The translations under genes and the position numbers were made by a program. A DNA stretch of 64,000 nucleotides from a phage. Numbering within the stretch: position 1 is the first letter of the stretch; each line of letters starts with the position of its first letter. Under the pieces are notes generated by a model, which saw only the letters and a list, made by a program, of their open reading frames with translations, ran no database searches and was not told the DNA's origin. This document shows positions 1 to 64,000 of the stretch, one piece after another. Location of the stretch: NCBI GenBank assembly GCA_017676145.1, contig GCA_017676145.1_3628.1, one strand, 5' to 3'.

Positions 1-385
1 CGACCTTCGGATCAAGTGCCTGGAAGATCTTCTGAACAATGGCTGCAACGATCTGCAGGTAGCCAAGGAGAAGCTTACAAACATCCACAAGGAGGAGGTG
101 ATGAGCACCCTCAGTAAGAGGTCAGTGCACAAAAAGATGATGCTGAACTTTGCAATGGGTATCTACATGGATGGGTATAAGGGTGGGGATCCGATCCTCA
201 AGCTTCGCTGCCCAACACTGTGGGAAAGAGTGGTTGACAGTAAGGACGGTACTGCTCTTCTTGAGCTCCACACTTCGGGTTGGATATGGAAGTATGTGGA
301 CGGATACCCTCTGTGGGCATGTGGAGCTGGCGAGTTTGTTGACAGACCTAGCGCGGTGGTGGACTTGCTATTGCAGTTTGAATAA
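1..385 (+). CDS. hypothetical protein, 5'-truncated at window edge
   Basis: Frame starting at nt 2 is open from the window edge to the stop at 383-385; listed ORF 98..385 is its C-terminal part; no recognisable motif. Confidence 0.5.
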   Translation, partial: DLRIKCLEDLLNNGCNDLQVAKEKLTNIHKEEVMSTLSKRSVHKKMMLNFAMGIYMDGYKGGDPILKLRCPTLWERVVDSKDGTALLELHTSGWIWKYVDGYPLWACGAGEFVDRPSAVVDLLLQFE

Positions 386-441
386 AAGGTGAGTTATAAG
401 GCATTTATACACTTATCAACAATACAACAGGAGAGACTGAG

Positions 442-717
442 ATGACGAAAGAAGAGGCAGATGTATTAGACTTTGCATTAGAAGCTACGCAGGAGGCTTT
501 GGTGTTGGCTTGGAAAATGAACCAGCGTGCTGCAGAATGCAACCGCCGCATCAATGAGATTCTAGGCATGTCTATGTATGATTTCACTATGCATGCTGGA
601 GAGATTCCTGAATTAACTGCTGAGATGAATGATCTTGACAATAAAATTAATATCATTCTGAAGACAGCAGAAACAACTCACCAAACCGCCCGTAAATTTA
701 TCAACGAGAAGGTGTGA
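442..717 (+). CDS. hypothetical protein (91 aa)
   Basis: ORF with purine-rich RBS (caggagag) a few nt upstream of ATG; stop overlaps region of next start. Confidence 0.5.
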   Translation: MTKEEADVLDFALEATQEALVLAWKMNQRAAECNRRINEILGMSMYDFTMHAGEIPELTAEMNDLDNKINIILKTAETTHQTARKFINEKV

Positions 718-719
718 AT

Positions 720-1193
720 ATGGACTACAGCTACTGCGGAGAAGAAGTACCTTTTAACTACAGCAATCTCACCACGAGCAATCCATATGAGACTCGTCAC
801 GGCACACACATCATTGCTATTGACTTTGATGGAACGTTTAATGCGAGCCCTTTCATCTTCTCCCGCCTTATTAAGGACCTGAAGAAGGAAGGGTGGACAG
901 TCTATCTTGTGACTTTCCGATTCATAACTCAAGACAATGTGGACATCGAATACTGGCGCAAGGAGCTAGATGTTGGAGTGTTTTATACTGGAGGTGTTCA
1001 GAAGGCTGCTTATCTGGCTCAGTTTGATATCTACCCGGACATCTGGGTTGATGATTCTCCAGCTTGCATTCCAGCCAAGAATCAGCTAGAGTTTGCAATG
1101 AAGGAGATCAAGTATAAGTCTGACGCTAAACGTAACGGATGGCCCTTTATTATTGAAGATTACCCAGATCCTGAACCGGAGAAAGAGCCATGA
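720..1193 (+). CDS. HAD-superfamily phosphatase-like protein (possible nucleotidase or 3'-phosphatase)
   Basis: ATG at 720 preceded by gagaagg; N-terminal IIAIDFDGT matches HAD motif I (DxDG[TV]); later WVDDSP acidic motif; function inferred from motifs only. Confidence 0.5.
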   Translation: MDYSYCGEEVPFNYSNLTTSNPYETRHGTHIIAIDFDGTFNASPFIFSRLIKDLKKEGWTVYLVTFRFITQDNVDIEYWRKELDVGVFYTGGVQKAAYLAQFDIYPDIWVDDSPACIPAKNQLEFAMKEIKYKSDAKRNGWPFIIEDYPDPEPEKEP

Positions 1194-1360
1194 AACGAAG
1201 ATACCATTACTTGATGTGGAAGTTATATCAGGGTGCTGCTAAAACTTATCGCACCGTGTTTGGTAATGACAATCACTATATTGTGTTACACCTTGCCGCC
1301 ATTAAGCATCACAATGAGTGGATTCGTGCAATCGTAATAGGTGACAAAGACTTTAAGTAA
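1190..1360 (+). CDS. small hypothetical protein (56 aa), translationally coupled
   Basis: ATG at 1190 overlaps stop of upstream gene (ATGA); uninterrupted 56-codon frame ending TAA 1358-1360; below the ORF-track size cutoff. Confidence 0.3.
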   Translation: MKRRYHYLMWKLYQGAAKTYRTVFGNDNHYIVLHLAAIKHHNEWIRAIVIGDKDFK

Positions 1361-1411
1361 GGTATGCCTCAAAAACGTAATAGTGTGGATTTCTAAATGG
1401 AGACTGATTAA

Positions 1412-1792
1412 ATGTGCAAGTGTAAATCCTATAATTGGAAAGTGAAAGGTGCCAAGCATCAAAATGTTATCGTTGATGTGCCTAAAAAGCTCCGTGACGG
1501 CAAAAAACGTGTGTGCCTTGGTAAGTGCATGGCTAAACCTATCATGAGCTTGTGGGCAGCAGGATTGAAGACTCTAAACTGCTGCTGTGGTCATAACAAA
1601 GATGCTCCAAGCATCATTATCCCAGAGGATGCAGACCCTAAAGCTTATGCCAAAATACTGACTCGCTACCCCAGCACCTTTCTGATCGGAAAATGGTGTC
1701 ACGATGAACTTCAATGGTGGATAGCATACGGCAGCATAGGTACTGCTGTTGGCTTTCCAGCTTTGTCAGAGCGCTACGTCAAAGTGTCATAA
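1412..1792 (+). CDS. Cys-rich hypothetical protein (126 aa)
   Basis: ORF with GGAG RBS upstream; CxC...CxxxC...CCCGH cysteine pattern suggests metal binding; no family assigned. Confidence 0.5.
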   Translation: MCKCKSYNWKVKGAKHQNVIVDVPKKLRDGKKRVCLGKCMAKPIMSLWAAGLKTLNCCCGHNKDAPSIIIPEDADPKAYAKILTRYPSTFLIGKWCHDELQWWIAYGSIGTAVGFPALSERYVKVS

Positions 1793-1955
1793 TCGATTTT
1801 AAGGCCTCAAACGAGGCCTGTGCCTTCATAAACTTCCTACCTATGTGCGATTACCCTTCTGAATAAAATACCCTCTCAAATTGCTTAAAATTAAGCTTGA
1901 CACTAACACCAGATTTATATATGATTATCTCACCAACCCAACAGAGGAGATTGTC

Positions 1956-2363
1956 ATGGATAATCTTGCAAGTGTAAACGTAGAAATTGTTAAACTAAAG
2001 TTCTTGGGCTTTCGAGACCCTAATTCTCTAACAGCTATACTGATGGATACCCACTTCACACCGGGGAAAGAGTACACTGCCTTCCGTTATACTCACGGAG
2101 ATCACGAATCGGCCTATAGTGTGAATACAAACCTCGGTGAGGGATATTTCATCAGAGATATCACAGATCACTTGTGGGGTATGTGGGAATTGGTGGGAGA
2201 AGAGAATAAATCCCTTCCCAAAGAGATTTGGGTGCACACCTTCCACACAGGGAAGTTTGGTGGAACGGAGCATAAATCTATCCACTATGATGAAGGAAGT
2301 GCCATCAAGCAACAAGCTGTGCTTGGCGGATCTGTAGAAAAATTTGTTAAATGCGAGGACTGA
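1956..2363 (+). CDS. hypothetical protein (135 aa)
   Basis: Internal ATG at 1956 preceded by gaggag RBS preferred over the listed 1881 start; promoter-like TTGACA-17-TATGAT just upstream. Confidence 0.5.
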   Translation: MDNLASVNVEIVKLKFLGFRDPNSLTAILMDTHFTPGKEYTAFRYTHGDHESAYSVNTNLGEGYFIRDITDHLWGMWELVGEENKSLPKEIWVHTFHTGKFGGTEHKSIHYDEGSAIKQQAVLGGSVEKFVKCED

Positions 2364-2366
2364 GAA

Positions 2367-2567
2367 ATGGCTGATTTTTGTAAAGATTGCTCTGAAGAGT
2401 TGTTTGGCTTTGACTGCAAAGATTTGGAAGGTCTGATCACTGAGGATCAGTGGAAGGAAGGCTATGCAGCACCTGTTATTTGTGAAGGTTGTGGCTATAC
2501 CTATGTTGACCATAAAGGTAAGCGCGTCAAGCCGTCTGAAGATGGGGCATGTTGGGAGTATTACTAA
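2367..2567 (+). CDS. small zinc-ribbon-like protein (66 aa)
   Basis: Paired Cys motifs (CKDC ... CEGCG ... C); followed by a strong hairpin terminator. Confidence 0.5.
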   Translation: MADFCKDCSEELFGFDCKDLEGLITEDQWKEGYAAPVICEGCGYTYVDHKGKRVKPSEDGACWEYY

Positions 2568-2577
2568 CTATAAAAAG

Positions 2578-2603
2578 AAAGGGGCCGTTTGGCCCCTTTT
2601 TTA
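2578..2603. terminator. bidirectional rho-independent terminator
   Basis: GGGGCC-gttt-GGCCCC hairpin flanked by A-run upstream and T-run downstream, between convergent genes ending at 2567 (+) and 2616 (-). Confidence 0.7.
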
Positions 2604-2615
2604 TTTACCCCCTTG

Positions 2616-5600
2616 TTAACGAGAAAAGGTTGCGTAGGCTTCTAGACGATACTGCTGGTCACCAGGGAACATAACACCTATAGAGGCTGTCCCTAGAATC
2701 CTGCCTTCCTTTCCAGACTCCATTCTGAACCCTACCCATCCTGAACTCCTTGCAGCATCGATGTTGTCTCTATACCCGAAAGTGGCAAGATCGTCAACAC
2801 CAGCCCCAAACAGCAACTGAAGCTGACTTCTCGGAAGCCCTATAATTTCAGGAATATACGCACCAAAGTACACCATCTGCCCTACCTTAGGACCGCTGCC
2901 GTACTCCATCGGCTTGCTTGTAGAGAAAGTCTTCATACCAGAAGTCCCTGCCGGATTAGGATATGCCCCGTTTGTTGCTGTACCTATCCACATTCTCCAC
3001 TGTGGTGCCATCTGTTTGACAGTAAAAGATGTTGAAGACGTTTTGCGCCCTGCATCATCTGTAACTACAAACTTTATAGTGACATTCCCAGTAGCTTTAA
3101 ATGTTACCAGCCCTGTGGTAGCATCCACTGTTGCAATGTTGGTATTACTACTTTCCCAAGTCTTTCTGATTCCTGGCACATTGGAAGGGGTAATAGAAGG
3201 TTCCTGCATCTGCAGTTTACCACCTACAATCCCTATCCCGTTTCCTGGATTATACAACGCACCAACCTCGTCTACAATGTTACCTGCCTTGAGGCTGTAC
3301 TTTTTAGAGAAGTTGTAAGTGCCGTTATATGTGTGTGTCCCTGAGAAGGTTACATCTGCTTTTCCGTAAGAGATGCAAACCAAAGCATACTTCCTGTCAG
3401 GCAACGGTGCCCCAGTTTCTGGGTGAGTTTTACCCACCTGAAACACACTCGGGTCAGTGGAGTCTTGGCTATCACTAACGGAGTTTGGACCCCCCATCAG
3501 TTGTGACAGGCAATTCCTTACCCATGTCCAGTTATTATCGCTGGAGAAGTCCACAGTTAAATCAAACACAACCCACTCATTTGGCTTCCACACAGGTGTT
3601 GCAATGGACTTGCCTACACCGCCTCCTTGGAGTGTTGCCGACTGTTCAGTGATCAGGGCCGCGTAGGCCAGAGTTCCTAAACTCAGAGTTTGGCTTGCTG
3701 TCCTCACTACCTTAGAATCAGCATCTGTGAAGTTGTTGATGATCTGGAATGTGCCATAAGTGTTTTTACAGGTAATTCTGGCGTTCAGCGTGTCAATCTT
3801 CCTCACATCTGCCATAGCAGTGTTAGACACAGAGAAGTCAGAAGCTTTAGCTGAGTTTGCCGCAACAGCAGGATCAACGTTAAGAGTTGCGTTGAACTGA
3901 CAAGCTGGGGTAACCAGCAGCTTGTTATCACCTATTTGCTTCCATGAAACACTTTGAACAGGGAGATTCCATTTAATACCTGAGAAAACTTTAGCAACCC
4001 TTGGCCCCAGAGCTCCAGTCCTGGTGTCTTTACAGCACATGGACATGGTGATCGTTGACGGAGTGGCCTGACCAAACAATTGCTGTGCTTTTGCAGAGGA
4101 CATGGTGTAGAAATTGTCCTTAACAAACTCATCAGCCGCCAATGATCCGTCAGATCTCCACCATTGCACCTGGTACCCTGTCTTATCCCAGCCACCGACC
4201 TGCTTCAGGTCCTCCCAGGAGATTTCCAGATCCCCAGTGGTAGGGTTGATTGCAGCAGTTCCTGGTGTTCCAGAGGACCATAATGGGATATCGAACCATG
4301 CTGGTTTAACAGATTGTACTGCGTTCGGTCCTATTGCAGCAGCAAGTTGCTGACCCATCAACACACGAGAATCTTTTACCAAGCCCCATTCAATCATGGA
4401 CCCAGAGTAGCCTTCTTTCTTATAGGCCGAAGATCCGTTCAAATGGATAAGCCTGCTGCAGTCGAAACCATACGCCCCGCCACCGTTAGGATCTGCAAAG
4501 TTAGTTATGATTCTATCCCTTATATTTTTCCATGCCCTGCCTCCAATCTCGTAGTCATGGTCATAACATCTCTGCAGCGTTGTCCAGCAAATGATTGCCA
4601 TTCTTCTGCCACCAGTAAACCCGAAAGCGCCGTCATTCAACTCTTTCCACAGATAGCAGTTAGTTGCCCACATAGCTCTGTGGATATTGAACCAGTTTAT
4701 AGACTTAGCAGAATTGTCCCACTGAGTTCCCGGTAATTCAGGCCACACTGCATTAACCAACATGTCTTCTGTTCCTGCATCAACTAAGAACCCTCTCACC
4801 TTTTTACCCATACCTGCCCTGTCTTTAGCAATCCAATTGCCAAACAGTCTCAGTTTTGGACCATAAACGACATCCTCTGGGTGCTCAAAAGAAACATACT
4901 TTAAGTAGATTGTTGGGTCACCGTAGGTGCCATCACAAACACTTTTGTGCATGTTTTCGCCAAGATCTAGACGAAGCCCTGTCACCACTTTAGACGTGTC
5001 GGTGAATTTGTCTGTTAAATCAAATTCATACCACCACCATCCACCACCAAGCATAAATTTCTTGCATCGAGCATTGTCTGTATCAGATATTCTCTTATCC
5101 CCTGCAAAAGGTGAATCAGCAAACTGATAATGCAGAGCAGTCTCGAATAAATGTGTTGAGGTTCCGTTTTCTGCAAGAACTTGCTTACCTATTAAGTCGC
5201 ACTTAATGATCATCACAACACGTTTGTACCCGTTTGTTACTGGAACTTGCATAGACATGGATGTCCCATCCATGTTTGATCTCAGCACGGTCATGACGAT
5301 ATAAGGGTCAACGGCATTGCCCAGAGTTTCAGGACCAGGGATTATCTTGTACTTCTTAACCTGCCCCATAAACCTGTCACTGGCGTAAGTTGCAGCCTCG
5401 AAGCAAGATCCTCCATTAGGTAGTTCGCCAGGACCCCAGAAAAATGCGCCATAACAGTTATAAAACCACTTGTTAGGATCGTATTTGTTCTTGAAGGTCT
5501 GAACCTCGTTAGCCTGTTTTGTCAAGAAAACCTGAGTATCTGTGAAGATTGCAGGATTCACTCTTGCCTGTCGATCAGCATATCCAGGTTGGTTAAACCA

Positions 5601-8252
5601 CTGATTGCAAGAATAGTCCCGCATATAGTCATAATCAGAGTATTTGTTGTTTGCATCCTCGTTCCAACACATATTAAGGTTGGTGCCGCCCATGCACACA
5701 ATATATTCTTCAACATATTTATCACTTCTGGTGGGAATACCTGTGAACCATCTGTTAACAGGTTCGTTCCAAGCGGTACGCTCATCTTTAACGCAGATCG
5801 CAATCCAGTCATGTGTTCCTGTTTTCTTGCACACATCTCGCTTCATACCATAGTAGAATTCTTTAGTATTCGGCTCAGGTGCGCTTATCAGGTAGCTCCA
5901 CGCTTGGTCTGCATAGGTTCCGTCGGTGCGTGGGTCATGATCAAAAGCGTACATAATGATCCTTTCCCCGCCAAGATGTTCACCAAGAGTAACTTTGATG
6001 TTCACATCCCCGTAACCATTGCGAACAACATCCATATTGTCAATAGAGATGCCTCTGGGTGTGTAGGCAATTTTCAGCGAGTTATCCTCACTGGTGCCGC
6101 CAAGAGTAATCCCAATATTGTTTGTCGTCCCGTCGGCATATCTTACCGTGGCTTCCCAGCGTATTCCGAAATATCCTACGTCATGGCTGACAATTTTTAG
6201 TGTACGAGCACCTGGGTTCGGTTTCCCAGGATCAGGCCAAGGGTTTGGGTGTTCGTGAACAGTCAACGATGTCCCGTTTTGTTCGTTGACCTGCAACATT
6301 TTACCACCTCTGCCGTTTGGGTTGAACTCCCATAAGGCCTGTGTCTGCACCAAGTTATCATAGGTATTTCGTCGCTGATTATAAATCTCTTGGGTAACAT
6401 CAGAAGTTACTGATCCAGCATCCATTCTATGGAGTCTGATCATATACGATGTATCCCCTTCTACTGCAGGCTGAGCCGCATTCAGTCCAAAGTATACGGT
6501 GTCATTAACATGGAACTGTTTGTTTCTACCGGCAGTATGCCATTTACCATCAGACGGGTACGCTGGGACGATAGTGTTCCAGTTCAAATTCCTTGTTGTG
6601 TGGGTCCTGCCTGTGCCATGTTTGTCATGATAGGTTATTTTTACAGAGTACAGGCCACGTCTATTAACATTCCTGTTATACTGGGTAACAATAACTTCGT
6701 TGGCCCCACCGTGGTTCCAGTTGGTAGAGAATTGGTAATTTGCATCTGTAACAACCGTGCCTGCAGCATTTACCAGTTCAATCTTATCAATAATGAACGT
6801 GGCCCCTTCTGGTTGAGGCTTCAATTTCATCTTGACCGTATCACCAATGTAAATATTGCTAACACTGCTAACACCGTTAACGTCGAAAATATCTTCAACA
6901 CCCCAACTATCTACTGGGACATTTTTATACCAATTCTCAGGTACCTCCGTGAACCCTTGGCTATTAAGTCTGCCGCCAAACAGGTTATTAGAGCCTGCAA
7001 AACTTCCCCTTGGGATACCTGACCACCAAAGTTTACCATTAACAACAGTAAAGGTTCCTAAAAAACCCTCCCTGTGAATGCCTTGGAAATAAACACTCTC
7101 TGTCCAGCTAACTGGGAGGCGTTGCTCAACGTATTTGGCTGTGGCAAGAGCTTGGTAGTGGATAAAATTGGCCCTAGGGCTATTGTTTGCAGATTGTGCA
7201 CCAATATCATTACATAAGTTGCGAGAGAATCCACGATACTGCTTAGTGCCATTATTGAAGAAAATACCGCTTGTTCCGTACCCACGAGCCATTATTACTT
7301 CATGGGTGTAGGTAATATTTAAGGAACGCCATGTATCATCTCCCCAGACATTTTGCCCGTAGAATACGTTAACAAGCTGCTGGTCATCAGGTCTGTGCAT
7401 TCTTTGTGTTACAACCACTGCCCCGTTCGGACCGCACATGAACCCTTTCCACTCCTCATCTGCAGGAATACCTCTCAAATCGTCACGGGTAATCTGAGCA
7501 GGAGGCCAAACAAGGTCGTTTCTACTGTTGTTTCTCAGAAAATCGTACCCAGCAATCCAGAAACCTCTAGGACCACCGAAAATAACAGAGTTATCATGCA
7601 CCTCACAGTTGATGCTTGGGTTTTTCCAAGGACCTGTTTCAGGATTTTCCGATGTTTCACCAATCTTTACAGGGGTTGCATGCTGGTTTTTATCCACATG
7701 TAAAGATCCGTAGGTGTTGTTACCAGATCCGTACAGGTGTAAAATGCCAGTGCCTTCTGCCTCTGCAATAACCCAAACAGTGTTGTTAATACCGCCCATC
7801 ACCTCAACAAGACGCTCTGGGTGGGTGTCAAGGTGCAACCCTTTAACAATCTGTTCAGGAAGAGGTGTCCACTCGCTTACGTAAACATCATTACCACCTG
7901 CCGCAGTGGATCCGATAAGACCTGCAGTGCAGCCGATGTAGAAAAACTGGTTATCAAAAGTCCGAATCACAAACGCACGGTCTGCTCTCCACACATGATC
8001 AACATTCCAGGCTGTTTCGCTAGGGTAGTTTATAGGGTTACGATCCCCAGTGCGACACTCCCCGAACTTGTTATAGCCAGTGATATTAAGTTGACCGTCG
8101 TCAAAAAGTATAGCTAAGCTATTTACATAGGCTACTGCAGTGCTTGTACCGTCACTGTTGTCTATTGGGTATGACAGAACAGCAAGTTCCTTAACTCCAC
8201 CCCTCTTATCGAGGAAATGACGACCAAGTTTTAGCAAAGGGATTGGAAGCAT
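2616..8252 (-). CDS. giant virion-associated protein (1878 aa), putative tail fibre/tailspike with C-terminal Ig-like domain
   Basis: Single uninterrupted 5.6-kb ORF at the distal end of the structural operon; C-terminal segment resembles bacterial Ig-like (Big_2-type) folds; Gly/Asn/Thr/Trp-rich composition typical of fibre or depolymerase proteins. Confidence 0.55.
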   Translation of the reverse strand: MLPIPLLKLGRHFLDKRGGVKELAVLSYPIDNSDGTSTAVAYVNSLAILFDDGQLNITGYNKFGECRTGDRNPINYPSETAWNVDHVWRADRAFVIRTFDNQFFYIGCTAGLIGSTAAGGNDVYVSEWTPLPEQIVKGLHLDTHPERLVEVMGGINNTVWVIAEAEGTGILHLYGSGNNTYGSLHVDKNQHATPVKIGETSENPETGPWKNPSINCEVHDNSVIFGGPRGFWIAGYDFLRNNSRNDLVWPPAQITRDDLRGIPADEEWKGFMCGPNGAVVVTQRMHRPDDQQLVNVFYGQNVWGDDTWRSLNITYTHEVIMARGYGTSGIFFNNGTKQYRGFSRNLCNDIGAQSANNSPRANFIHYQALATAKYVEQRLPVSWTESVYFQGIHREGFLGTFTVVNGKLWWSGIPRGSFAGSNNLFGGRLNSQGFTEVPENWYKNVPVDSWGVEDIFDVNGVSSVSNIYIGDTVKMKLKPQPEGATFIIDKIELVNAAGTVVTDANYQFSTNWNHGGANEVIVTQYNRNVNRRGLYSVKITYHDKHGTGRTHTTRNLNWNTIVPAYPSDGKWHTAGRNKQFHVNDTVYFGLNAAQPAVEGDTSYMIRLHRMDAGSVTSDVTQEIYNQRRNTYDNLVQTQALWEFNPNGRGGKMLQVNEQNGTSLTVHEHPNPWPDPGKPNPGARTLKIVSHDVGYFGIRWEATVRYADGTTNNIGITLGGTSEDNSLKIAYTPRGISIDNMDVVRNGYGDVNIKVTLGEHLGGERIIMYAFDHDPRTDGTYADQAWSYLISAPEPNTKEFYYGMKRDVCKKTGTHDWIAICVKDERTAWNEPVNRWFTGIPTRSDKYVEEYIVCMGGTNLNMCWNEDANNKYSDYDYMRDYSCNQWFNQPGYADRQARVNPAIFTDTQVFLTKQANEVQTFKNKYDPNKWFYNCYGAFFWGPGELPNGGSCFEAATYASDRFMGQVKKYKIIPGPETLGNAVDPYIVMTVLRSNMDGTSMSMQVPVTNGYKRVVMIIKCDLIGKQVLAENGTSTHLFETALHYQFADSPFAGDKRISDTDNARCKKFMLGGGWWWYEFDLTDKFTDTSKVVTGLRLDLGENMHKSVCDGTYGDPTIYLKYVSFEHPEDVVYGPKLRLFGNWIAKDRAGMGKKVRGFLVDAGTEDMLVNAVWPELPGTQWDNSAKSINWFNIHRAMWATNCYLWKELNDGAFGFTGGRRMAIICWTTLQRCYDHDYEIGGRAWKNIRDRIITNFADPNGGGAYGFDCSRLIHLNGSSAYKKEGYSGSMIEWGLVKDSRVLMGQQLAAAIGPNAVQSVKPAWFDIPLWSSGTPGTAAINPTTGDLEISWEDLKQVGGWDKTGYQVQWWRSDGSLAADEFVKDNFYTMSSAKAQQLFGQATPSTITMSMCCKDTRTGALGPRVAKVFSGIKWNLPVQSVSWKQIGDNKLLVTPACQFNATLNVDPAVAANSAKASDFSVSNTAMADVRKIDTLNARITCKNTYGTFQIINNFTDADSKVVRTASQTLSLGTLAYAALITEQSATLQGGGVGKSIATPVWKPNEWVVFDLTVDFSSDNNWTWVRNCLSQLMGGPNSVSDSQDSTDPSVFQVGKTHPETGAPLPDRKYALVCISYGKADVTFSGTHTYNGTYNFSKKYSLKAGNIVDEVGALYNPGNGIGIVGGKLQMQEPSITPSNVPGIRKTWESSNTNIATVDATTGLVTFKATGNVTIKFVVTDDAGRKTSSTSFTVKQMAPQWRMWIGTATNGAYPNPAGTSGMKTFSTSKPMEYGSGPKVGQMVYFGAYIPEIIGLPRSQLQLLFGAGVDDLATFGYRDNIDAARSSGWVGFRMESGKEGRILGTASIGVMFPGDQQYRLEAYATFSR

Positions 8253-8300
8253 TGTGTTCTCCAGATAAGAAAACCGCCCCGTCAGGAGCGGTCAGATATA

Positions 8301-10046
8301 TTAACGTTGTGCAATAACCACATCCACAATATCACCAACACCACAATATGTCAATTGTAGCAAGGTAACGCTGTTGGCTTTGTTGTTAATGACAGGGGTA
8401 GCCGACAGTATGGCATATTTATCGTGCAAAGTCACGTTGTGGCCTACAGCATCTTGAATGACATAGATGATTGCAGTAAACGGGTAAGGTTTATCTTCAG
8501 CCGATGTTCCAGGCCATTGGCCTATTGTAAAATCCCCTTTCGCGTGGACAACATACATGCTGGCCTGCCCGTTAGGTGTCCATGTCCCACTAGATGCGTC
8601 AACCTCCTCTAAATCAAAATCTACCTTCCCTGCGTGGAAAGTAGGGGCAGTAATAGTTTTACCAGCCTCAATTTCTTGAGAGGTGGTTATCTTACCACTG
8701 GAGTTAATGCCGTTGCAGACAAAGTTAACATTAGAGAAGTCTGGCAGCCACCCAGTCACCGTGCCGGATATTTCAAGGTTGTGAAGATAAGTGGTTCCCG
8801 TACCTGCTGCGTTTAAACTAACATCTCCATTTACCTGCAAGTTGCGGGTAACGTTGCAGTTTTCAGAGTTTGCAGTTGTTGCAGTTAGAGTAGTGGTTGT
8901 CAGCTCGGTAATTGCACCTTTGTTGGCTGTAAGCCCTTCTCCTTCAAAAGTGGCACGCTCATTCACCCTCAGAGTATTTAAAGATATGTTCTGGACGGAT
9001 GCTGTGCCACGAATGACTATAGATCCGCCAACCTCTAAATCTCCATTGATCAGTGCATCTCCCGTGCTTTCAATATAGCTAGGGTAGATCATGGTGCCAT
9101 CTACAGAGTAGGTTATCCCTGTAACGGTACCTGTCACCTCAAGGTTCTTAACCCTGGTGGTCCCATCAACCTGCAATGTCGGTTCGGTTGCTGCCTTCAT
9201 GGCATTACCACGAATGTACACGTAGTCAAAAAAGTTATTACCTAGACCATCAAAATGCACATCGTTGTTATTAGCCACTGGTTTCCCAGAAGTTATAGTG
9301 TCAGCTATAACTCTGTGGGTGGCTACTTCATGAGGTTGCAGCTCTGTGCTTCTCCAGTCTGCATGCTTAGGATCGCTCCACGCAAAAGTCAGTGTAGAAG
9401 TATTTGCAGTAAGGATTAGGTTCCTGAAGCGTGCAGTAGAATCCGCTCCATTAACAGGCCCGTGTAAGGTAAGGGTGCCACCAACTATGGTGTTAGCAAG
9501 TTCTGTAAGACCTTTTACCACCAAAGACCCTACAGTAACTTTCATCCCCTCCATGGCTTTAAATATGCTATCCACATAGTCCACAACAAACTCTGTGTTT
9601 GCTATAGACTCGGACTTATCGTCCATTGGAGGTGTAGGTACTCGCGGGTCACCTTCGAATCTTGGGCTGTTAAGTTTTGCGTAGTATTTTGCCATTACTG
9701 CAGAATCGGTATATAATCTCCAGTTCGGAGATTGTGAAGGATCTGCTGGCATCCTAACCGGGTTAGATTTTGATGCTGCTGGGGCGTACCACCACTGAGG
9801 GCCTGTATCCCCTTTAAACTCATACAACTGGTTAAAAACTGTTGTGGATGCACCATACGCCCAAGGGATTGGTGGCGTTTTAAAATAAAGGGTGTCAAGC
9901 ATGGCTTTTCGTACCGTAGGGATGGTGGTCCCATCCTCTACGACAACTTCATCCACAGCGTTACCGTTGACAATCAGGTGCAAACGTTCAGAATCAACAA
10001 TTACTTGATCTACCGCCTGCTCAAAGCTTGTCATGTCTTGCGCCAT
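8301..10046 (-). CDS. tail fibre protein (581 aa)
   Basis: Position within fibre gene block; Gly/Thr/Asn-rich repetitive beta-type composition. Confidence 0.5.
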   Translation of the reverse strand: MAQDMTSFEQAVDQVIVDSERLHLIVNGNAVDEVVVEDGTTIPTVRKAMLDTLYFKTPPIPWAYGASTTVFNQLYEFKGDTGPQWWYAPAASKSNPVRMPADPSQSPNWRLYTDSAVMAKYYAKLNSPRFEGDPRVPTPPMDDKSESIANTEFVVDYVDSIFKAMEGMKVTVGSLVVKGLTELANTIVGGTLTLHGPVNGADSTARFRNLILTANTSTLTFAWSDPKHADWRSTELQPHEVATHRVIADTITSGKPVANNNDVHFDGLGNNFFDYVYIRGNAMKAATEPTLQVDGTTRVKNLEVTGTVTGITYSVDGTMIYPSYIESTGDALINGDLEVGGSIVIRGTASVQNISLNTLRVNERATFEGEGLTANKGAITELTTTTLTATTANSENCNVTRNLQVNGDVSLNAAGTGTTYLHNLEISGTVTGWLPDFSNVNFVCNGINSSGKITTSQEIEAGKTITAPTFHAGKVDFDLEEVDASSGTWTPNGQASMYVVHAKGDFTIGQWPGTSAEDKPYPFTAIIYVIQDAVGHNVTLHDKYAILSATPVINNKANSVTLLQLTYCGVGDIVDVVIAQR

Positions 10047-10055
10047 GATTTCTCC

Positions 10056-10322
10056 TTAAGCTTTTTGCTCTTCGTTTTTAACGTGGTCAGGGTGCTGGCA
10101 ACCCCACCGGAGCGAGATGAATTTGCTAATAAGCTGGGGGCAAGCTACTGAAGGTGCGTATATCCACGCATACCATTCAGGAAGCGTATCATTGTACCCC
10201 ATATGAATAAACACCCCAGTCATCACTGCCATGCCTATGTTTGACCATAGCTTAGATTGGGACACTTTTGTAGGGTCATCAGATGCTGCAACCAGTCCCC
10301 ATAAAAACTGAGTTAATTTCAT
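10056..10322 (-). CDS. small membrane protein (88 aa)
   Basis: Hydrophobic segments (LWGLVAA, IGMAVMTGVFI); lies immediately downstream of fibre paralogue A. Confidence 0.4.
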   Translation of the reverse strand: MKLTQFLWGLVAASDDPTKVSQSKLWSNIGMAVMTGVFIHMGYNDTLPEWYAWIYAPSVACPQLISKFISLRWGCQHPDHVKNEEQKA

Positions 10323-10331
10323 TTACCCTCT

Positions 10332-11378
10332 TTAAGCATAAGATATGGTGATCCATTGACCGTTTACAAATTTTTGAATGGCTCCAGTCCAATAGTCGCC
10401 CTGATACGGGTGTTTATATGCGTAATTGCCGGAGCACATTACATGCCCAGGGTATACTCTTGATTCTCTGTAGGTGGTTCTGAAACGGTTTGCTATCCTT
10501 ACATCTTCAACACCTCTACTAGGCATAGGAATAGTAAGGTTACCACTACTGTCTGCGCTACTACCATTTACCCTGCGGACCACGTTTCTTCCACCAACTG
10601 TTGCATATTGACCCCTGGCGGTTTTATCGTTACAATCTACTCTTCCACCTATTTGAGCGCTGCCGCAGGATTGTTGCCCATTAACAGTGGATCTAGGTAT
10701 CGTTACCGCATTAGCATTTGCAGAGGAGCTTTTTGCATCATTGCATTCAAGATTTCCTTGGATAGCCAGTCTTGCACGGTTGGCAGTTATAGCATTGAGC
10801 TTCATAGCCGAAAACACAGGCTGCCCACCAGAAGGTTGAAATCTCCAACGGAAACCGTCTATTTGGTGAGAGGGATCATCAAGGTCTGTGCCGTCAGCAC
10901 CACCGATGTTGTCCATAATCCAGAAATCCATCATCGTCTTGTCTGGAGTTATGGTGGTGTATATCGCCGCACTATCTGTTGACGCGGATGCAAACTCGAT
11001 TCTTTGAAGACCTAAAGTTTGAGTCTGGATCATTGTGTCTCCAGCCTTGTCAACATAAAGGTCATCCATTTCTTCAGGCGAGTATACATTGAGAACTTGA
11101 CGTGCAGCAGCTTTGTCTGGAACGTCTGCCAGATTATTAGTGACCCTTAAGAATCTATTATCCCATCCTGGGACAACATCTTCTGTTAAATGCTTTAGCC
11201 ACGCAGAGAGCATGTGGAGTTCAAAGTTAACAACTTCACATGCTATCCTTTGTGTCATATCCCAACCTTTCAATCTCTCTTCTTTGTTCGGTTGAGATTT
11301 GTTCAACTCTCCTGTATTTTCAAGCACAACATCCTGATTGGCCCAAATATCAAGAGGGATAACTGGTTTAGTCATCAC
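10332..11378 (-). CDS. tail fibre protein, paralogue A (348 aa)
   Basis: Clear paralogue of 12391..13431 (shared PLxIWA N-terminus, GDTM motif, LQRI(E/N)F, FRWRFQP, C-terminal NGQWIT(I/V)(S/N)YA); GDTM(T)G-type motif common in phage tail fibres. Confidence 0.55.
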   Translation of the reverse strand: MMTKPVIPLDIWANQDVVLENTGELNKSQPNKEERLKGWDMTQRIACEVVNFELHMLSAWLKHLTEDVVPGWDNRFLRVTNNLADVPDKAAARQVLNVYSPEEMDDLYVDKAGDTMIQTQTLGLQRIEFASASTDSAAIYTTITPDKTMMDFWIMDNIGGADGTDLDDPSHQIDGFRWRFQPSGGQPVFSAMKLNAITANRARLAIQGNLECNDAKSSSANANAVTIPRSTVNGQQSCGSAQIGGRVDCNDKTARGQYATVGGRNVVRRVNGSSADSSGNLTIPMPSRGVEDVRIANRFRTTYRESRVYPGHVMCSGNYAYKHPYQGDYWTGAIQKFVNGQWITISYA

Positions 11379-11465
11379 GTTCTCCTGAGAAAATTCCTTA
11401 AGGACTATTTTAACACTTTAGAGAACAAAATGCAAGAACGGCATCCTTGCCGTTCTGACCTTTGT

Positions 11466-11780
11466 TTACCTTTTACTATGCTCTACAAGCATGTGTAAAA
11501 TCTTTTGCACATCGGCTCTGATACCGGAGACATCTGTCCTGACATCTTGCTTAAGGTCGTTAATATCGGCCTCTAGCTTACTTAACCGGGTCTCAATAAT
11601 GGAATCAAGTCTATCTTTTGTAACCATGCTATTTTTCACTAAAATGAGGTCTTTCTCCAGCTCATCCAACCTCTTGGAAATGCCTTTCCATTTGGTGTGC
11701 CACTGGTTGAAAGCCCATACACAGATCGGGACAACGGTACCCATGCAGATACCGTACAATGCCGCCAAATCCAACTCCAC
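11466..11780 (-). CDS. membrane-anchored coiled-coil protein (104 aa)
   Basis: N-terminal hydrophobic helix (ALYGICMGTVVPICVWAF) followed by heptad-like charged region. Confidence 0.4.
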   Translation of the reverse strand: MELDLAALYGICMGTVVPICVWAFNQWHTKWKGISKRLDELEKDLILVKNSMVTKDRLDSIIETRLSKLEADINDLKQDVRTDVSGIRADVQKILHMLVEHSKR

Positions 11781-11791
11781 AACACCTCCTC

Positions 11792-12376
11792 TTAGAGGGT
11801 AGGTCGTTCCGGGAAGAAAATGTCAGGGGCTTTAGATGTATCTATTTCAAGAAGTTTTACCCTGTACATTTTCAAATCTCTGATGTTGCGTTTTTGGTCA
11901 TCAGTGAGATCGTATTCAAGGTCAATCATGTCTTGATAGGCACCAATTCTAGCAGTAGCCCAAGCAAGTTCTGTCTCTATGACACCCTCTGCCTGTTGAA
12001 CAAAGAATTCATTGTCTGTGACAAATTCATCACCAACTAAACGCAAAGCGTCGTGGTGGAGCATAATGTTTTCTGGTACCTCTTCTTTTTTGGCGATAAC
12101 CACACGAAGACCTGGAGCAGGCCACAAGGCATCAGGTTCTTCTGTAGATGTCTTAAGAATACCCTTCTCGTCAACAAGTAGGAAGATACAGCCTGGATTT
12201 TCTTGTCGTAGTGTTCGTGATTGCACATACCAATCGCCATCATCATTACGTAAAAAATATCCAGTGTATGCCGTATAATCCTCAACCTCCTGAGGAGTCA
12301 GCTCCTTGGTACCTTTGTTGGTGTGGTATTCGCCAGATCCCGGTTGGTAAAGCTTAAACTCTTGAAGTATTTTCAT
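11792..12376 (-). CDS. tail fibre assembly protein (lambda Tfa-like chaperone)
   Basis: 194 aa; C-terminal KMYRVKLLEIDTSKAPDIFFPERP closely parallels the lambda Tfa C-terminus ([21 protein letters not shown], recalled from memory); sits directly downstream of a fibre gene. Confidence 0.7.
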   Translation of the reverse strand: MKILQEFKLYQPGSGEYHTNKGTKELTPQEVEDYTAYTGYFLRNDDGDWYVQSRTLRQENPGCIFLLVDEKGILKTSTEEPDALWPAPGLRVVIAKKEEVPENIMLHHDALRLVGDEFVTDNEFFVQQAEGVIETELAWATARIGAYQDMIDLEYDLTDDQKRNIRDLKMYRVKLLEIDTSKAPDIFFPERPTL

Positions 12377-12390
12377 GCTAGTCCTCCGAT

Positions 12391-13431
12391 CTACGCATAA
12401 TTAACAGTGATCCATTGACCATTTACAAGTTTCTGTAAAGGCCCTGCCCAGTAGGTTGAACCACGCATCTCTTTTTTATCACCAAAATGCCAACCTGTGA
12501 CAACGTAGCCGTTGCGAACTGGAGATTCAGAAACACCATCAACAAGTCTTGCGCCGATTCTGATATCCTGTACACCTGTCTGCGGGATGGTGATCGTTAC
12601 ATCCCCGTTGCCGTTAGCCGTCACTCCATTCACAGAGCGCACCACATTTCTGTTACCGACAACACAATGCTGGCTTCTTACAACCATACTGTCACAACTT
12701 GCACCGCCATTGACATATACTGACCCAGCCGTCAACTGACTAGCTACATTGCAGTTGGTGAATGTTGCTGTGCTGCTAATGGTGAGGTTATTACATCGCA
12801 TGTTATCAACAACTTCAACATTGCCCACCACTTTCAACAACGCACGATTAGCCGTGATTGCGTTCAGATACATCAAAGTGAACTCTGGGTTAATGTCAGG
12901 CTGAGTTGGCTGAAATCTCCAACGGAACGCATCTACTGTAGAGGTGCCACCATCATCAAACGCCCCAATATTATCACTTAACCCAAAGTCGAGAGTTGTC
13001 TTATCTGGGCCAATAGTTGTCTCTATCCAAGCCTTATCTGTCTCGGCAGCTTTAAAGTTGATACGTTGCAAACCCAATGGGCCTGTCATTGTATCACCTG
13101 TAACTTTCACATACCTGGCGTCTGCCTCTTCCTTAGTAATAATACCAAGGTTTCTACGGGCAACAGGGATGTTCAAAAGATCACTCAAGTTATTATCACG
13201 TACCAGATAACGGCCTTCTTGAGCGGGGATCTGCTCGTCAGCAATGTATTTTGCCCAAGTCCCGAGCATATTGAAAATATAGTTAAGTTCTTCACAGGAT
13301 GGCTTTTGACCAAGATCCCAACCTTTTCTCCACAAATCATCAATCGGGCGTAGCCTGTTCTGTCTGTGGGTGTTAGGCAGAACCTGATCCTCCTCTGCCC
13401 AAATCTCTAATGGAAAACTAGGTTTTGACAT
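12391..13431 (-). CDS. tail fibre protein, paralogue B (346 aa)
   Basis: Paralogue of 10332..11378; contains VTGDTMTGPLGLQRINF fibre motif. Confidence 0.55.
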   Translation of the reverse strand: MSKPSFPLEIWAEEDQVLPNTHRQNRLRPIDDLWRKGWDLGQKPSCEELNYIFNMLGTWAKYIADEQIPAQEGRYLVRDNNLSDLLNIPVARRNLGIITKEEADARYVKVTGDTMTGPLGLQRINFKAAETDKAWIETTIGPDKTTLDFGLSDNIGAFDDGGTSTVDAFRWRFQPTQPDINPEFTLMYLNAITANRALLKVVGNVEVVDNMRCNNLTISSTATFTNCNVASQLTAGSVYVNGGASCDSMVVRSQHCVVGNRNVVRSVNGVTANGNGDVTITIPQTGVQDIRIGARLVDGVSESPVRNGYVVTGWHFGDKKEMRGSTYWAGPLQKLVNGQWITVNYA

Positions 13432-13443
13432 TTTATCTCCTGA

Positions 13444-15516
13444 TTATGAGAAGTCTGGCGGGACAACATCTTCTACATACCCTTTCAGAGCAACCTGCCC
13501 CATATGGAGCACGGTAGAATCCCTAGCGGTAACAGTGATGCTGTCAGACATTACTTGCGGGTATGCCCACACATACTGTTTTACCTCAGGGTATCTATAC
13601 TCTATGGTTGCCATGTTCCCGCAGATACATCTCCATAAAAATTCTTGGTAATTCCTGGTTGGGTCGTAGCCATATACCGGAGCAAGCTCTTTGCTAGGAA
13701 CGAACCCTGCAAGGTATTGTATTTCAGACGGTTGCCAACCTAACTTAACGATAGGTATGTTTACAGACTCTTTTGCCTTTTCAATACCACCCTGCATCAC
13801 CCAATCGTAGCACTCAGTGCAGAAGAAATCAAGAGCACCTGCTTCCTTTTTATATTGGTCAGCAAGGTTCAGCTTTTGCGTAAGCTCGGTTTCCATAATG
13901 GTCGGGAAAAACAGCAAAGCTGTCATCTGAGCCGATGCAGCGTGTGCTTTTATTGCCTTTGAAATAGCTGCAATACGAGCGCCAAGCTTACCACGACAAA
14001 ATGCTACATACTTGTCATAAACACCGCCAGTTTTAGGATCGTCAATAGTCCCAATGTCTAGTGCATATTCACCAGTCTCATCATAAAACGCCTGTTTTGT
14101 AGGGTAGTCATAAATACAAGGCTTACGAGTATCGGTATTGAACCACCACCACGGTTCACCAATCTGCATAATTACTGGCAGGTTGTTTCTCATAGCGGCT
14201 GATGCAAAATTCTTAAATACTGCAGTAAGGAAATTCATACCCTCTTCAATGGTTGGAGACAAGAGGTAACTACAAGGCGTATAGCCTGTTTTAGCATAGT
14301 TATCGTTCCAATCTCTCTGGGTCCATTCCAACGGACAGGCATCGCTATAAAGCTCAAAGCTTACAGACTGCATAACGTCGAAGTCATGTCGCTTGGCATT
14401 ATACATAAAGTCATCGTGCCATTTATAAGCTGCAGCGTTTAGAGCCCCTGTCCTGTTTATAGACCATTGGGTTCCGGACCATGTGTAATCATAATAATGG
14501 CTCATACCAACATAATGGTTTATGGTTCCGGTATAGCCCAGACGCTTGATATTGCTCACCACCCTTAAAGGAGATACGTTCCACATATCGTCATATGCTG
14601 TGCAGATCCCAACGTCGTGCTCTTTCACCTGGATATTGTTAAGTTGCATCATTTTCCAGCCTGTGTCTGGCTGAAGCAGATCTAGACGCAACTCACACTC
14701 TACATTTTCCGTTCTTGGGTCTGTACTATTACTTACCCAATCTTTAGGCATAAGTGGTATTAGAATCCTTCTCACCTGTCGAGGATCAACACCCATCATG
14801 TTGTTGTTCTGGTCCATCCCGACGCAGTCCTCGAAATCAATATGAATTTCTGCAACATTCTTATCCTCTGAGATGCTGACAGCATATTGAGCTAAAGGAA
14901 CATAGATGATTGTGCCATCAACAAGGTCTACAGTCATAATCATCTTTTCAGGGGTGGAGAAGTTGCTGGCATTGGTTATTGACATTCTGAACCAAAGCTT
15001 GGTGTTTCTCATCTCGTAGTGATCATCAAATCCAATGCCGAAATGGTCATACTTGTCAACTGTTTCCCAAATGCACCCAGCCATGCCTCCATATGTTCTT
15101 GACACTAAACGGTTAATACAGCAGTTATTATCTGCAACAATACAGGTGCTTTCAGTCTGCTGGGTAGTTGTAACCCAATATCTTGGGTGAAACATTCTCT
15201 CCTCAACAGTATCCCAAGATATTCTGTCAAGATTCTCATCTGAAACTATTGTGCATTTCGCTCTTTGTGTTCCAATCATAACCCCTTGAGAGTTTGATGA
15301 AAACTCCATAAAGAAGCTTCTTGGCAACCTGTTTGGCAATTTGTCAACAATTTCTACAGGGATCTCAATACTGGTTGCCCCAACCGGGATAGTTACATCG
15401 CCCTCAACATGATCATAATCTCTACCTGGAACTGCAGTATCCTGAACTGTGCGGTAATGAAACCGTGCAGCCATCGTAGAGTAATCACGGTAAGGTTTAA
15501 AAACAGCTGTTGCCAT
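13444..15516 (-). CDS. virion protein with Calx-beta-like N-terminal domain (690 aa), possible tailspike/enzyme
   Basis: N-terminus GRDYDHVEGDVTIPVGATSIEIPVEIVD resembles the Calx-beta motif; large Trp/Tyr-rich body. Confidence 0.45.
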   Translation of the reverse strand: MATAVFKPYRDYSTMAARFHYRTVQDTAVPGRDYDHVEGDVTIPVGATSIEIPVEIVDKLPNRLPRSFFMEFSSNSQGVMIGTQRAKCTIVSDENLDRISWDTVEERMFHPRYWVTTTQQTESTCIVADNNCCINRLVSRTYGGMAGCIWETVDKYDHFGIGFDDHYEMRNTKLWFRMSITNASNFSTPEKMIMTVDLVDGTIIYVPLAQYAVSISEDKNVAEIHIDFEDCVGMDQNNNMMGVDPRQVRRILIPLMPKDWVSNSTDPRTENVECELRLDLLQPDTGWKMMQLNNIQVKEHDVGICTAYDDMWNVSPLRVVSNIKRLGYTGTINHYVGMSHYYDYTWSGTQWSINRTGALNAAAYKWHDDFMYNAKRHDFDVMQSVSFELYSDACPLEWTQRDWNDNYAKTGYTPCSYLLSPTIEEGMNFLTAVFKNFASAAMRNNLPVIMQIGEPWWWFNTDTRKPCIYDYPTKQAFYDETGEYALDIGTIDDPKTGGVYDKYVAFCRGKLGARIAAISKAIKAHAASAQMTALLFFPTIMETELTQKLNLADQYKKEAGALDFFCTECYDWVMQGGIEKAKESVNIPIVKLGWQPSEIQYLAGFVPSKELAPVYGYDPTRNYQEFLWRCICGNMATIEYRYPEVKQYVWAYPQVMSDSITVTARDSTVLHMGQVALKGYVEDVVPPDFS

Positions 15517-16202
15517 TAACCCTCCTGTCTAGTTGCGTTTACTGTAATACTTTCACAATAAATAGTTGTGGTGTCCCAATCAGGTCTTACGTCAGGAACA
15601 TATAGCAAAGTAGCCAACCCACCAACTCCGAACTGGTTTTCTTCCCACACCGATCCGAAGCCGAGAGCTGTAGAATCGCCTTCAAAACCAAAAGCTTGTC
15701 CTTGCGATTCTGTAAGACGCAAATGACAAGGCAGTGGTAGCATATCTAAGATCTGATCTATGGACTGTAATATGTCAAAGCAAGTTTTTCTAATGTTTAT
15801 GTCAAATCTAAAGTTGTCACCTTTCCACGTATCGAAATTGTCTCTTCCGAACAATTGTCGCAAGGTTGAGATGACATCTTCACGAGTCCCGCCCCTCGAT
15901 GCTGCTGCCTGCTGAATAATCAGGGTAGCACGAAAATCAGCATCTGAAAGCCCATTCCGAAGAATACCGAGTTGATTACCAACTTCGTCAAGGTATCTTC
16001 CACTGGCATTGTTAAGCAATCTTCCTTCAGCCAAACCTACCAGCATCTTATCAACATTCTCCAACCTTTTAAGGTACACGGTTAAGAATGTGACTAAATT
16101 AACCTTCTCAGCCAGAAAATCTCCAGGCAGGTAGTCAAGACCCCCCTGAACAAAATCTGGCAGAGTGTGGATGTGGTTAACATCCGACTTAATCTCTGCC
16201 AT
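15516..16202 (-). CDS. baseplate protein (P2 gpI-like, tentative)
   Basis: 228 aa gene overlapping the next by 1 nt directly downstream of a baseplate-J-sized gene; assignment by position and size only. Confidence 0.3.
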   Translation of the reverse strand: MAEIKSDVNHIHTLPDFVQGGLDYLPGDFLAEKVNLVTFLTVYLKRLENVDKMLVGLAEGRLLNNASGRYLDEVGNQLGILRNGLSDADFRATLIIQQAAASRGGTREDVISTLRQLFGRDNFDTWKGDNFRFDINIRKTCFDILQSIDQILDMLPLPCHLRLTESQGQAFGFEGDSTALGFGSVWEENQFGVGGLATLLYVPDVRPDWDTTTIYCESITVNATRQEG

Positions 16203-16214
16203 ATCCCCGCCGCC

Positions 16215-17705
16215 TTAAATAGTTTGTTGGAAAGTTATATTGCTTTCATCGAGGTCAAACACCTCGGTCATGTTCGCAACAACATCGTTTGTAGTGTAAG
16301 CTTCGTCAGAGGCTCCTACAGGTTTAACTTGAATTACCAATCTGTTAAATCTGCCTATCGACACAGCAGCCGATGCAGCACCTACCAATTGGATATTATA
16401 CAACGTATCGGCAACATCTAAGCCGTTAACAACTTGCAAAAGAGCCTCTGTAATGGCATCTTTTTCGGTAGTAGAAAGCGCAGCACCTGAGTAGGTAATT
16501 CTCATATCCAGGCGGTAAGTGTTTGCCTTAGAATAATAAATCCTTTCAGTCTGACCGTCTGATGTGGTAATATCGTAGAAGATATTCCCATAAGTTCTAT
16601 TTGTGCAAGCTATGGTTTGATACAGCGCCTGACAGATATCCTCTGTTGCACCACCGAACACCACCACTTGAAACTTATAAGGTGGTATACCTTTCGCATC
16701 CGTTTTATCGGTGTTGTTAGAGAACACTCTTACTTTCTCAACACCCTTCACCTCGCTTACAGCGCTAAGGATTGCAGGACGGGTAGCTTTAGATGTTAAC
16801 TGTTTAGTGCTGGAAGCTCTTAAGCGATACTCTGAGTCCTTCTCAACATCCCTGCCCTCATTGAATCTTTCTCGGTTGGTAAGCTTGATAAATCCGCTGG
16901 GAGTAGGCGACATTGTTGTCACGGTTTCTGCCTCTCTTGACAGCTCACCAGCCTCGTTAGCTATAACATCTAAGGTGATAGTTCTTTCACCTACAATCGG
17001 GGATACTCTGAAATCTACTCTGCTATTAAGACCAACTTGATCAAGATTCGAATTGTATCCTATCCACAACGTTCCTGTCAACATATCGATCTGAATCAAA
17101 TCGTCGTTCAACAGGGTTGTATTATCTACAATGAATTGCTTAATCTCGCCGTAAAAGCTTGGTAAATCAGAAGAGTCCAGAGACTTATCGGTTAAAACCA
17201 GACTTTTTGTTTTGATACTTCCATCTGTCTGGTTGGTAATTTGAAAGTTGTATTTACCAATCCTTAGGTCTGGAGCATTTATTCTGTGAGCAATAAGATT
17301 CCCTGCTACTTGCACATCGTTGCTAAGAACAAAGTTGCCACTGTCCAGCGTATAAGTTTTGGAATCATAAATCATATTGTACGGCACAGTTGTGTTGATT
17401 GTCAACTGGCAAGTACCCGATGATTTAGAACGGCCTCTTCGGTAAATACCCTGTCTTCCAAGAAGCTCATCCAGGTAAATACCTTCTGCCCCATACAGCG
17501 TCTGTGATGCGTATACAGATGCTGCCATAAGAATAAGTTGATACTCTCGCTCGTTGAAGATAGTGGTCAGCTTATCTGCAACGGAGTTACTCTGTACGTT
17601 GAAGTTTTCGCCAAAAGCACGGATCAGGCTTTGCTTAGTTTCAACGATTAGGTCATTTAGGGTTGGTATAACGAAACCAGCCTCTGTCAATCCATACTTA
17701 GCCAC
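16215..17705 (-). CDS. baseplate wedge protein (gpJ/gp6-like, tentative)
   Basis: 496 aa; position between central fibre gene and gpI-sized gene; no decisive motif. Confidence 0.35.
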   Translation of the reverse strand: MAKYGLTEAGFVIPTLNDLIVETKQSLIRAFGENFNVQSNSVADKLTTIFNEREYQLILMAASVYASQTLYGAEGIYLDELLGRQGIYRRGRSKSSGTCQLTINTTVPYNMIYDSKTYTLDSGNFVLSNDVQVAGNLIAHRINAPDLRIGKYNFQITNQTDGSIKTKSLVLTDKSLDSSDLPSFYGEIKQFIVDNTTLLNDDLIQIDMLTGTLWIGYNSNLDQVGLNSRVDFRVSPIVGERTITLDVIANEAGELSREAETVTTMSPTPSGFIKLTNRERFNEGRDVEKDSEYRLRASSTKQLTSKATRPAILSAVSEVKGVEKVRVFSNNTDKTDAKGIPPYKFQVVVFGGATEDICQALYQTIACTNRTYGNIFYDITTSDGQTERIYYSKANTYRLDMRITYSGAALSTTEKDAITEALLQVVNGLDVADTLYNIQLVGAASAAVSIGRFNRLVIQVKPVGASDEAYTTNDVVANMTEVFDLDESNITFQQTI

Positions 17706-17772
17706 GTCACTCCTCCGGTATGAAAATCTCTACAAGGTATTTTACCAAATTTTGTAACAATAGTCAATCTGA

Positions 17773-17802
17773 GCATAAAAATAAACCCCGCCGAAGCGGG
17801 GC
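17773..17802 (-). terminator. rho-independent terminator
   Basis: On minus strand GCCCCGC-ttcg-GCGGGG hairpin followed by TTTATTTTTAT, immediately downstream of gene ending at 17811. Confidence 0.65.
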
Positions 17803-17810
17803 TTTAAAGG

Positions 17811-20800
17811 TTAGTCGTGAGACTCGTTCCAAGGTCCCTGGAAGCTTGAGTTAGAACGACTAACGATCACAGTGGGACAGGAGATTGTGACACCTGTCAC
17901 GCTAGACGTTGACCACGGTGTGTAAATCTCGATAACAATGTCTATAGTTTGTTCACCCAGACCTGTTATCCCTACCGCACACATGCCGTTGTTGTCGTTA
18001 AAATACTTCTTGCCAGCAAGGATCTGATGACCAGCTATCCATGCATTCAGTTGGGAGCTGGCAAGAGTACCATTCAGTTTAAAGAAGAATGTTACGTTCT
18101 TACCCTGACCTGAAACGTTATCTACGTATCTCCACCTCCAACGGCAAACCCTTTGCTGGGAGTTATATACTGGAGCACAATCCCCGTAAGTCCTGTGTGC
18201 AACAATTGCACCTTCGAACTGGTTAGCGCGGATAACAGAAGCTTCTACACGACCACGGAAGGTACCTCCGGTTGCATCTATGGTGCCTCTAAAGCTACCA
18301 TTATTGGCATAAACATCCCCACGGAAGGTACCACTGGTGGCGTTAACTGCCCCTGTGAAGTTACCTGCACTAGCGTTGATGTTACCTTTCACCCACACAT
18401 CCATAAACTGGGCGTGCCCGTTCTTGTTAATATACCAACCGTATTTGTGGTACCCGTTGCCATCGTAGTTGTTAGACGAAATTTCTTGTGCAATCTTGGC
18501 AGAAGAGATCGTCCCGTTCTCTATAAAGGCATCTTTCAAGAACGCTTGGTTGTTCTTAATTGCGAAAGCAAGGGTTGCTGTTCCATTCCCAGGGTTGTAT
18601 ACCGCAAAGTTGTTTGCACTAACCATGAAGTATGATTGAACTTGGCCTCCAGAACCTTCCATGCCCAATTGGATACCTGCCACATACTTATTCCCTGCGG
18701 AGTCTACCTGTATTTTTGTGCCCCATTGAGCATTTACTTTGCCCTCTAAGTCGGTCACAGCCTTAGATGTTGTAGCCACTGCAGCTCTTAGCTCTGATAC
18801 ATCCCCAACATCATCAATGATCTCCTGCTTAGCAACAGCAAGTTCTTGACGAATAGCTGACGCTGTGCCGTTAATAAGATCCACAGTTGCTTTGTTGGTA
18901 TCGGAGATTGTAGCGTCCAGTGCTGTTTTTGTGGAGGTCAGCTTACCATCCAAATCCGCAATCGCCTGTTTGTTGGTAGAAATCTCCCCACGTGCAGAAG
19001 TTATCTGCTCAGACAGTGCGGAGGTTTTCTGATTCAACAAATCTGTGGTGGCCTTGTTGGTATTGGCAATCAAGGTATTGAGATCAGTTTTTGCGGTAGT
19101 TATCTTACCATCAAGGGTGGCATAGTTCTTAGATACCGTCGCGTTTGTCTGACTGATCTTTTGATCCAGAGTTTCAGAGGTCCTGTTAAGAAGATCCACT
19201 GTCGCCTTATTGGTGCTCAAGATGCTTGCGTCAAGTTCTGTTCTCTGGGTATTGATCTTGCCATCCAGAGTTTTATCTCCGGCAAGGTATCCGCTCTCCA
19301 CTCCACCTATTTGTTCTACCAACTCCCCTTTGGCTGCAACCAATTTCTCGTCTAAAGCCTCTGTCTTTTTGTTCAGAAGATCAGTGGTTGCTTTATTGGT
19401 TGTCTCAATCAGGGATGCCAGTCTTCCACTTTCAGTGTTCAGATCGTTGGTGAACTTGTTCTGTGCAGCAACAAGTTTCTTATCCAGCGCTGTGATATTG
19501 CCATTGACATCCTCAAACTTCTGAGTTGTCTCTGTAACTACAGCACCTATCCTATCCCCAAGTTGTTGGAATGCCTCATCTACCCTTCCGTCCATGTACT
19601 TGTTAAGTTCTGTGACACGATTTTCAACCTCTTCAATAGAGGAATCTAAAGTGCTCATCAACTCTTTATAAGTTTCTGTCTTTTTAAATTCAGCATCTAT
19701 CTGAGGCATCAAATCTTCAATGGAGGTATAGCAGCGTGCAGCACACTCTACAAACTGAGAACTACCAAAAGCATTTGTGGTTCGAATATACCAATAATAA
19801 ATCTTATCGTTCTGCAGACCTTCAGATGTCCAAGTTGAACCAACACCCATGCGGGTGGCTTTTGAAGTAACGGTTGCATCACTTGTGTCCGGCAACCTTG
19901 TCATACCAGATGTCCAAAAGTCATACTGGGTGCTTACACTTGCCAAGTCCCTACTGTGTGGAATCAGGGTGATAGCAAAGTACCCCTGCTTAACTTCTAC
20001 AGAAACCGGAGCTTCAGGTGCCTGAATGTTAAACTCGCAGTACGCTTCTGGAGATACACCGCCTTTATAAGATGTTGCAACCACGGTTGCTGTGTATGAC
20101 CCTTTGGTCAATCCTTCTACGCGGACAAACTGCTCGACTGTTTGTGCTGTCCAAATAATCTCTCCGTTCTTTCTTACCTGCACAATATTTTGAGCGTAAG
20201 TCCCAACGTTGTCCCAAGCTAAAACACCGTGAGTTACTTCTCCAGCTTGGAGAACGGAATATCTGAAGTTTTGCGGTTGAGCTACACCAGATGGGGATAT
20301 CGGAATATCTACATCGCCAGAATCCGGAAGTTGCCCTGTGGCATCATTCCACTCTTTAGCATCTTGACGAAGTTTTACCTTGACACCGCCCTTTTTGGTG
20401 AACTCCCATTCAAGAACCCTCATTTCTTGGCCCACTATACCAATACTTGGGAGGTCCATTGTAACATAACGGCCAGGCTTAAATTTAAAACCTCGCATAT
20501 TGCAGGTGACTTCAATAATCCTGCCAGCTCTAGCACGTCTTAAGAAGATTGCAGAAACACGTTGAGCTTGATAAGGACTGGTAACAAAGCGATAGTCTAT
20601 ATCGATTATCTTTCTTTCTCCATCCTTCTCTATCCACTCTGGTACAAACACTGATGGGAAATCTGTTTCAGAATACCCTTTGGTCGGACTAGTGAATCTG
20701 CCAGTTATCGTGTTAGATCTTTTGTCAAATGAGGCTTCCGGATAGATCTTAACCTCACCACAGACACAGTCCTCACTCAATGTCATTGTTGCCGGACCAT

Positions 20801-21650
20801 AGTATGCACCAACCAGCAAACCATACTTACCAGCAACATAACTAAGGTCTGCACCGCAAGCTTTCAGCATTTCTGCCATAATACTTGCTGGGGCCTCATC
20901 CATGTCAAACTCACCGTTAATGGTGTAACGTCGCTCACTGGTGCCGTCAGCGTTTTTTACCGCCTCGTCGCATATGTTGGCAGCCTCCTTGAAGGACTCC
21001 CAGTTGATGGTTTCGTCAGGACATTTAAGGTACGTTCTTAAATAGTCTAGGATCACCAAGGCCGCGTTATTGGTATACACCTCTTTACTGGTGCGAGGAT
21101 CATAACATTTTTTACCAACCTTGATGAGTGTAACGTTTGGCAACCCAAAAGGAAACTTGTTAGGGTCAAACCTGAAGCTAACACGTAGCCAGCTGATCCC
21201 TCTACCTATCATGTCCGGTGACCACGATGGGCAGTGTGTGCCCATGAAAGGATCAGAGGTTTTTCTGTCGTTATGTAGCTCCCACGATACCAAATCTCCA
21301 TACGAAGAAATAGGATTACCGTCGATAAGTATATCTTCTATACCTTCTAGCGGGTGATTGGCAAGAACAATGGCACAATGGAGGGTTCTGTCTCTATCCT
21401 GCTCCAAAAACGCAAGCAATCCAGATGTGCGTGTCTTCCCATACACTACAGAGCAAGGTGCAGCAGAAGATCTGAGAAGCTTTTGTCTATCTTGCTGACT
21501 TCTGTAAGATTTGTTACCCTCGAAAATCTTATCCAGAGTTCTGGTGGTAACAGTGTTCAGACTGTCAGCCAGAGCTGCCTTGGATGCGTTCCAGTCATAG
21601 CTTGAAGATCTTGCAGAAGCAACGATGTTATCAATCATTGCAATTGGCAT
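17811..21650 (-). CDS. lambda gpJ-like host-specificity/central tail fibre protein (1279 aa)
   Basis: C-terminal half shares collinear blocks with lambda J recalled from memory (KYVAGIQLGMEG...NNFAVYNP vs HYVAGIGLSMED...NRIAFIDP; FN3-like GYFAITLIPH.../YYWYIRTTNAFGSS); central coiled-coil-like repeats. Confidence 0.7.
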   Translation of the reverse strand: MPIAMIDNIVASARSSSYDWNASKAALADSLNTVTTRTLDKIFEGNKSYRSQQDRQKLLRSSAAPCSVVYGKTRTSGLLAFLEQDRDRTLHCAIVLANHPLEGIEDILIDGNPISSYGDLVSWELHNDRKTSDPFMGTHCPSWSPDMIGRGISWLRVSFRFDPNKFPFGLPNVTLIKVGKKCYDPRTSKEVYTNNAALVILDYLRTYLKCPDETINWESFKEAANICDEAVKNADGTSERRYTINGEFDMDEAPASIMAEMLKACGADLSYVAGKYGLLVGAYYGPATMTLSEDCVCGEVKIYPEASFDKRSNTITGRFTSPTKGYSETDFPSVFVPEWIEKDGERKIIDIDYRFVTSPYQAQRVSAIFLRRARAGRIIEVTCNMRGFKFKPGRYVTMDLPSIGIVGQEMRVLEWEFTKKGGVKVKLRQDAKEWNDATGQLPDSGDVDIPISPSGVAQPQNFRYSVLQAGEVTHGVLAWDNVGTYAQNIVQVRKNGEIIWTAQTVEQFVRVEGLTKGSYTATVVATSYKGGVSPEAYCEFNIQAPEAPVSVEVKQGYFAITLIPHSRDLASVSTQYDFWTSGMTRLPDTSDATVTSKATRMGVGSTWTSEGLQNDKIYYWYIRTTNAFGSSQFVECAARCYTSIEDLMPQIDAEFKKTETYKELMSTLDSSIEEVENRVTELNKYMDGRVDEAFQQLGDRIGAVVTETTQKFEDVNGNITALDKKLVAAQNKFTNDLNTESGRLASLIETTNKATTDLLNKKTEALDEKLVAAKGELVEQIGGVESGYLAGDKTLDGKINTQRTELDASILSTNKATVDLLNRTSETLDQKISQTNATVSKNYATLDGKITTAKTDLNTLIANTNKATTDLLNQKTSALSEQITSARGEISTNKQAIADLDGKLTSTKTALDATISDTNKATVDLINGTASAIRQELAVAKQEIIDDVGDVSELRAAVATTSKAVTDLEGKVNAQWGTKIQVDSAGNKYVAGIQLGMEGSGGQVQSYFMVSANNFAVYNPGNGTATLAFAIKNNQAFLKDAFIENGTISSAKIAQEISSNNYDGNGYHKYGWYINKNGHAQFMDVWVKGNINASAGNFTGAVNATSGTFRGDVYANNGSFRGTIDATGGTFRGRVEASVIRANQFEGAIVAHRTYGDCAPVYNSQQRVCRWRWRYVDNVSGQGKNVTFFFKLNGTLASSQLNAWIAGHQILAGKKYFNDNNGMCAVGITGLGEQTIDIVIEIYTPWSTSSVTGVTISCPTVIVSRSNSSFQGPWNESHD

Positions 21651-22087
21651 TAATACCTCCAGACATCAACAACGATAGAATCTTTCATATCGAACGTAAA
21701 GATCCCTTTATCACCTTTCGCCCAAATCTGGTTGTTCCAGAACACACCAGCGGTGAGGCCGTTCAGACCTTCGAAAATAACAATATCGCCACGCTGAACC
21801 TGTTTAGGAGTATCCAGTCTAGTCAAAAAGAGATCAAAAATAGTAGGCAGGTGTGTGGTTTTGAAACGGAGCATGCACCATCTCTTGCTTTCCAACTCTG
21901 TTTTATACGTTCCTTCAAAGTTAGAAAGAAAATCTGTTCCGTATTGGGCATCAACACACTTAGCCGCAAAAGTGCAACAATCGTGGAATCCCCATTCAAA
22001 CGGGACGGTGGCTTCTTCGTCAAATACTTTCCACAATTTTTCTTGCCAGTCTACTAAACGAGGGTGTGTGCTCATTAAACCTCCCAA
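21650..22087 (-). CDS. tail-associated protein with Cys/His motif (145 aa), possible gpK-like peptidase-fold protein
   Basis: Immediately upstream of J-like gene with 1-nt overlap; HDCCTF motif; assignment tentative. Confidence 0.3.
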   Translation of the reverse strand: MGGLMSTHPRLVDWQEKLWKVFDEEATVPFEWGFHDCCTFAAKCVDAQYGTDFLSNFEGTYKTELESKRWCMLRFKTTHLPTIFDLFLTRLDTPKQVQRGDIVIFEGLNGLTAGVFWNNQIWAKGDKGIFTFDMKDSIVVDVWRY

Positions 22088-22641
22088 ATGATCGGGCGGC
22101 TCGCCACCTGATCCACATATTTAAAAAATCTGTCATTATCGTTTCTTGAGCTATGGCTTTCCTCTGTGTATCGGTAAGGAAAACCTCTTAACCAGCTGTT
22201 GAAGATGGAAGAGATGGATATGGACAAAGCACTATTCTCCCCTGTCTGAATAGCCATGTCCGTTATAAGGCCGTCAAACAAGCCATTAGTTGTAACAGGC
22301 AAACCATTCTCCATAGCGGTGATATACAACGTGGCACGGCAACCGGAATACTCAGTCTTCAGAAGATCACCTACATACTTGGGATCAAACCCGTTCAATG
22401 TTGCTACCACAGATCCGAAGTTGGTGGCATCTTTCTCAGACACAGCAGTCAATGTTGCTGATCCACCTATCCCTATAAAATGTTGCCCCTCAATAACCAC
22501 AACACCAGTTCCTGAGCACACCCTGACAGTCCCTGTTGGCAGCTCTAGCTTTGCAGCAATTAAGATCTCAACACCATCAAGCTCTAGCTTTTCAAGAAAT
22601 AAATTATCTAATGGCGCTCTTATCATCTTAGAAATCCTCAA
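22075..22641 (-). CDS. tail protein (188 aa), unassigned
   Basis: Overlapping, co-oriented ORF in tail tip gene block. Confidence 0.35.
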   Translation of the reverse strand: MRISKMIRAPLDNLFLEKLELDGVEILIAAKLELPTGTVRVCSGTGVVVIEGQHFIGIGGSATLTAVSEKDATNFGSVVATLNGFDPKYVGDLLKTEYSGCRATLYITAMENGLPVTTNGLFDGLITDMAIQTGENSALSISISSIFNSWLRGFPYRYTEESHSSRNDNDRFFKYVDQVASRPIIWEV

Positions 22642-23218
22642 AGAAGTTGATAACTATATTGTCACCTTTCTGCATAGCATCAACCTTTTGCTTAATTTTA
22701 TAAAGATCTCGGATATGAAATCTACCCTTCGGAGATTGAGTTATTATTTTCATGGTATCCCCTGCGGCAATGGGTTTCCTAAGTCTTGGGGATATGTTTA
22801 TAACAGCGGCCCCAACACCATCACTTCGTACTGAGGCTGTCACCACTTTCAACTCATCATTGACAGATATTTTATCTCCAGCTCTGGCTATATCCCTGTT
22901 AGGCTCCCAACCAACCGTCTTCAAAAAATCGTCGTTACCAGTCGGTCCTAGAGCGATTGGCTCATTGGAGGTCACTGAATGCCCATAAGCCTTGATAAGA
23001 AAAATGTTTCCATCTTTGTAAACCTGATCAACAAAACTTTTAAGCTCTAACAACTGAGACTCGCTGATATTGGAAACCGTCAAAGTGCCTTTCCAATTAG
23101 GTGTGGCATAGGTTACTTTTTGCGTTTTACCTGTAAACGGGCTTTTAAACGTAACAATATCTGCCAACAACTCCAATCTAATGTCTGGAAGGTATCTAGG
23201 CCTTTCCCATAAAAACAT
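22628..23218 (-). CDS. tail protein (196 aa), unassigned
   Basis: Overlapping, co-oriented ORF in tail tip gene block. Confidence 0.35.
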   Translation of the reverse strand: MFLWERPRYLPDIRLELLADIVTFKSPFTGKTQKVTYATPNWKGTLTVSNISESQLLELKSFVDQVYKDGNIFLIKAYGHSVTSNEPIALGPTGNDDFLKTVGWEPNRDIARAGDKISVNDELKVVTASVRSDGVGAAVINISPRLRKPIAAGDTMKIITQSPKGRFHIRDLYKIKQKVDAMQKGDNIVINFFEDF

Positions 23219-23281
23219 TGTGCCTCCAGGTTAAACAATCATGATAATTATTTTACCAGATTTTAAGTTAATACGCAATAT

Positions 23282-23310
23282 AAACAAAAAGCCCCCGCCG
23301 AAGCGAGGGC
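23282..23310 (-). terminator. rho-independent terminator
   Basis: On minus strand GCCCTCGC-ttcg-GCGGGGGC hairpin followed by TTTTTGTTT, directly after stop of 23318..27124 gene. Confidence 0.65.
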
Positions 23311-23317
23311 AAAACAG

Positions 23318-26300
23318 TTACTTCAATTTTCCTTGTAACTCGGTGACAACCTCTGTCAATTTTTTAACCTGTTCCTCAAGGGAGGTTATTCTATCATCTT
23401 GTTCTCTGCAAACCTGAACAAGCAATCCTGTTACAGCAGCATAGTCAACATTATAGAATCTTTCCTCGGTCATCAGAGGAATACCATCTTGAGTAGGACC
23501 AGGAACCTCTTTCCTTTTCACGAAAGAACCAACCGCTTCAGGTAATGCTTCCATAACCTCTTGAGCAATTACCCCCGCGTGAGGCATACCATTCTCTTTT
23601 AGAGTGTAGGTATAGCCTTTCATCTTACGGATAGCTTCCAGCGCGTTAGGAATAACCTCTATGTTATCCTTCAGGTCACGGTCAGAGCTCTGGCTGACAG
23701 CAGTGCACTCTACTACGCCGTTAACAGCAAGGTACCTTGACTTGGCCTCATCTGTCTTAGCACCACAATGCCATACCCAACTGGCAGATGTAGCGTTGTC
23801 GTTTATCTGGAACTCAAGCACGTTCTTCCTGTCTGCGCCATTACCCCAGTAGTACATTCTGCCTGTATTAGAAGGCATGTTGGAAGTGTTGGTAACATCA
23901 GTCCCACCACCTGTATGTATCATGAACTCCGGGTCAAGATTGGAGCCTGCGGTTTTAAGAGTAATTCCCTTACCACCAAGCTGCTGCCAAGGTCCCCATG
24001 TGAAAACACTACCTATTGTTGTTCCATAACGCAGGAATTTTTCCCCAAGATATGATATATACTCCTGTACGCAACTCTCTGGAACATTGGCGTAGTTCCT
24101 GTACACTATAAGCGTACCTGCTCGGGAGCATGGGTAGTTTCTATCAGGTGTGGCTTGAGCATTGGCCTCCTGATGATAAAAACCTTCCCTATCCCCTTTA
24201 TAGTCGTTAAGGTCATTAACCCCCAGACCTTGCCCTCTGTGTTGTATGACCTTGTTCCACGCTCTATGGTTACCACCCTCGATAGACCTGGTGTATAACT
24301 GATCAAGGCGACCAGCCATTTGGAAAGCATAGTTCCCAGAAAAAGCCACAGACAGTCCACCAACAACCATCGAACCTTCTGGTCCGTTGACGTTGCCAGC
24401 CATTATTTTGGACGGGTTATTAGGCCCAAACTGGTTGTTCCAGTCTGCACCAGTGTGGCATACAAAACCACCAGGAGCTGAGAAAGTGCCATCTTTGTTG
24501 AAGTTGTAGAATCTGTGAGCAGAACCTACAACATCACGAACAATAACTTGACCAGCCTCTGGAGTAGATCTGAACTCTGCCTGTCCTTGCAGTCTTGCGC
24601 CATTACCGCATTTAGAGGTAAAGGTATTGTTGATCAGATCCTCTGTTCCTTCCGATGCAGCTTGGAACCCTGCGTTAGAGAACAGTGCTTTTCTAGTGGT
24701 TTGGCTACCCGGGCAAATGTAGTTAAGACCGTTGTACCACATCTCTACAGGGGGCATTTCTGTCTTACTCATCAGAACCATTCGGTCAGGTGTGCCTATA
24801 TAGTGCCGATCTGTACTACCGCCTGTATAGAACCCAGGTGTTCCCTTGAACTCCGCAAGAGTCCTAGTGTTTGTTACATCATCACCTTTAATTGCAAGGC
24901 TTAAATTATCCGACGCAAGAGGGGCGCAAAACTTGACACCATCTTGGTTATTAGTAACATTTCCTACCTGCCAGTCATTTTCTCTGGTAAATACCTCAAG
25001 AACGTTTCTGCTTGTGTAGACACTGACAGGGAAAGCACGCGACTCAACATAGAATGCAACATACTCCTGCTTTCCTCTGGTTGGGGATACACATCCAAGA
25101 ATTGCTTTCTCGTTTTGGTAGAAATTAATAACCCCTTGGAAAGAATCCCCTCTGTCTGTCCACCCACCGGTTCTATAGTGACACTGTAAGGTCGCACAGT
25201 TCATAGGGTCACTGCCAGATGACGATCTGGTAACTATAGTAATATCAGTACCAGTTGTGGGCGCATAGTATGGATCTGTTCTAACGATGATTGGGTAGTA
25301 TTTCCCATCTTCCATTCCTGCAGTTCTTGGCAGTGTTAAGAAATCTTTTACGCCTGCCGCTACAGGAACTTTGAACAGATTCTGAGCATCTGCTAAAGTT
25401 GTAGCTCCAGTGCCACCTGCGGCCTGAGGTAAAGGTTCCCACTTGGCCTTCCGGTTGTTATAAACACCCCATTCCAGAGTACCATTACCGGACTCATCCA
25501 TCCCTCCATCCCAGACGACCATCTTGGCGGCTTTCTTGGAACCCCAGAATCCTCTTTCTGCCCCTGAACTACGAATCCATTCTCCAAGTCCCCAGTTTGT
25601 CAGCTGACCAGTGAGATCCCCGACCTGCATGTACTTAGGACAATCTAATACACCATCTTCACGGAATCCTAAATACCGATGAGTTTCAGATCCTTTTGCG
25701 CCTTTGTGCAGGTGGACTGTTAACCAAGTCTTATTGTCGTTTCTTACCTCGGAGTAGATCCTATACCCATGCTCAAGGACACCGTCAGCACTGTATTTGT
25801 CCCCGTTAACAATACCTGATGCCGACTTAACATCAGCAGAGCTTTGAGACAGGTAAAGGTGCCCGAAGGTAGGGGAATTTCTAGACCCAAGACCGATGTG
25901 CGATCTAAAAGTATCATCGTTACGAGGTCTGACCATTGGCTGCCATGCAGTCCACTGGTTTGTGTTGGCCTGATAGGTTCTTAAATACCAAACATCTACG
26001 TTAGAGAATGGATAGTATTCCTGACGACAGCCAGTGCCACCGTTAGCATTGTTCTGCCAAACAATCAAGTGACCAGCACCAGAACCTGCAGGATAACCAT
26101 TTGCCTCAGTTGCATTAGCTGTCATCGGCTGGTAGTATATGCCGTCCTGATTACCAGTCAAGTTATTGATATTGAAATTTGCCTCAAGGGCTGCACGTTG
26201 CTTATAGAAAGCACCGATATTGATACGGACTCCAGCGGCATCTCTGGCTCCTGTACCGCCTTGCTCTATAGCAAGAGGTTGCCACGAGGCTGTTTGCTGG

Positions 26301-27124
26301 TTCCACATACCCCAACGGCCTGTTGCATCAAGCTGCAAGTACCCTGCCGTGTTTAAATCATCTCCAGCACGGATAACTGTTCTTGTTGGGTTGTTTGCCT
26401 CCAGGCGTTTAAATTCATCACGAAGTGCTATTCTTTTTGTTGTTGCTACACCGTTGGTTACTGCAATGGTATACATGGCTCCAGAGGTAGCGCCACGGAA
26501 AATACCATCAACAGTCGTAGTATCACGACGAGATACCACACCGTTCAAAAATTTTTCACCAGCTGCTTCAGAGGGGTAGTTAGTAGTTCTTCCCTCTTCA
26601 ATAACTGCAGGACCAACAAAGTTGACAAGGTGAATAACATCGCCTACAGTATGCACTGTACCAAAATCTACCCGCTGTGCAAGTGCTTTAGCATCGTTGG
26701 CTGTCTGAACCGTAACATCCATTACATCCTGGACAGACTGCCCTTCGGCTGTCATGATCATAGATGCGCCAATGGTAGACTCCAACTCCTCCCTTAAGGA
26801 CGGGTCTGTATATACCATCCATGCAGCATCAGTAATCCCACCATCAGAGTACGGTGAAGACAGTGCAGGCACAGTGTGTGGAAATTCGCCTTTCCAACGC
26901 AGGTAGAGGTCTTCCTCTTCGAAGTAGGCAAAATCCATTGGGCCGTTTAACTTACCACCTTCCTTAAAGGAGATTACATGAGAAACAGTCCCATCCACAT
27001 GGACAACATCGCCAATTTTTACACGACGGGTCAGGTCTGGTTGTTGAACAACCAGGTAATCATCCTCTGTCACTGCGGTAGTGGCAGGAAGAGATTCAAT
27101 TCTGACAACTTTAATATCAGCCAT
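23318..27124 (-). CDS. tail fibre/tailspike protein (1268 aa)
   Basis: Large ORF; N-terminal domain homologous to N-terminus of 29759..30427 product (DD[YF]LVV.Q.D.TR..KI.DVV...EGG.L...DFAY); coiled-coil terminus. Confidence 0.5.
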   Translation of the reverse strand: MADIKVVRIESLPATTAVTEDDYLVVQQPDLTRRVKIGDVVHVDGTVSHVISFKEGGKLNGPMDFAYFEEEDLYLRWKGEFPHTVPALSSPYSDGGITDAAWMVYTDPSLREELESTIGASMIMTAEGQSVQDVMDVTVQTANDAKALAQRVDFGTVHTVGDVIHLVNFVGPAVIEEGRTTNYPSEAAGEKFLNGVVSRRDTTTVDGIFRGATSGAMYTIAVTNGVATTKRIALRDEFKRLEANNPTRTVIRAGDDLNTAGYLQLDATGRWGMWNQQTASWQPLAIEQGGTGARDAAGVRINIGAFYKQRAALEANFNINNLTGNQDGIYYQPMTANATEANGYPAGSGAGHLIVWQNNANGGTGCRQEYYPFSNVDVWYLRTYQANTNQWTAWQPMVRPRNDDTFRSHIGLGSRNSPTFGHLYLSQSSADVKSASGIVNGDKYSADGVLEHGYRIYSEVRNDNKTWLTVHLHKGAKGSETHRYLGFREDGVLDCPKYMQVGDLTGQLTNWGLGEWIRSSGAERGFWGSKKAAKMVVWDGGMDESGNGTLEWGVYNNRKAKWEPLPQAAGGTGATTLADAQNLFKVPVAAGVKDFLTLPRTAGMEDGKYYPIIVRTDPYYAPTTGTDITIVTRSSSGSDPMNCATLQCHYRTGGWTDRGDSFQGVINFYQNEKAILGCVSPTRGKQEYVAFYVESRAFPVSVYTSRNVLEVFTRENDWQVGNVTNNQDGVKFCAPLASDNLSLAIKGDDVTNTRTLAEFKGTPGFYTGGSTDRHYIGTPDRMVLMSKTEMPPVEMWYNGLNYICPGSQTTRKALFSNAGFQAASEGTEDLINNTFTSKCGNGARLQGQAEFRSTPEAGQVIVRDVVGSAHRFYNFNKDGTFSAPGGFVCHTGADWNNQFGPNNPSKIMAGNVNGPEGSMVVGGLSVAFSGNYAFQMAGRLDQLYTRSIEGGNHRAWNKVIQHRGQGLGVNDLNDYKGDREGFYHQEANAQATPDRNYPCSRAGTLIVYRNYANVPESCVQEYISYLGEKFLRYGTTIGSVFTWGPWQQLGGKGITLKTAGSNLDPEFMIHTGGGTDVTNTSNMPSNTGRMYYWGNGADRKNVLEFQINDNATSASWVWHCGAKTDEAKSRYLAVNGVVECTAVSQSSDRDLKDNIEVIPNALEAIRKMKGYTYTLKENGMPHAGVIAQEVMEALPEAVGSFVKRKEVPGPTQDGIPLMTEERFYNVDYAAVTGLLVQVCREQDDRITSLEEQVKKLTEVVTELQGKLK

Positions 27125-27159
27125 TCTTTCTCCTGAAAGGGGGCAAACAGCCCCCTATG

Positions 27160-29757
27160 TTAAAGGTACAATCCACGGTATTGAGCATAAAGTCCCAGAC
27201 CGCGAAGGATTTCGCCAGAGTGATAGCCTACCGGATCAGAAACTGCCCAGCAGCCGTTTAAAACATTATCCCCGTTAATGAAGTGGTGCTTTTGCAGTAA
27301 CTTCACACAGGCTTCTACAACAATATCTATTTGAGGTATTGTCTCTGAATACCCGCAAAGACCTAGCCAGCAGCAACCTGCAAGCCATTCACCTACCACC
27401 CACATCCTGTCACCTCTGTCTTGATAAGAATATCCTCCTGAGGTGTTAAAGTCTGTAGGGAGATTTCCGGAATGAGATGACTGGAATCTGTTGAGGAACC
27501 ATGCCCATTTCTGGCAGAACAGGAACAGTCTTTCGTCAACAGGTTCTTTATGTTTCTTAAGCTCATATAGTGTGCGGCACGCAGCAACAAAGGCTCTTGA
27601 TTGGAGTTTAGAGTTATCTACCATCTCCCACCAACCAGTCAACCCTTCATTACCCCTCTGCCATACGTAGCGGGATGCAACTGGTCCTTCTGTTTTAAAT
27701 GTGTTATTATACCAAACTTGGGAGTCGTACATAAATCCAATTGTATTTGCCAATCTTTGACGATCTATGTTTTCCGCACCCATACAGTAGACTACCGGAT
27801 ATTGCATTCCGGGATAGGGCCAATTTGGCCTTTCCTCTAGAAGATAATTTTCCTTATCTATCACCTTTCCGGCAGGGAACACACCTGGAGTGTGTCTGTA
27901 TGCGCCTTGCTTGTAGTTTCTGACATAGCAATCACCAACCTTGGCGGTTGATTCTGTCTTGCTTGCCATCCATACACTAAACCAGATCAGATAAGCATCC
28001 CTATCTGCAACATAAAATTGCGGCAGCGTGTTGACGCAATACAGATCGAACAAGCCATTACCTATCTGCCTGTCGCTCAGACTGAAATCTACAGAGGTAA
28101 TTCCTTTAGGGTTGGCAAAGAAAGGTTTAATCTCATCTTCTGTGTGATGAGGTTGTGTTGGATCTAGTTTAAAATCACCTAGGGTAAGAGTTTCTGTTAT
28201 CCATTGTCCGTTAGTGGCATATAGATCAGCATACCATAACCAACGGTCTTTGTCAAGAAATTTGACCCTTACCATCTCATCATCTGATCGATAAGTTACT
28301 GAATTTAAAGAAATCTCTCTTCCAAAATTGAAAGTTACTTTGCCTCTTACTATGTTGCAACGGGTGAAGTTGTCGGAGTGGTTGTAAATGTCGGTATCAT
28401 ACTGCATACTAACACTAGCGCCACCGCTTACGGCAATGTTTTCCTCTTTTGGCAAGAGATACGGGTTACCGTCTTTACCAACCACCTCTACGAAATCAGT
28501 AACTTTGGCAACTGTCTCTGTTACTTCTGACCCTCCAAAAGGGACCCCTATCCTATACTGTTTTTTGTTATTGTTGCCATCATTAAGGATGAAATGTGGC
28601 TGGAACAGAACCCCCTCTCCTCCGAAATTCATAACAATTTCAGCATCTCTGCCTATCTTGTATGTAGTCCCTTTTTGGATTATTTCGCAAGGCTGGCGTG
28701 CGTTCATTCTAAAATTGATATACCCGTCGCTGTCCCTACTCATGACAGGAACTGTTCCTGCAACGAGACAAGTACCATCTGTGAACGGTGCCTTAATCAA
28801 CGTGGTCTTTCTAAACAACTTGTCGTAGGCATTTATATCACTGAAATTAAGCAACTTGTTGTAAGACTGTTTAAACGCGGTGTAATACTTTTCCTCGCCT
28901 GTCAAAGTGTAGAGTTGATAACAAGCGTCACACCACATTTCTTCCCCGTCCAACTCTGGGGCTTGATTGTCTGCAACCACATTTATAGGGTTTACAATTA
29001 CAGGGGATCCAGCAGGTATCACCGATCCACCCTGCTCTTGTGGCAATCTCACACAGTAGGTTACCTTGTGGCTGCCTGTAACACCCTTATCCTGCAGTTG
29101 GATTGTGCCGAACTCTGCAGACGTATGACCACTGTCGGCTATGCTACCGTTGGCCCAATAGCGGTTACCATCCCATGCTATATACCACTCAACCCACCAA
29201 CTTAATCCAGATGTTGTCCAATTTGGGTTAGCATCCGTGCCGCCGTAAACATCAGAGTCTACAGTGTTTCTTCCTAGCACACCGTTATACGCTTGAAATG
29301 CCTTGTCTAGGTATTCACCCCATGTCGGAGATCCAGCTGGGATTTTTCCTCTACCATTGGTAAAAGACACCACTACATCTTTAAACCCACCATGTGATGG
29401 GACCCCGTCTGTAGATAATGGGTAGTGGGACAATCTTTGCATTTTACTTTCTACTGCATATGCACCCAGAAGATGACTGTTGTAGGCTTCCCAGGCTTCT
29501 TTGGCCCTATCTAGATAAAAATCGCTTTTCGATGCCCTGTATGCTTCAATGTATCCCAGAATCAACACAGCCTGAGCTTCATGCATTGCCCAATCATTAT
29601 TTATCTTACTCCCTGACCAACCTGACGCTATAAGTCCATCCTGGTTTACCAGCTTGTTCTGCGTGGAGAGATTGGTAATGCCTGTGTTATTATCGAGGCA
29701 CTTCCTGTGCCCCTCAATCATCTGAAATACGTTATCAATGTTGTGTTGAATACGCAT
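27160..29757 (-). CDS. tailspike-like virion protein (865 aa)
   Basis: Large Trp/Tyr/Asn-rich ORF in fibre block; possible glycosidase-type tailspike, unverified. Confidence 0.4.
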   Translation of the reverse strand: MRIQHNIDNVFQMIEGHRKCLDNNTGITNLSTQNKLVNQDGLIASGWSGSKINNDWAMHEAQAVLILGYIEAYRASKSDFYLDRAKEAWEAYNSHLLGAYAVESKMQRLSHYPLSTDGVPSHGGFKDVVVSFTNGRGKIPAGSPTWGEYLDKAFQAYNGVLGRNTVDSDVYGGTDANPNWTTSGLSWWVEWYIAWDGNRYWANGSIADSGHTSAEFGTIQLQDKGVTGSHKVTYCVRLPQEQGGSVIPAGSPVIVNPINVVADNQAPELDGEEMWCDACYQLYTLTGEEKYYTAFKQSYNKLLNFSDINAYDKLFRKTTLIKAPFTDGTCLVAGTVPVMSRDSDGYINFRMNARQPCEIIQKGTTYKIGRDAEIVMNFGGEGVLFQPHFILNDGNNNKKQYRIGVPFGGSEVTETVAKVTDFVEVVGKDGNPYLLPKEENIAVSGGASVSMQYDTDIYNHSDNFTRCNIVRGKVTFNFGREISLNSVTYRSDDEMVRVKFLDKDRWLWYADLYATNGQWITETLTLGDFKLDPTQPHHTEDEIKPFFANPKGITSVDFSLSDRQIGNGLFDLYCVNTLPQFYVADRDAYLIWFSVWMASKTESTAKVGDCYVRNYKQGAYRHTPGVFPAGKVIDKENYLLEERPNWPYPGMQYPVVYCMGAENIDRQRLANTIGFMYDSQVWYNNTFKTEGPVASRYVWQRGNEGLTGWWEMVDNSKLQSRAFVAACRTLYELKKHKEPVDERLFLFCQKWAWFLNRFQSSHSGNLPTDFNTSGGYSYQDRGDRMWVVGEWLAGCCWLGLCGYSETIPQIDIVVEACVKLLQKHHFINGDNVLNGCWAVSDPVGYHSGEILRGLGLYAQYRGLYL

Positions 29758-29758
29758 C

Positions 29759-30427
29759 TTAGATAGCTCCTGCTATAATCAGTGCCCCGTACCAAGTTAA
29801 CCCGTTGTCGTAGGTTTCTAACTTGAAAATATCTGTTGCACCAGCTGTAAATGTTAGGATAGGATCTCTTCCGTATGCCCATTTAACATTATCAGGCCAA
29901 TAGACTTTGTTACCGCCAGAGGTCTGAGTAATGCATACGGTTATAGTTCTCGCTACCCCTTCAAGACCTTCTGTCTGATTTTCAAAAGAGATTGTGGTAT
30001 TTGAAGTTAGTCGAACTTTAAAAGTGTCCGCAACTTCAAGATCCATATCAAGCTGACCACCAATAGATCCGTAATCAACTATTCTGCCAGAAGAAGTTGC
30101 AGCAAGCTCCCCAAAAACAGACCAGGCTTTTGCAGACACACCCCCAGCACCCTCTACAGTAGAGTCTGGGAGGATTATTTTAGGATAATCCCCGTTCCAC
30201 GTGTAGTAGCGCTTAGTTTCTGGATCATAAGCAAAGTCCTTCTTGCTCTTAAGATAACCACCCTCTGTGAAATAGACTATCTTAGTAATGCTAAGATCGT
30301 TGACAACATCGTCAATCTTAGCCTTTCTTGTCCCATCAGTCTGGTTGACAACCAAGAAGTCATCACTCAGGACTGTTTCTGCATCTTCAAGATCTGGAAT
30401 TGGTATTGTAGGATAAGCTACAGCCAT
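29759..30427 (-). CDS. fibre-anchor domain protein (222 aa)
   Basis: N-terminus shares the conserved attachment-like domain with the 1268-aa fibre. Confidence 0.4.
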   Translation of the reverse strand: MAVAYPTIPIPDLEDAETVLSDDFLVVNQTDGTRKAKIDDVVNDLSITKIVYFTEGGYLKSKKDFAYDPETKRYYTWNGDYPKIILPDSTVEGAGGVSAKAWSVFGELAATSSGRIVDYGSIGGQLDMDLEVADTFKVRLTSNTTISFENQTEGLEGVARTITVCITQTSGGNKVYWPDNVKWAYGRDPILTFTAGATDIFKLETYDNGLTWYGALIIAGAI

Positions 30428-30436
30428 GATTTCTCC

Positions 30437-31153
30437 TTAGTTAACATCAATAGCACGACCAGACTGGTTGGCAATAGCCTCATCATTAGAGGTAGCAATA
30501 ACACCAGAGTATTCGCGCTCATCTGGAGCAAGCGTCCAGGTATTGCGGTTAATGGTTTGTTCTGCCTCGGTCATCAGTAGATCTTTATCCTGAGTCAACA
30601 GAGAGCCTACAGGGATTGGGTTTTCCATCTCAGGACCAGCATACTGGTTCCACCATGTGGCATCCCCGGTTCTAGGCAACCTGAAGTTGATCAGGTAGTA
30701 CAGCTTATTAGCCCACTTAATCCAGCCTTCATCATCACAGAGAGAAGTTGTCCCAGCATCAGGTTGTGGATAGGTAAACTGATCAAGACCTACGAAAGCA
30801 AGTCTTACAATCTCGTTCTCCTTGGTAACAACCTCGAAGAACGCTTGATATGTTCTCGATCTTCGATCCATGGTAGATTGGAAGTTTATGATGTTTAGCA
30901 CATCCGGCTCTTGTCTTGCCACTTCCATAATCTTGTTATCAAGAACAGTCTTCATGACCTTCTTGCTAAGAAAGTCCATATAAGGGAAGCCAAACAATTC
31001 GTCAAAGTACCAGCTCCCTTTCCAGGTATTAAACCTCATCCACAGGCGCTGGCGCAGACTTACCTGGTTTGAGTCTATCAACTCAAGACCTTTGTCTATC
31101 GCCAAATCGCCTGTCTGTGGGTCCATCAATATATCACTATAAAGCGTAGCCAT
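30437..31153 (-). CDS. baseplate protein (238 aa), unassigned
   Basis: Position immediately after spike gene. Confidence 0.35.
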   Translation of the reverse strand: MATLYSDILMDPQTGDLAIDKGLELIDSNQVSLRQRLWMRFNTWKGSWYFDELFGFPYMDFLSKKVMKTVLDNKIMEVARQEPDVLNIINFQSTMDRRSRTYQAFFEVVTKENEIVRLAFVGLDQFTYPQPDAGTTSLCDDEGWIKWANKLYYLINFRLPRTGDATWWNQYAGPEMENPIPVGSLLTQDKDLLMTEAEQTINRNTWTLAPDEREYSGVIATSNDEAIANQSGRAIDVN

Positions 31154-31165
31154 GCAAGCCCTCTA

Positions 31166-31843
31166 TTAGTGCGGTCCACTTGTCTCACCATCAGGGCAAG
31201 AGTGGGTATGACCTTTATATTCTGCATAGAATGAGTCCAAATCCACACCAGCAGCAGTTATGATTCTACCCGATGGGTCTATTGTGGCACCATTCATTCT
31301 AATATTTCCATCCACAGCAGCTCGTAAATTGGCAGCTCCGTTGGTGAAAGAAAACTCCCCGCTACTGTCGCACCGTAATGTCCCACCAGGTGTTTGAAGC
31401 TCAAAATCACCAGAAGGTGTCAGCTTAAAATAAACCCTATCATTCCATAACTCTACATTATCAGGATCGATCTGCAGAGCATTAGAGTCTGAATGAACAG
31501 AGGTTATTGCCCACCCCGGAAACAGGCCGTGAGTTTGTTGATCATCGTTATTGTTTTCATTTCTCTCTGAAAACTGCAACCCTACAACATCTCCAGCCTT
31601 AATAGGGAGTGTTAACCTTGCCTTCCCACTGTTTGCAGACATCACCTGGATTGGCACATCATAGATAAGAGGGTATCTCTCAACATCTCCGTCATCAAAC
31701 GTGGTTTCAGCTATTGGCTGCACGGCTGCGGAAGGGATACTGTAATCTACGCTGACAACTCTAGCCCTGATACTGGTGTGGTAGTCCCTCATTATTTTTT
31801 CTATAAAGGATCTTACGGCAGCATCTTTCCTATTTATTGCCAT
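31166..31843 (-). CDS. baseplate central spike protein (P2 gpV / Mu gp45-like)
   Basis: 225 aa; OB-fold-like N-terminus and C-terminal YKGHTHSCPDGETSGP apex motif (HxH) typical of gpV-type spikes. Confidence 0.55.
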   Translation of the reverse strand: MAINRKDAAVRSFIEKIMRDYHTSIRARVVSVDYSIPSAAVQPIAETTFDDGDVERYPLIYDVPIQVMSANSGKARLTLPIKAGDVVGLQFSERNENNNDDQQTHGLFPGWAITSVHSDSNALQIDPDNVELWNDRVYFKLTPSGDFELQTPGGTLRCDSSGEFSFTNGAANLRAAVDGNIRMNGATIDPSGRIITAAGVDLDSFYAEYKGHTHSCPDGETSGPH

Positions 31844-32841
31844 TATACCTCCTCAGTTTTGTCAACAACTCCACCTATTGTTTCCCCAAGGCCAAGCTCT
31901 GTAGTGTAATCACCGCCCTCTATGGTGCCCTTATGGTGCACCGTGATCACCTTATAGAAGCCTGTGTATTGCCTGCTTTTAAGATAAATGGTGGACTCTG
32001 GGAGGATAGCTCCGTTAAGGCATGTTGTTACAGTAAGACCAACATCCTCTCTCGGGTTTTTCTTTTTCTTACTTGTGCCACCCTTCGCAGCAGCTTTAGC
32101 TTTTCGTTTTTTAGCAGGTTCTGGGTTTTTAGGGGTAGGTGATCCGTGCATCCCAGACTCTGCACTTATTTCAAACACAGAGTCCTTGAACCTTTTTCCA
32201 ACCTTGGTCCAATACAAAGCCCCATCCTGAACGCTAAACGTCGAGTTGGTCAGCCTTGCAAACCTGCGGAGGTTCTCTGCAGTGTTTCCAGAGAAAGCCA
32301 TGGAGTATTGCAGAGTCTGGTTTCCAAAACCAACAACCCTACCTTTTGGCAAGTTCATATCCTTCAGCAGGTCATTAAGCACAGAGTTCAGAGGTGTGCC
32401 TTTCTGATAAGATCTTGTGCTTTGGCACTTAATGATGTTCTCAGTGCCATCACCAAAGATGAACTTAGTTTTTCTGGTCGGGCCTTCCCATCTGTCCTCA
32501 ACAAACTCTACAGTTCCGGAGAATATCAACTGGTTCTCATTATCATAGCCAGCCTCAAACATAACTGCAAGAGCATCAGCTTGATGCATATCTAGATAGT
32601 TGACTGTATCGTCAGACAGATTGTAAACTGTCACATAGCCTTTGTTTGGCTCTTTAGTATTGTCCTTTTGTATGTCAAACTCTATATTGGCAGCACCAGT
32701 GTCCGAGCTAATCTCATAAACTCCGGAATCACTCTCTCCTTTCTTTTCAACAGATTTTGGGATATTGGTTTTTGATTTACCGCCATGCTCTACAGGGCGA
32801 CCAAACAACAGTCGCCATGTTCTACGTCTGTACTCTGCCAT
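31843..32841 (-). CDS. baseplate hub/assembly protein (332 aa, tentative)
   Basis: Position between tape measure-proximal genes and spike; Lys-rich C-terminal tail. Confidence 0.35.
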   Translation of the reverse strand: MAEYRRRTWRLLFGRPVEHGGKSKTNIPKSVEKKGESDSGVYEISSDTGAANIEFDIQKDNTKEPNKGYVTVYNLSDDTVNYLDMHQADALAVMFEAGYDNENQLIFSGTVEFVEDRWEGPTRKTKFIFGDGTENIIKCQSTRSYQKGTPLNSVLNDLLKDMNLPKGRVVGFGNQTLQYSMAFSGNTAENLRRFARLTNSTFSVQDGALYWTKVGKRFKDSVFEISAESGMHGSPTPKNPEPAKKRKAKAAAKGGTSKKKKNPREDVGLTVTTCLNGAILPESTIYLKSRQYTGFYKVITVHHKGTIEGGDYTTELGLGETIGGVVDKTEEV

Positions 32842-33221
32842 TATTCTAACCCTTGCTGTTCCTTGTAAAGATCAACTGGGGTACCGTATACAAGTTGCAG
32901 CTCAGATCTTGCTCCAAGGTTGTATCTTCCAACCCGTCCCCAATATTGATCGTCTTTAAACGACAGCACCATCAATCTACCTTTCGGTAAGTCGTCTCTG
33001 TAATGCAGTCCGTCTAGAATATCTTGACAAGCTGTTACTTTTCTGGTTACTAAAGGGCTGTCACCTACCGGACCAAGAGATAACCACCAGGACTCATCCC
33101 TCTCATTCCATTGCATACGCATTTCATACGTCTCATTGTCTAAAACAACACGCATGGTTTGATCAGGAAAGCCGTCAATGTCCCACACAAAGGTGATTAT
33201 GCACCAATCTTTAAGCTCCAT
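32841..33221 (-). CDS. tail/baseplate protein (126 aa), unassigned
   Basis: Overlapping co-oriented ORF. Confidence 0.35.
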   Translation of the reverse strand: MELKDWCIITFVWDIDGFPDQTMRVVLDNETYEMRMQWNERDESWWLSLGPVGDSPLVTRKVTACQDILDGLHYRDDLPKGRLMVLSFKDDQYWGRVGRYNLGARSELQLVYGTPVDLYKEQQGLE

Positions 33222-33233
33222 TACACGCTCCCC

Positions 33234-34145
33234 TTATTTTCCGTTAACTTTGTTGTAGTTTCCCTGTTCAGATGGGACTATGGTAGAAGGTCTTCCATAT
33301 TCCTGATAATACCAATCCGCAGCAGATTGGGTAACACCGTTTTCATCCGTCCACATCATAGATTTGTATGGCTGCCACTCTTCTGCAGCATTTGTGGATG
33401 CAGTGTCTGCAAATGCCCCTGTGTCCCTCTTGTTACCTACGTTACTGCCATTCTTACAATCGTTGACAGCACCTTTTTGCTGGGTCTTGCCTACTTTCTT
33501 AGGGTTGCTGTATACAGTTGCATTAACAACCTTGTTCAAGTAGAATGTGCGGAACTCTGTGAGTTCTACATCAAACACCATCGCAGCGCCTTCACCAACA
33601 GACTTGTTGGCAGAAAGACTGGTTATGATGTAGTTCTCAAGGAGTCTCTCCTCGGTAACCAAAGAAACCAATTGGCGCTTATTAATGATCTCAGTCAAAG
33701 CCTCCAGTGCAGCGCCCGGTCGCATAGATGCTGCAGGGTTTTTAGAGTCAGTATTCCTGTCAATGTAGTTTTGCTCATAGATTATATGTGGTGATGTATT
33801 TACCCTACCAGTAAAAGAAAATACACCATCTTTAATTACAGCGTGGTCTGACAGGGTAGATTTATCTTCCACCGCAAAATCAGTCTTATCAACAGAATGT
33901 TTGAAAGAGTAATTCTCAACCTGATCGAAGATAATGGCAAGATCGTTAGTAAAGTTTTTACCCTTCATCTCCGTATTGCGACCACCATAGTTAAGACCGC
34001 TGACAAACATAGTGTATTTTACATCACTTTCAGTTTGCTGCTCTGCCTTTTCAGCCTTTGGAGATTTAACCTCTTGAGGCTTGTACAGGTCTTTTTCATC
34101 AACTATATTGCTTGGCATAACCTCTCCAGGACACTCCGATACCAT
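33234..34145 (-). CDS. tail protein (303 aa), unassigned
   Basis: First gene downstream of tape measure; co-oriented. Confidence 0.35.
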   Translation of the reverse strand: MVSECPGEVMPSNIVDEKDLYKPQEVKSPKAEKAEQQTESDVKYTMFVSGLNYGGRNTEMKGKNFTNDLAIIFDQVENYSFKHSVDKTDFAVEDKSTLSDHAVIKDGVFSFTGRVNTSPHIIYEQNYIDRNTDSKNPAASMRPGAALEALTEIINKRQLVSLVTEERLLENYIITSLSANKSVGEGAAMVFDVELTEFRTFYLNKVVNATVYSNPKKVGKTQQKGAVNDCKNGSNVGNKRDTGAFADTASTNAAEEWQPYKSMMWTDENGVTQSAADWYYQEYGRPSTIVPSEQGNYNKVNGK

Positions 34146-34184
34146 CTAAATATTGTATCATAAAATAGCCGTTTTTACAACACC

Positions 34185-34211
34185 GATAAAATAAAGGGGG
34201 CCGGAGCCCCC
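34185..34211 (-). terminator. rho-independent terminator
   Basis: On minus strand GGGGGCTCCGGCCCCC hairpin followed by TTTATTTTATC, just downstream of tape measure gene. Confidence 0.6.
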
Positions 34212-34216
34212 GTTTA

Positions 34217-36556
34217 TTACCAAAGGTCGGTAGACATGAAGTTGATATCTTTATTGTTCTCCCACTCAAGTTTTGCATCAAACATTTTGTTAAACTCACC
34301 CTCATCTATTGAAATCGTGATTTTCCCATCACTGATCTCTAAAGGTAGCATTTCCATAGTTCTTAATTGAGAAGCAAAACCAGGGCCACCTGGCAACGGA
34401 AGAGTACCGCCCGGTAAGGTATCCAAAGGATCAACAAACCCGTTACCTCCCGATATGATATCTTTGCGAATCATATCGCTGATAGTATCCAGTTGCTGAT
34501 TTCTCTCACTCAGTGGGTTGAAACGGTCATTAAATAACTCCCCGGCACTTAATATTGTACCGATAATACCAAGCTTACCAAGCAGGCCAACTTTACCACC
34601 AGGTGTCTTGAGGCCACCTCCTCCTTTTCCTGCTGCACCCCCACCAGAACCTTCTGTGGTAGCTGCACCCGCTGCTGCTGCTCCAGCTGCACCTCTTATA
34701 GAGCTAAGGAATTTGAAGGTTTTTACAAGCATAGATGCCATGACAAAACCTTTTGTCAGGGCGTTGACTACCAGCATGATGGCAGCAGCAAACCCTGCCC
34801 ATCTAGCATAGCTAAAGGTGTCATGAAGCTCTTCAGAGTATTCCTTCGTCTTAGCTGTTATGAATCCCCATTTAATCCCCCATTCAAGGAAAAACATGCG
34901 GATCTTGACTATAGTGTTGTTTAGTTCACCAACTACCCAGTTAAGGCCTCTCACAAACCCGCTAACAAAATCACCAGAGGCATCCCACACAAATTGCAGA
35001 GTCTCACCAGTGCGGATTAGTGTATAATAGAACTCTGTTAGTTCGTCAGACCAACGGGTGAATAGTTTCTGACGAGTCAGTTCGATGAAGGTTTTCAGTC
35101 TGTTTTCTGCCAGCACGTTAGACTTCTGCATTCTTTCATAACCAGCTGCAGATGCCTCGTTCATGTACTTAGCCACATACTTCATGATCTTGGCTGTTTT
35201 AACCTCACCTTTCTTCATCATATCCATGAACTGATCCATGGAGAGTTCAGAAAGACCAAAAGCCTCTTTGGTGGCCTTGATAAAAGGTTCGTATGCACCA
35301 GGCAATGCTTCAGCAAGTTGTTGCTTCAGTTCTTCGGACATTACTTGTCCTTTACCGAGCATCTGTTGGATTGCCATGATACCACGCTGGTATTTTACCT
35401 CATCGGCACCATAAGCAGCAGCATACTGGGAGTATGCAGAAAACAGCTCATGCACTTCCTGATTTGTCATCTGGTTTTTGGCGTTTACCGACATCTGGGC
35501 GTAACCTTGAAGACCAGATTTGAGATCAAAACCAAGACGCATAGCCTCTTGCTGGACAAACGCAACCTCACTGTTGGCTTTGTTTGGATCTCCAGTAACA
35601 GCAGTAAGAGCAGCACTTGCCCCCTCCATCATGTGACCGGATCTGTTAACCGCAGCAAATCCAGAAAAAGCTGTATACGCAGCTGTTGCATTAATAACAG
35701 ATCTACGTAAGTCTCTCATGGCATCGCCTAGTGTAAGCGTTTGGCTGGTGGCGCTTTTAAACCCGGACTGCAGCGCTGACAGGTGGGCGTTAAAGGTTGA
35801 CTTCTTCATCTCCCCGCGAGCAAACCTGGACTCTAACTCTGAGTATCCTGGCAAGCTTCCACGGAATCCGGCCCCATACTTGGCAGAAAGTCTTATCGCG
35901 GAGTTGTAGAGGTGGGTTCTCCTTGCCTCACGATCCGACATAAGCTTATTATCCATACCAGCTTTACTGTCTCTTCTTAGCTGTCTATGATAACGATTCA
36001 TAGCGGCTGTCTGAGCTTTCACAAGGTTAGGGTCGGAAGCCACACCACCCATATTAGGGTTACCTGGGATATACTTGAAAGATTTAGCATTAGCCAAAAC
36101 TCTTGCCTTGGGTGCCTTATAGCCGCCGTAAGACACTGGTGCAGATTTGGCAGCCTTTTTGGCCTCTTTAGCTTGCTGCTGGTAGAACTTACGCATCCTG
36201 GCCATTTCTGGATTTTTAGCGGTAAGATTACCTACAGCCTGTTTACGTCTTGCGTTCTCCCTACGTTCTATTGCAGCCCTTACTGCAGCCTCTTTCTTGG
36301 CTTGTGCTACGCTCTCCCTGTGAAGTTTAGCATTTGCCTGAGATTGCTGTCTGGCAACCCGCTGCATTGTTTGCTGAGTTTTAACAGCCACTGCTTGCCA
36401 TCTACTCATTGGGTTGGCTGAGTTAAAATCCTCGCCCAGTTTCCTGAACTCCCTCCCAATACTGCGAATTTTCTCTACAGCTTTTTTGTAGGAGGAGTTC
36501 TCTATCTCAAAGCCAATCTTGTTGACTGTTGTGGCAACTATTTTGTTTGTAGCCAT
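34217..36556 (-). CDS. tail tape measure protein (779 aa)
   Basis: Long Ala/Gln/Lys-rich alpha-helical N-terminal part, Gly-rich middle (GAAGAAAAGAATTEGSGGGAAGKGGGGLK), preceded by chaperone pair with frameshift. Confidence 0.7.
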   Translation of the reverse strand: MATNKIVATTVNKIGFEIENSSYKKAVEKIRSIGREFRKLGEDFNSANPMSRWQAVAVKTQQTMQRVARQQSQANAKLHRESVAQAKKEAAVRAAIERRENARRKQAVGNLTAKNPEMARMRKFYQQQAKEAKKAAKSAPVSYGGYKAPKARVLANAKSFKYIPGNPNMGGVASDPNLVKAQTAAMNRYHRQLRRDSKAGMDNKLMSDREARRTHLYNSAIRLSAKYGAGFRGSLPGYSELESRFARGEMKKSTFNAHLSALQSGFKSATSQTLTLGDAMRDLRRSVINATAAYTAFSGFAAVNRSGHMMEGASAALTAVTGDPNKANSEVAFVQQEAMRLGFDLKSGLQGYAQMSVNAKNQMTNQEVHELFSAYSQYAAAYGADEVKYQRGIMAIQQMLGKGQVMSEELKQQLAEALPGAYEPFIKATKEAFGLSELSMDQFMDMMKKGEVKTAKIMKYVAKYMNEASAAGYERMQKSNVLAENRLKTFIELTRQKLFTRWSDELTEFYYTLIRTGETLQFVWDASGDFVSGFVRGLNWVVGELNNTIVKIRMFFLEWGIKWGFITAKTKEYSEELHDTFSYARWAGFAAAIMLVVNALTKGFVMASMLVKTFKFLSSIRGAAGAAAAGAATTEGSGGGAAGKGGGGLKTPGGKVGLLGKLGIIGTILSAGELFNDRFNPLSERNQQLDTISDMIRKDIISGGNGFVDPLDTLPGGTLPLPGGPGFASQLRTMEMLPLEISDGKITISIDEGEFNKMFDAKLEWENNKDINFMSTDLW

Positions 36557-36611
36557 GCTTTCCTCATAATAAAAAAGGGCCAGATCCCAGAAAAGGAATC
36601 CGGCCCTTAGA

Positions 36612-36860
36612 TTATCCTCTCCTGCGCTTAGCTTTCGCAGCAGCTGCGGCAGCCTTCTGCTCCCGCTCCATTTCTCTGTTTTGGACGGTATCTAGGAATT
36701 CTTCGATATCAAGATACTCACAGAGCTTCAGGAAATACGCCATATCTGCAAGATTTAGCGATTCAAAATTTTCCCCTTTGAAATTCTTGAGCACCCTGCA
36801 CCAAAGAAAGTCGAACCAGTTAAGTGAACTGTTCTTGGCTGCCCACTCACTGGCCCTCAC
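36612..36860 (-). CDS. tail assembly chaperone, -1 frameshift extension (GT-like C-terminal part)
   Basis: ORF in -1 frame relative to 36872..37345; its frame is open upstream through the end of the upstream ORF and past a UUUUUUC slippery heptamer. Confidence 0.55.
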   Translation of the reverse strand: MRASEWAAKNSSLNWFDFLWCRVLKNFKGENFESLNLADMAYFLKLCEYLDIEEFLDTVQNREMEREQKAAAAAAKAKRRRG

Positions 36861-36871
36861 AACAACCTTGC

Positions 36872-37345
36872 TTATTCCTGCTCTTCCGGAGTCTGATCCA
36901 GATTGTTCACCTGCTGGATCATACCCATCTGCTGTAACATCTCCAGAAGGCTTCCTAAACCGTCTTGTGTGAAAAAACAGCCGTAGTTAACCTCCAGAAC
37001 CTTACCTGCCAGCTTAATCATCTCCAGCAGATGCCCTGCAAACACAACATCAGGGTTAAGCTTATCCACACCATCCACGGTAATATCTTCGAACAAGATT
37101 TTAAATAACTCTTCGATAGAGTTATCATCAAGTTCTTGGAACAGGTAAGCCAGGGCTGTAGGAAGGACCTCTGCCATATTCTGACCGCCTGAGAGAATAG
37201 ATCCACCGATAGCACCTAGCGGGACAGCTACAATCTTACCGATTTTAGGCATGTTTTTCATTGCTTTCATCGGTCCCCAGTGGGTGATCACAAAGTTGTG
37301 CCCTGCTAAATCAATCTCTGTTGTAGGTCTAAAGTTTATAGCCAT
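36872..37345 (-). CDS. tail assembly chaperone (G-like)
   Basis: 157 aa acidic protein immediately upstream of tape measure; classic chaperone position. Confidence 0.55.
   Translation of the reverse strand: MAINFRPTTEIDLAGHNFVITHWGPMKAMKNMPKIGKIVAVPLGAIGGSILSGGQNMAEVLPTALAYLFQELDDNSIEELFKILFEDITVDGVDKLNPDVVFAGHLLEMIKLAGKVLEVNYGCFFTQDGLGSLLEMLQQMGMIQQVNNLDQTPEEQE
36971..36977 (-). other. candidate -1 programmed ribosomal frameshift site (U UUU UUC)
   Basis: Heptamer TTTTTTC in the X XXY YYZ register of the chaperone frame (codons tgt ttt ttc), ~30 codons before its stop; -1 frame open from here into 36612..36860. Confidence 0.45.
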
Positions 37346-37388
37346 TTTATAGCATCCTTATTAGTCATGTTGTGCACCATATTTGTGT

Positions 37389-37417
37389 ATTTTACCATGA
37401 TTATGGTGCATTGTCAA
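37389..37417 (-). promoter_or_regulatory. sigma70-like promoter (TTGACA-17-TAAAAT) with flanking inverted repeat
   Basis: On minus strand TTGACAatgcaccataatcatggTAAAAT; inverted repeat TGCACCATA / TATGGTGCA brackets the -10; located upstream of chaperone/tape measure genes. Confidence 0.5.
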
Positions 37418-37454
37418 TTTAACCTTTCAAGCAATTCAAGAACGTGTGTCAAAA

Positions 37455-37489
37455 CCATAAAAGCAAAAAGCCCCACCCGAAGGTGAGGC
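37455..37489 (-). terminator. rho-independent terminator
   Basis: On minus strand GCCTCACC-ttcg-GGTGGGGC hairpin followed by TTTTTGCTTTTATGG, downstream of 157-aa tube-like gene. Confidence 0.65.
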
Positions 37490-37507
37490 CTATGCTAAAG
37501 TGTGCCC

Positions 37508-37981
37508 TTAGATAATACCTGCAAGACCTGCGAGGCCAGTGAGAGCACCAGTGATGTTGTCACGGTTGAGCCATGCATCCAGAATACCGATATCCCAGTC
37601 CAGTTGACCTACTTCGGTTCCGTAAGTCAGGTCAGGCTGCTTCTGAATCCAACCGATTGTGGAAATACCAGGACCCTGGCTGCCCTCCAGCAGAACTGGG
37701 AAGAATACCAGACCAGTAATCGATGCCTGTTTCTGCCAGTCAGAGAGGTAAGCGTTCCATACAGAAGTGTTCTGCAAAGACACAGTCATAACACCTGATT
37801 GGTTACGAGACAGTGCCGCAGACATTTCGCCATCCACACCAACATGAGGGTAGATGTTGTCTTCGTTTCTTGAAACAACGATCTTGGTGTCAGCAGCGAA
37901 GCCAGTGACACGCTGCTGCATCAGATACAGTTTGACCTTTTTAGGGTCATACGCATAAGGAGTTAAAATTTGAGTTTCCAT
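37508..37981 (-). CDS. tail tube protein (tentative)
   Basis: 157-aa gene immediately downstream of a 458-aa sheath-sized gene and followed by a terminator; pattern typical of contractile tails. Confidence 0.45.
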   Translation of the reverse strand: METQILTPYAYDPKKVKLYLMQQRVTGFAADTKIVVSRNEDNIYPHVGVDGEMSAALSRNQSGVMTVSLQNTSVWNAYLSDWQKQASITGLVFFPVLLEGSQGPGISTIGWIQKQPDLTYGTEVGQLDWDIGILDAWLNRDNITGALTGLAGLAGII

Positions 37982-37991
37982 CTAGGCTTCC

Positions 37992-39368
37992 TTATTCAGT
38001 CATTGCAACAGCATTGGTGGATTTAGAACCAACTTTGTCCAGAAGGACGTTGATCCGGATACGAACGAAGTGCAGGGCGTTGTTATACACCAGTTCTACT
38101 TTCACACCTTCCAGAACACGAGCAGCCAACTGATTGGTTGGGATCTCTGCACGTTTAGGAACTGTGATGATCGGGTCGTAGAACACATTGTTGTCTTCGT
38201 CAAAACCTGTCAGGATCGCGCCATTCTTAATGCCAGTATTGATCGGGTTGTTCATCAGAACAGACTTGATAACCGGAAGATCATCATCAGACATCTTCAT
38301 GCTTAAACCCATATTGGAGCGGCGATGCATGTACCCGAACATGGATTCTTCAGATCTGAACTTGATCCAGTGTGCAAAACGAATAGCGTCTGCATACTGA
38401 CCTGAAGCACACTTACCTTCCCAGAAAGCGCCAACACCGTTAATCATTCTATAGAAGTTAACGTGGTTTTCCCAAATCGCCATGCGCTGAGTTAAAGTCA
38501 GAGATGGTGCAATCACACCCGGCATCTGTTTTAAGTGCAAGCTGTCACCGTAAGACGGATCGTTGGATGCCATAGCGCCTACGATACCACCCTCTGGAAA
38601 ATCTTTATCAGCACGAGGATCGTACATGCCGACACTGTCATACTGTGCAGCCATCAGTTTGGTGGCGATGTTATTATCTTTGCCAGTCACATCTTCTGCA
38701 GTAGAGTAGACATGCAGCTTGTAGTTAGCCTGAGCCCACTTGGCACATGCTTCAATGTCGGTGTGGTCTTCATGGCACAGGAAGTACCAATTGTCACGCT
38801 CAGCATTGATCTTATCAACTACTGTAGAAGGTTTTTCAGCATTGGCGATATTTTTGATTGTGTAGTTACCAGTATGATAACCAACAGTGCAGTTACCAGT
38901 GATGGTGAGAACACCTTCAGCAGCCTCTACAGTGATATCGTTCAAGCTATCATCTGCTTCAATTTTAGTCTTCATTGACTCTGCAATCTGAGTTGCACCT
39001 GTTCCACCAGAGATAGGCACTATCAAAGAAGTATTGTAGCTACCTTTTGCAATAGTCATTACAACATCGGTATCAGCTGCGGCAGCAATACCTTTAAAAT
39101 CTACAGTGGTCTTTTCTTTGGCCTGTCTGCCGATCATAACGTATTGTGGAGGGAATACACCACCAAAAGCTTTTGCTGCAAACTCATACGCTGCAGAGCC
39201 TTGTGCGAAACCATCTTCCACCATCTGATCCAGCTCTGCATATACGCGAGCTCGCTCAGTAAAGTTGTTGTGGATAGCGATGAACAGGGGAGTTTCGAAA
39301 CCTACAGTGTCAATAGGCTGGGTTCCGAGGTTAACTGTAACATCTACCACTTTATCTAAATATGGCAT
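37992..39368 (-). CDS. tail sheath protein (tentative; alternatively a large major tail protein)
   Basis: 458 aa, first gene of tail block with its own promoter-like region; assignment by size, order and downstream tube-like gene. Confidence 0.45.
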   Translation of the reverse strand: MPYLDKVVDVTVNLGTQPIDTVGFETPLFIAIHNNFTERARVYAELDQMVEDGFAQGSAAYEFAAKAFGGVFPPQYVMIGRQAKEKTTVDFKGIAAAADTDVVMTIAKGSYNTSLIVPISGGTGATQIAESMKTKIEADDSLNDITVEAAEGVLTITGNCTVGYHTGNYTIKNIANAEKPSTVVDKINAERDNWYFLCHEDHTDIEACAKWAQANYKLHVYSTAEDVTGKDNNIATKLMAAQYDSVGMYDPRADKDFPEGGIVGAMASNDPSYGDSLHLKQMPGVIAPSLTLTQRMAIWENHVNFYRMINGVGAFWEGKCASGQYADAIRFAHWIKFRSEESMFGYMHRRSNMGLSMKMSDDDLPVIKSVLMNNPINTGIKNGAILTGFDEDNNVFYDPIITVPKRAEIPTNQLAARVLEGVKVELVYNNALHFVRIRINVLLDKVGSKSTNAVAMTE

Positions 39369-39440
39369 TTGTTTCCTCTTAATATCTGTGCACGGATATC
39401 AAACACGCAGTGTAATCATTACACTACACAATTATAACGA

Positions 39441-39992
39441 TTACTGACCACTGTCTGTAACCGCTTTACCAGAATTGGGTGAAGGGAAGTGTGTGGTTAT
39501 TTCAGCCTTAATTCCCTGAAGATCCTCAAAAGCCCCAATGTCTGTCTCAACAAACCTTACGTTAAATGTCAGCATCACAGTGGCTCTATTTTCATACGTC
39601 TGCTTATTCAACGGCACTCTTTGAGGTGAGATTGTTGAATTGTTAGAGTAGGCAAAGCACGATCCCAGAGGGAAATACTTGTCATAAAACATTGGAAGAT
39701 TTATTGCTTGCAATACTCTGCTAAGTGCAGCATATGCCCTGCCACGATAAGCTGTTAGCAGATAGGTAACAGTATAGCTGTGGGTGACGTAAGCATTACC
39801 CTCCGCATCTTGAAACTCATTATCTTCCCAAGTGGTAGGATTGATCGCCAAGGTTTGTAAAAGTACAAACTCACCTTCCGGCTTCGGTATGGTAGAGCTT
39901 TCTGCCAGAACTACAGTTCTTCCTGTGGCAACCTTGACAAGCTTAGCAATGGTTGTTTCAAGATCAGAAAAAACTTTTTCGAAAGCTTCCAT
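39441..39992 (-). CDS. head-tail joining/tail completion protein (183 aa), unassigned
   Basis: Position between head and tail modules. Confidence 0.35.
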   Translation of the reverse strand: MEAFEKVFSDLETTIAKLVKVATGRTVVLAESSTIPKPEGEFVLLQTLAINPTTWEDNEFQDAEGNAYVTHSYTVTYLLTAYRGRAYAALSRVLQAINLPMFYDKYFPLGSCFAYSNNSTISPQRVPLNKQTYENRATVMLTFNVRFVETDIGAFEDLQGIKAEITTHFPSPNSGKAVTDSGQ

Positions 39993-40417
39993 TAGTTTTC
40001 TCCTTCAGGCTCTTCTACCACAAAAAATCTATATCTCCCACCACCAGAGGTAACATATGCATCGCATTTTAAAACGGTAAACCATTTCAAGTCACCACGG
40101 ATGTCAGGAAGTTGAATTTGATCAGCCATTGCGTATGTTCCTTCATCCGGACTATACAACTTGGTTGAGGAGTAAACTGTAAAAGCCTCGTACTGTCTGT
40201 CACCTTCAGGGTTTATTTGAGAGGAATAATCTTTAGCCGCCCTTCCTGTCAACGGCTGCACAACACACTCTAAGACATCAAACTCTTCATACTCAAGTTC
40301 TAACCCCTCGTTGGCAAAAGGGCCACCAACTGTTTTGTTATACACTCTGTGGCGACCTTTGAATGTTTTACGAGGTATTAGTCTGTTCTTTCCTATCAGC
40401 TTATAACCTGCTGCCAC
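39992..40417 (-). CDS. head-tail joining protein (141 aa), unassigned
   Basis: Position; 1-nt overlap with downstream gene. Confidence 0.35.
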   Translation of the reverse strand: MAAGYKLIGKNRLIPRKTFKGRHRVYNKTVGGPFANEGLELEYEEFDVLECVVQPLTGRAAKDYSSQINPEGDRQYEAFTVYSSTKLYSPDEGTYAMADQIQLPDIRGDLKWFTVLKCDAYVTSGGGRYRFFVVEEPEGEN

Positions 40418-40432
40418 TCAACCCCCTTATTT

Positions 40433-40903
40433 TTACTGTCCGATTTTAAAGGTTGCAGATTCAAGCAGCACATCGTAATGCCGCATAGCCTCGTTGAAGC
40501 CTTTCTCTTGTGCCCACTGCTCGCTAACAGTAGGATTACTAAACTGCCCAGCCTCAATAACAAACTGGATAGCTTTGGCCCCTGTGTCCCCCATCTGCTT
40601 AAGAATAGCCTCTGCACTTGATCCTCTAGCCATAGCTCTCAACAATTTTTCTGTCAAGGTCTGTAGTTGAGTGCTGTGAAATGCAAAGGCTGTCTCCATG
40701 AAATTGCGAACAGGCAGCCCGTTCCAACCGAAGTTGTGAATGGCTGCCAATGTTGCCATATTTAAGCCTGACGGGTGAGGTTCGTCATAAAAGCCGTAGG
40801 TTATTGTTTTACTTTCAAGTCTCACAAGTTCTTTGTAGAAGCGATCTAAACGCTTTAGGTTGAACCTTGTTTGACATTTAACCTTTAGCATTATATCCCT
40901 CAC
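40433..40903 (-). CDS. head completion/neck protein (156 aa), unassigned
   Basis: Position between capsid and tail genes. Confidence 0.35.
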   Translation of the reverse strand: MRDIMLKVKCQTRFNLKRLDRFYKELVRLESKTITYGFYDEPHPSGLNMATLAAIHNFGWNGLPVRNFMETAFAFHSTQLQTLTEKLLRAMARGSSAEAILKQMGDTGAKAIQFVIEAGQFSNPTVSEQWAQEKGFNEAMRHYDVLLESATFKIGQ

Positions 40904-40944
40904 TAATGTATTTTACCACAAAGATACATCAAAAGCAACAATTT

Positions 40945-41565
40945 TTAAAAACTGCGTTTGCGTCTTGGGTGGCGAGGAGGTTGGTTATTTAGACCACTGA
41001 TAGGTGTAATCCCCTGGACATCGAACGGTCCGTTGCTGTTTTCATTAAATTTAACCCGAATTCCTTCGTCTACACGAACACCACCAATGATAATCATTCT
41101 GCTGTAAGCATCTAACTCAGAATCTACATAGTCTGGGTGTGCCAGCAGCCAATCAAGGAAATCTTTCCATTGGGCGTAGGAAGATCCACCACGAATCTCT
41201 ATGGTCTCATCACCTATTTTTTCCAGACGGGAAGTTATACTTGCATTACCGCTGGACACTTCCTGCATCATCAGCCACCGCACAAGCTGCACAAGCACAT
41301 TGTACTTAAGCAGAGGCAGCTTATCAGGATCTGCCGGATAATTTAGTTTCAACTTCTCCATGTCAAGGAATGTTTTAATTACCTCGTCAGGGAGGGTTTC
41401 CTCATCAACATTGCCAAGCAACAACCTCATAATATTAATAAGAGGTTGGTCTGGATCAGGTTCCGGAGGTACAGGATCTTCTTTTGGTGGTTCTTCTGGG
41501 GTATCTACTGCACCATCATGGTTAGGCGGGGACGGGATAATCTCTTCATCTTCATACCATGCCAT
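40945..41565 (-). CDS. head-associated protein (206 aa), acidic Pro-rich N-terminus
   Basis: Position; N-terminal acidic/Pro-rich segment. Confidence 0.35.
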   Translation of the reverse strand: MAWYEDEEIIPSPPNHDGAVDTPEEPPKEDPVPPEPDPDQPLINIMRLLLGNVDEETLPDEVIKTFLDMEKLKLNYPADPDKLPLLKYNVLVQLVRWLMMQEVSSGNASITSRLEKIGDETIEIRGGSSYAQWKDFLDWLLAHPDYVDSELDAYSRMIIIGGVRVDEGIRVKFNENSNGPFDVQGITPISGLNNQPPRHPRRKRSF

Positions 41566-41624
41566 TTGAAAATACCTCGTAAAAATAAAGCCCCATTCCT
41601 AATTTGGAAGGGGCCTTAACAAAA

Positions 41625-42467
41625 TTATGCCAGTGCAGCCTCAAAATCTTTCATCATATTTTGGAAAGTTTTTGCCTTACTTAAGGTAACACCGTGCTCT
41701 TTGGCGAAGGTTTGGAGTGCATCTTTTGAACCACTTTTGTCATCTTCGTTGTTAAGAGCTGCGGCCTGCTGTAGTAGGGCATCAACATCACTGCGAGAAG
41801 ATCTTGATTCTTGTGCCTGTTCAGGATCCTGCTCAGTGCCTCCCTCCGGTACAGTCGGACCTTGGGATTCTTCACCACCAGGTTCAGTAGGACCTACAGG
41901 CGGCTCCGGCTCTGGTTGAGGCGGTGGAGCTATCGTAGAGACCAGCCCAAGATTTACAACCTGAGAACGTTTCTTAGGCCACTCAATGGTGAAAGTTTGG
42001 GTATCTTCTTCATAAACAACGTTGCATTGCTCATCGTTTATGGTCACCTTTTTAGGCATCCCTACAGGGTCCCATAGATGGCCCTCTGCCACTGAAACTT
42101 GGAAAGCCGCATCTACCTCTTTAAACACTGACGGGGTGAGTGTGATATTGACATCCCCACTTTGCAGTGTTAAAGTGCTTTCATCAAGGTTCTCTGTGAA
42201 GAACAGAAGAATAACACCCATACGGATAGTTGAAATACCAGTATCAATTGGCAGGCCTGTGTGTTTTGCAATCTTCTGGAAGAAGTCTACAATCGTTCTG
42301 CATGGATAGTGCACACTGCCAATAACGAATTCTGTTGGCGGCAGCAGGGCTGATAAACCAACATTGATTTCTGGGTTATATTGTGCTAAAAATTGATAAA
42401 AACTTAACTGATTGTTGAAAACTCTTAATAGAGGATCATACTCGACTGGGTAGACGGTTCGCTTCAC
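41625..42467 (-). CDS. head-associated protein with Pro-rich linker (280 aa)
   Basis: First gene after capsid terminator; internal PPPQPEPEPPVGPTEPGGEE linker. Confidence 0.35.
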   Translation of the reverse strand: MKRTVYPVEYDPLLRVFNNQLSFYQFLAQYNPEINVGLSALLPPTEFVIGSVHYPCRTIVDFFQKIAKHTGLPIDTGISTIRMGVILLFFTENLDESTLTLQSGDVNITLTPSVFKEVDAAFQVSVAEGHLWDPVGMPKKVTINDEQCNVVYEEDTQTFTIEWPKKRSQVVNLGLVSTIAPPPQPEPEPPVGPTEPGGEESQGPTVPEGGTEQDPEQAQESRSSRSDVDALLQQAAALNNEDDKSGSKDALQTFAKEHGVTLSKAKTFQNMMKDFEAALA

Positions 42468-42490
42468 GGGACACTCCTGTTAAACCCTAA

Positions 42491-42524
42491 TAAATAAAAA
42501 GGGGAGGGGGAGAACCCCCTCCCC
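42491..42524 (-). terminator. strong rho-independent terminator
   Basis: On minus strand GGGGAGGGGG-ttct-CCCCCTCCCC 10-bp GC hairpin followed by TTTTTTATTTATT, directly after the capsid gene. Confidence 0.75.
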
Positions 42525-42548
42525 ATATGGGATGAATCACATCAGTGA

Positions 42549-43559
42549 TTAGCCACCGTTTTTCAGAGTTACTTTAACAACCAGCTCTGGACGGGTGTTA
42601 ACTGCCAGCATGGAAGTTTCAGATTCAATCTTCTCTTCACGCAGGTATGCAGAGTGTTTATACCACATGTACAGTTCCTGGGCTGGGGTATTTGCTTCGT
42701 TAACATCATCTGCTGGAGCAAAGTGCAGCTGGAACATCTGATCAATACCCATAGGCAGAATGCGAGCTTCTTTCTTCGGAATATTGCCAGAGATATCTTC
42801 GATAAAGGTGATACCTTTATGCTCAAACACACGGTATACGCTGTCTTGACCGCCAGCACCCAGACGGCGACGCAGAGGTTCCTGAGCAGAGCCGTAATAT
42901 GTGTATGCCAGTTCTACCAGAGGGTGATGGGTAATAGCACTGAAGAACTCTGGTGAGCACAGGGCTACGATGCGATAGCCAGCTGCATTATCGCCAGCTT
43001 GCAGTGCGATGTGCAGACGAGCTTCTTCCAGAACCTCCATAGGATCCTGATCTGCTTTTGCAGGGTCGATCTCAACAGATTTCTGAGACACACCCCACAG
43101 AGTGTAGTAATCATACTGGCAGGTAGCGTCACCAGGTGCATAGGATTTACCCAGAATAGCCTGGAACAGAGCTTTCTCACGCAGTGCTTCATGAGAAACA
43201 CGGATACGACGAACAACGCGGGTTACTACGTCCTGAACAGTTTTCGGAGCATCAGGAGTGAAGTAACGACGGAAGTTCTGAACATCTGCGGCAGTGATGC
43301 CTTTGTCCAGAGGGAAGAACGGGATGTTCAGGTTTTTAACCTGAGCACGTTCACTACCAACATAGTTACGTTCACCACCACGACGGCGTGCCGGAATGTC
43401 GGTTACAACTTCATCAACACGCTCGATCTGAGCAATTGTTGAGGTGCCGAGACGGGTTTCGAACAGATCCATACCGGTGATCAGTCGGAATTGGCGCGGA
43501 ACAAGGTCCAGAGTAGCACCTAAATCGACAATGCCAAATTCATCTTTACGAGTAATCAT
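42549..43559 (-). CDS. major capsid protein (putative)
   Basis: 336 aa gene following scaffold and a small decoration-like gene and followed by the strongest terminator in the window. Confidence 0.55.
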   Translation of the reverse strand: MITRKDEFGIVDLGATLDLVPRQFRLITGMDLFETRLGTSTIAQIERVDEVVTDIPARRRGGERNYVGSERAQVKNLNIPFFPLDKGITAADVQNFRRYFTPDAPKTVQDVVTRVVRRIRVSHEALREKALFQAILGKSYAPGDATCQYDYYTLWGVSQKSVEIDPAKADQDPMEVLEEARLHIALQAGDNAAGYRIVALCSPEFFSAITHHPLVELAYTYYGSAQEPLRRRLGAGGQDSVYRVFEHKGITFIEDISGNIPKKEARILPMGIDQMFQLHFAPADDVNEANTPAQELYMWYKHSAYLREEKIESETSMLAVNTRPELVVKVTLKNGG

Positions 43560-43610
43560 TTATTTCTCCAAAGTAAAACTTAAATATTTTCCCGAACAAT
43601 TTAGGGCTTA

Positions 43611-43997
43611 TTATTCACCAAGAGTCTGGACGTGAACTTTGTTACCTAAAGCTTCCAACTTATCCAGAATTCTTTGGTCTGCTTTAGCTCCATCTGCACC
43701 TAACAGCATATCTTTTGCAAAGGTAACACCATGGACGGCAACAACCAGGTTATAGGATTGACCTACTTCTAAAGGTTTTGCAAGATGAACCGTACCAGCA
43801 TCTTTGACAAGAGCACGGTCAACAATAACGCCGTACACATCAGAACCGTCTGCGTTAGCGATGGTACCTGTTTTTGTTACAACAGTACCAGCGTGGTGAT
43901 GCTCTGTCAGTGTTACCTTAATCTCTTTAAAATTGTAGCCAGCATCGCTAGAATCAACTTTGCCGAGCACGATATCAGAATATTGAGCGGTAATCAT
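43611..43997 (-). CDS. head decoration-like protein (128 aa, tentative)
   Basis: Small beta-rich protein between scaffold and capsid genes. Confidence 0.35.
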   Translation of the reverse strand: MITAQYSDIVLGKVDSSDAGYNFKEIKVTLTEHHHAGTVVTKTGTIANADGSDVYGVIVDRALVKDAGTVHLAKPLEVGQSYNLVVAVHGVTFAKDMLLGADGAKADQRILDKLEALGNKVHVQTLGE

Positions 43998-44017
43998 TTA
44001 TTTCCCCCGTTAATGTC

Positions 44018-44995
44018 TTATTTGTTAGATTCTGCACGTGCACGAGCAAGTGCTTTTGCAACGTTTTCAGCAAGAATTTCTTCTGCGGATTTTGCAATAT
44101 CATCCACAACAGGTTCGCCATCATTACCATGTTCAGTGGTGGCAAACTCTTCTTTAGTTTTATGCACCTCTGCTTCCAGCTCTTCAATTTTTGCTTGAGC
44201 TTTCTCCAGCATAGCTACGATAGGTTCGTTAGCTTTCTCCAGCATGAAGTCAACCAGGGTTGCGTGATCTTCTTCACCAACAAAGCTTAAAGCTTGAGCC
44301 TTAGTCAGCATTTTAGCTTTTTCAACTTCAACCTGGGCCTTGATGATTTCTTCAGCTTTACTCTGGGTTGCTTTCAGCTCTTCTACTTGCTTCAGCAGAT
44401 CCAGATACTCTTTAGTTTTGGTTACGTCCACCGGATTCTCCTCGGTATTTGCGGATTTTGCAACATCATCCACCTCGGTAGTTTTATCCACCTCAGTAGG
44501 TTCCTGTACCGCCTTGATCAGGTTCCCTTCTTTATCGAAGAGATCAGCGGTTACTTGTTCAAAAATCTGTTGTGTTTTTAGCAGGCTGTACTGATCTACC
44601 ACACTAAGCTGCTTGCCTTCTTTTGCAGCTTTATGAATGGTCACGTTATCACAACGCTCTTCCAGCCATGAAATACAAGACTCTGCGTCAGCTTGCGCCC
44701 ATTCCCAATCAGGATGCTCTTTAGCCCAAGCTTCCTCTTCAATCTCAAAACCAAGCATGTGTGCAAGTGCTTTGGCATCATCATACCACATATCGAAGAA
44801 ACGACGCAGGTATTCTTCAAAACTAAGCTCCACAGTAACTTGGCGAAGTGCCTTAACAATATCTTCTGTTAACTGCTCAGGCTGAAGATCACTCTTCATC
44901 AAAAGAGATACAGGTCTGTTGTTAGCGCTATAGCCTTGAGCCTTATGGCACAGGGCAATCCCCTTCTCTTTAATAGTAATCGTTTTTTCAGACAT
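44018..44995 (-). CDS. scaffolding protein (putative)
   Basis: 325 aa, highly acidic, Glu/Lys/Ala-rich coiled-coil composition; position after portal. Confidence 0.55.
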   Translation of the reverse strand: MSEKTITIKEKGIALCHKAQGYSANNRPVSLLMKSDLQPEQLTEDIVKALRQVTVELSFEEYLRRFFDMWYDDAKALAHMLGFEIEEEAWAKEHPDWEWAQADAESCISWLEERCDNVTIHKAAKEGKQLSVVDQYSLLKTQQIFEQVTADLFDKEGNLIKAVQEPTEVDKTTEVDDVAKSANTEENPVDVTKTKEYLDLLKQVEELKATQSKAEEIIKAQVEVEKAKMLTKAQALSFVGEEDHATLVDFMLEKANEPIVAMLEKAQAKIEELEAEVHKTKEEFATTEHGNDGEPVVDDIAKSAEEILAENVAKALARARAESNK

Positions 44996-45426
44996 TATTC
45001 ATTGCCCTCTTCTACAACACTGATCCCGAAGTTTACGTTGGTAATTTCACCAGTCTCTTCATCAACATTACCTGTTGCCTGAATGCTTAGGCCACCAACA
45101 ATGCCAGCCTTCTTAGCTTCCCATAATTCAGGATTATTGTATTTAACTTTAGCAACCCAAGAGCCAGCCTTGATGACCTGCTCAGTGCCAATCACTACAA
45201 CATCAAACTCTTCTTGAATCCACGTCTTTTCAATGGTGAAAGCATCTGTAGAGGTCAAGTGAAAAAGGTTTTCAGAAACTAGGCCTGCGGCGTATGCTGC
45301 GTCCCAGTTATCTTTAGCCTTTTTGATGGTGTCTTTACTCATCCACTCGCCGTGAGCATCTTTAGTGTCAGGTTCGTAGATGATTTCGTAGGAAATCATT
45401 TCTTCCTGTGGCATCTTATTCCCCAT
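44995..45426 (-). CDS. head maturation protein / possible prohead protease (start uncertain)
   Basis: ORF overlapping the portal 3' end; internal start near MGNKMPQ preferred over the listed 45570. Confidence 0.3.
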   Translation of the reverse strand: MGNKMPQEEMISYEIIYEPDTKDAHGEWMSKDTIKKAKDNWDAAYAAGLVSENLFHLTSTDAFTIEKTWIQEEFDVVVIGTEQVIKAGSWVAKVKYNNPELWEAKKAGIVGGLSIQATGNVDEETGEITNVNFGISVVEEGNE

Positions 45427-45481
45427 GTGGATTATTTTATCACGCCAAAGGAGGTTTTGCAACCCCCTGTGTTGATAATTT

Positions 45482-47038
45482 TTAATTTTCCATGTTAGAT
45501 ATGGAGTTATCTCTGGTTGATGACATCTTAGAAGTGCCGTTGCCAGTGGATCCTGCAGCCATTCCATCACCAGCTCTACTGATGTCCTGGCCCAAGAGCT
45601 TCATTAGCTCTTCCTGATCCATGTCCTCGTCAAATCTTTCATCAAACCCGCCTACTTCAAGAATCTTATTAATTACTGCAGGAGTTTTTGGCAAGTAACC
45701 TACAGCACCGATCCTCTGGACAAACTTGGAGAAGCTCTCCATGTCCACTTCTTCAATCAGACCAGGTTTCAGTTTAGGCATATCATCATCTTCAAGGATG
45801 ATACCATTCAATGCCAGAAGCTGTGGAATAAGATCTTTATTGAAGGCCTCAGTGATAATATCTATATCACGCTGAACAAAATGACCATGGATAGATTGTT
45901 TTGACTCAGACAGCGAGAAAGATCCAACGTTATCGTTACCGAGGTTAATAAAGCCAGCACCGAAACGGTCAAGAATCGCCTTCTTACGGGCATCAATCAA
46001 ATCTTTAGTGGAATACTGCTTACCCATGCCGTCAACCCCCTTCAGGGTCATGGAGTAAAGCTCTTTACCAGACTTATCTCTATCAGACGGAAGTATAAAG
46101 AAACTTTGCTCCCCGCTATGGGCATTTGCTGCGTCAAGCATAAGATCTGCAACCATTCTCCCTTCCATTGAATTCGGGTCAATGCTGGCCTTGTTCAGAA
46201 TATTGGAAGGAATTTTCAGCTCAAGCACACCACCAAGGTCTTTGGAGCAGCCAACAACCTCAAGGTTTTCAATCAGAACTTTCTCACGGAAAGATCTGTA
46301 GCAACCTATCATTGGTGACACACCTGCAGGGTTAGATTCTGTTCCTGACAGGGTCATAAGCATAAGCTTTTTAGCAGGGATGAAAATTTCAGGCTCATTA
46401 AAGCCTTTTGAAGGCATTGCAGCAAGAGGTCCAGCCCAGCGTGCATTCTGCGTGTTTAGAAATGCATTAGGTGATTGATAAATACCTGTCAGTGTTCTAC
46501 TATTCTTGTCAAAGACAAACGGCTCTGATCTTGACAAACTGGCCTGAGGTCGAAATGCAATTTTATCAATAAGAAGCATCCCGGCGTATTTACCTTCTTT
46601 CTCTCTGCGGTATACTTTCTCAAACAGTGAAAAACCATACTCGTTAAAGGTAGCTGCGCTTCTTGCAATATCTCGAAGAGTTTGTTGGTTTGCCAAATTA
46701 CGTAAAGAATACTCTATAAGCTCGGCAGCTTTCTTAGAGTCTTCACTTTTAACATTATAAAGGATCTTAAAATCATTGAATGCTTTCGTGATGAAAACAT
46801 ATTTTGTATCTAAGGCAGTAGCAACTGTGGAATCACATTTCATAGTCTCCACTGTAGCAATCAGCTGAGGCCAACGCAATTCCTCAACCATCATAGATTG
46901 TGATTCTGCCATAATTTGGGAAAGTGCGCCAGAACCGATCTCACTCATACGAACATTATGAGTTGGTGCGCCTGCGTTCCCAGATTTATTCACAGTTTTG
47001 GCTGTGGCGTTGTGTTTCCTGCGGTTCTTTTTGGACAC
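45482..47038 (-). CDS. portal protein (putative)
   Basis: 518 aa gene immediately downstream of terminase large subunit. Confidence 0.55.
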   Translation of the reverse strand: MSKKNRRKHNATAKTVNKSGNAGAPTHNVRMSEIGSGALSQIMAESQSMMVEELRWPQLIATVETMKCDSTVATALDTKYVFITKAFNDFKILYNVKSEDSKKAAELIEYSLRNLANQQTLRDIARSAATFNEYGFSLFEKVYRREKEGKYAGMLLIDKIAFRPQASLSRSEPFVFDKNSRTLTGIYQSPNAFLNTQNARWAGPLAAMPSKGFNEPEIFIPAKKLMLMTLSGTESNPAGVSPMIGCYRSFREKVLIENLEVVGCSKDLGGVLELKIPSNILNKASIDPNSMEGRMVADLMLDAANAHSGEQSFFILPSDRDKSGKELYSMTLKGVDGMGKQYSTKDLIDARKKAILDRFGAGFINLGNDNVGSFSLSESKQSIHGHFVQRDIDIITEAFNKDLIPQLLALNGIILEDDDMPKLKPGLIEEVDMESFSKFVQRIGAVGYLPKTPAVINKILEVGGFDERFDEDMDQEELMKLLGQDISRAGDGMAAGSTGNGTSKMSSTRDNSISNMEN

Positions 47039-47140
47039 AAGCTTTACCCCTCAAAACAGTATAACAAAATAGCCCTCGTGTTAGAGGGCTAGTATCTCCG
47101 ATTACTCTATTCTACCACATCTAATTAAGATTGGCAACAC

Positions 47141-47920
47141 TTAGATAAAACGCTTGAACATAGAAGGTGATGAGATTGATGGAATCACACAAGGAAGTGC
47201 TACCTCCTCTTTCTCCAGGAAATTAATCGCAGAAGCCACACAGTCGGCCCAGTCGTCTTTTCTGTTAAATGTTGATCTTTCCCCGTTGAATTTTTCAAGT
47301 TCAGTCAGAAATGCTTCCAGAGTATCAGGATGGAAACTGGATTTTACAATCCTCACCATTCCTTGTTGGGCAAGATTGGCAAAAGGTGAGAACCTTGTTA
47401 GTTTAGATTTGTTGGAAGGCATTGGATCTTCTTCAACCCTAAACCCTTCGGCGAGTAAGGATCTGGAGGAGGTTAAGAACTCACTCTTACCTGCCTGACC
47501 TGGGTCCACAGAGAATACGATTATACAATCATCACCATCAAACTGCGCCTGTTTCCTGATGATCACATCTCGTTCACCAGCCTTTTTACAGAACTTACCT
47601 TCCAGACCTGTGGAATATCTCCCGTCATCCACGTTCTCAGGACAATAATCACCGGACAGGTAATAAAAGCCGTCGCTATCTTTACTTACCTTAACACTGG
47701 CGGTAAAGTCAGGAAATTTATTACCGGAAGTTCTCTCGGTTCCTGCCTTATCCCATGCCCTACAAGATACTGATCCAAGGGGTACTCTATCGGCATCACG
47801 AAGGAAAGATCTTTGAAAATAGTTTGCACCCTCAGGCTTTGCAAACCAGTTACCATGAAGAAGCTGAGCTTTTTCCAGTTCCGGCAGACCTTCAAGGAAA
47901 GCAAGGTATTCGGGGTTGTC
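47141..47920 (-). CDS. terminase large subunit, exon 3 (nuclease domain); 5' boundary approximate (+/-30 nt)
   Basis: Frame is open upstream of the listed 47632 start back to a stop at 47948-47950, reading ...DNPEYLAFLEGLPELEKAQLLHGNWF...RAWDKAG...; continues terminase after intron 2. Confidence 0.65.
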   Translation of the reverse strand, partial: DNPEYLAFLEGLPELEKAQLLHGNWFAKPEGANYFQRSFLRDADRVPLGSVSCRAWDKAGTERTSGNKFPDFTASVKVSKDSDGFYYLSGDYCPENVDDGRYSTGLEGKFCKKAGERDVIIRKQAQFDGDDCIIVFSVDPGQAGKSEFLTSSRSLLAEGFRVEEDPMPSNKSKLTRFSPFANLAQQGMVRIVKSSFHPDTLEAFLTELEKFNGERSTFNRKDDWADCVASAINFLEKEEVALPCVIPSISSPSMFKRFI

Positions 47921-48923
47921 TCTTAAGCAGACAGGATTATCGAATCCTTATATTCAAAGGTGGTCGCAACACCACCTTCCGCACCTTTACGTGCTGCTGC
48001 ATGTTACCATGCAGAGTAGACTATATCACCACCCATCTCAGGGTGCTTCGCTTTTCGAGCGCCATAAGCTTGCGCCCTACTCCCTCTCGGGATAGTCGTT
48101 GAACTACATTACCAATCGTAATTGTTTGAAATATAGGTGTAAGTCTTACGATCTTTTATTCCTTTAACAACACTAAAACTTACTCCCCACTTCTTAGCTA
48201 TTTTATTTACACACAAAACCCTGTCGCTAAGATCCTCGCAGATACCTATTATCTTGTGCTCACTTATCCTATTAGAGGTTGGCACTTTTCTAAAGTTAAA
48301 CTCTTTAGAAATATCTGGGTATACTGAGCCATTCTTTATACCACTTACAAGTGGTTGATTGACACCAAACATTTCACAAATGTCTTTTACCCTTGCACCT
48401 TGCTCTAACAGCCTACATATTTCAAGAGCAGTGGCATCATCTAGGGACCTGTATCTATTGATATAGTCCTTTTTAAGTCCCATTTCATGAGCGTGATGTG
48501 TGTTTTCCTCAGGCGTTGTCCACTCAAGGTTCCATGCGGCGTTATTCAACTTATTACCATCCAGGTGGTTTACTTGAGTTTTCACGCTGGGATTATCATT
48601 ATCAACAAAAGTCATAGCAATCACTCTGTGGACTAGCACTTGGAACTTTTTACCGCCCTCGCACAAAGTTACCATAGCATAGCCAGTCTTTTTCTGCACA
48701 TTAGGATGGAGGAATTTATTAGAATACAGACTGTAAATTCTTCCATCGTATGTAGCACAATAATGATTGTAACCTAAAAAGCCTAAATTTTTCATTTCAA
48801 ACATCTCCCTACTACAGGTTCGGAAGGGTAATTATAGCTGCTGATTGTCCGTTTAGCAATCGGATTTTCCAGCAATTAACGAAGTTATTCGACGTGCATT
48901 TCTGCACGAAGCCACTATCATTT
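47921..48923 (-). mobile_element. group I intron 2 in terminase large subunit gene, carrying an HNH homing endonuclease ORF; ends approximate
   Basis: Minus-strand core elements P AATTGCTGGAAAA (48866-48878), Q AATCAGCAGC (48837-48846), R GTTCAACGACTA (48083-48094), S GATATAGTC (48019-48027) in canonical order; in-frame stop right after the exon; ORF between Q and R. Confidence 0.75.
48109..48804 (-). CDS. intron-encoded HNH homing endonuclease (231 aa)
   Basis: NHLDGNKLNNAAWNLEWTTPEEN HNH motif; located inside intron 2 between Q and R elements. Confidence 0.8.
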   Translation of the reverse strand: MFEMKNLGFLGYNHYCATYDGRIYSLYSNKFLHPNVQKKTGYAMVTLCEGGKKFQVLVHRVIAMTFVDNDNPSVKTQVNHLDGNKLNNAAWNLEWTTPEENTHHAHEMGLKKDYINRYRSLDDATALEICRLLEQGARVKDICEMFGVNQPLVSGIKNGSVYPDISKEFNFRKVPTSNRISEHKIIGICEDLSDRVLCVNKIAKKWGVSFSVVKGIKDRKTYTYISNNYDW

Positions 48924-49241
48924 AATGGTTGCGCCTATAAACGAGAATGACAACGGTCTTGGCTTAATCTCCACACCTAGTCCGTTAACCGTGGTGTATT
49001 TCTCTATTAACTCCTCTTTAGAGTCTCCCCAGATAAATTCACCGTCGCGCCGGATAAAATATCTTTTCTTACCACATTTCTCCGGATCTGGATACCCTTC
49101 ATCGTCCAACCACCACCTAACCAGTTTGGCAAGCATGTGTTCTGAGTCGGGGTTACAGCTGATAACCATTCTTGATGGATACTTTGACTGAGATCGCAGA
49201 CGAGACATTAGATAGTCTATCTGCTCCCATTCGAATTGCGT
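48924..49241 (-). CDS. terminase large subunit, exon 2; boundaries approximate
   Basis: In-frame segment ...(T)QFEWEQIDYLMSRLRSQ...VISCNPDSEHMLAKL...; bounded upstream by intron 1 and downstream by a stop at the start of intron 2. Confidence 0.6.
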
Positions 49242-49560
49242 CGTTTATGTTCAGGCAAGGTCGCTAGTCTTGCCCCGCCATTTTCAGGCAGCTGCATGTC
49301 TCCATGCAGACCAGACTATATCTTATAAGCTATAACAACAGCTTACCCTCCCGTTTCGAATCGCTTGATTCTACGTCTTTCGACTAGTCGTTGAACGTTC
49401 ATCCTCTCGGATGCTTCGCTGCGGATTATCTAAATCAACACTCTGTTACCATACCTTCGATCTCTCTTCGAAGCCTCTATTATGTTACCATAACAGGTTG
49501 GTGGTGTTAATAATAAAGATTTCCCCGCAATTAGGGAGGTTTTACGAGAGCTACAAATTA
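49242..49560 (-). mobile_element. group I intron 1 in terminase large subunit gene (no ORF)
   Basis: Minus-strand P AATTGCGGGGAA (49521-49532), Q AATCCGCAGC (49418-49427), R GTTCAACGACTA (49385-49396), S GATATAGTC (49316-49324); exon ends GGT followed by TAA, as in T4 td-type introns. Confidence 0.75.
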
Positions 49561-49986
49561 ACCCTCATCGAAGCAAACCATGGTGTACTCAAGCCCTTGA
49601 TGGTTAAGCTTATCTTGGACATACTCCATGTGGCAGTATTTTACAACGGCCCCTTTTTTGCTCCTGTCCCACTTGCCAGTGCTCGGATCAAACCGTGGAA
49701 AAATAAACTTATGATCCTTCTCTCTGAACTTTGGTTTAATGTTTTCAGGCAGATCACTGTAAATAGCTACTGCTTTAGGCCATAGACCTCCTTCACCCTC
49801 CAGCTGCGGGGTTGTTCTTCGGAACATAACCACAGAGCTGTGTGGGTCATCAATAATTTTAAGTGGCATTAGCTGCAAGAGGAACGACTTGCCAGAACCG
49901 GCTGCACCTCCGATCACCAAAATATCTGCATCGTTCTCAAGGATCATCTTCTGCTTTTCAGAACACGGTCCGTAAATCTTAGACAT
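49561..49986 (-). CDS. terminase large subunit, exon 1 (ATPase domain)
   Basis: Walker A GGAAGSGKS and Walker B MVCFDEG; start ATG overlaps the o-spanin stop (TAATG). Confidence 0.75.
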
Positions 49987-50273
49987 TAACCTCTCTCCTT
50001 TGGAAACAGTGTTCTTATATAGTCTTGCAAAATGATCAATTTAGCTCTATCATTACTACAAGACAGGTTATTATCCCTCATAATGCCAGAATTCACCGCA
50101 TCTGGCGCACCTTTCTTCAAAGGGATAGCTTTAGCAGGTGGTTTCATAGCACCCTCGGGAGGTTTAACAATCAACCTTCCTACATCCGGAGGGTCAATCT
50201 TATATTCTTTTTCGACACTTGTCGCACATCCGCACAGCAGTAAGCAAGCAACTAACAATACGGTGGCTCTCAT
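49986..50273 (-). CDS. o-spanin (Rz1-like outer-membrane lipoprotein)
   Basis: Signal peptide with lipobox-like LLLCGC, Pro-rich mature region, 95 aa; 4-nt overlap with upstream i-spanin gene. Confidence 0.6.
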   Translation of the reverse strand: MRATVLLVACLLLCGCATSVEKEYKIDPPDVGRLIVKPPEGAMKPPAKAIPLKKGAPDAVNSGIMRDNNLSCSNDRAKLIILQDYIRTLFPKERG

Positions 50274-50668
50274 CTACCCTCCTGATTAATGCTCTCGTTA
50301 TAGATATCTATAAGCTGGTCAGGTAGTGTTGACTTCTTACCTTCAGGTGATTGGAGGTAGATAATCTGCTTTTCTTTACCTGCCTTCTCAGCCATATTTA
50401 ATTTATCCTGTAAGTCAGAAAGAGATTTTTCAAGGTTTTTAACCTCCTCTGCGTGGCCCATTTTAATTTTGTCGGCCTGCTTTTGTTGTTGGTCAAGGAT
50501 CCGTTCCCACTTTAACTCTGTTGCTGACACACCTTCCTGATAAGCATCATTGAGCTTAGAGTTAAACCAATACACGGCCCCAAGATAAGTCATGCCTATA
50601 GCCGCTGCAAAAACTAAACCTTTTATGATCCCTCTGTATTTACTCATCAATGTTAAAACTGAAATCAT
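50270..50668 (-). CDS. i-spanin (Rz-like)
   Basis: N-terminal transmembrane helix (GLVFAAAIGMTYLGAVYWF) then coiled-coil charged region; followed by the lipoprotein gene. Confidence 0.6.
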   Translation of the reverse strand: MISVLTLMSKYRGIIKGLVFAAAIGMTYLGAVYWFNSKLNDAYQEGVSATELKWERILDQQQKQADKIKMGHAEEVKNLEKSLSDLQDKLNMAEKAGKEKQIIYLQSPEGKKSTLPDQLIDIYNESINQEGR

Positions 50669-50685
50669 TTTAAGGCTCCAGAAAC

Positions 50686-50717
50686 GAAAAAACCCCGCAG
50701 CTATGCAGCTAACGGGG
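50686..50717 (-). terminator. rho-independent terminator
   Basis: On minus strand CCCCG...CGGGG hairpin followed by TTTTTTCGTTT, between the 89-aa gene and the spanin gene. Confidence 0.55.
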
Positions 50718-50773
50718 CGGGTTAAAATTGAGTAACCTAAATAGATCGAAACTAACTAAAAGGAGACTAATAC

Positions 50774-51043
50774 TTATCGAGGCACTCGGTGGATGATTCT
50801 GACAGTAACTGCATTCTCATTCATCAAGTATGCATCCACATCTCTGTAAATATAAAACTTCTGCTCGCTATCAACAACACAAGCCACTGCCCCTTCAGAG
50901 TTGTCTTCAAAGAAGACCACAACTGCATCGCAGCTTAGTTCATGATACGACTCTCGAAGATTTACAGCAAGAGGGTTGAAATCGTCACGAAAATCTACAG
51001 TATGGGTTGGATTTACACGTTCTACAATTTTAAGTGTATACAT
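50774..51043 (-). CDS. hypothetical protein (89 aa)
   Basis: ORF downstream of tRNA array with AAGGAA RBS. Confidence 0.45.
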   Translation of the reverse strand: MYTLKIVERVNPTHTVDFRDDFNPLAVNLRESYHELSCDAVVVFFEDNSEGAVACVVDSEQKFYIYRDVDAYLMNENAVTVRIIHRVPR

Positions 51044-51089
51044 TTTAAAGGTTCCTTTTGTGTGTATATATTTAAAGTATAACTAAAGG

Positions 51090-51166
51090 TGGTCTCCACG
51101 GAGTGATTCGAACACTCGACCTCCTGATCCCAAATCAGGCGCTCTACCAAGCTGAGCTACGCGGAG
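51090..51166 (-). tRNA. tRNA-Pro (anticodon UGG)
   Basis: Manual cloverleaf: acceptor CTCCGCG/CGTGGAG (C1-G72), D-arm GCTC/GAGC, anticodon loop TTTGGGA, T-arm GAGTG-TTCGAAT-CACTC, encoded CCA. Confidence 0.8.
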
Positions 51167-51177
51167 TATTTATAATT

Positions 51178-51252
51178 TGGTGGCCCTGGGTGGAATTGAA
51201 CCACCGTCTGGCGATTATGAGTCGCTTGCTTGAACCTTCCAGCTACAGGGCC
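51178..51252 (-). tRNA. tRNA-Met (anticodon CAU; elongator Met or Ile2 type cannot be distinguished)
   Basis: Manual fold: acceptor GGCCCTG/CAGGGCC, anticodon loop CTCATAA, T-arm GGTGG-TTCAATT-CCACC, encoded CCA. Confidence 0.75.
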
Positions 51253-51253
51253 A

Positions 51254-51329
51254 TGGTGCTGATGGCAGGACTTGAACCTGCAACCTATTGATTACAAATC
51301 AATTGCACTACCGATTGTGCTACATCAGC
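51254..51329 (-). tRNA. tRNA-Thr (anticodon UGU)
   Basis: Manual fold: acceptor GCTGATG/CATCAGC, D-arm GCAC/GTGC, anticodon stem ATTGA/TCAAT with loop TTTGTAA, T-arm GCAGG-TTCAAGT-CCTGC, encoded CCA. Confidence 0.8.
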
Positions 51330-51335
51330 AAAAAG

Positions 51336-51440
51336 GTGCTAGGTGATGGAATCGAACCACCTATGTATTCAACGACTACCTCGTCTATTTTCAGGATTAA
51401 AAATCCTCGCCCTTGCCAAAGGGCTTACCTAGCGCAATAT
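51336..51440 (-). ncRNA. tRNA-like element, non-canonical (pseudo-tRNA or small stable RNA)
   Basis: Has 7-bp acceptor-like stem GCTAGGT/ACCTAGC, D-like arm GCCC/GGGC and T-arm GGTGG-TTCGATT-CCATC, but no 7-nt anticodon loop and ~30 nt extra between anticodon-like and T arms; CCA not fully encoded. Confidence 0.35.
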
Positions 51441-51531
51441 GTTGACCATGTGGCTAGTCGGCGATGACGACTGTAACATTTGATAATCCGGTTCTGCTTC
51501 CGGCTTTCGCTTAATTACAAGGTCAACAATG

Positions 51532-51622
51532 TGGCGGAGAGTAATGGAATCGAACCATCATCGAGTCATCCTCAACGGGACGGTTTTCAAGACCGCTTGA
51601 GCACCATTGCTCCCTACCCTCC
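51532..51622 (-). tRNA. tRNA-Ser (anticodon UGA), type II with long variable arm
   Basis: Acceptor GGAGGGT/ACTCTCC, anticodon arm GCGGT-CTTGAAA-ACCGT nearly identical to E. coli tRNA-Ser(UGA) as recalled, ~20-nt variable arm, discriminator G, encoded CCA. Confidence 0.75.
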
Positions 51623-51736
51623 TTTATAAATTACACTGATAATGACACTGATTTTCGAGCAGTTAGTGACTAGTATAAACGACGATAAATATCAATGCCA
51701 TTATCTGTATGATTTATGCATTTAAAAATATAAATT

Positions 51737-51824
51737 TGGTGGTGAGTGATGGAGTCGAACCACCCGAATCGCAATGATAACAGATTTACAGTCTGCCCCG
51801 CTACCCCTACGGAATTAACTCACC
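51737..51824 (-). tRNA. tRNA-Tyr (anticodon GUA), type II
   Basis: Acceptor GGTGAGT/ACTCACC, anticodon stem CAGA/TCTG with loop CTGTAAA, long variable arm, T-arm GGTGG-TTCGACT-CCATC, encoded CCA. Confidence 0.75.
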
Positions 51825-51954
51825 TAAATACTAATATTTAAATTCTTTTTAAAATAGCTAGTGTTCTCACCACTAACTATGAGGTATCGGTAAAGTGGTT
51901 ACCGCCACTTGCCGAAGATTTACTCTGCTAAAGTAAGCTACATTAAAAAGAACT

Positions 51955-52029
51955 TGGCACCCCGTACTGGACTCGAACCAGTGTCAACGGCTTAGAAGGC
52001 CGCTGCTTTATCCACTAAGCTAACAGGGC
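51955..52029 (-). tRNA. tRNA-Arg (anticodon UCU)
   Basis: Acceptor GCCCTGT/ACGGGGT (two G-U pairs), D-arm GCTT/AAGC, anticodon stem GCGGC/GCCGT with loop CTTCTAA, T-arm ACTGG-TTCGAGT-CCAGT, encoded CCA. Confidence 0.7.
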
Positions 52030-52087
52030 ACTGGGTGGCTTTCTTTTACACCTGAGCCGCCAGAAAAGGTGGGAGACCATGTTTACA

Positions 52088-52116
52088 ATATTACACTGTT
52101 AAGCAAAGTTTGTCAA
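52088..52116 (-). promoter_or_regulatory. sigma70-like promoter for the tRNA array (TTGACA-17-TAATAT)
   Basis: On minus strand TTGACAaactttgcttaacagtgTAATAT, ~55 nt upstream of the first tRNA 5' end. Confidence 0.55.
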
Positions 52117-52125
52117 GAAAATATT

Positions 52126-52464
52126 TTAACTATTGCCAACAGGCTGTATCTCTGTGGTAAATGGCATAAAAGGTGCTGGTTTTTCAGCCTCTTCTACTAC
52201 CACCTCTTCCTCTTCACCAAACATCTCATCATATTCTTCCTGCATTCGGTCTGCCTTATCAAGGACATACTCTGCAATGCTTTGACGAATATTTTGCTTG
52301 GTTTTCGGATCCAACATCAGCTCTCTTAAAACTTTGTGAGCTTCTGGAACCATCGCTATAAAAGATTCCTTCATATCAAGAATGTTCTTCTCTAGCTGAA
52401 TGGCGTTGGACTCCTCTTTCAGAGGTCTGCCTCTACGGCGACGCTTTTTAGTTGTATCCGCCAT
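52126..52464 (-). CDS. basic/acidic bipartite protein with AT-hook-like KKRRRRGRP motif (112 aa)
   Basis: ATG at 52464 with GGAGG RBS preferred over the listed 52584 start; highly acidic C-terminus; directly upstream of the tRNA array. Confidence 0.5.
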   Translation of the reverse strand: MADTTKKRRRRGRPLKEESNAIQLEKNILDMKESFIAMVPEAHKVLRELMLDPKTKQNIRQSIAEYVLDKADRMQEEYDEMFGEEEEVVVEEAEKPAPFMPFTTEIQPVGNS

Positions 52465-52492
52465 GTTTCCTCCATTATCACGTGATAGGTGG

Positions 52493-52521
52493 ATTTTATC
52501 ACGGCAAATACTGATTGTCAA
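52493..52521 (-). promoter_or_regulatory. sigma70-like promoter (TTGACA-17-TAAAAT) with downstream 12-bp perfect palindrome
   Basis: On minus strand TTGACAatcagtatttgccgtgaTAAAAT; palindrome TATCACGTGATA (52476-52487) lies between the -10 and the RBS. Confidence 0.55.
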
Positions 52522-52809
52522 GTTCGCCGCAGGGTGGTATTCCCTGCGACTTGCCCAGCGTCCTGGACCAGAAAGACCCAACAAGTGGGTTACCAGAGAC
52601 CCATTACCGCGCTTTGGCTCGACCTTATTACAGGTTGGCTGGGGTCACATCGTCATGTGCTGGCTGCCCCTACCATTTTAAGTGTGGTGCACTATCAAGC
52701 CCTCTAAGGGGAACTCAGCATTCTCCGAACCCTGTTTCAAAGCATCCGGAGATAAAGCCATCAAACTCATCTTTAAATTGGATATTCATCATGATACACG
52801 AAAACAACC

Positions 52810-53052
52810 TCATTGTAAAGCACAAATAAATAAAACATACTTAATTTGTTTGTTATCGGGCTCAGGGTAGAAGTAGAAGATCTTGCTATCACCAATCTGA
52901 ACACCACCATCCCAACAACATAAACCATAACCCGTATTCATACAAGCTAAGTCGTTGGCAAAATCTATTGCATCATCTAGTGCACGAAATTCACCTTCAT
53001 CTTCTAAATAATCCTCATTCATGGAACGGAAAACGAGCTTAACCTTAAACAT
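52810..53052 (-). CDS. hypothetical protein (80 aa)
   Basis: Co-oriented small ORF. Confidence 0.4.
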   Translation of the reverse strand: MFKVKLVFRSMNEDYLEDEGEFRALDDAIDFANDLACMNTGYGLCCWDGGVQIGDSKIFYFYPEPDNKQIKYVLFICALQ

Positions 53053-53128
53053 AGCATTACCTGTAGACCTCGTAAGTTAAAATTGTATCACATCATATTG
53101 CAGATCTTATCAGGTAACATTATTTTTG

Positions 53129-53317
53129 TCAACAGATTCCGGCCTTATCCCTCCTGTCTGCGTATTCTTTAATCGCAACCTCACCTGCATTGGTAACCAG
53201 ATCTTCAAAGTAATTCTCAAGCTCCTCGTCAATGTCCGGTGACCAGCTCTTTTTCCTGTCAGTGTGAATTGCAGACTTGTTGAACTTATTACAGTTCTTT
53301 GCTACCGGATTGTTCAT
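53129..53317 (-). CDS. hypothetical protein (62 aa)
   Basis: Co-oriented small ORF, acidic. Confidence 0.35.
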   Translation of the reverse strand: MNNPVAKNCNKFNKSAIHTDRKKSWSPDIDEELENYFEDLVTNAGEVAIKEYADRRDKAGIC

Positions 53318-53327
53318 TAAGCTCTCC

Positions 53328-53906
53328 TCAACGTTCGTAGTAAATCTTATTCAACATTACCTCATCGTTTGCAGAAAGGATATCAAGATATGCATCACCA
53401 AATCTGCCTGCAACAACCTCTGCATGATACATCACTTCGTCAACATCGTCAAGAGTGATAACCGGATGACCATATCTTTCTGAATATTGCCTCAGGGTGC
53501 GATGTAACGAGTCGTCATCATATGCAGACTTTTTAATATCACAAACACGACGAATGGCCTTGATGTCGAAAAAACCTGTGCGATACCACCCAAGAAAAAA
53601 GTTCCGTGTGGTGTCAACATCTACATCAATACCATCAAGAACTTTATCTACAAGATAGCTGTCATCCTTTGGACCAGCGTCCTTAGTGCGAATGTAGTTG
53701 CCATCTTTTCCAGGCGATAGCTCCTTCTCATCACCAACCTGCATGCCATCATTTGGCGGTGTTAGCCACTTATCCGGATGCTTACGATCACGAGCGTTAG
53801 AATGATTACGCTGGAAACCTGGCTTCCACTTGAAAGTTTTCTCCATCTGTTCTTCATTCTGATAACGTTTTGCAATCTTTTCGCGGTCATCTTTGCGTGA
53901 ACTCAT
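53328..53906 (-). CDS. hypothetical protein (192 aa)
   Basis: ORF with strong RBS (gaagaggagg) immediately upstream of the ATG; charged, no recognised motif. Confidence 0.5.
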   Translation of the reverse strand: MSSRKDDREKIAKRYQNEEQMEKTFKWKPGFQRNHSNARDRKHPDKWLTPPNDGMQVGDEKELSPGKDGNYIRTKDAGPKDDSYLVDKVLDGIDVDVDTTRNFFLGWYRTGFFDIKAIRRVCDIKKSAYDDDSLHRTLRQYSERYGHPVITLDDVDEVMYHAEVVAGRFGDAYLDILSANDEVMLNKIYYER

Positions 53907-54410
53907 AACTGCCTCCTCTTCAAGTTATAGAAAAACTCACTGTATCGCTTTGTAACGAGCTTTTCTATCAAACTGGTGCGATTGCCTTACTTGGTATAGT
54001 TTACGCAGCTGTGTGGCGATTTAGGGGCCTTCCTGTCCGTTTCCACACATAAACTTTAACTAAACTCGCGCGGGAGGCTCTCAACCGACTCCTTACGGCG
54101 CTGGCAAGCTTTCGTCGGTGGTCCACATTAGTGCTCGGCCTTTGGCCTGCGCTATCGCTTCGCTCCCACACATGTTAACAGTCCTGCATGTATGCACTCC
54201 TGTCATTGTGTGCACTATGGAGGCCCGGCATCTCGCCCCTCGTAGGCGAGTGCCAATGAAGGGCCGACACTACCAATAGTAAGTAATAAATTTAAAACAT
54301 GGTACTTAGGATCTAGTATATTCTACATAAGTTAAGTATATGTACTTTAGTACCATAAGTACTAGATCTTTTATTTTTTATTATTTAGTTATTTTAGTTA
54401 TATTCTTTAT

Positions 54411-54496
54411 GTGTCCGTATTGCGGACAGTTAGTGTCCGTATTACGGGCAGATGTGTCCGCGTGACGGACAGTAGTGTCCGTATCACGGACAGTTA
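54411..54496. repeat. array of four tandem ~21-22 bp repeats, each an imperfect palindrome TGTCCG-N5-CGGACA (iteron/operator-like)
   Basis: GTGTCCGTATTGCGGACAGTTA / GTGTCCGTATTACGGGCAGAT / GTGTCCGCGTGACGGACAGTA / GTGTCCGTATCACGGACAGTTA; roughly two-helical-turn spacing; adjacent to a ~120-bp AT-rich tract (54290-54410). Confidence 0.7.
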
Positions 54497-54567
54497 CTAC
54501 CCTCTGCTCTTGGATGGACATAAAACATACGAATCCTTATAGTGCAGATATTTAAGTTTTCACTGGT

Positions 54568-54918
54568 CTAACCAGTTGTTGACATTCGAATAACCTCTTC
54601 TGGTGGCAAAACTTTGGAAAATGTGCATCTTTTACCTCTCCCTTGTGTGGATATTTCAACCACTCCTGCACATTCTAAAGTTTTAACGCACGCTGCTGCT
54701 TTTGTTTTCTTTATCCCAACATCTGCTGCAATTTTCCTTGTGCTGGGTGTGAAGCGTGAATTTCCTCCAAGCTTATACCAGTTGTGCAGGTAGCAGTATA
54801 CGATCTTGTCATACAAGTCAAGAACAACAACCTCCCCGGTTGTGTCATTCAAAACTTTTGACATAGACAGTATTTCAAGGGGGACTTTAAGATATAGCAG
54901 CTTATCCCCATCTTTCAT
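54568..54918 (-). CDS. small putative DNA-binding protein (HTH-like, 116 aa; assigned from sequence appearance only)
   Basis: Segment STRKIAADVGIKKTKAAACVKTLECAGVV reads as a helix-turn-helix recognition region; gene ends ~70 bp from the repeat array. Confidence 0.45.
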   Translation of the reverse strand: MKDGDKLLYLKVPLEILSMSKVLNDTTGEVVVLDLYDKIVYCYLHNWYKLGGNSRFTPSTRKIAADVGIKKTKAAACVKTLECAGVVEISTQGRGKRCTFSKVLPPEEVIRMSTTG

Positions 54919-54965
54919 ATCTCCTGATTCTCCTTGTGTGGCAATTTTCTTTAAAATAGCAGGGA

Positions 54966-55520
54966 TTACTCCCCGCTGTCAATAGCAAGACTCATTGCAA
55001 TACGGTATGCCTCTTCTAATGGTAAGAGTCTCCCCCACACATCCCAACCGACATCAAACTGCCTGCCAAACAACTGTTGCGTGGTTCCGTGAGCATGACC
55101 GAACAGTTGGACTGATCCGTGATGCTTTCTGTTCCACGTTGCAAACTGGTAATGACTCATACAGATCAAATTCTTGTTGTGGCGAAACTCGTAATAATCT
55201 ACAACCTCATGATAGAACTCTTTCATAATTCTGACAGTCGTCCTTGTGTCATGGTTGCCACGAACAAGAATAATATGTCCGTTCAACATATTTAGAATAT
55301 CTGGAAGTAAGTTGTTGATATTCTTATCATTAGTGCACGCAATATCCCCCAAGTGGAACACAGTGTCTGCAGGTGACACAACAGAGTTCCACTCGGTGAT
55401 GATTCCAGCATTCATACTGTCAAGATTGTGATCATACTGAGATCTGTGTTTTTGACACGAGTCAAACTCCATGACCCGCTGGTGGAGAAAGTGTGTGTCA
55501 CTTGTTACAAAGTATTTCAT
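54966..55520 (-). CDS. calcineurin-like metallophosphoesterase (phosphatase)
   Basis: Internal start MKYFVTSDTHF preferred over the listed 55625; motifs D-x-H (SDTHF), GD (LGDIA), GNHD, GHAH typical of the metallophosphoesterase fold. Confidence 0.65.
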   Translation of the reverse strand: MKYFVTSDTHFLHQRVMEFDSCQKHRSQYDHNLDSMNAGIITEWNSVVSPADTVFHLGDIACTNDKNINNLLPDILNMLNGHIILVRGNHDTRTTVRIMKEFYHEVVDYYEFRHNKNLICMSHYQFATWNRKHHGSVQLFGHAHGTTQQLFGRQFDVGWDVWGRLLPLEEAYRIAMSLAIDSGE

Positions 55521-55527
55521 ACATTCC

Positions 55528-55938
55528 TCATTTAAGTTTAATGCAGTTTTTAAGCTGGCGTTCCATACGATCCACGACCATGTCTGGAACATCATGAATG
55601 CTTTTATTACCGTGGCGGTTTTCAACCACGATTACGGTATAACTATACCCATGACTGATTGCCATGTCAACATATTCTTGCACATGTTTTTCTTTTGTAA
55701 ACGTATTACTTACCACGATACGGTCGTATCCCATACGCATCATATCTTCTACGTTATCTTTGCACCATTTTGCTGCAAGTGTTACTTTACTTGCATCCCA
55801 GTTGTAATTGCCGTCATCGTCGTACCAGAACATGTCGTTCTCAAAATGTGGATACAGACCTTCTAAAGATAGCGCATTTGCCAGTGTTGATTTGCCAGAC
55901 CCTGGTAGACCACGCACGATATATAGCATTTTAGACAT
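55528..55938 (-). CDS. P-loop polynucleotide 5'-kinase-like protein (T4 Pnk kinase-domain-like)
   Basis: ATG at 55938 with GGAGG RBS preferred over the listed 56094; LPGSGKST Walker A, ENDMF Asp, VVSNTF and VPDMVVDRMERQ blocks parallel T4 Pnk kinase motifs recalled from memory. Confidence 0.6.
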   Translation of the reverse strand: MSKMLYIVRGLPGSGKSTLANALSLEGLYPHFENDMFWYDDDGNYNWDASKVTLAAKWCKDNVEDMMRMGYDRIVVSNTFTKEKHVQEYVDMAISHGYSYTVIVVENRHGNKSIHDVPDMVVDRMERQLKNCIKLK

Positions 55939-55966
55939 AGCGGCCCTCCGTTTTAATTTTAATGAT

Positions 55967-55995
55967 AGTATAGCGTGCTCTTTTGAACATTTCAA
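55967..55995 (-). promoter_or_regulatory. candidate promoter (TTGAAA-17-TATACT) in divergent control region
   Basis: On minus strand TTGAAAtgttcaaaagagcacgcTATACT upstream of the kinase gene; a plus-strand TTGACA (55998-56003) faces the RNA ligase gene. Confidence 0.4.
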
Positions 55996-56038
55996 GTGTT
56001 GACATGATGCTGTTTGTGTGGGAAGATTGTGGAACAAA

Positions 56039-56974
56039 ATGACAAATGAGGAACGTATGATGAAGTATTTTAATGCAGACGACCTAGTTGACAAAGGTCT
56101 TGTAACCAGCAGATATTACCCAGATCTTGGATTAAAGATCTATAAATATGCCAGAAAAGTATTTTACAACAATTTATGGCATTTGTCTCCTCGTTTGCTG
56201 GAGTGCCGGGGAATTGTTGTCGGTAATGAAGGAAATGTTGTGGCATGGCCCTTCACAAAAGTGTTTAACTTGGGAGAAAACTCCACCAACCTGCCTGACA
56301 ATAAGCTTGTGACGGCGGTAGAGAAAAAGAACGGATTCCTTGGTGTGGTATCATCTCATAAAGGTGAACTATTGTTCTCAACAACCGGATCTCTTGATTC
56401 TCCATATTGTAACCTCGCAAAGGAAACCATCCAGGAGCAATGTGGTAATTTAGATCTTATCAAGAAGGTTATGGGCAAAGAAAACATGACATTCATGTTT
56501 GAAATTTGTCACCCTTCAGATCCGCATATTGTTCAGGAAGATCATGGCGCATATTTGATAGGCTGCAGATATAATGATTCTGGAATAATGCTACCAGAAG
56601 CAGCTTTAGATGGGATTGCCAAACACCTTGGTGCAAAACGTCCTCACACTGTGCGTGAAATTCCGTTCAGCTATGCAAAAGAATTAGCTGCAGAAACAAG
56701 AGGTGAAGGGTATATGATTCGTAAGCCTTACTACCCTTATGACCTGCAGCTGAAGATCAAGTCTCCATACTATCTGGCACGGAAGGCCGTAATGAGGGGT
56801 AAGGCTTGGAAGATTTGGGATGATGATATCTTTAAACGTATTGACGAAGAGTTTTACGGCATGGTAAACTTCATTCGTAGCAATTACACAGAGGATGTGT
56901 GGAACTGCCTCCTGGAGCAGGAACGCCGTGAGATACTTGATTGCTATTTCCACAACGAGGACTATATGCAATGA
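56039..56974 (+). CDS. RNA ligase, T4 RnlA (Rnl1)-like
   Basis: Blocks LECRGIVV, KVFNLGENS, motif I VEKKNGF (K-x-N-G), motif IV EGYMIRK, motif V LKIKSPYY align with T4 Rnl1 as recalled; start may be the ATG at 56039 or 56057. Confidence 0.7.
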   Translation: MTNEERMMKYFNADDLVDKGLVTSRYYPDLGLKIYKYARKVFYNNLWHLSPRLLECRGIVVGNEGNVVAWPFTKVFNLGENSTNLPDNKLVTAVEKKNGFLGVVSSHKGELLFSTTGSLDSPYCNLAKETIQEQCGNLDLIKKVMGKENMTFMFEICHPSDPHIVQEDHGAYLIGCRYNDSGIMLPEAALDGIAKHLGAKRPHTVREIPFSYAKELAAETRGEGYMIRKPYYPYDLQLKIKSPYYLARKAVMRGKAWKIWDDDIFKRIDEEFYGMVNFIRSNYTEDVWNCLLEQERREILDCYFHNEDYMQ

Positions 56975-57321
56975 AGAAGTTGATTGTGTGGCTTGATGAT
57001 TTTAGAGATCCGTCAGATTATGGACTCCCAGACGCTCTGTGGCTAAAGAATTCTTCTGAGTTTATGGATTTCATCGATGACAAGGGAAAGCTATATAGAC
57101 GCGTTTCTGAGTGGCATTTTGACAGCGACTTGGGAGAAATTTTTGAAGGATACGATTGCTTCTGCATACTAGAGGAAAAATTTGTATTTGGTAAGCCTCC
57201 TGTAGTTGACAACGTGAAGATTTTCGTGCATACTTCTAACCCATCAGCGGCTCGTAAATTCATGCTTGCTGCTGACTCGTTTAAAAAGTTTGGAATAGAG
57301 ATTAAACAAAACATCTACTGA
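56971..57321 (+). CDS. hypothetical protein (116 aa)
   Basis: ATG at 56971 overlaps the ligase stop (ATGA); no motif recognised. Confidence 0.5.
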   Translation: MKKLIVWLDDFRDPSDYGLPDALWLKNSSEFMDFIDDKGKLYRRVSEWHFDSDLGEIFEGYDCFCILEEKFVFGKPPVVDNVKIFVHTSNPSAARKFMLAADSFKKFGIEIKQNIY

Positions 57322-57329
57322 GGACACTT

Positions 57330-58091
57330 ATGCGACGACTGATCATTATCTCCGGCGCTGGTTTGAGCGCTGAATCTGGTATCCCAACTTTCCGATCTGG
57401 TTGCACTGCAATGTGGGAGAATTTCAGCATCGATGAGGTGTGTAACATCCACACCTTTGCCAAGAACTACTATAAGGTGCATGACTTTTACAATGCACGG
57501 CGTGTAGCTCTGGGCAGTGTTGATCCTAACATTGCACATCTCCGGATCGCTGAGTGGTATTCCCGCTGGTCTGGTCGTGTGATCAACCTGACCACCAATG
57601 TAGATGATTTGCTGGAGCGTGCTGGTGTAAAACATGAAGATATTTTACATGTCCACGGATATTTGCCAGAAATAGTCTATGAGGATGATGAAGGGAGTGA
57701 CGTCATTAAAGACATTGGATACTCTGAGGTAGATGCAAGCGAGTATACTTGGGTCAAGCCTAATGTGGTGTTCTTCGGAGAAGTAGCTCCGAAGTATACA
57801 GACATGTATGACCTGTTGACTTCTCTTACGAGTAATGATATGGTTATCCTTGTAGGGTGTTCCAACACAGTTATCAATTTTAACTGGGAGCTATTCCCTG
57901 CCTGCAATAAGGGAACCAAACTGCTGATCGTTAACAAATACGACTCACAGCAGCTAGGGGAGAATGGTATTTCACGTAGTGATATTTACCAATATGAGGA
58001 TCGCGGCATCCCAGTTTGGTTTAACGGGGCGGTTGATGCTTTCTCTGATAAAACATTCATTGAGACCGTAGAAAACTTTATGGAACTTTAA
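57330..58091 (+). CDS. Sir2 (sirtuin)-like NAD-binding protein lacking the zinc ribbon
   Basis: ISGAGLSAESGIPTFRS (GAGxSxxSGIPxFR), TTNVDDLLERAG (TQNIDxL-type), HVHG catalytic-His context, VVFFGE and GCS blocks; no CxxC pairs between them. Confidence 0.7.
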   Translation: MRRLIIISGAGLSAESGIPTFRSGCTAMWENFSIDEVCNIHTFAKNYYKVHDFYNARRVALGSVDPNIAHLRIAEWYSRWSGRVINLTTNVDDLLERAGVKHEDILHVHGYLPEIVYEDDEGSDVIKDIGYSEVDASEYTWVKPNVVFFGEVAPKYTDMYDLLTSLTSNDMVILVGCSNTVINFNWELFPACNKGTKLLIVNKYDSQQLGENGISRSDIYQYEDRGIPVWFNGAVDAFSDKTFIETVENFMEL

Positions 58092-58104
58092 AAGGAGACC
58101 TTTA

Positions 58105-58818
58105 ATGCTGAATACCAAATTAATTGACAACCTGGAAAAACTGTCCCAACCTGAAAACTACCTTTGGTCTGCCAACTGGGTGGAAAACTGGAACCGTGTG
58201 GCAGCTAAAGTGAAAAAATCATACACACCATTCGAATTACAGCTTAGCTTCATTGAGGAAGAGTTCAATGAAGTTTTGGAAGAGCTGGAGAAAGGTGATG
58301 GCGGAGATCACCTGCTAAAAGAGGCCTGCGATCTTCACGTTGTCACAAGTTATGCCGCTTATCTTGTTAATGATAATCACGAAAAGTGGTCAAACCTGTT
58401 TGATAATCCACAGGGTCTTAAGTTCAAGATCGGTGAGTTCTATGATACACTGATCGCTGCGAAAAACACCTCTAAGCAAAAAGCGTCCGCTTACCGCTTA
58501 GCAGAGTTGTCAACAGCTTTGCTGTTCCAGCTTCGCGGCGATGTGTGCGGGATGATGCGTAAGGTTCTCAAATCGAATGACAGCAAGTTTGCACGAGTCA
58601 ACCATCTACGGTATTCACACGGTGCCAGTGCAGATATGCCTGCTGAACAACTCATCGAGTTGGAGATTAAAGATCTTGAGCGACGCTTTGATGGTCGATA
58701 TGAAGGTTTTGTTGCTAAGGAAGAATTCTACAACGGAAATAAAGTTATCATATTCCTCGACAGTAAAGGTAAGATTATGAAGCCTTCAAGCTTCAAGGAT
58801 GTAACAGAATATATTTAA
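58105..58818 (+). CDS. hypothetical protein, possibly MazG-like nucleotide pyrophosphohydrolase
   Basis: Acidic helical EEEFNEVLEELEKGD...LLKEACDL segment resembles MazG EExxE/D motifs; weak. Confidence 0.35.
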   Translation: MLNTKLIDNLEKLSQPENYLWSANWVENWNRVAAKVKKSYTPFELQLSFIEEEFNEVLEELEKGDGGDHLLKEACDLHVVTSYAAYLVNDNHEKWSNLFDNPQGLKFKIGEFYDTLIAAKNTSKQKASAYRLAELSTALLFQLRGDVCGMMRKVLKSNDSKFARVNHLRYSHGASADMPAEQLIELEIKDLERRFDGRYEGFVAKEEFYNGNKVIIFLDSKGKIMKPSSFKDVTEYI

Positions 58819-58824
58819 CAACAT

Positions 58825-58855
58825 AGCCGGGGCGATCCCGGCTTTACTTGTTTCG
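58825..58855 (+). terminator. rho-independent terminator
   Basis: AGCCGGG-gcgatc-CCGGCT hairpin followed by TTACTTGTTTC after stop of 58105..58818. Confidence 0.5.
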
Positions 58856-58882
58856 GAAAGTATGCAAGTGAGGTAGAAAGTT

Positions 58883-59191
58883 ATGTACAAGCACTCCAGA
58901 GACCTTGAAAACGATGCTGTGTTTGGAGATCAGATGAAAGAATTGGTTAAACTTATAGGTAGGATAGAGGATAAGTTTGACACTAAGATCTACATCGACA
59001 GCAAAGTATTCAACCACAAAATATGGACAAATCTGTGTGTTGGACTACATGGAGATAAGGATGTGGTAAATTTAGTTGTAATTAAGTTCATAGTGTGGCA
59101 GAATAGAACCATAAGTTATTACGATCCGCACCTACTTGTTTACCCGATAAAAGATCTATTAGAGAAGGAGGACTGCAATGCCGTTATTTAA
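58883..59191 (+). CDS. hypothetical protein (102 aa)
   Basis: ORF with upstream AGGTAGAAAG RBS-like sequence. Confidence 0.45.
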   Translation: MYKHSRDLENDAVFGDQMKELVKLIGRIEDKFDTKIYIDSKVFNHKIWTNLCVGLHGDKDVVNLVVIKFIVWQNRTISYYDPHLLVYPIKDLLEKEDCNAVI

Positions 59192-59447
59192 TCTTGCTAA
59201 ACCTGTAGAAGCACACCAGTTTGATGGAAGCTCTTCATCAGTATCTGATCTGCAACGGTGGATTGATACAGGTGTGTTTACATCGTCACCTGTTCGAACC
59301 AGAGATATTCTTCGCATGTGTGAGCTTGTCGAGCCGTTTGGTAACCTTGTCTTGTACCAAGGGGATTGGTTAGTTGACTTTATGGGAGACTGGTTGGTAA
59401 TGAGCAAAGAAGAGATGTTTAAAATTTTTAAGGAAGAGGCTGAGTAA
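59178..59447 (+). CDS. hypothetical protein (89 aa)
   Basis: Overlapping co-oriented ORF; stop overlaps ligase start (TAATG). Confidence 0.45.
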   Translation: MPLFNLAKPVEAHQFDGSSSSVSDLQRWIDTGVFTSSPVRTRDILRMCELVEPFGNLVLYQGDWLVDFMGDWLVMSKEEMFKIFKEEAE

Positions 59448-60730
59448 TGCATCAGATCAAAACAACACTGTACGCACTGAACAAAGATGGCAGCTACCAA
59501 CAGTGGAAAGTATTCACGGATGGTGATAAGGTTATCGTAGAGTTTGGCAAGCTTGATGGTAAACTGCAATACAAAGAGACGATCTGCACACCTAAGAACG
59601 TTGGTCGTGCCAATGAAACTACAGCTGAGCAACAGGCTGAGCTGGAAGCGATCAGTAAGTGGGAAAAACAAGTCCGTCTGGGGTATGTTGAAAATATGGA
59701 AGATTGCGAGCAGGGTGTTGACCTTTTACCCATGCTGGTGCATGACTACCTGAAGCGTGGAAAGGCACTTAAATTACCTTGCTGGATCTTGCGTAAGTTA
59801 GATGGCCTTCGTCTACTTGTTGTTTTCCAAAATGGTGAGCCTAAATTTATTTCCCGTGGTAATAAGTCCTACCCTATTCAAGGAAAGCTTCTGGAGCAAC
59901 TTCGTTCTTTCCACTTCACCACCGGGATTAAACAGCTCGACGGAGAGATCTATATTCATGGCCTGCCTCTGCAGAAAATAGTGTCTCTTGCTAAACGGTG
60001 GCGCACACAGGAAGAGATTCAGGCCGAGATCGATAAAGACTACGAGGCAGATAAAAAACGCCGTCATGCCGCAATTAAGGCAGGCTTATCAACATACAAA
60101 AACTTCAACAAGGTAGATATTCCTGTTGATGTTGAGCCTGTTCGTGATGATTTGCGTTACGGTGGGTACTGTAGCTACGATCTAGAGTATCACATTTTTG
60201 ATATTCCTAGTGACAAGGTGTGGTGGGATCCAGAAACAGAATCTGGACGCTGCAAGGATCTTATGGATGTAGAAGATACCATTACCACTCTGATGCTTGA
60301 CCATATCAAGGTTGTTGACGCAGAGCTTGCGTACACAGTTGATCATTGCGAAGAATCTGTCGGTGTATTCATGTCCGAAGGGTATGAAGGTACTATCATG
60401 CGTAACTTCTGTGGTAAATACGAATACGGTCAGCGAACATCTGAAGCATTGAAATGGAAAAAGTTCAACGATGCTGAGGTGAAAGTTATTGACGTTGAGA
60501 AAGATAAGAATGATGAAGGTGTTCTTATCTGTGTTGACAAGGAAGGTATTGTTGTTAAAATGAAGATGAAAGGTACGCACGAGGAGCGTAGCTATGACAG
60601 GATGCAGGAAATGATCGGCAAGTTTGTCACCTTCAAATATCAAGCAAGGACAGAAGACAACAACTACCAATTCCCTGTCGGTATCTGCGTCCGAAATGTT
60701 AACCCAGACACTTGGGAGGTGCTGGAATAA
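59447..60730 (+). CDS. ATP-dependent DNA ligase
   Basis: Nucleotidyltransferase motif I KLDGLR, motif III LDGEIYI, motif IV EGTIMR, motif V LKWKK; 427 aa. Confidence 0.75.
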   Translation: MHQIKTTLYALNKDGSYQQWKVFTDGDKVIVEFGKLDGKLQYKETICTPKNVGRANETTAEQQAELEAISKWEKQVRLGYVENMEDCEQGVDLLPMLVHDYLKRGKALKLPCWILRKLDGLRLLVVFQNGEPKFISRGNKSYPIQGKLLEQLRSFHFTTGIKQLDGEIYIHGLPLQKIVSLAKRWRTQEEIQAEIDKDYEADKKRRHAAIKAGLSTYKNFNKVDIPVDVEPVRDDLRYGGYCSYDLEYHIFDIPSDKVWWDPETESGRCKDLMDVEDTITTLMLDHIKVVDAELAYTVDHCEESVGVFMSEGYEGTIMRNFCGKYEYGQRTSEALKWKKFNDAEVKVIDVEKDKNDEGVLICVDKEGIVVKMKMKGTHEERSYDRMQEMIGKFVTFKYQARTEDNNYQFPVGICVRNVNPDTWEVLE

Positions 60731-60871
60731 TTTAGGTATGTTTAGTAGATAACGGTAGCCAATTGAATGAGTGTTTTCAATTGGCACCTACATATGCCCT
60801 GATGTATGCACTGTGCAACCTAGCCACGTGCTGATCAGGGCTCGTTATGAGTGAACTGGAGAGTATGAAAA

Positions 60872-61342
60872 ATGAAACTTGATAAAAATGTTCAACGAAA
60901 AGCTTTCTTGGATATGATCGCATATTCAGAAGGTACAGATAATGGTAGACAACCTACCAAGGATCGGGGCTACGATGTCATAGTCGGGGGCAAGCTGTTT
61001 AGCGATTACAGTAAGCATCCAGGTGTTTACGTTAAACTAAATGCTAAACTTACCTCCTCTGCTGCTGGGCGTTACCAGATTCTGGAGAAGTTTGCTAAAC
61101 ACTATATGAAACAGTTAGGATTACCAGATTTTGGCCCTACCAGTCAGGACAAGATTGCGTTGCAACTGATCCGTGAGTGTAAGGCGCTCGATGATATTGA
61201 TGAAGGTCGTATTCACCAGGCCATCCATCTTTGCAGATCCCGATGGGCAAGCCTTCCAGGTGCAGGGTACGGTCAGCACGAACAGAAGATCGAAAAGTTG
61301 ATCGAGGTGTTTAAAAAGTCAGGCGGCGTTGTCCTGGATTAA
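60872..61342 (+). CDS. endolysin, lambda R-type lysozyme (lytic transglycosylase)
   Basis: QRKAFLDMIAYSEGTDNGRQ...GYDVIVGG...AGRYQ...WASLPGAGYGQ is near-collinear with lambda R as recalled. Confidence 0.85.
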   Translation: MKLDKNVQRKAFLDMIAYSEGTDNGRQPTKDRGYDVIVGGKLFSDYSKHPGVYVKLNAKLTSSAAGRYQILEKFAKHYMKQLGLPDFGPTSQDKIALQLIRECKALDDIDEGRIHQAIHLCRSRWASLPGAGYGQHEQKIEKLIEVFKKSGGVVLD

Positions 61343-61405
61343 TCATTGACATAACCATACGGATGTGGTATTGTTGCCTCATAGAATGTTCAGGAGGGTT
61401 TAACC

Positions 61406-61612
61406 ATGAAAGATTTTCTGTTGGCAATTTTGTTCATGGCAGCATGCCTTGTCTGTGGTGTCGTGTTTGCAGGTGAGACAGCGTACCTTGTAGATGTATA
61501 TCGGGACAATGGTAAACGTATTTGCCTTTATGAGACAAGCCAAGGTGAGCTATATGAGCTTGTGAAACAAGGTGAGGCAGGTTCCTGCCCTCGCACCCAT
61601 TTCTTTGAATGA
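61406..61612 (+). CDS. small secreted/membrane protein (68 aa), possible lipoprotein or lysis accessory protein
   Basis: N-terminal hydrophobic segment LLAILFMAACLVCGVVFAG with a possible lipobox-like Cys; directly downstream of the endolysin gene. Confidence 0.4.
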   Translation: MKDFLLAILFMAACLVCGVVFAGETAYLVDVYRDNGKRICLYETSQGELYELVKQGEAGSCPRTHFFE

Positions 61613-61621
61613 GGAGGATAC

Positions 61622-62086
61622 GTGGAAGACGGACGTTTAATGAAGTCTGAACGCAGGCTTATTGTGCAACTGATCCCAGAAACAGCTTGGTATAATAACC
61701 TCCGAAACGCTGTGAAGAAGAGTGAGTGGGATAAGATCCGTAAGAAGTGCTACAGAGAAGCCAACTACACTTGCGAGGTGTGTGGTGGCAAAGGTAGCAA
61801 ACACCCTGTGGAGTGTCATGAACTTTACACCTTCGAAGAGGGGGTGATCCGGCTTGTCGGACTGATAGCCCTGTGCCCAGATTGTCACACATCGGTGCAT
61901 CCTGGGTTAGCAAATATCCGTGGGAAATATGCTCAGGCAGTTAATCAGTTGGCTAAGGTAAATAAGATCACTAAGGGCATGGCTGAAGCTTATTACCGAG
62001 ACTGCTTTGCAGAGTGGCGGGAGCTTAGTAAAGTTCCGGAATGGAAGACCGACTTTTCGTGGATAGAGGGTTACCTTGATGGCTAA
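61622..62086 (+). CDS. HNH-type zinc-finger nuclease-like protein (free-standing)
   Basis: CEVCGG...HPVECHELY...LCPDCH arrangement (CxxC...H...CxxCH) resembles HNH nucleases; GTG start with GAGGAGGA RBS. Confidence 0.45.
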   Translation: MEDGRLMKSERRLIVQLIPETAWYNNLRNAVKKSEWDKIRKKCYREANYTCEVCGGKGSKHPVECHELYTFEEGVIRLVGLIALCPDCHTSVHPGLANIRGKYAQAVNQLAKVNKITKGMAEAYYRDCFAEWRELSKVPEWKTDFSWIEGYLDG

Positions 62087-62369
62087 GAAACCTGTAAAAG
62101 AAAAATTTGATAAGACAGCTTTTGTATTCGATACACCTCTGGACGACATTATTAGAGGTATGCAATCATTGTACCGGAAGGCTGAATCTGATCAGTTGTC
62201 TGAATCAGAACTTTACTGGCTTGGTTGGTGGGAGCTAAACCTTCCTAAAGCTGAAAGTTCTTGTCTGAGAACTGTTAAAACGTGCGCCCAAGAAAACGCT
62301 GCACTTGGAATCTACCACAAAAGGAAAAGATCAACAAAAAGCTCTCCAAGGAAGACTAAAAAGTCTTGA
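62076..62369 (+). CDS. hypothetical protein (97 aa), basic C-terminus
   Basis: Overlapping co-oriented ORF. Confidence 0.4.
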   Translation: MMAKKPVKEKFDKTAFVFDTPLDDIIRGMQSLYRKAESDQLSESELYWLGWWELNLPKAESSCLRTVKTCAQENAALGIYHKRKRSTKSSPRKTKKS

Positions 62370-62395
62370 CAAAAGTGTTATTAATCTGATATTAT
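62366..62395 (+). promoter_or_regulatory. near-consensus sigma70 promoter (TTGACA-18-TATTAT)
   Basis: TTGACAaaagtgttattaatctgaTATTAT about 35 nt upstream of the ATG at 62429 with AGGAG RBS. Confidence 0.6.
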
Positions 62396-62428
62396 CATTC
62401 AGATATTTATAAACCAGGAGAACTAGAT

Positions 62429-62737
62429 ATGCTTAAAATTTTTATTGTTGAAGATAAAGATATTGTCCAGTTGTATGCAAACGAGAATCATAAAGGTATG
62501 ATCCTGAAGAAGGCAAGCAACCTTCATGAAAACACCATTCAACCTGGCGATGTAATTAAGATCTGTGGCTATCTGATACCAGACTCCTTGATGAAAATAA
62601 CCCACCACTGGGGGTCTAATCCGTTCCTTTTTGAAAAATATTGGGATGTTGAGTCGCTTATTGCAGAGAGTGATGATGCATTCCATTACAGCATCCAACC
62701 ATCTTGCAGAGTAACTAACAGGAGGGTCTTTGAGTAG
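62429..62737 (+). CDS. hypothetical protein (102 aa)
   Basis: ORF with CCAGGAGAA RBS downstream of the consensus promoter. Confidence 0.5.
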   Translation: MLKIFIVEDKDIVQLYANENHKGMILKKASNLHENTIQPGDVIKICGYLIPDSLMKITHHWGSNPFLFEKYWDVESLIAESDDAFHYSIQPSCRVTNRRVFE

Positions 62738-63869
62738 AGAATATCCACTTATTGAGTCCATAGATTGTCTAGCTAATCTTCTTGAACCTGACGCTATAGT
62801 TTATTATGACTTCGATCAGGTTGCATATCAAGCTGCAGCAAGTTGCGAAAAAAGGACAATTGAGGTAACACACAAAGCCTCCGGACGTAAGAAGATGTTT
62901 AAAACACGAACAGAGTTCTGGGGGCGGCAGAAGAACACAGTTGGTGGTTGGTTAAAAGCTGAGAATACCAACCGTGAAGCTGCATGTAAAAAGGCTGGCA
63001 AGGAGTTTATTCCGTGGACACGAGAAGATTTCGATGTCTTGGATATCCAAACCCCTGATCCTGTAGAGAACTGCTTGCACACAATTAAGTGTAAAGCTAA
63101 TGCAGTCCTTAATTATCTCGGTATTCCGGAAGATCGGTGCGTGGGGGTACTTGGAGGCACAGGTAATTTCAGACTAGATCTTCCCATGCCGGAAAGATAT
63201 AAAGCCAACCGTAACAACACTCTTCGACCACTGCTGCTTGGAGATGCAAGACAGTATCTCCAAAAGCAGTATAATGCTCAAGTGATCAACGGTATCGAGG
63301 CTGACGACTGGTTAGCTATCCAGCAATTTGAAGGTTGGAACCACTACCAAAAAACAGGTAAGTTCAACAAGTTTATTATCTCTATTGATAAGGACCAAAG
63401 AACACTACCGGGGCTTGTGTTCGATCCCATGCGAAACGATAAGGGAGATTTTGTAAGGGAAACCCCTATGCTGATCGATAACGGTATGGGGAACATCTTC
63501 ATGAAGCCTAATGGAGAGGTTGGTGGTTACGGGATGCTGTTCTTCGGATACCAAATGCTGTGTGGTGACTCTGCTGACAATATCAAGCCGTATCAAGGAC
63601 TTATCGGTAAGGGTAAGTTCGGGGATGCCTCAGCATTCTACCTACTGTCTCAGTGCAGCACTCCAAAGGAGATGTGGGTGGCTATTATTGATCAGTACAA
63701 GAAGTGGTTCCCGAAAGGTGTTGTTAAGTATACTGACTTCAATGGTATTGATCGCAGAATTTCCGTAGGTCAATGGATGAGTATAATTTTTGACTGTTTG
63801 TATATGAAGCGAACATTCAATGATCAAACAAAACTTGTTAACGTTCTTAGAAATGTTGGAGCAATTTGA
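62730..63869 (+). CDS. 5'-3' exonuclease / flap endonuclease (FEN-family)
   Basis: GIEADDWLA (G[IV]EADD motif) and CGDSADNIKP (GDxSDNIPG-like) signature blocks of 5'-nuclease family. Confidence 0.7.
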   Translation: MSREYPLIESIDCLANLLEPDAIVYYDFDQVAYQAAASCEKRTIEVTHKASGRKKMFKTRTEFWGRQKNTVGGWLKAENTNREAACKKAGKEFIPWTREDFDVLDIQTPDPVENCLHTIKCKANAVLNYLGIPEDRCVGVLGGTGNFRLDLPMPERYKANRNNTLRPLLLGDARQYLQKQYNAQVINGIEADDWLAIQQFEGWNHYQKTGKFNKFIISIDKDQRTLPGLVFDPMRNDKGDFVRETPMLIDNGMGNIFMKPNGEVGGYGMLFFGYQMLCGDSADNIKPYQGLIGKGKFGDASAFYLLSQCSTPKEMWVAIIDQYKKWFPKGVVKYTDFNGIDRRISVGQWMSIIFDCLYMKRTFNDQTKLVNVLRNVGAI

Positions 63870-64000
63870 TGACTAAAAATGCTGTAGATAACGCAATTAT
63901 GGAAGCTGTTTTTGAGGATGATCATACAACAGGGACACTTAAAACAAAAAACACATTCGTTGTTGCCACAGGTGTGTGGCGGTTGTATGAAGATGACACC
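63869..64000 (+). CDS. hypothetical protein, 3'-truncated at window edge
   Basis: ATG overlapping upstream stop (ATGA); frame open to the end of the window. Confidence 0.4.
   Translation, partial: MTKNAVDNAIMEAVFEDDHTTGTLKTKNTFVVATGVWRLYEDDT

What the first reader, a model, noticed from the sequence alone, without database searches (positions are those of the whole stretch)
17811..23218. Lambda gpJ-like fibre and tip-type genes embedded in a baseplate-type (gpV spike, sheath/tube-like) tail module
The 1279-aa protein shares collinear C-terminal blocks with lambda J and is preceded by small overlapping genes resembling the lambda M-L-K-I tip set. The same operon also has a gpV-like spike with an HxH apex motif, a sheath-sized/tube-sized gene pair and five or more other large fibres. 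The mixture suggests a mosaic multi-fibre baseplate.
Basis: partly seen in the sequence, partly recalled or inferred. Interest (0 to 1): 0.45.

Follow-up and report, generated by a model that had tools for sequence, protein, structure and literature searches.

The report
Siphovirus tail-tip cassette inside a myovirus
This rV5-like E. coli phage has a contractile tail with its own complete baseplate, yet it also carries a four-gene tail-tip set of the kind built by non-contractile phages such as lambda and T5, and published transposon data suggest it serves as an optional host-range fibre.

Summary
The window is a Vequintavirus (rV5/FV3-like myovirus).

Genes 23218->17811 on the minus strand are collinear homologues of the cassette that follows the tape-measure gene in siphoviruses. 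Identity to Seuratvirus KurtStettler is 33/40/45/53%. The four products are:
- DUF6950, an NlpC/P60-like analogue of gpK that keeps the Cys motif but has no conserved His;
- a 1279-aa J/pb3-type hub-plus-central-fibre protein.

There is no gpI equivalent and no tape measure.

The phage also has a full myoviral set: sheath, tube, tape measure, tube initiator, plug, hub, HxH spike and wedge. The cassette is therefore an add-on.

It has a terminator and a late-promoter-like motif on each side. It is absent from the same site in PVP-SE1, Av-05, an Aeromonas relative and phAPEC8. It is under strong purifying selection.

HIDEN-SEQ data for Bas54 show insertions in all four genes tolerated on K-12 and CFE303 but lost on isolate CFE311.

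Best reading: a captured tail-tip complex reused as an accessory receptor-binding fibre. Where it docks on the virion is unknown. I rate it a new variant of a known kind, of moderate interest.

The parts
23291..23310 (-). Intrinsic terminator-like hairpin (GCCCTCG-CTTCGG-CGGGGGC followed by a T-run). It ends the upstream fibre gene and bounds the cassette on its 5' side.
   Evidence: The 13-mer core CGCTTCGGCGGGG has only two exact copies in the window, one at each cassette boundary.
23249..23258 (-). TGGTAAAATA, an extended -10-like motif. Candidate late promoter for the cassette. A GGAGG ribosome-binding site precedes the ATG at 23218.
   Evidence: There are four exact copies in the window, all on the minus strand and all intergenic (17738, 23249, 37388, 40909). 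With one mismatch allowed there are 22 matches against 5.8 expected. Promoter function is inferred, not shown.
22628..23218 (-). Distal tail protein (Dit) of T5 pb9 type, 196 aa. Homologous to rV5 gp40 and bas54_0028.
22075..22641 (-). Hub-1 protein of gpL/DUF2163 type. 188-aa ORF with a probable ATG start at 22626, giving 183 aa. Homologous to rV5 gp39 and bas54_0029.
21650..22087 (-). DUF6950 protein, 145-aa ORF with a probable ATG start at 22075, giving 141 aa. NlpC/P60-like analogue of lambda gpK. Homologous to rV5 gp38 and bas54_0030.
   Evidence: Pfam DUF6950 1.3e-33. The motifs F-W-G-x-x-D-C and R-G-D are conserved, but no His is. Weak NLPC_P60 hits for 3 of the 21 sequences scanned, best E 0.033. 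hhalign against lambda K aligns the Cys and GD motifs, E 0.0099. 45% identical to KurtStettler bas22_0019.
17811..21650 (-). J/pb3-type hub-and-central-fibre protein, 1279 aa. Homologous to rV5 gp37 and bas54_0031.
   Evidence: 53% identical over residues 48-721 to the KurtStettler 'J-like tail tip protein'.
20181..21473 (-). J residues about 60-490: tail-hub domains.
   Evidence: The profile of the N-terminal 500 aa hits T5 baseplate hub protein pb3 (7zhj_b) at 1.5e-18, profile positions 175-489 against 428-766, plus 69-126 against 265-319. hhalign against lambda J aligns 158-399 with 219-482, E 7e-6.
19695..20174 (-). J residues about 493-652: two Ig/FN3-like domains.
   Evidence: Pfam Ig_J 4e-5 (below cut-off) and Ig_J_second 1.4e-30. 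BLASTP block 498-684 against lambda J 667-850.
18783..19694 (-). J residues about 653-956: long alpha-helical, coiled-coil-type shaft with four TNKAT[TV]DL[LI]N repeats at residues 751, 813, 864 and 918.
   Evidence: for the repeats. Weak coiled-coil family hits. The RBPseg paper describes a Vequintavirinae fibre with large coiled-coil domains and an N-terminus 'common in central tail fibers'. Relative to KurtStettler J, residues about 722-908 are extra. About 46 of 117 Vequintavirus records diverge in 18890-19300.
18261..18782 (-). J residues about 957-1130: lambda-type central fibre domain.
   Evidence: Pfam Phage_Tail_Tip 2.4e-38, residues 957-1097. PDB sequence hits to lambda J, A8 gpJ and the F2-pyocin fibre.
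17811..18260 (-). J residues about 1131-1279: C-terminal tip domain, the presumed receptor-binding domain.
   Evidence: About 30% identical, with gaps, to the C-terminus of KurtStettler J. The two share the ending PTVIVSRSNSSFQG / PTIIVSHGSGSFTG. The BASEL paper reports that KurtStettler targets LamB. The receptor-binding role here is inferred.
17783..17804 (-). Intrinsic terminator-like hairpin directly after J. It bounds the cassette on its 3' side.
17738..17767 (-). Promoter-like site (TTGACT, 17 nt spacer, TAAAAT with a TG extension) ahead of the wedge genes.
   Evidence: PVP-SE1 has a single equivalent terminator-promoter module at the cassette-free site.
15516..17705 (-). Context: myoviral wedge genes. 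Baseplate_J-type protein of 496 aa (16215-17705) and a 228-aa partner (15516-16202).
   Evidence: Their Bas54 orthologues are essential.
31166..39368 (-). Context: the phage's own contractile-tail core. Sheath, tube, chaperones, tape measure, Dit-like tube initiator, plug, hub, HxH spike.
   Evidence: The phi92 homologues are placed by cryo-EM.

Best explanation
The four genes at 23218->17811 (minus strand) are a complete siphovirus-type tail-tip cassette without its tape measure. It encodes a Dit, a gpL-like hub-1 protein, a K-like DUF6950 protein and a J/pb3-like hub-plus-central-fibre protein. An ancestor of the genus Vequintavirus acquired it, and it sits at the terminator-promoter junction just upstream of the baseplate wedge genes.

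It is transcribed late as its own unit. I infer that it assembles as it does in siphoviruses: a J trimer whose N-terminal hub domains pair with three hub-1 subunits, capped by a Dit ring, with DUF6950 acting as an assembly factor or minor component.

This tip-like complex carries no DNA conduit function. That role belongs to the phage's own tube, hub and spike. Instead it is mounted on the virion as one of several alternative receptor-binding devices. A fibre some tens of nanometres long ends in a lambda-J-type tip domain that binds a surface receptor present or accessible on some E. coli strains. On those strains it is required for infection. Where other fibres suffice, it is dispensable.

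Shown: homology and folds of all four proteins, gene order, absence from the relatives examined, purifying selection, low-level J protein in rV5 virions, and conditional essentiality in Bas54.

Inferred: the oligomeric architecture, virion presence of the three small proteins, the docking site, the receptor, and the direction of transfer.
For: Identity of the phage: 96% identical to phage FV3, and 91 Vequintavirus records cover at least 80% of the 7-kb query around the cassette.

Collinear homology:
- The four proteins match, in order, the genes that directly follow the tape measure in KurtStettler (33/40/45/53% identity) and PY54 (37/29/44/38%).
- Roseobacter CRP-831, Pseudomonas phiPSA1, Vibrio phiVP505 and Serratia Serbin show the same layout. 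Vibrio K394 has the same order with extra small genes between the hub-1 and DUF6950-position genes.
- tblastn of the 188-aa protein finds 118 records at 95% identity or more; every one of these listed is Vequintavirus-like. All other hits are below 60%, and every one inspected lies in a 31-83 kb genome.

Add-on status:
- A complete myoviral hub, spike and wedge set is present.
- The cassette is absent from the syntenic region of PVP-SE1, Av-05, Aeromonas 4L372D and phAPEC8.
- The phi92 cryo-EM paper lists no J-like component.
- A terminator plus TGGTAAAATA module lies on both sides, against a single module at the PVP-SE1 site.

Functional evidence:
- dN/dS against Bas51 is 0.024, 0.00, 0.074 and 0.026, similar to the essential wedge gene at 0.017.
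- rV5 gp37 was detected in virions with 4 peptides.
- HIDEN-SEQ on Bas54 classifies bas54_0028 to 0031 on K-12 as Non-essential, Intermediate, Non-essential and Non-essential (TA-site saturation 0.96, 0.80, 0.94, 0.81). The flanking genes 0022-0025 and 0032-0040 are Essential.
- On isolate CFE311 all four genes are depleted (log2FC -6.42, -5.06, -5.29, -6.44; adjusted p 0.00000). Fibre genes 0026 and 0027 go the other way (+3.7, +3.9).
- Insertions are tolerated on CFE303.
- Because 0025-0027 insertions are tolerated where J is required, the J module does not depend on those fibres for mounting.
Against: - No structure shows where, or whether, a Dit-hub-J complex sits on the virion. The RBPseg cryo-EM of Bas49 and Bas54 resolved only three other fibres.
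- The three small proteins were not among the 19 proteins detected in the low-depth rV5 proteome.
- Depletion of insertions in the three upstream genes on CFE311 could be a polar effect on J, because the genes overlap and share one transcript. Their individual requirement is unproven.
- The DUF6950 link to NlpC/P60 is weak (E 0.01-0.03) and the catalytic His is not conserved.
- The conditional-essentiality data come from one preprint, one phage and one isolate. Its sheet labelled 'K-12 vs CFE303' duplicates the CFE311 run.
- Gain in Vequintavirus, as opposed to loss in its relatives, rests on four relatives examined here plus phi92 from the literature.
Confidence: 0.72

Rival explanations
1. 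Only the J-like protein is a virion component: a trimeric side fibre anchored through its N-terminal domains. The Dit-like, hub-1-like and DUF6950 proteins act only as assembly chaperones or scaffolds, or their apparent requirement is a polar effect of the transposon on J.
For: The rV5 proteome detected gp37 but not gp38-40. In lambda, gpK is needed for tip assembly but is not reported in the mature tip (established knowledge, not tested here). The four genes overlap and share one transcript, so insertions upstream may reduce J expression.
Against: - All three small genes are as strongly conserved as J, with dN/dS 0.00-0.07.
- The Dit keeps the family's invariant residues and models with high confidence as a two-domain pb9-like protein.
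- The proteome found only 19 proteins, so small low-copy proteins could easily have been missed.
Confidence: 0.2
2. The tip complex sits on the tail axis, docked beneath or around the central spike as a true central fibre. Receptor binding by J would then be relayed directly to the hub, as in siphoviruses.
Against: - The phage has a closed hub and an iron-type HxH spike whose phi92 homologue forms the exposed tip.
- No tape measure or tube partner is encoded with the cassette.
- rV5 micrographs report five to six thin 70-nm fibres, which would fit peripheral copies.
- There is no direct evidence for either position.
Confidence: 0.08
3. One reading: the J-like and tip-like proteins are integral parts of a mosaic baseplate and are needed to build the tail.
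For: The genes lie between fibre genes and wedge genes in the same orientation. BASEL records annotate the 183-aa protein as 'baseplate protein'.
Against: Insertions in all four Bas54 orthologues are tolerated on K-12 and CFE303, whereas hub, spike and wedge genes are essential. PVP-SE1, Av-05, the Aeromonas relative and phAPEC8 show no cassette in this region, with homologous hub and wedge genes. The cassette has its own terminator-promoter boundaries.
Confidence: 0.03

Closest known systems
Tail-tip cassette of Queuovirinae siphoviruses (Seuratvirus KurtStettler/CAjan) and of PY54-type phages
   Same: Same four genes in the same order, with overlapping starts: Dit of about 195 aa, hub-1 of about 194 aa, DUF6950 of about 140 aa, then J. 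Identity is 33-53%. The J C-terminal tip domain is of the same type.
   Different: - In the siphoviruses the cassette directly follows the tape measure and forms the end of a non-contractile tail. Here there is no adjacent tape measure or tube gene, and the host phage is a myovirus with its own hub.
- J carries about 190 extra residues of repeated coiled coil.
- Hub-1 lacks the conserved C-terminal tail.
Lambda tail tip (gpM, gpL, gpK, gpI, gpJ)
   Different: - No gpI.
- The Dit has two domains like pb9 (196 aa), against the 109-aa gpM.
- Hub-1 has no conserved cysteines, whereas lambda L has a cysteine-rich C-terminal region (the latter from memory, not tested).
- The K analogue lacks the MPN half and the His.
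- No detectable pairwise sequence similarity for the small proteins.
T5 tail tip (Dit pb9, baseplate hub protein pb3)
   Different: T5 fuses hub-1 and the J-type hub into a single pb3 protein, and its receptor-binding protein pb5 is separate. Here hub-1 is a separate gene and the tip domain is part of J.
DUF2163-type hubs of JBD30, roseophage R4C and the RcGTA-type tip (Dit, hub, peptidase, megatron)
   Different: Hub-1 here is only the N-terminal half of those proteins of about 270 aa. The equivalence with GTA g12-g15 is recalled from memory and supported only by weak hits.
phi92 and PVP-SE1 multi-fibre 'Swiss army knife' baseplates
   Same: Homologous sheath, tube, hub, HxH spike, wedge and several fibres.
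   Different: Neither carries the Dit-hub-DUF6950-J cassette.

Membership tests
Lambda J / COG4733 tip attachment (central tail fibre) proteins | N-terminal tail-hub domains homologous to lambda J and T5 pb3 | tested here: met
   Profile against PDB: T5 pb3 1.5e-18. hhalign against lambda J 219-482, E 7e-6. phrog_31, 2e-164.
Lambda J / COG4733 tip attachment (central tail fibre) proteins | Ig/FN3 domains followed by the Phage_Tail_Tip fibre domain, collinear with lambda J | tested here: met
   Pfam Ig_J_second 1.4e-30 and Phage_Tail_Tip 2.4e-38. Two collinear BLASTP blocks.
Lambda J / COG4733 tip attachment (central tail fibre) proteins | Reaches NCBIfam's curated cut-off for lambda_TipJ (full-length equivalence) | tested here: not met
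   151.8 bits against a cut-off of 1950. It is a relative, not an orthologue of lambda J.
Lambda J / COG4733 tip attachment (central tail fibre) proteins | Encoded downstream of the tape measure in a non-contractile tail operon, and closes the distal end of the tail tube | tested here: not met
   There is no tape measure or tube gene next to the cassette. The phage's tape measure lies 12.6 kb upstream, followed by myoviral hub genes. The position in the virion cannot be tested with these tools.
Distal tail protein (Dit), T5 pb9 type | Two-domain fold: belt domain plus OB-like domain | tested here: met
   [not shown]
Distal tail protein (Dit), T5 pb9 type | Hexameric ring between the last tube ring and the hub | not testable with these tools
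   No multimer prediction or structure is available. The phage has a separate Dit-like tube initiator at 33234-34145.
gpL / DUF2163 hub-1 proteins | Hub-domain fold shared with lambda L and the JBD30, R4C, T1 and Chi hub-1 proteins | tested here: met
   [not shown]
gpL / DUF2163 hub-1 proteins | Cysteine-rich (Fe-S) C-terminal region of lambda L, or the C-terminal domain of the 270-aa DUF2163 proteins | tested here: not met
   The protein is 183-188 aa with no conserved cysteines, and it even lacks the C-terminal tail of its siphovirus homologues. The lambda L Fe-S cluster is recalled from memory.
gpK-type NlpC/P60 tail assembly proteins | NlpC/P60 catalytic Cys motif and the GD motif | tested here: inconclusive
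   D-C and R-G-D are invariant in 7 homologues and align with the lambda K motifs at E 0.0099. NLPC_P60 scores E 0.033 in 3 members. These values are weak.
gpK-type NlpC/P60 tail assembly proteins | Catalytic His and an N-terminal MPN domain | tested here: not met
   No His is conserved after the GD motif, and at 141-145 aa the protein has no room for an MPN domain.
Lambda gpI tail assembly protein | A fourth small gene between K and J | tested here: not met
   The stop codon of the DUF6950 gene overlaps the J start. No ORF lies between them.
phi92/rV5-type contractile tail and baseplate | Sheath, tube, tape measure, tube initiator, plug, hub, HxH spike and Baseplate_J wedge | tested here: met
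   Compared with the phi92 structure paper.

The most novel reading that the evidence does not exclude
A whole siphovirus tail-tip complex (Dit ring, hub and J fibre) assembles without a tube or tape measure and docks on the baseplate of a contractile-tailed phage. There it acts as a receptor sensor whose binding helps to trigger sheath contraction. This would be a direct example of a complete sub-assembly moving between the non-contractile and contractile tail lineages. It would also reveal a new kind of fibre-baseplate joint, with a Dit ring used as an adaptor.
Probability: 0.3. Interest if true: 0.72.

Novelty: new variant of a known kind. Interest (0 to 1): 0.55.

Why it matters
Vequintaviruses are broad-host-range candidates for phage therapy and biocontrol, and which fibre does what in them is still unresolved. 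Recognising gp40-gp37 as one siphovirus tip module explains why four adjacent genes behave as a unit in conditional-essentiality screens. It predicts an outer-membrane-protein-type receptor, by analogy with LamB for the related KurtStettler J. It also marks a self-contained, separately transcribed cassette that could be swapped to retarget host range.

Structurally it poses a sharp and testable question: how does a Dit-hub-J complex, which normally needs a tube and a tape measure, assemble and attach to a myoviral baseplate?

In evolutionary terms it shows exchange of a whole multi-protein sub-assembly between tail types, not just of single fibre domains.

Tried and rejected
- Pairwise BLASTP of the three small proteins against lambda M, L and K found nothing. 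hhalign of family profiles against single lambda L and M sequences was also negative.
- PDB sequence searches with the single small proteins and with 7-member profiles found nothing significant. No member of these sequence families has a solved structure that HMMER can detect. Fold comparison was needed.
- The first word-indexed homologue search with the 188-aa protein returned only near-identical proteins. Diverse homologues had to be gathered by tblastn of phage genomes and fed back as profiles.
- I looked for the small proteins in the rV5 virion proteome. They are not among the 19 proteins listed, which is uninformative at that depth.
- I looked for the serotype or surface type of isolate CFE311 to guess the receptor. 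It is not in the held supplements.
- I looked for papers describing a siphovirus tip module in Vequintavirus and found none in the library. RBPseg only remarks that the fibre's N-terminus resembles central tail fibres.
- Rejected: that the similarity is limited to generic FN3 repeats. Hub and fibre domains match as well.
- Rejected: that the cassette is a decaying remnant. dN/dS is 0.00-0.07 and it is conditionally essential.
- Rejected: that it hangs from the 865-aa or 1268-aa fibres or their 222-aa adaptor. Insertions in those genes are tolerated on CFE311, where J is required.

Full report
**What the window is.** The 7 kb around the finding are 96% identical to Escherichia phage FV3 and 93-95% identical to many rV5-like phages of the genus Vequintavirus. 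A single minus-strand structural operon runs from about 47 kb down to 2.6 kb.

**The phage's own tail.** Profile searches confirm a complete contractile-tail set:
- sheath (37992-39368) and tube (37508-37981);
- tape measure (34217-36556);
- a Dit-like tube initiator (33234-34145) and a Pam3-gp18-type plug;
- a hub (31843-32841);
- a 225-aa spike with a phi92-spike-type N domain, ending ...KGHTHSCPDGETSGPH;
- a Baseplate_J-type wedge protein (16215-17705) and its 228-aa partner.

The phi92 homologues of these proteins have been placed by cryo-EM. There the spike's HxH motifs coordinate iron. Other large fibre genes (865, 1268, 690, 581 and 1878 aa, plus two short fibres) surround the finding.

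**The J-like protein.** ORF 17811-21650 encodes 1279 aa, the length reported for rV5 gp37.
- BLASTP against lambda J gives two collinear blocks of 30% identity: 498-684 vs 667-850, and 916-1126 vs 808-990.
- The similarity is not confined to FN3 repeats. phrog_31 'central tail fiber J' matches residues 143-1137 at 2e-164. Pfam finds Ig_J_second and Phage_Tail_Tip. PDB sequence hits include lambda J and the F2-pyocin fibre.
- A profile of the N-terminal 500 residues hits the T5 baseplate hub protein pb3 at 1.5e-18 and aligns with lambda J 219-482.
- The layout is: hub domains (about 60-490), two Ig/FN3 domains (about 493-652), an alpha-helical shaft of about 300 residues with four TNKATxDLxN repeats, the lambda-type fibre domain (957-1130), and a tip domain of about 150 residues.
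- The tip domain resembles the C-terminus of the KurtStettler J protein. That phage uses LamB.

**The three small genes.** They show no pairwise similarity to lambda M, L or K, and no sequence or profile match to any solved structure. Other evidence places them.
- The 145-aa protein is Pfam DUF6950. Its invariant F-W-G-x-x-D-C and R-G-D motifs align with the NlpC/P60 motifs of lambda K, but only weakly. No His is conserved.
- So the M, L and K positions are filled by analogues. There is no I.

**Where the cassette comes from.** tblastn of the 188-aa protein finds 345 phage records. Of these, 118 are at 95% identity or more, and every one listed is Vequintavirus-like, including mislabelled 'Campylobacter' records. 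All the rest are below 60%, and every one inspected lies in a genome of 31-83 kb.

In five inspected cases the same four genes directly follow the tape measure of a non-contractile tail module: KurtStettler, PY54, Roseobacter CRP-831, Pseudomonas phiPSA1 and Vibrio phiVP505. Serratia Serbin has the same order after a 48-nt gap. Vibrio K394 has the same order but with one small ORF after the tape measure and extra small genes between the hub-1 and DUF6950-position genes. Identities to KurtStettler are 33, 40, 45 and 53%.

Relatives of the window phage with homologous wedge genes lack the cassette in the syntenic region: PVP-SE1, Av-05, Aeromonas 4L372D and phAPEC8. The phi92 structure paper, which screened all phi92 proteins for fibre-like folds, lists nothing like it.

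**A separate transcription unit.** The cassette is flanked on each side by a CTTCGG-loop terminator. The two terminators share an exact 13-mer found nowhere else in the window. Each is followed by a TGGTAAAATA extended -10-like motif that recurs at other intergenic sites of the operon. PVP-SE1 has one such module at the empty site. Capture of a siphovirus tip cassette at a terminator-promoter junction in the Vequintavirus ancestor is the simplest reading. Loss in the relatives is not formally excluded.

**Is it functional, and what for?**
- Against phage WalterGehring the four genes have dN/dS of 0.024, 0.00, 0.074 and 0.026, like the essential wedge gene at 0.017.
- rV5 gp37 was found in virions at low level. 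gp38-40 were not among the 19 proteins detected.
- The most informative data are in the supplement of the HIDEN-SEQ preprint on Bas54 (MaxBurger). Its genes bas54_0028 to 0031 are the four cassette genes.
- On K-12 they are classified Non-essential, Intermediate, Non-essential and Non-essential. The hub, spike, wedge and several fibre genes around them are Essential.
- On the uropathogenic isolate CFE311, insertions in all four are lost (log2FC -5.1 to -6.4). Insertions in the 865-aa and 1268-aa fibre genes become better tolerated.
- On CFE303 the cassette is again dispensable.
- The cassette therefore behaves as one unit that determines infection of particular hosts. Its function does not depend on those two fibres or their adaptor.
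- Two caveats apply. Insertions in the three upstream genes may be polar on J. The preprint's 'CFE303' resampling sheet duplicates the CFE311 analysis.

**Mechanism proposed.** By analogy with solved siphovirus tips, J trimerises, its hub domains pair with three hub-1 subunits, and a Dit ring caps them. DUF6950 would help assembly. The complex is displayed on the virion as an alternative receptor-binding fibre. DNA delivery remains the job of the phage's own tube, hub and spike. The oligomeric state, the presence of the small proteins in virions, the docking site and the receptor are all inferred. One possibly relevant detail is that the hub-1 protein has lost the C-terminal GSKKDAPxFxY tail conserved in its siphovirus homologues. 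This might reflect the missing tape-measure or tube partner, but that is speculation.

**Comparison with what is known.** Automated annotation already labels these genes 'distal tail protein', 'tail protein' and 'central tail fiber J'. The rV5 paper noted COG4733 and a hub-like HHpred hit for gp37. BASEL calls it a lateral tail fibre. RBPseg remarked that its N-terminus resembles central tail fibres and did not locate it in cryo-EM maps. I found no paper in the library that recognises the four genes as a complete siphovirus tail-tip cassette in a myovirus.

**Verdict.** This is a known kind of machine in an unusual setting and role: a new variant of a known kind. It is moderately interesting, mainly because it raises a concrete structural question and identifies a portable host-range module.

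Noticed in passing
[not shown]
   Followed up: partly
window 17738, 23249, 37388, 40909 (minus strand); near-matches at 11406 and 47108: The exact 10-mer TGGTAAAATA occurs four times, always intergenic and on the coding strand of the structural operon. With one mismatch there are 22 matches against 5.8 expected. It is likely the -10 region of the phage's late promoters.
   Followed up: partly
window 22075-22100 (C-terminus of the hub-1 protein): The Vequintavirus hub-1 protein ends at ...IIWEV. It lacks the GSKKDAPxFxY tail conserved in most siphovirus homologues. The significance is unknown.
   Followed up: no
window 18890-19300 (J coiled-coil repeats): About 46 of 117 Vequintavirus records match the J C-terminal 1079 nt but diverge in the repeat-bearing shaft segment. 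The variable part of J is therefore the shaft, and the tip domain is conserved across the genus at 87-98% nucleotide identity. The J gene probably corresponds to one of the strongly variable fibre stretches reported by the BASEL paper, by my estimate of its alignment coordinates.
   Followed up: partly
GenBank records MG0656xx, found with window 17000-24000: Eighteen records named 'Campylobacter phage' with host C. jejuni match E. coli Vequintaviruses over this region; the 188-aa protein is 98.9-99.5% identical in those listed. Probable mislabelling or contamination of that data set.
   Followed up: no
L005 (Bas54) genes bas54_0024-0027 and 0041; window equivalents 30437-31153, 29759-30427, 27160-29757, 23318-27124, 2616-8252: On CFE311, insertions in the gene directly after the spike gene (bas54_0024, annotated 'baseplate protein'), in the 222-aa adaptor and in the 865- and 1268-aa fibres become more tolerated (log2FC +3.7 to +6.5). 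The 1878-aa intimin-domain fibre becomes partly required (-2.2). The result for the gene after the spike is odd and may come from a few jackpot sites.
   Followed up: no
HIDEN-SEQ preprint, Extended Data Table 8, sheet Data S6: The sheet labelled 'resampling_K-12_vs_CFE303' shows the command line and numbers of the CFE311 comparison. It is identical to sheet S7 in the rows I could compare, so the CFE303 gene-level statistics seem to be missing from the file.
   Followed up: yes
window 29759-30427 and 23318-27124: The 222-aa protein and the 1268-aa fibre both carry the Tail_spike_N (TSP1/gp66-type) N-terminal domain. The 1268-aa fibre ends in a Peptidase_S74 intramolecular chaperone domain. This points to a branched, CBA120-style adaptor system for those fibres.
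   Followed up: no

What the first reader, a model, noticed from the sequence alone, without database searches (positions are those of the whole stretch)
23318..30427. Shared N-terminal attachment domain between a 222-aa protein and the 1268-aa fibre
The first ~100 residues of both proteins align (DD[YF]LVV.Q.D.TR..KI.DVV...EGG.L...DFAY...). This looks like a common docking module used to mount different distal domains on the same baseplate site, a hallmark of multi-tailspike phages.
Basis: seen in the sequence. Interest (0 to 1): 0.35.

Follow-up and report, generated by a model that had tools for sequence, protein, structure and literature searches.

The report
Shared N-terminal anchor of two fibre proteins
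Two tail proteins of an rV5/FV3-like E. coli phage really do start with the same ~105-residue module, most likely the handle that fixes them to the virion while their outer ends differ; this is a real but ordinary and largely known feature of phages with several tail fibres.

Summary
The 222-aa protein (29759-30427, minus strand; rV5 gp43) and the 1268-aa fibre (23318-27124, minus strand; rV5 gp41) align over residues 8-105 and 7-105 at 38% identity. BLASTP gives E = 2e-18, and the Smith-Waterman score lies 31 SD above 2000 shuffles. No other ORF in the window carries the module.

The window is a Vequintavirus, 96% identical in DNA to phage FV3. The shared region has two parts:
- **Part A (residues 1-48):** a strictly N-terminal motif with no Pfam model.
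- **Part B (residues ~49-108):** Pfam PF18668, the D2 "head" domain of the CBA120 TSP1/3/4 and G7C gp63.1 tailspikes.

The gene order small protein, ~900-aa gp42-like protein, fibre with the same N-module recurs in Seunavirus and in phi92. In phi92 only part A is shared, between gp140 and endosialidase gp143. In metagenomes the same N-terminus carries many different distal domains.

The best reading is a paralogous virion-attachment module. The claim of "the same baseplate site" is untested and less likely than two separate sites. The acceptor is unknown; gp42 or the wedge are candidates. The PVP-SE1 GenBank record already notes the N-terminal similarity. Interest is low to moderate.

The parts
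29759..30427 (-). Gene for the 222-aa protein (orthologue of rV5 gp43, FV3 ORF043, PVP-SE1 gp51, phi92 gp140). It is a short virion protein made of N-module plus a ~105-aa C-terminal beta-sandwich.
   Evidence: ORF. phrog_7760 matched at E = 6e-119. FV3 and WalterGehring annotations. Found in the rV5 virion proteome (PMC3606486).
30284..30427 (-). Part A of the 222-aa protein (residues 1-48): the strictly N-terminal motif ..I.DL..A..V..DD.LVV.Q.D.TRK.KI.DVV. Proposed docking element.
   Evidence: Alignments. No Pfam model covers it. The AF2 monomer has pLDDT below 50 here. This is the only part shared by phi92 gp140 and gp143.
30104..30283 (-). Part B of the 222-aa protein (residues ~49-108): Pfam PF18668 Tail_spike_N, the D2-type 'head' domain.
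   Evidence: Pfam 40.5 bits against a cutoff of 25. Sequence hits in the PDB. AF2 pLDDT 72-80. Foldseek top hits are 4qnl, 9d84, 6nw9, 4oj5 and 5w6h.
29762..30085 (-). C-terminal domain of the 222-aa protein (residues ~115-222): a beta-sandwich 'knob' also found at the C-terminal ends of other phage tail-fibre families.
   Evidence: phrog_9017, 32568, 22179 and 27998 matched at E = 3e-25 to 3e-14, at the profiles' C-terminal ends. The AF2 model is all-beta with pLDDT 45-70. No significant PDB fold match.
27160..29757 (-). Gene for the 865-aa protein (rV5 gp42, PVP-SE1 gp50, phi92 gp141). It is always encoded between the two module-bearing genes and starts 1 nt after the stop of the 222-aa gene. 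It is a candidate acceptor or adaptor; this is not shown.
   Evidence: ORF. phrog_2871 'tail protein'. Synteny. Gene junction. No Pfam, NCBIfam or PDB sequence hit. AF2 pLDDT 51, and the fold search was uninformative.
23318..27124 (-). Gene for the 1268-aa fibre (rV5 gp41): N-module, conserved proximal shaft, mosaic distal part and C-terminal S74 chaperone.
   Evidence: ORF. phrog_6578. Pfam hits. Mosaic comparison with P0005-P0010.
26981..27124 (-). Part A of the fibre (residues 1-48).
26801..26980 (-). Part B of the fibre (residues ~49-108): PF18668.
   Evidence: Pfam 41.2 bits. PDB hits 9occ, 9d84, 9lna, 4qnl, 5w6h, 6nw9 and 4oj5.
26696..26809 (-). 'Neck' motif of the fibre (residues ~106-143, TDPSLREELESTIGASMIMTAEGQSVQDVMD). 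It is shared with tailspikes and absent from the 222-aa protein, so it marks the end of the common region.
   Evidence: PDB alignments extend to residues 138-161 for the fibre only. The BLASTP alignment between the two proteins ends at residue 105.
23321..23722 (-). C-terminal intramolecular chaperone of the fibre (Peptidase_S74; Pfam core at residues 1147-1198, i.e. 23531-23686), containing the S-D-R-D-L-K serine/lysine motif.
   Evidence: Pfam PF13884 60.8 bits. Sequence. PDB hits 6f45 and 7dc3.
23291..23310 (-). Terminator-like GC hairpin plus T-run immediately after the fibre gene. It ends the transcription unit that contains the three genes.

Best explanation
The two proteins carry paralogous copies of an N-terminal virion-attachment module.

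**What the module is.** It has two pieces. Part A is about 48 residues, always at the very N-terminus, and is predicted as a beta-hairpin plus a short helix. Part B is a ~60-residue PF18668 'head' domain of the kind found in the CBA120 and G7C tailspikes.

**How it probably works (inferred).** Both proteins are likely trimers. Part A, helped or spaced by part B, plugs each trimer into a conserved acceptor at the baseplate periphery. The parts behind the module differ. The 1268-aa protein carries a long fibre with a mosaic distal region whose C-terminal S74 chaperone is cleaved off after folding. The 222-aa protein carries only a small beta-sandwich knob.

**Number of sites and the acceptor (inferred).** Both genes are kept side by side in every related genome and have diverged to 38% identity. 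They therefore most likely occupy two distinct sites rather than compete for one. The most likely acceptor is the conserved ~900-aa gp42-like protein encoded between them. The alternative is the C-terminal domain of the wedge protein.

**Consequence.** The conserved handle lets recombination swap distal receptor-binding parts without disturbing assembly.

**Status of each step.** Shown here: the homology, the composite nature of the module, the conserved gene order, and the same handle on many different distal domains. Inferred: the docking function, trimer formation, two separate sites, and the identity of the acceptor.
For: **Homology is far above chance.**
- E = 2e-18 and z = 31.

**Part B is a known tailspike head domain.**
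- PF18668 scores above its gathering cutoff in both proteins.
- It matches the D2 domains of CBA120 TSP1/3/4 at ~1e-17.
- It matches G7C gp63.1 and Shigella B2 gp48 by sequence and by fold.
- In CBA120 the D1-D2 head, TSP1 residues 14-166, is sufficient to bind the TSP4 N-terminal region. Removing the head of TSP3 abolishes complex formation (PMC8825819).

**Part A behaves as the constant element.**
- In phi92 only part A is shared, between gp140 and endosialidase gp143.
- phi92-like tailspikes of 624-794 aa begin with the same ~50 residues as gp143.
- The gp143 slot is empty, replaced or truncated in close relatives (PMC10269720).

**The same handle carries different distal parts.**
- Among the 150 best representative clusters, 18 have A+B contiguous at the N-terminus, on proteins of 82-1599 aa. 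A further 19 have A at the N-terminus with B further in.
- Pfam finds S74, beta-helix, pectate-lyase-like, alginate lyase, SASA esterase and tail-collar domains among them.
- gp41 relatives share the first ~330-390 residues and then diverge.

**Gene order is conserved.**
- The trio small protein, gp42-like protein, fibre occurs in Vequintavirus, Seunavirus and phi92. There is a 1-nt gap or overlap between the small gene and the gp42-like gene.
- A remote myophage contig again has a short (244 aa) and a long (502 aa) protein that share an N-terminal region (E = 6e-15) next to a gp42-like protein.

**Both proteins are in or on the virion.**
- gp41, gp42 and gp43 are all in the rV5 virion proteome (PMC3606486).
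- The TC12 fibre class, which I take by its domains to be the gp41 type, was fitted into density at the baseplate wedge of two Vequintavirinae (PMC12143355).

**Structure prediction is consistent.**
- The AF2 monomer gives pLDDT 72-80 for part B but below 50 for part A. That fits a segment that folds only in a trimer or on a partner (this reading is an inference).
Against: - No binding data exist for these proteins, and no multimer prediction could be run.
- CBA120-type acceptor domains (T4 gp10-like XD2/XD3) are not detectable in any window protein by Pfam or by direct phmmer with TSP4-N340 and TSP2-N170.
- The gp42 model is too poor (pLDDT 51) to reveal a docking platform.
- A distant gp42 homologue in a Burkholderia prophage-like region has no part-A protein nearby. 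gp42-like proteins therefore do not strictly require such partners.
- Part B is internal, and often repeated, in 103 of the 150 best representatives. On its own it is not a docking signature.
- The Pfam entry calls PF18668 a 'receptor binding' domain.
- The only solved structure resembling part A is a marginal hit to crAss001 gp22 residues 28-58 (E = 0.09). That stretch lies just after the residues (1-26) that sit in the crAss001 docking hub (PMC10172136).
Confidence: 0.72

Rival explanations
1. One site, two competitors. Both modules bind the same acceptor site. Each of the six baseplate positions carries either the long fibre or the short knob, giving mixed or regulated occupancy.
For: - The modules are homologous along their whole length.
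- Support for grouping by protein type in the tree is weak, at 29-46% bootstrap.
- The PVP-SE1 paralogues gp51 and gp49 are as similar to each other (49%) as gp51 is to its rV5 orthologue (46%).
Against: - Both genes are retained together in every genome examined, in four lineages.
- The small gene is tightly coupled to the next gene, which suggests fixed stoichiometry.
- The two modules are only 38% identical in protein and 52% in DNA, with no sign of gene conversion. Within the genus the gp43 module is at least 98% conserved.
- In CBA120 the homologous heads of TSP1 and TSP3 bind different sites (PMC8825819).
Confidence: 0.12
2. The shared region is a carbohydrate- or receptor-binding domain, as the Pfam name suggests, and not an attachment domain. 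Both proteins would then recognise a common host glycan through it.
For: - The Pfam description of PF18668 is 'receptor binding N-terminal domain'.
- Part B occurs internally and in several copies in many tailspikes, like a lectin-type accessory domain.
Against: - The region is at the extreme N-terminus. In fibres and spikes that is the virion-proximal end (general statement in PMC12143355).
- It stays constant while the distal parts are exchanged.
- The CBA120 head containing this domain has a measured protein-protein docking role (PMC8825819).
- Part A, the most constant piece, has no similarity to any carbohydrate-binding family.
Confidence: 0.08
3. The 222-aa gene is a vestige: a truncated duplicate of a fibre or spike gene that kept only the handle. 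It would be comparable to the short ORFs that replace one tailspike in some SP6/K1E-like phages (from memory). It has no function of its own beyond filling or capping a site.
For: - It is short and has the same N-module as the neighbouring fibre.
- Single metagenomic ORFs exist in which part A is fused to unrelated sequence (P0004 and P0028).
Against: - It is conserved from Vequintavirus to Seunavirus, and to phi92 (gp140, which keeps part A and the knob but lacks part B), together with its own C-terminal domain.
- That C-terminal domain forms families with the C-terminal tips of other fibres.
- The protein is present in rV5 virions (PMC3606486).
- Within the genus its N-terminal 110 residues are at least 98% identical.
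Confidence: 0.08

Closest known systems
Orthologous trios in related myophages: rV5 gp43/gp42/gp41, FV3 ORF043/042/041, PVP-SE1 gp51/gp50/gp49, phi92 gp140/gp141/(gp142)/gp143
   Same: - Same genes in the same order.
- The locus is 96% identical in DNA to FV3.
- The PVP-SE1 record already describes gp49 as a 'putative fusion protein similar to rV5 gp043 at N-terminus'.
- The rV5 paper reported HHpred similarity of the gp43 N-terminus to the P22 tailspike N-terminus (PMC3606486).
   Different: Nothing essential for the Vequintavirus members. In Seunavirus the third protein is a 712-aa spike-like protein rather than a 1268-aa fibre. In phi92 only part A is shared, and the partner is an endosialidase.
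Branched tailspike complexes of CBA120 (TSP1-4, Ackermannviridae) and G7C (gp63.1/gp66, N4-like)
   Same: - Part B is the same domain family as D2 of the TSP 'head'.
- The principle is the same: several receptor-binding proteins carry homologous N-terminal heads, and those heads dock onto another virion protein (PMC8825819).
   Different: - D1 of the head is absent. A shorter, unrelated part A takes its place.
- No T4-gp10-like XD acceptor domains are detectable in the window.
- The large partner is a fibre with an S74 chaperone, not a beta-helix depolymerase.
SP6/K1E/K1-5 adaptor system
   Same: Two proteins with a common short N-terminal docking element on one adaptor, where one of the two can be very short. 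The phi92 study compares its L-shaped fibre I with the K1E/K1-5 arm-plus-endosialidase arrangement (PMC13450770).
   Different: No sequence similarity was tested or found. That system is in podoviruses. That gp42 plays the adaptor role is only a hypothesis here.
crAss001 tail fibre gp22 N-terminus in its docking hub (PDB 7qoj)
   Same: It is the only solved structure with any resemblance to part A: residues 28-58, VVLVQNGKNVKASVKDVV. The gp22 N-terminus is the part held by the fibre docking hub (PMC10172136).
   Different: The hit is marginal (E = 0.09). The residues buried in the hub are 1-26, not the matching stretch.

Membership tests
Pfam PF18668 Tail_spike_N (TSP1/Gp66 N-terminal domain) | Profile score above the curated gathering cutoff (25 bits) | tested here: met
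   40.5 bits for residues 51-104 of the 222-aa protein. 41.2 bits for residues 46-103 of the 1268-aa protein. All 34 module-bearing relatives scanned also match.
Pfam PF18668 Tail_spike_N (TSP1/Gp66 N-terminal domain) | Fold like the D2 head domain of solved tailspikes | tested here: met
   AF2 gives pLDDT 72-80 for residues 50-105. Foldseek top hits are 4qnl, 9d84, 6nw9/5w6f, 4oj5 and 5w6h, with probability 0.84-1.0 and E = 2e-3 to 3e-2. The overall model is weak, so this supports the sequence result rather than standing as independent proof.
CBA120/G7C-type branched tailspike complex | Complete D1-D2 head at the N-terminus of the docking partner | tested here: not met
   Only D2 (part B) is present. 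The 48 residues before it (part A) do not match the CBA120 TSPs (E > 0.2), and PDB alignments begin at residue 37 or later.
CBA120/G7C-type branched tailspike complex | Acceptor protein with T4-gp10-like XD2/XD3 domains encoded in the tail module | tested here: not met
   No Gp10-type Pfam hit in 19 tail-module proteins. phmmer with TSP4 residues 1-340 and TSP2 residues 1-170 against all window ORFs gave a best E of 0.33-0.58. A fold-level test of gp42 was inconclusive.
CBA120/G7C-type branched tailspike complex | Physical complex between the N-terminal head and the acceptor | not testable with these tools
   Needs co-expression and pull-down, analytical ultracentrifugation, cryo-EM or multimer prediction.
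Tail fibres with a C-terminal intramolecular chaperone (Peptidase_S74) | S74 profile match, plus the serine/lysine pair spaced as in endosialidase (Ser-x4-Lys; the spacing is from my own knowledge of endoNF) | tested here: met
   PF13884 scores 60.8 bits at residues 1147-1198. The motif S-D-R-D-L-K is readable in the sequence. Cleavage itself was not tested.
Vequintavirus gp43 / gp41 orthologue groups (phrog_7760 / phrog_6578) | Full-length profile match and conserved position after the sheath-initiator gene | tested here: met
   phrog_7760 at E = 6e-119 over residues 1-221. phrog_6578 at E = 0. Synteny with FV3 and WalterGehring.

The most novel reading that the evidence does not exclude
gp43, gp42 and gp41 form one branched appendage. 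The conserved ~900-aa gp42-like protein (a putative glycosidase) would be the arm that sits on the wedge. It would offer two different sockets for part A, a widespread N-terminal docking motif of about 45 residues that no Pfam model describes. One socket would always hold the small knob protein. The other would hold an exchangeable fibre or spike.

This would assign genes to the unresolved 'fibre I' arm of phi92: gp141 as the arm, with gp143 and gp140 docked on it. It would also give a simple rule for retargeting this group of phages.
Probability: 0.3. Interest if true: 0.5.

Novelty: already known. Interest (0 to 1): 0.25.

Why it matters
Vequintavirinae and phi92-like phages are valued for their broad host range. 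Yet the literature still says it is unclear which genes build which fibre (PMC8594841), and the 2026 phi92 structure left fibres I and II unassigned (PMC13450770).

Knowing that residues 1-48 are the constant handle tells an engineer where a foreign receptor-binding part can be grafted. The natural swap points lie after about residue 50 in phi92-like phages and after about residue 330-390 in rV5-like phages. The result also points to gp42/gp141 as a component worth looking for in the maps.

As a discovery it is minor. The phage, the Pfam domain and the principle are all known.

Tried and rejected
1. **Recent duplication or gene conversion: rejected.** Codon-aligned DNA identity is 52%, and the local DNA score is no better than the best codon shuffle.

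2. **A third carrier of the module in the window: none found.** This covers the 1878-, 581-, 690-, 865-, 348- and 346-aa proteins.

3. **Word-indexed homologue searches: limited yield.** They returned only close orthologues (4 and 5 hits). The exhaustive profile search was needed to reach further.

4. **AF2 of the 222-aa protein: partly usable.** Mean pLDDT was 57. Only part B is usable. The C-terminal knob gave non-significant matches to Pfs48/45-like sandwiches.

5. **AF2 of the 865-aa protein: uninformative.** pLDDT was 51. Foldseek TM-scores were 0.12 or lower, with only generic lectin-like jelly-roll and GH116 hits. There is no evidence for or against a docking platform.

6. **Part-A profile against the PDB: one marginal hit only**, to crAss001 gp22.

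7. **Concerted evolution of the two modules: not seen.** An NJ tree groups them by protein type, but with only 29-46% bootstrap support, so it is not decisive.

8. **Context of distant gp42 homologues: mixed.** One remote phage repeats the pattern of short and long proteins with a shared N-terminus. One Burkholderia prophage-like locus does not.

9. **First AF2 submission refused.** It contained sequences from GenBank loci.

10. **The 2012 phi92 paper (PMC3457257) is not in the library**.

Full report
**What is there**

The region 23318-30427 holds three minus-strand genes:
- a 222-aa ORF at 29759-30427;
- an 865-aa ORF at 27160-29757, whose start codon lies 1 nt after the stop of the previous gene;
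- a 1268-aa ORF at 23318-27124, followed by a strong terminator-like hairpin at 23291-23310.

The whole stretch is 96% identical in DNA to Escherichia phage FV3 and 90-95% identical to more than 110 other Vequintavirus genomes. The three genes are the orthologues of rV5 gp43, gp42 and gp41. They follow the baseplate hub, the central spike and the sheath-initiator-like gene.

**Check of the observation**

BLASTP aligns residues 8-105 of the small protein with residues 7-105 of the fibre. The alignment has 38% identity, 55% positives and one gap, at E = 2e-18. The Smith-Waterman score of 176 compares with 27.4 +/- 4.8 (maximum 57) over 2000 shuffles, so z = 31.

No other ORF of the window carries the module. 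At the DNA level the two copies are only 52% identical, with no long shared stretch. They are old paralogues.

**Anatomy of the shared region**

It is not a single domain.

Residues ~46-105 of both proteins match Pfam PF18668 (Tail_spike_N) above its cutoff. By sequence they match solved tailspikes: CBA120 TSP1, TSP3 and TSP4, G7C gp63.1, Shigella phage B2 gp48, and others. A profile of this part hits the D2 domains of CBA120 TSP1/3/4 at about 1e-17. The AF2 model of the 222-aa protein is weak overall (pLDDT 57) but reaches 72-80 in this part, and its best PDB fold matches are the same tailspikes. I call this part B.

Residues 1-48 (part A; consensus ..I.DLP.AT.V...DYLVV.Q.D.TKK......L) have no Pfam model. 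They are absent from the CBA120 TSPs. They have only a marginal match in the PDB, to crAss001 gp22 residues 28-58 at E = 0.09. As a monomer they are predicted with pLDDT below 50.

After residue 105 the two proteins part ways. The fibre continues with a 'neck' motif shared with tailspikes. The small protein continues into a ~105-residue beta-sandwich that other fibre families carry at their C-terminal tips.

**Comparative evidence**

tblastn with the module finds two places per genome in all Vequintavirus records. It also finds two places in Seunavirus (PVP-SE1, EC152, LNA4) and in Cronobacter phage records.

In PVP-SE1 and EC152 the order is the same: a 224-aa protein, a ~929-aa gp42-like protein, then a 712-aa protein with the same N-terminus. 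The PVP-SE1 GenBank record already calls that last protein a 'putative fusion protein similar to rV5 gp043 at N-terminus'.

In phi92 the small protein gp140 (157 aa) and the endosialidase gp143 share part A only, while gp151 carries part B only. Parts A and B are therefore separable.

An exhaustive profile search of 1.84 billion representatives found 576 clusters at E <= 1e-3. The 150 best divide as follows:

| Arrangement | Clusters | Notes |
|---|---|---|
| A+B contiguous at the N-terminus | 18 | proteins of 82-1599 aa |
| A at the N-terminus, B further in | 19 | B lies about 30-220 residues after the end of A, mostly ~50 |
| A only | 4 | |
| B only, near the N-terminus | 6 | |
| B only, internal | 103 | often more than one copy |

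Several members of the 'A then B' group begin with the same ~50 residues as phi92 gp143 but continue into different spikes. In close relatives of phi92 the gp143 slot is empty, replaced or truncated (PMC10269720). Relatives of the 1268-aa fibre share its first ~330-390 residues and then become mosaic. Pfam finds S74, beta-helix, pectate-lyase-like, alginate lyase, SASA esterase, alpha/beta hydrolase and tail-collar domains behind the module.

This is the classic signature of a constant proximal handle with exchangeable distal parts.

**How it most likely works**

In CBA120 the D1-D2 head, which contains the domain homologous to part B, is the piece through which TSP1 and TSP3 dock. TSP1 residues 14-166 bind the TSP4 N-terminal region, and a headless TSP3 no longer assembles (PMC8825819). 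rV5 gp41, gp42 and gp43 are all detected in virions (PMC3606486). The fibre class that by its domains corresponds to gp41 (TC12) was fitted into density at the baseplate wedge of two Vequintavirinae (PMC12143355).

I therefore read the module as a virion-attachment module. Part A is the element most likely to make the contact, because it is the only strictly N-terminal and universally shared piece. Part B is an accessory head domain.

Which protein receives the module is not shown. The CBA120-type acceptor (gp10-like XD domains) is not detectable in the window.

The gp42-like protein is the best candidate on circumstantial grounds:
- it always sits between the two module-bearing genes;
- it is translationally coupled to the small gene;
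- a remote myophage again has a gp42-like protein preceded by a short and a long protein that share an N-terminal region.

Against this, its structure model was too poor to interpret. A Burkholderia prophage-like homologue also stands alone, with no part-A protein nearby.

[quoted passage not shown] It could not assign the arm, and it never considers gp141 (PMC13450770).

**Same site or different sites**

Both genes are kept together in every genome examined. They are only 38% identical, yet the gp43 N-terminal 110 residues are at least 98% identical across the genus. A neighbour-joining tree groups the modules by protein type rather than by genome, although with weak support. Two dedicated sites are more likely than competition for one, but this remains an inference.

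**Comparison with what is known, and novelty**

The phage group, the Pfam domain, the principle of a conserved N-terminal anchor with variable distal domains, and the N-terminal similarity between the gp43-type and the downstream protein are all already on record (PMC3606486; PMC8825819; PMC12143355).

I did not find three things stated in the papers read here:
- the split of the module into parts A and B;
- the observation that phi92 gp140 and gp143 share part A;
- the proposal that the gp43-gp42-gp41 trio is one appendage.

These are modest refinements and remain hypotheses.

**Verdict**

The feature is already known in kind, and interest is low to moderate.

Noticed in passing
window 17811-23218 (minus strand): A siphovirus-type tail-tip block sits between the fibre gene and the wedge genes of this contractile-tailed phage. 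It comprises a 196-aa distal-tail-protein-like ORF, a 188-aa tail protein, a 145-aa DUF6950 protein and a 1279-aa lambda-J-like protein (PF09327, PF24489). The block is absent at that position in PVP-SE1, EC152 and phi92.
   Followed up: partly
GenBank records MG065652, MG065658, MG065653, MG065666 and others: Eighteen records named 'Campylobacter phage', with host given as C. jejuni, match this E. coli Vequintavirus locus. Those listed are 98-100% identical over the first 110 residues of gp43. They are probably mislabelled or contaminant genomes.
   Followed up: no
window 27125-27159 (minus strand): A perfect GC hairpin, GGGGGC-TGTT-GCCCCC followed by TTT, lies in the 35-nt spacer between the gp42 stop and the gp41 start, just before the gp41 ribosome-binding site. 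It did not pass the terminator scan because it lacks a long T-run. It could be an attenuator or an RNA-stability element.
   Followed up: partly
proteins P0004 (149 aa, 1-kb contig) and P0028 (159 aa): In these metagenomic ORFs the N-module is fused to unrelated sequence. In P0004 the break falls at residue 43/44, the border between parts A and B. In P0028 it falls at about residue 64, inside part B. They are either chimeric assemblies or real recombination junctions.
   Followed up: no
locus L007 6588-13474: A remote myophage contig has three consecutive tail proteins with part-A-like N-termini in front of a gp42-like 1157-aa protein: 357 aa with a Gp10_C domain, 502 aa, and 244 aa. The 244- and 502-aa proteins share about 150 N-terminal residues (E = 6e-15). 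Only the 357-aa protein reaches E = 0.005 against the part-A profile.
   Followed up: partly
window 10332-11378 and 12391-13431 (minus strand): Two paralogous short tail-fibre genes (348 and 346 aa, 43% identical over their full length) are separated by a lambda-gpK-type fibre assembly gene (11792-12376). This is known for rV5 as gp30 and gp33 (PMC3606486).
   Followed up: no
window 13444-15516 (minus strand): A 690-aa protein combines a Calx-beta domain with the N-terminal and TIM-barrel domains of the N4-type non-contractile tail sheath protein (PF23844, PF23845; E = 2e-79). This is the conserved fibre proposed in the BASEL paper to target ECA (PMC8594841).
   Followed up: no
window ~56000: The sign of the GC skew and the coding strand both switch near 56 kb. 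Genes are on the minus strand before that point and on the plus strand after it, marking the border between the structural module and a divergently transcribed module.
   Followed up: no

What the first reader, a model, noticed from the sequence alone, without database searches (positions are those of the whole stretch)
36612..37345. Candidate -1 programmed frameshift in tail assembly chaperone pair (U UUU UUC)
The ORF downstream of the chaperone lies in the -1 frame and that frame stays open back across the chaperone's last ~30 codons to a slippery heptamer TTTTTTC (36971-36977) in the correct register. This matches the conserved G/GT frameshift upstream of tape measure genes and would yield a ~240-aa fusion.
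Basis: partly seen in the sequence, partly recalled or inferred. Interest (0 to 1): 0.45.

Follow-up and report, generated by a model that had tools for sequence, protein, structure and literature searches.

The report
Unannotated tail-chaperone frameshift in rV5-like phage
This phage almost certainly makes a second, longer tail-assembly chaperone by letting a few ribosomes slip back one base at TTTTTTC; this is the well-known lambda G/GT trick, found here in a phage group whose database records have missed it.

Summary
The window is Escherichia phage FV3, an rV5-like myovirus, with its tail genes on the minus strand.

**Layout**
- The chaperone gene (36872-37345) sits between the tube gene and the tape measure gene.
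- It contains one in-register slippery heptamer, T_TTT_TTC (36977..36971).
- The -1 frame opens three codons upstream of the heptamer and runs 124 codons to 36612.
- The predicted fusion is 244 aa.

**Comparative evidence**
- The layout is present in all 50 related loci checked, down to about 26% chaperone identity.
- The codon before TTT TTC varies (TGT, TCT, AGT, CCT) but always ends in T.
- Two relatives carry other classical heptamers, CCCTTTT and GGGAAAG.
- Synonymous-codon identity peaks at the site (0.76-0.89 against 0.48 gene-wide).
- The -1 peptide is conserved from the first post-shift residue.
- The downstream ORF has no conserved start codon or ribosome-binding site.
- The predicted chaperone fold ends at the shift site.

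**Stimulators:** no conserved downstream RNA structure was found. An SD-like GGAGG lies 13 nt upstream and could stimulate the shift.

**Status:** none of the 19 GenBank/RefSeq records inspected joins the two ORFs. No paper found mentions the frameshift.

**Verdict:** a new member of a known kind. It is worth an annotation fix but is not surprising.

The parts
37389..37417 (-). Sigma-70-like promoter (TTGACA, 17-nt spacer, TAAAAT, with an extended -10 TG) upstream of the chaperone gene.
   Evidence: 11 of 12 consensus matches. The rV5 GenBank record annotates the homologous site as promoter P51.
36872..37345 (-). Tail assembly chaperone ORF in the 0 frame (the 'G' equivalent), 157 aa.
   Evidence: Pfam PF21822 Phage_TAC_15, E = 1e-23. 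phrog_3840 'tail assembly chaperone', E = 6e-69. In the AF2 model the core (residues 8-123) has pLDDT 70-89 and residues 124-157 fall below 50. Foldseek against BFVD returns proteins annotated as tail or tape-measure chaperones.
36991..36995 (-). SD-like GGAGG, 13 nt upstream of the heptamer. Candidate upstream stimulator; function untested.
   Evidence: the duplex with the anti-SD is -10 kcal/mol, and only 3.6% of 24-nt windows in the chaperone and tape measure genes reach that; an SD-like motif is present at this position in 20 of 28 distinct contexts (GGAGG 8, GAGGT 8, GGAG 4). The Glu codon at that position is GAG in 20 of 25 Glu contexts, against 48% GAG usage in FV3 structural genes. The conserved L-E-V residues confound this.
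36987..36989 (-). TAA stop in the -1 frame. It sets the 5' limit of the -1 open window, three codons before the heptamer.
36971..36977 (-). Slippery heptamer T_TTT_TTC in X_XXY_YYZ register, covering Cys123 (third base), Phe124 and Phe125.
   Evidence: It is conserved in 28 of 28 distinct contexts from relatives. The preceding codon is TGT, TCT, AGT or CCT and always ends in T. U_UU.U_UU.C belongs to the efficient class of heptamers in E. coli (PMC4066793).
36612..36971 (-). -1 frame extension (the 'T' equivalent), 119 codons plus stop. It has an RRFRKP motif, a Gly/Ser-rich linker and a conserved C-terminal domain of about 65 aa. With codons 1-125 of the chaperone it gives a 244-aa fusion.
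   Evidence: tblastn matches start at residue 1 of the extension in related phages. The part from 36860 is phrog_10409, function unknown. There is no Pfam or NCBIfam hit.
36872..36971 (-). Dual-coding overlap between the 0-frame chaperone tail (32 aa) and the start of the -1 frame extension.
   Evidence: synonymous-codon identity is 0.76-0.89 for codons 118-135, against 0.48 gene-wide.
36575..36608 (-). Intrinsic terminator-like hairpin followed by a T run, between the T ORF and the tape measure gene.
   Evidence: 14 pairs. Annotated as a terminator in the rV5 and Murica records.
34217..36556 (-). Tape measure protein gene (779 aa). It is the presumed client of the chaperone.
   Evidence: Pfam TMP_3, E = 1.5e-18. 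phrog_5255.

Best explanation
This is a programmed -1 ribosomal frameshift of the lambda G/GT (P2 E/E+E') type.

**Proposed mechanism**
- Most ribosomes translate the chaperone ORF to its stop and make the 157-aa chaperone.
- A minority slip back one base. This happens when tRNA-Phe occupies the P site on TTT and the A site on TTC of T_TTT_TTC.
- Both tRNAs re-pair with TTT. The C is read again as the first base of CAC (His).
- Translation then continues for 119 codons in the -1 frame. The product is a 244-aa fusion with the junction ...VLEVNYGCFF|HTRRFRKP....

**Inferred function, by analogy with lambda (PMC5009743)**
- The shared N-terminal chaperone domain coats the tape measure protein.
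- The C-terminal T domain, on a flexible Gly/Ser linker, recruits the tube protein.
- The fixed low ratio of fusion to chaperone is what the frameshift provides.

**Shown here:** the sequence architecture and its evolutionary conservation.
**Inferred:** that slippage actually occurs, its efficiency, and the binding partners.
For: 1. **Register and uniqueness.** This is the only in-register heptamer in the gene, and it sits at the 5' edge of a 124-codon open -1 frame.
2. **Conservation of the layout.**
   - Twelve divergent GenBank phages keep it. They span Vequintavirinae, Stephanstirmvirinae, Plateaulakevirus, Barbavirus and others, with chaperone identity of 28-55%.
   - Ten of the twelve have TTTTTTC, one has CCCTTTT and one has GGGAAAG.
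   - Four metagenomic loci and 34 IMG/VR loci, including ten at 26-35% identity, also keep it.
3. **Selection at nucleotide level.**
   - The codon before TTT TTC is TGT (Cys), TCT or AGT (Ser), or CCT (Pro). It ends in T in 28 of 28 distinct contexts.
   - Phe-Phe is never encoded as TTC TTx.
4. **Synonymous-site conservation.** It peaks at 0.76-0.89 over codons 118-135, against a gene mean of 0.48.
5. **Conserved -1 peptide.** It is conserved from the first post-shift residues (RRFR.P) through a conserved C-terminal domain.
6. **No independent start.**
   - There is no conserved start codon or SD for the downstream ORF.
   - In K54rec2, CB7, PBES02, KLEP7 and Barba16S the first possible start lies within or beyond the conserved W[FY]D motif.
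7. **Fold boundary.** The AF2 chaperone core ends at residue 123. The 0-frame tail has low confidence.
8. **Heptamer efficiency.** U_UU.U_UU.C belongs to the most efficient heptamer class in E. coli and frameshifts above 0.1% without stimulators (PMC4066793).
9. **Gene order.** Sheath, tube, chaperone/T, tape measure.
Against: - There is no experimental evidence here or in the papers searched that the fusion protein exists.
- No significant or conserved downstream stimulatory RNA structure was found in this lineage (z = -1.3 and +0.45; consensus energy -2.3 kcal/mol).
- The T extension has no detectable sequence similarity to lambda gpT or to any Pfam or NCBIfam family.
- The T-domain model has low confidence (pLDDT 51), so its role is assigned by analogy only.
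- One of the two peptide patterns used to collect the IMG/VR loci contained 'FF', which biases that set towards keeping the Phe-Phe codons.
- A GTG at 36860 could in principle initiate an 82-aa product.
Confidence: 0.9

Rival explanations
1. There are two independent genes. The downstream ORF is translated on its own from GTG 36860, as annotated in FV3 RefSeq, to give an 82-aa protein. No frameshifting is involved.
For: The FV3, Murica, PVP-SE1 and other records annotate a separate small CDS. Gene callers also call ORFs of 80-82 aa.
Against: - The GTG has no SD at a usable spacing; the only AGGA is 15 nt away.
- Annotated starts differ from phage to phage. In five relatives the first possible start lies inside or after the conserved motif.
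- The 37 -1-frame codons upstream of the GTG are conserved as protein, and tblastn alignments begin at the first post-heptamer residue.
- This explanation does not account for heptamer conservation at synonymous positions.
Confidence: 0.05
2. The same 244-aa fusion is made, but by transcriptional slippage. RNA polymerase would insert one extra U at the T6 run, and ribosomes would not slip.
For: The site is a homopolymeric run of six T. Transcriptional slippage on A or T runs is known in bacteria and phages (reviewed in PMC5009743).
Against: - KLEP7 (CCCTTTT) and Barba16S (GGGAAAG) use classical tandem-slippage heptamers at the equivalent place. The latter has no long homopolymer run.
- The run is kept in exact X_XXY_YYZ register in 28 of 28 contexts, and almost never lengthened to T7 (1 of 28). 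Selection for polymerase slippage would instead favour lengthening.
- From my own knowledge, six residues is shorter than the runs that give efficient E. coli RNA polymerase slippage.
Confidence: 0.04
3. The overlap and the heptamer are coincidental. The -1 ORF is non-coding or a relic.
For: None beyond the absence of experimental data.
Against: P is about 9e-6 for a 124-codon open -1 frame. The arrangement and the -1 peptide are conserved across subfamilies.
Confidence: 0.01

Closest known systems
Bacteriophage lambda gpG / gpGT programmed -1 frameshift (Levin et al. 1993; Xu, Hendrix and Duda 2004, 2013, 2014; summarised in PMC5009743)
   Same: - The two overlapping ORFs lie between the major tail gene and the tape measure gene.
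- The second ORF is in the -1 frame and has no start of its own.
[quoted passage not shown]
- The products share an N-terminal chaperone domain.
- Barba16S, a relative of this chaperone, uses lambda's own heptamer GGGAAAG.
   Different: - The tail is contractile (myovirus), not a siphovirus tail.
- The heptamer is T_TTT_TTC, not G_GGA_AAG.
- The chaperone falls in Pfam Phage_TAC_15.
- The T extension matches no Pfam family, including lambda's T family, so it is analogous rather than demonstrably homologous.
- The frameshift ratio and binding partners are untested.
Bacteriophage P2 gpE / gpE+E' (Christie et al. 2002; described in PMC3091744)
   Same: - The phage is a myovirus.
- The -1 shift is on a T6 run (P2: TTTTTTG; here: TTTTTTC).
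- No downstream RNA structure is found (for P2; here).
   Different: - P2 E is 91 aa and E+E' is 142 aa. Here the products are 157 and 244 aa.
- No sequence similarity was detected.
- The last base of the heptamer is C rather than G.
- Here the gene pair has its own promoter and is bracketed by terminators.
E. coli dnaX -1 frameshift with an upstream SD-like stimulator
   Same: An SD-like GGAGG lies 13 nt 5' of the heptamer. That is inside the 6-17 nt range in which such elements are searched for and have been shown to stimulate (PMC4066793).
   Different: - dnaX also has a strong downstream hairpin and uses A_AAA_AAG.
- Here the SD-like element is absent from 8 of 28 contexts.
- It coincides with conserved Leu-Glu-Val codons, so its role is only a hypothesis.

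Membership tests
G/GT-type tail assembly chaperone frameshift (Xu, Hendrix and Duda 2004) | A pair of overlapping ORFs located between the major tail (tube) gene and the tape measure gene. | tested here: met
   The order on the minus strand is sheath, tube, chaperone/T, tape measure.
G/GT-type tail assembly chaperone frameshift (Xu, Hendrix and Duda 2004) | The upstream ORF is a tail assembly chaperone. | tested here: met
   Pfam PF21822, E = 1e-23, above its cut-off. phrog_3840. BFVD fold matches include proteins annotated as chaperones, 20 of them at E <= 1e-3. The PDB fold search was inconclusive: the best hit was 5ir0 at E = 0.39.
G/GT-type tail assembly chaperone frameshift (Xu, Hendrix and Duda 2004) | A slippery X_XXY_YYZ heptamer, in the 0-frame register, inside the overlap. 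| tested here: met
   T_TTT_TTC at 36977..36971.
G/GT-type tail assembly chaperone frameshift (Xu, Hendrix and Duda 2004) | The downstream ORF is in the -1 frame and lacks its own conserved start codon and ribosome-binding site. | tested here: met
G/GT-type tail assembly chaperone frameshift (Xu, Hendrix and Duda 2004) | The arrangement and the slip site are conserved among diverged relatives. | tested here: met
G/GT-type tail assembly chaperone frameshift (Xu, Hendrix and Duda 2004) | Both the short and the frameshifted product are made, at a fixed low ratio, and both are needed for tail assembly. | not testable with these tools
   This needs proteomics, reporter assays or genetics. No paper found reports it for rV5-like phages.
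G/GT-type tail assembly chaperone frameshift (Xu, Hendrix and Duda 2004) | The G domain binds the tape measure protein and the T domain binds the major tail or tube protein. | not testable with these tools
   Inferred from lambda only (PMC5009743).
Lambda gpT sequence family (Pfam Phage_tail_T; family name from memory) | Significant sequence match of the -1 extension to the family profile. | tested here: not met
   The 119-aa extension matches no Pfam family at E <= 0.1. It has no NCBIfam match and no PDB sequence match.
-1 frameshift sites stimulated by a downstream hairpin or pseudoknot | A stable, conserved RNA structure 5-9 nt 3' of the heptamer. | tested here: not met
   z = -1.3 for 108 nt and +0.45 for 57 nt. 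The consensus energy is -2.3 kcal/mol, and the only shared helix starts 48 nt downstream. Only the distant relative phiA009 has such a hairpin (z = -3.4).
-1 frameshift sites stimulated by an upstream SD-like element (dnaX type) | An SD-like sequence 6-17 nt 5' of the heptamer, conserved among relatives. | tested here: inconclusive
   GGAGG lies 13 nt upstream (-10 kcal/mol). It is present in some form in 20 of 28 contexts, but it overlaps conserved L-E-V codons.

The most novel reading that the evidence does not exclude
The signal may be bipartite in the dnaX manner. An internal SD-like GGAGG or GAGGT is held 12-13 nt upstream of the T6C heptamer by preferential use of GAG for a conserved Glu. 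It would then act as the stimulator in most of this chaperone family. Lineages that lost it would have compensated in other ways; for example, phiA009 has a strong hairpin 6 nt downstream. That would make this family a natural series for studying how frameshift stimulators are exchanged while the chaperone-to-fusion ratio is kept constant.
Probability: 0.3. Interest if true: 0.4.

Novelty: new member of a known kind. Interest (0 to 1): 0.25.

Why it matters
**Practical value**
- At least 357 phage genomes in the collection carry this T extension. They include rV5-like, PVP-SE1-like, phAPEC8-like and phi92-like phages, some of them relatives of therapy and biocontrol candidates.
- None of the 19 records I inspected annotates the joined product.
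- The second ORF is given arbitrary starts (GTG, CTG, or internal ATGs), is split in two, or is omitted.
- Correct annotation adds an essential tail-assembly protein, and explains why a "hypothetical protein" with no start codon is so well conserved.

**Scientific value**
The finding extends the Xu-Hendrix-Duda rule to another large group of lytic myoviruses. It also gives a clean comparative data set: one chaperone family, three different heptamers, and variable stimulators. It does not change how this mechanism is understood.

Tried and rejected
- **Downstream stimulatory structure.** Single-sequence folds of 57 and 108 nt and an RNAalifold consensus of seven Vequintavirinae sequences gave nothing significant or conserved.
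- **Solved structures.** The fusion has no sequence match in the PDB.
- **Predicting the fusion's structure.** The T-extension model is too poor for a fold search (pLDDT 51, only 4 sequences).
- **Looking for an already-annotated fusion.**
  - The 244-aa query returned 73 proteins of 149-159 aa, all chaperone only.
  - The T extension returned three ORFs of 80-82 aa.
- **Literature.** Searches on rV5, Vequintavirus, phi92 and PVP-SE1 combined with frameshift or chaperone terms found nothing specific. The rV5 genome and proteome paper does not contain the word 'frameshift'.
- **+1 frame.** It is open for only 19 codons across the chaperone stop, so it was rejected.
- **Other slip sites in the overlap.** There is no other heptamer. 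The only in-register tetramer is U_UUA (GGT TTA), which is not in the shift-prone set reported in PMC4066793.

Full report
**Identity of the window**

The 1-kb region around the finding is 99.6% identical to Escherichia phage FV3. It is 95-99% identical to more than 100 other rV5-like myoviruses of the genus Vequintavirus. The tail genes lie on the minus strand in this order:

| Coordinates | Gene | Evidence |
|---|---|---|
| 37992-39368 | sheath | phrog_205 |
| 37508-37981 | tube | Pfam KPP10_Orf10, phrog_280 |
| 36872-37345 | 157-aa chaperone ORF | Pfam Phage_TAC_15 (E = 1e-23), phrog_3840 'tail assembly chaperone' |
| 36612-36860 | 82-aa ORF | phrog_10409, function unknown |
| 34217-36556 | 779-aa tape measure protein | Pfam TMP_3, phrog_5255 |

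**Checking the observation**

- The minus strand reads AAC TAC GGC TGT TTT TTC ACA in the chaperone frame, which is N Y G C F F T.
- TTTTTTC (36977..36971) is therefore exactly in X_XXY_YYZ register.
- In the -1 frame a TAA lies at 36989..36987. The frame then stays open for 124 codons to the stop at 36612.
- Slippage would join residues 1-125 to a 119-residue extension, giving a 244-aa protein.
- This is the only in-register heptamer in the gene.
- Such heptamers occur at 0.25% per codon in the window's long ORFs.
- The -1 frame of neighbouring genes has a stop every 11 codons or so. Its longest other open run is 54 codons.

**Comparative evidence**

I fetched the homologous locus from 12 divergent GenBank phages. 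Their chaperone identity to FV3 ranges from 55% down to 28%. They were PVP-SE1, Av-05, Klebsiella K54_rec2, CB7, A73, PBES 02, KLEP7, phAPEC8, phiA009, Barba16S, Eryne and FKP3.

- In all 12 the -1 frame opens a few codons before an in-register slippery heptamer. It then extends 224-296 nt beyond the chaperone stop.
- The heptamer is TTTTTTC in ten, CCCTTTT in KLEP7 and GGGAAAG in Barba16S.
- Four metagenomic loci found through protein hits show the same arrangement.
- So do 34 IMG/VR loci, ten of them at only 26-35% identity.
- One of the two peptide patterns used for the IMG/VR scan contained 'FF', which biases that set.

Across 28 distinct sequence contexts:

- The codon before TTT TTC is TGT (Cys, 15), TCT (Ser, 7), AGT (Ser, 3) or CCT (Pro, 3).
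- The amino acid changes, but the third base is always T.
- Phe-Phe is TTT TTC in 27 contexts and TTT TTT in one.

Among ten Vequintavirinae chaperone genes, synonymous-codon identity averages 0.48. It rises to 0.76-0.89 in windows covering codons 118-135, and returns to about 0.4 further downstream. That is the expected signature of a nucleotide-level element followed by a short stretch of dual coding.

**The -1 product is a real protein, and it can only be reached by frameshifting**

- The extensions align from their first residues (RRFR.P, or R.RYW in the most distant group).
- A Gly/Ser-rich linker of variable length follows.
- They end in a conserved domain of about 65 residues: KNSSL.WFDYLWCR..K.FKGE...SLE..DM.YLLKLNEYLDIEEF.
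- tblastn with the extension finds 357 phage records. The alignments begin at residue 1 of the extension.
- No start codon or SD is conserved.
- The FV3 GTG at 36860 has no SD at a usable spacing.
- In K54_rec2, CB7, PBES 02, KLEP7 and Barba16S the first ATG, GTG or TTG lies within or beyond the conserved W[FY]D motif.

Annotators have accordingly placed the start anywhere. rV5 ORF50 was started at a CTG just before the heptamer. FV3 and Murica use the GTG. NHEP1 splits the ORF in two. Phages WM and naam omit it.

**Structure**

- An AlphaFold2 model of the chaperone, built on 28 sequences, has pLDDT 70-89 for residues 8-123 and below 50 for residues 124-157.
- The folded core therefore ends exactly at the shift site, so the frameshift swaps one flexible tail for another.
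- Foldseek against BFVD gives 20 matches at E <= 1e-3. They include proteins annotated as tail assembly or tape measure chaperones.
- The PDB gives nothing significant. The best match is 5ir0, a Vibrio PLE protein of unknown function, at E = 0.39.
- The model of the T extension has low confidence (pLDDT 51). It suggests only a disordered first 30 residues or so followed by helices.

**Stimulators**

- No downstream structure is significant in FV3 (z = -1.3 and +0.45).
- None is conserved among seven relatives.
- This matches P2 E/E+E', where none is found either (PMC3091744).
- U_UU.U_UU.C belongs to the most efficient heptamer class in E. coli (H_HH.U_UU.Y). It shifts above 0.1% even without stimulators (PMC4066793).
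- An SD-like GGAGG lies at 36995..36991, 13 nt upstream of the heptamer. Its duplex with the anti-SD is -10 kcal/mol, and only 3.6% of local windows are as strong.
- An SD-like motif is present at the same position in 20 of 28 contexts (GGAGG 8, GAGGT 8, GGAG 4).
- The Glu codon there is GAG in 20 of 25 Glu contexts. GAG usage in FV3 structural genes is 48%.
- These contexts are not phylogenetically independent, and the motif overlaps conserved Leu-Glu-Val codons. This remains a hypothesis.

**Rival explanations**

- **Independent initiation.** The missing start and the conservation upstream of any start contradict it.
- **Transcriptional slippage on the T6 run.** It would give the same protein. 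It is disfavoured by the heteropolymeric heptamers in KLEP7 and Barba16S. The strictly kept register and the near absence of longer T runs also argue against it.
- **Chance.** Excluded by the statistics and the conservation described above.

**Comparison with known systems**

- In mechanism and genomic position this is the conserved tail-chaperone frameshift. It was first shown for lambda G/GT and generalised by Xu, Hendrix and Duda (2004), as summarised in PMC5009743. P2 E/E+E' is the closest case with a contractile tail.
- By sequence, the chaperone belongs to Pfam Phage_TAC_15.
- The T extension belongs to no described family. Its homology to lambda T is therefore not shown.
- All features of the G/GT class that can be tested in silico are met. 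Production of the fusion, its ratio to the chaperone and its binding partners are untested.

**Novelty**

- None of the 19 GenBank/RefSeq records I inspected joins the two ORFs.
- A search of 5.8 billion predicted proteins returned no fused product.
- The rV5 genome paper, and the other papers searchable here, do not mention the frameshift.
- It is therefore an unannotated but entirely expected new member of a well-known kind.

Confidence that the frameshift is real and ribosomal is about 0.9. Interest is low to moderate, at 0.25.

Noticed in passing
window 36991-36995 (minus strand): An SD-like GGAGG lies 13 nt upstream of the slippery heptamer. It recurs at the same spacing in most relatives, with GAG preferred over GAA for the Glu codon. 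It could be a dnaX-style upstream stimulator.
   Followed up: partly
window 37389-37417, 37468-37491 and 36575-36608 (all minus strand): The chaperone/T pair looks like its own transcription unit. It has a near-consensus sigma-70 promoter (TTGACA, 17-nt spacer, TAAAAT, with TG). Terminator-like hairpins follow the tube gene and precede the tape measure gene. The homologous sites are annotated in rV5 and Murica.
   Followed up: partly
L012 1842-1898 (Aeromonas phage phiA009): This distant relative has no upstream SD-like motif. It does have a strong hairpin starting 6 nt after TTTTTTC (-20.6 kcal/mol, z = -3.4), so it may use a different stimulator.
   Followed up: partly
search hits (for example MG065654.1, MG065677.1, MG065666.1): About 18-23 GenBank records named 'Campylobacter phage', with host given as Campylobacter jejuni, are about 98% identical to E. 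coli rV5-like phages in this region. Many of them carry no annotation. The host assignment looks doubtful.
   Followed up: no
L018 1-1097 and L019 1-1144 (gut metagenome relatives at about 70% chaperone identity): A large gene (512-621 aa) with Pfam DUF723 hits sits directly upstream of the chaperone gene. FV3 has the tube gene and a terminator there. This may be an inserted mobile or endonuclease-like gene.
   Followed up: no
L007 2312-3382 (CB7) and L013 2120-2758 (Barba16S): Extra genes lie between the T ORF and the tape measure gene. CB7 has two ORFs there. Barba16S has a putative DNA-binding gene on the opposite strand. The chaperone and tape measure genes are therefore not always adjacent in this family.
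   Followed up: no
L016 1566-1934 (rV5 GenBank record DQ832317): rV5 ORF50 was annotated as overlapping ORF51 by 109 nt, starting at a CTG immediately before the heptamer. The -1 ORF was evidently recognised as longer than any normal start allows, but it was not joined to ORF51.
   Followed up: yes
PDB 5ir0 (Vibrio cholerae PLE ORF19): The best solved-structure match to the chaperone model is a protein of unknown function from a phage-parasitic PLE element (Foldseek probability 0.94, E = 0.39, target-normalised TM-score 0.61). It is not significant, but it hints that the PLE protein may have a chaperone-like fold.
   Followed up: no
L010 1333-1953 (Pseudaeromonas phage KLEP7): The chaperone is annotated with an N-terminal extension of about 50 residues (206 aa in total) that is absent from all the other relatives. 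This could be a mis-called start or a real extra segment.
   Followed up: no
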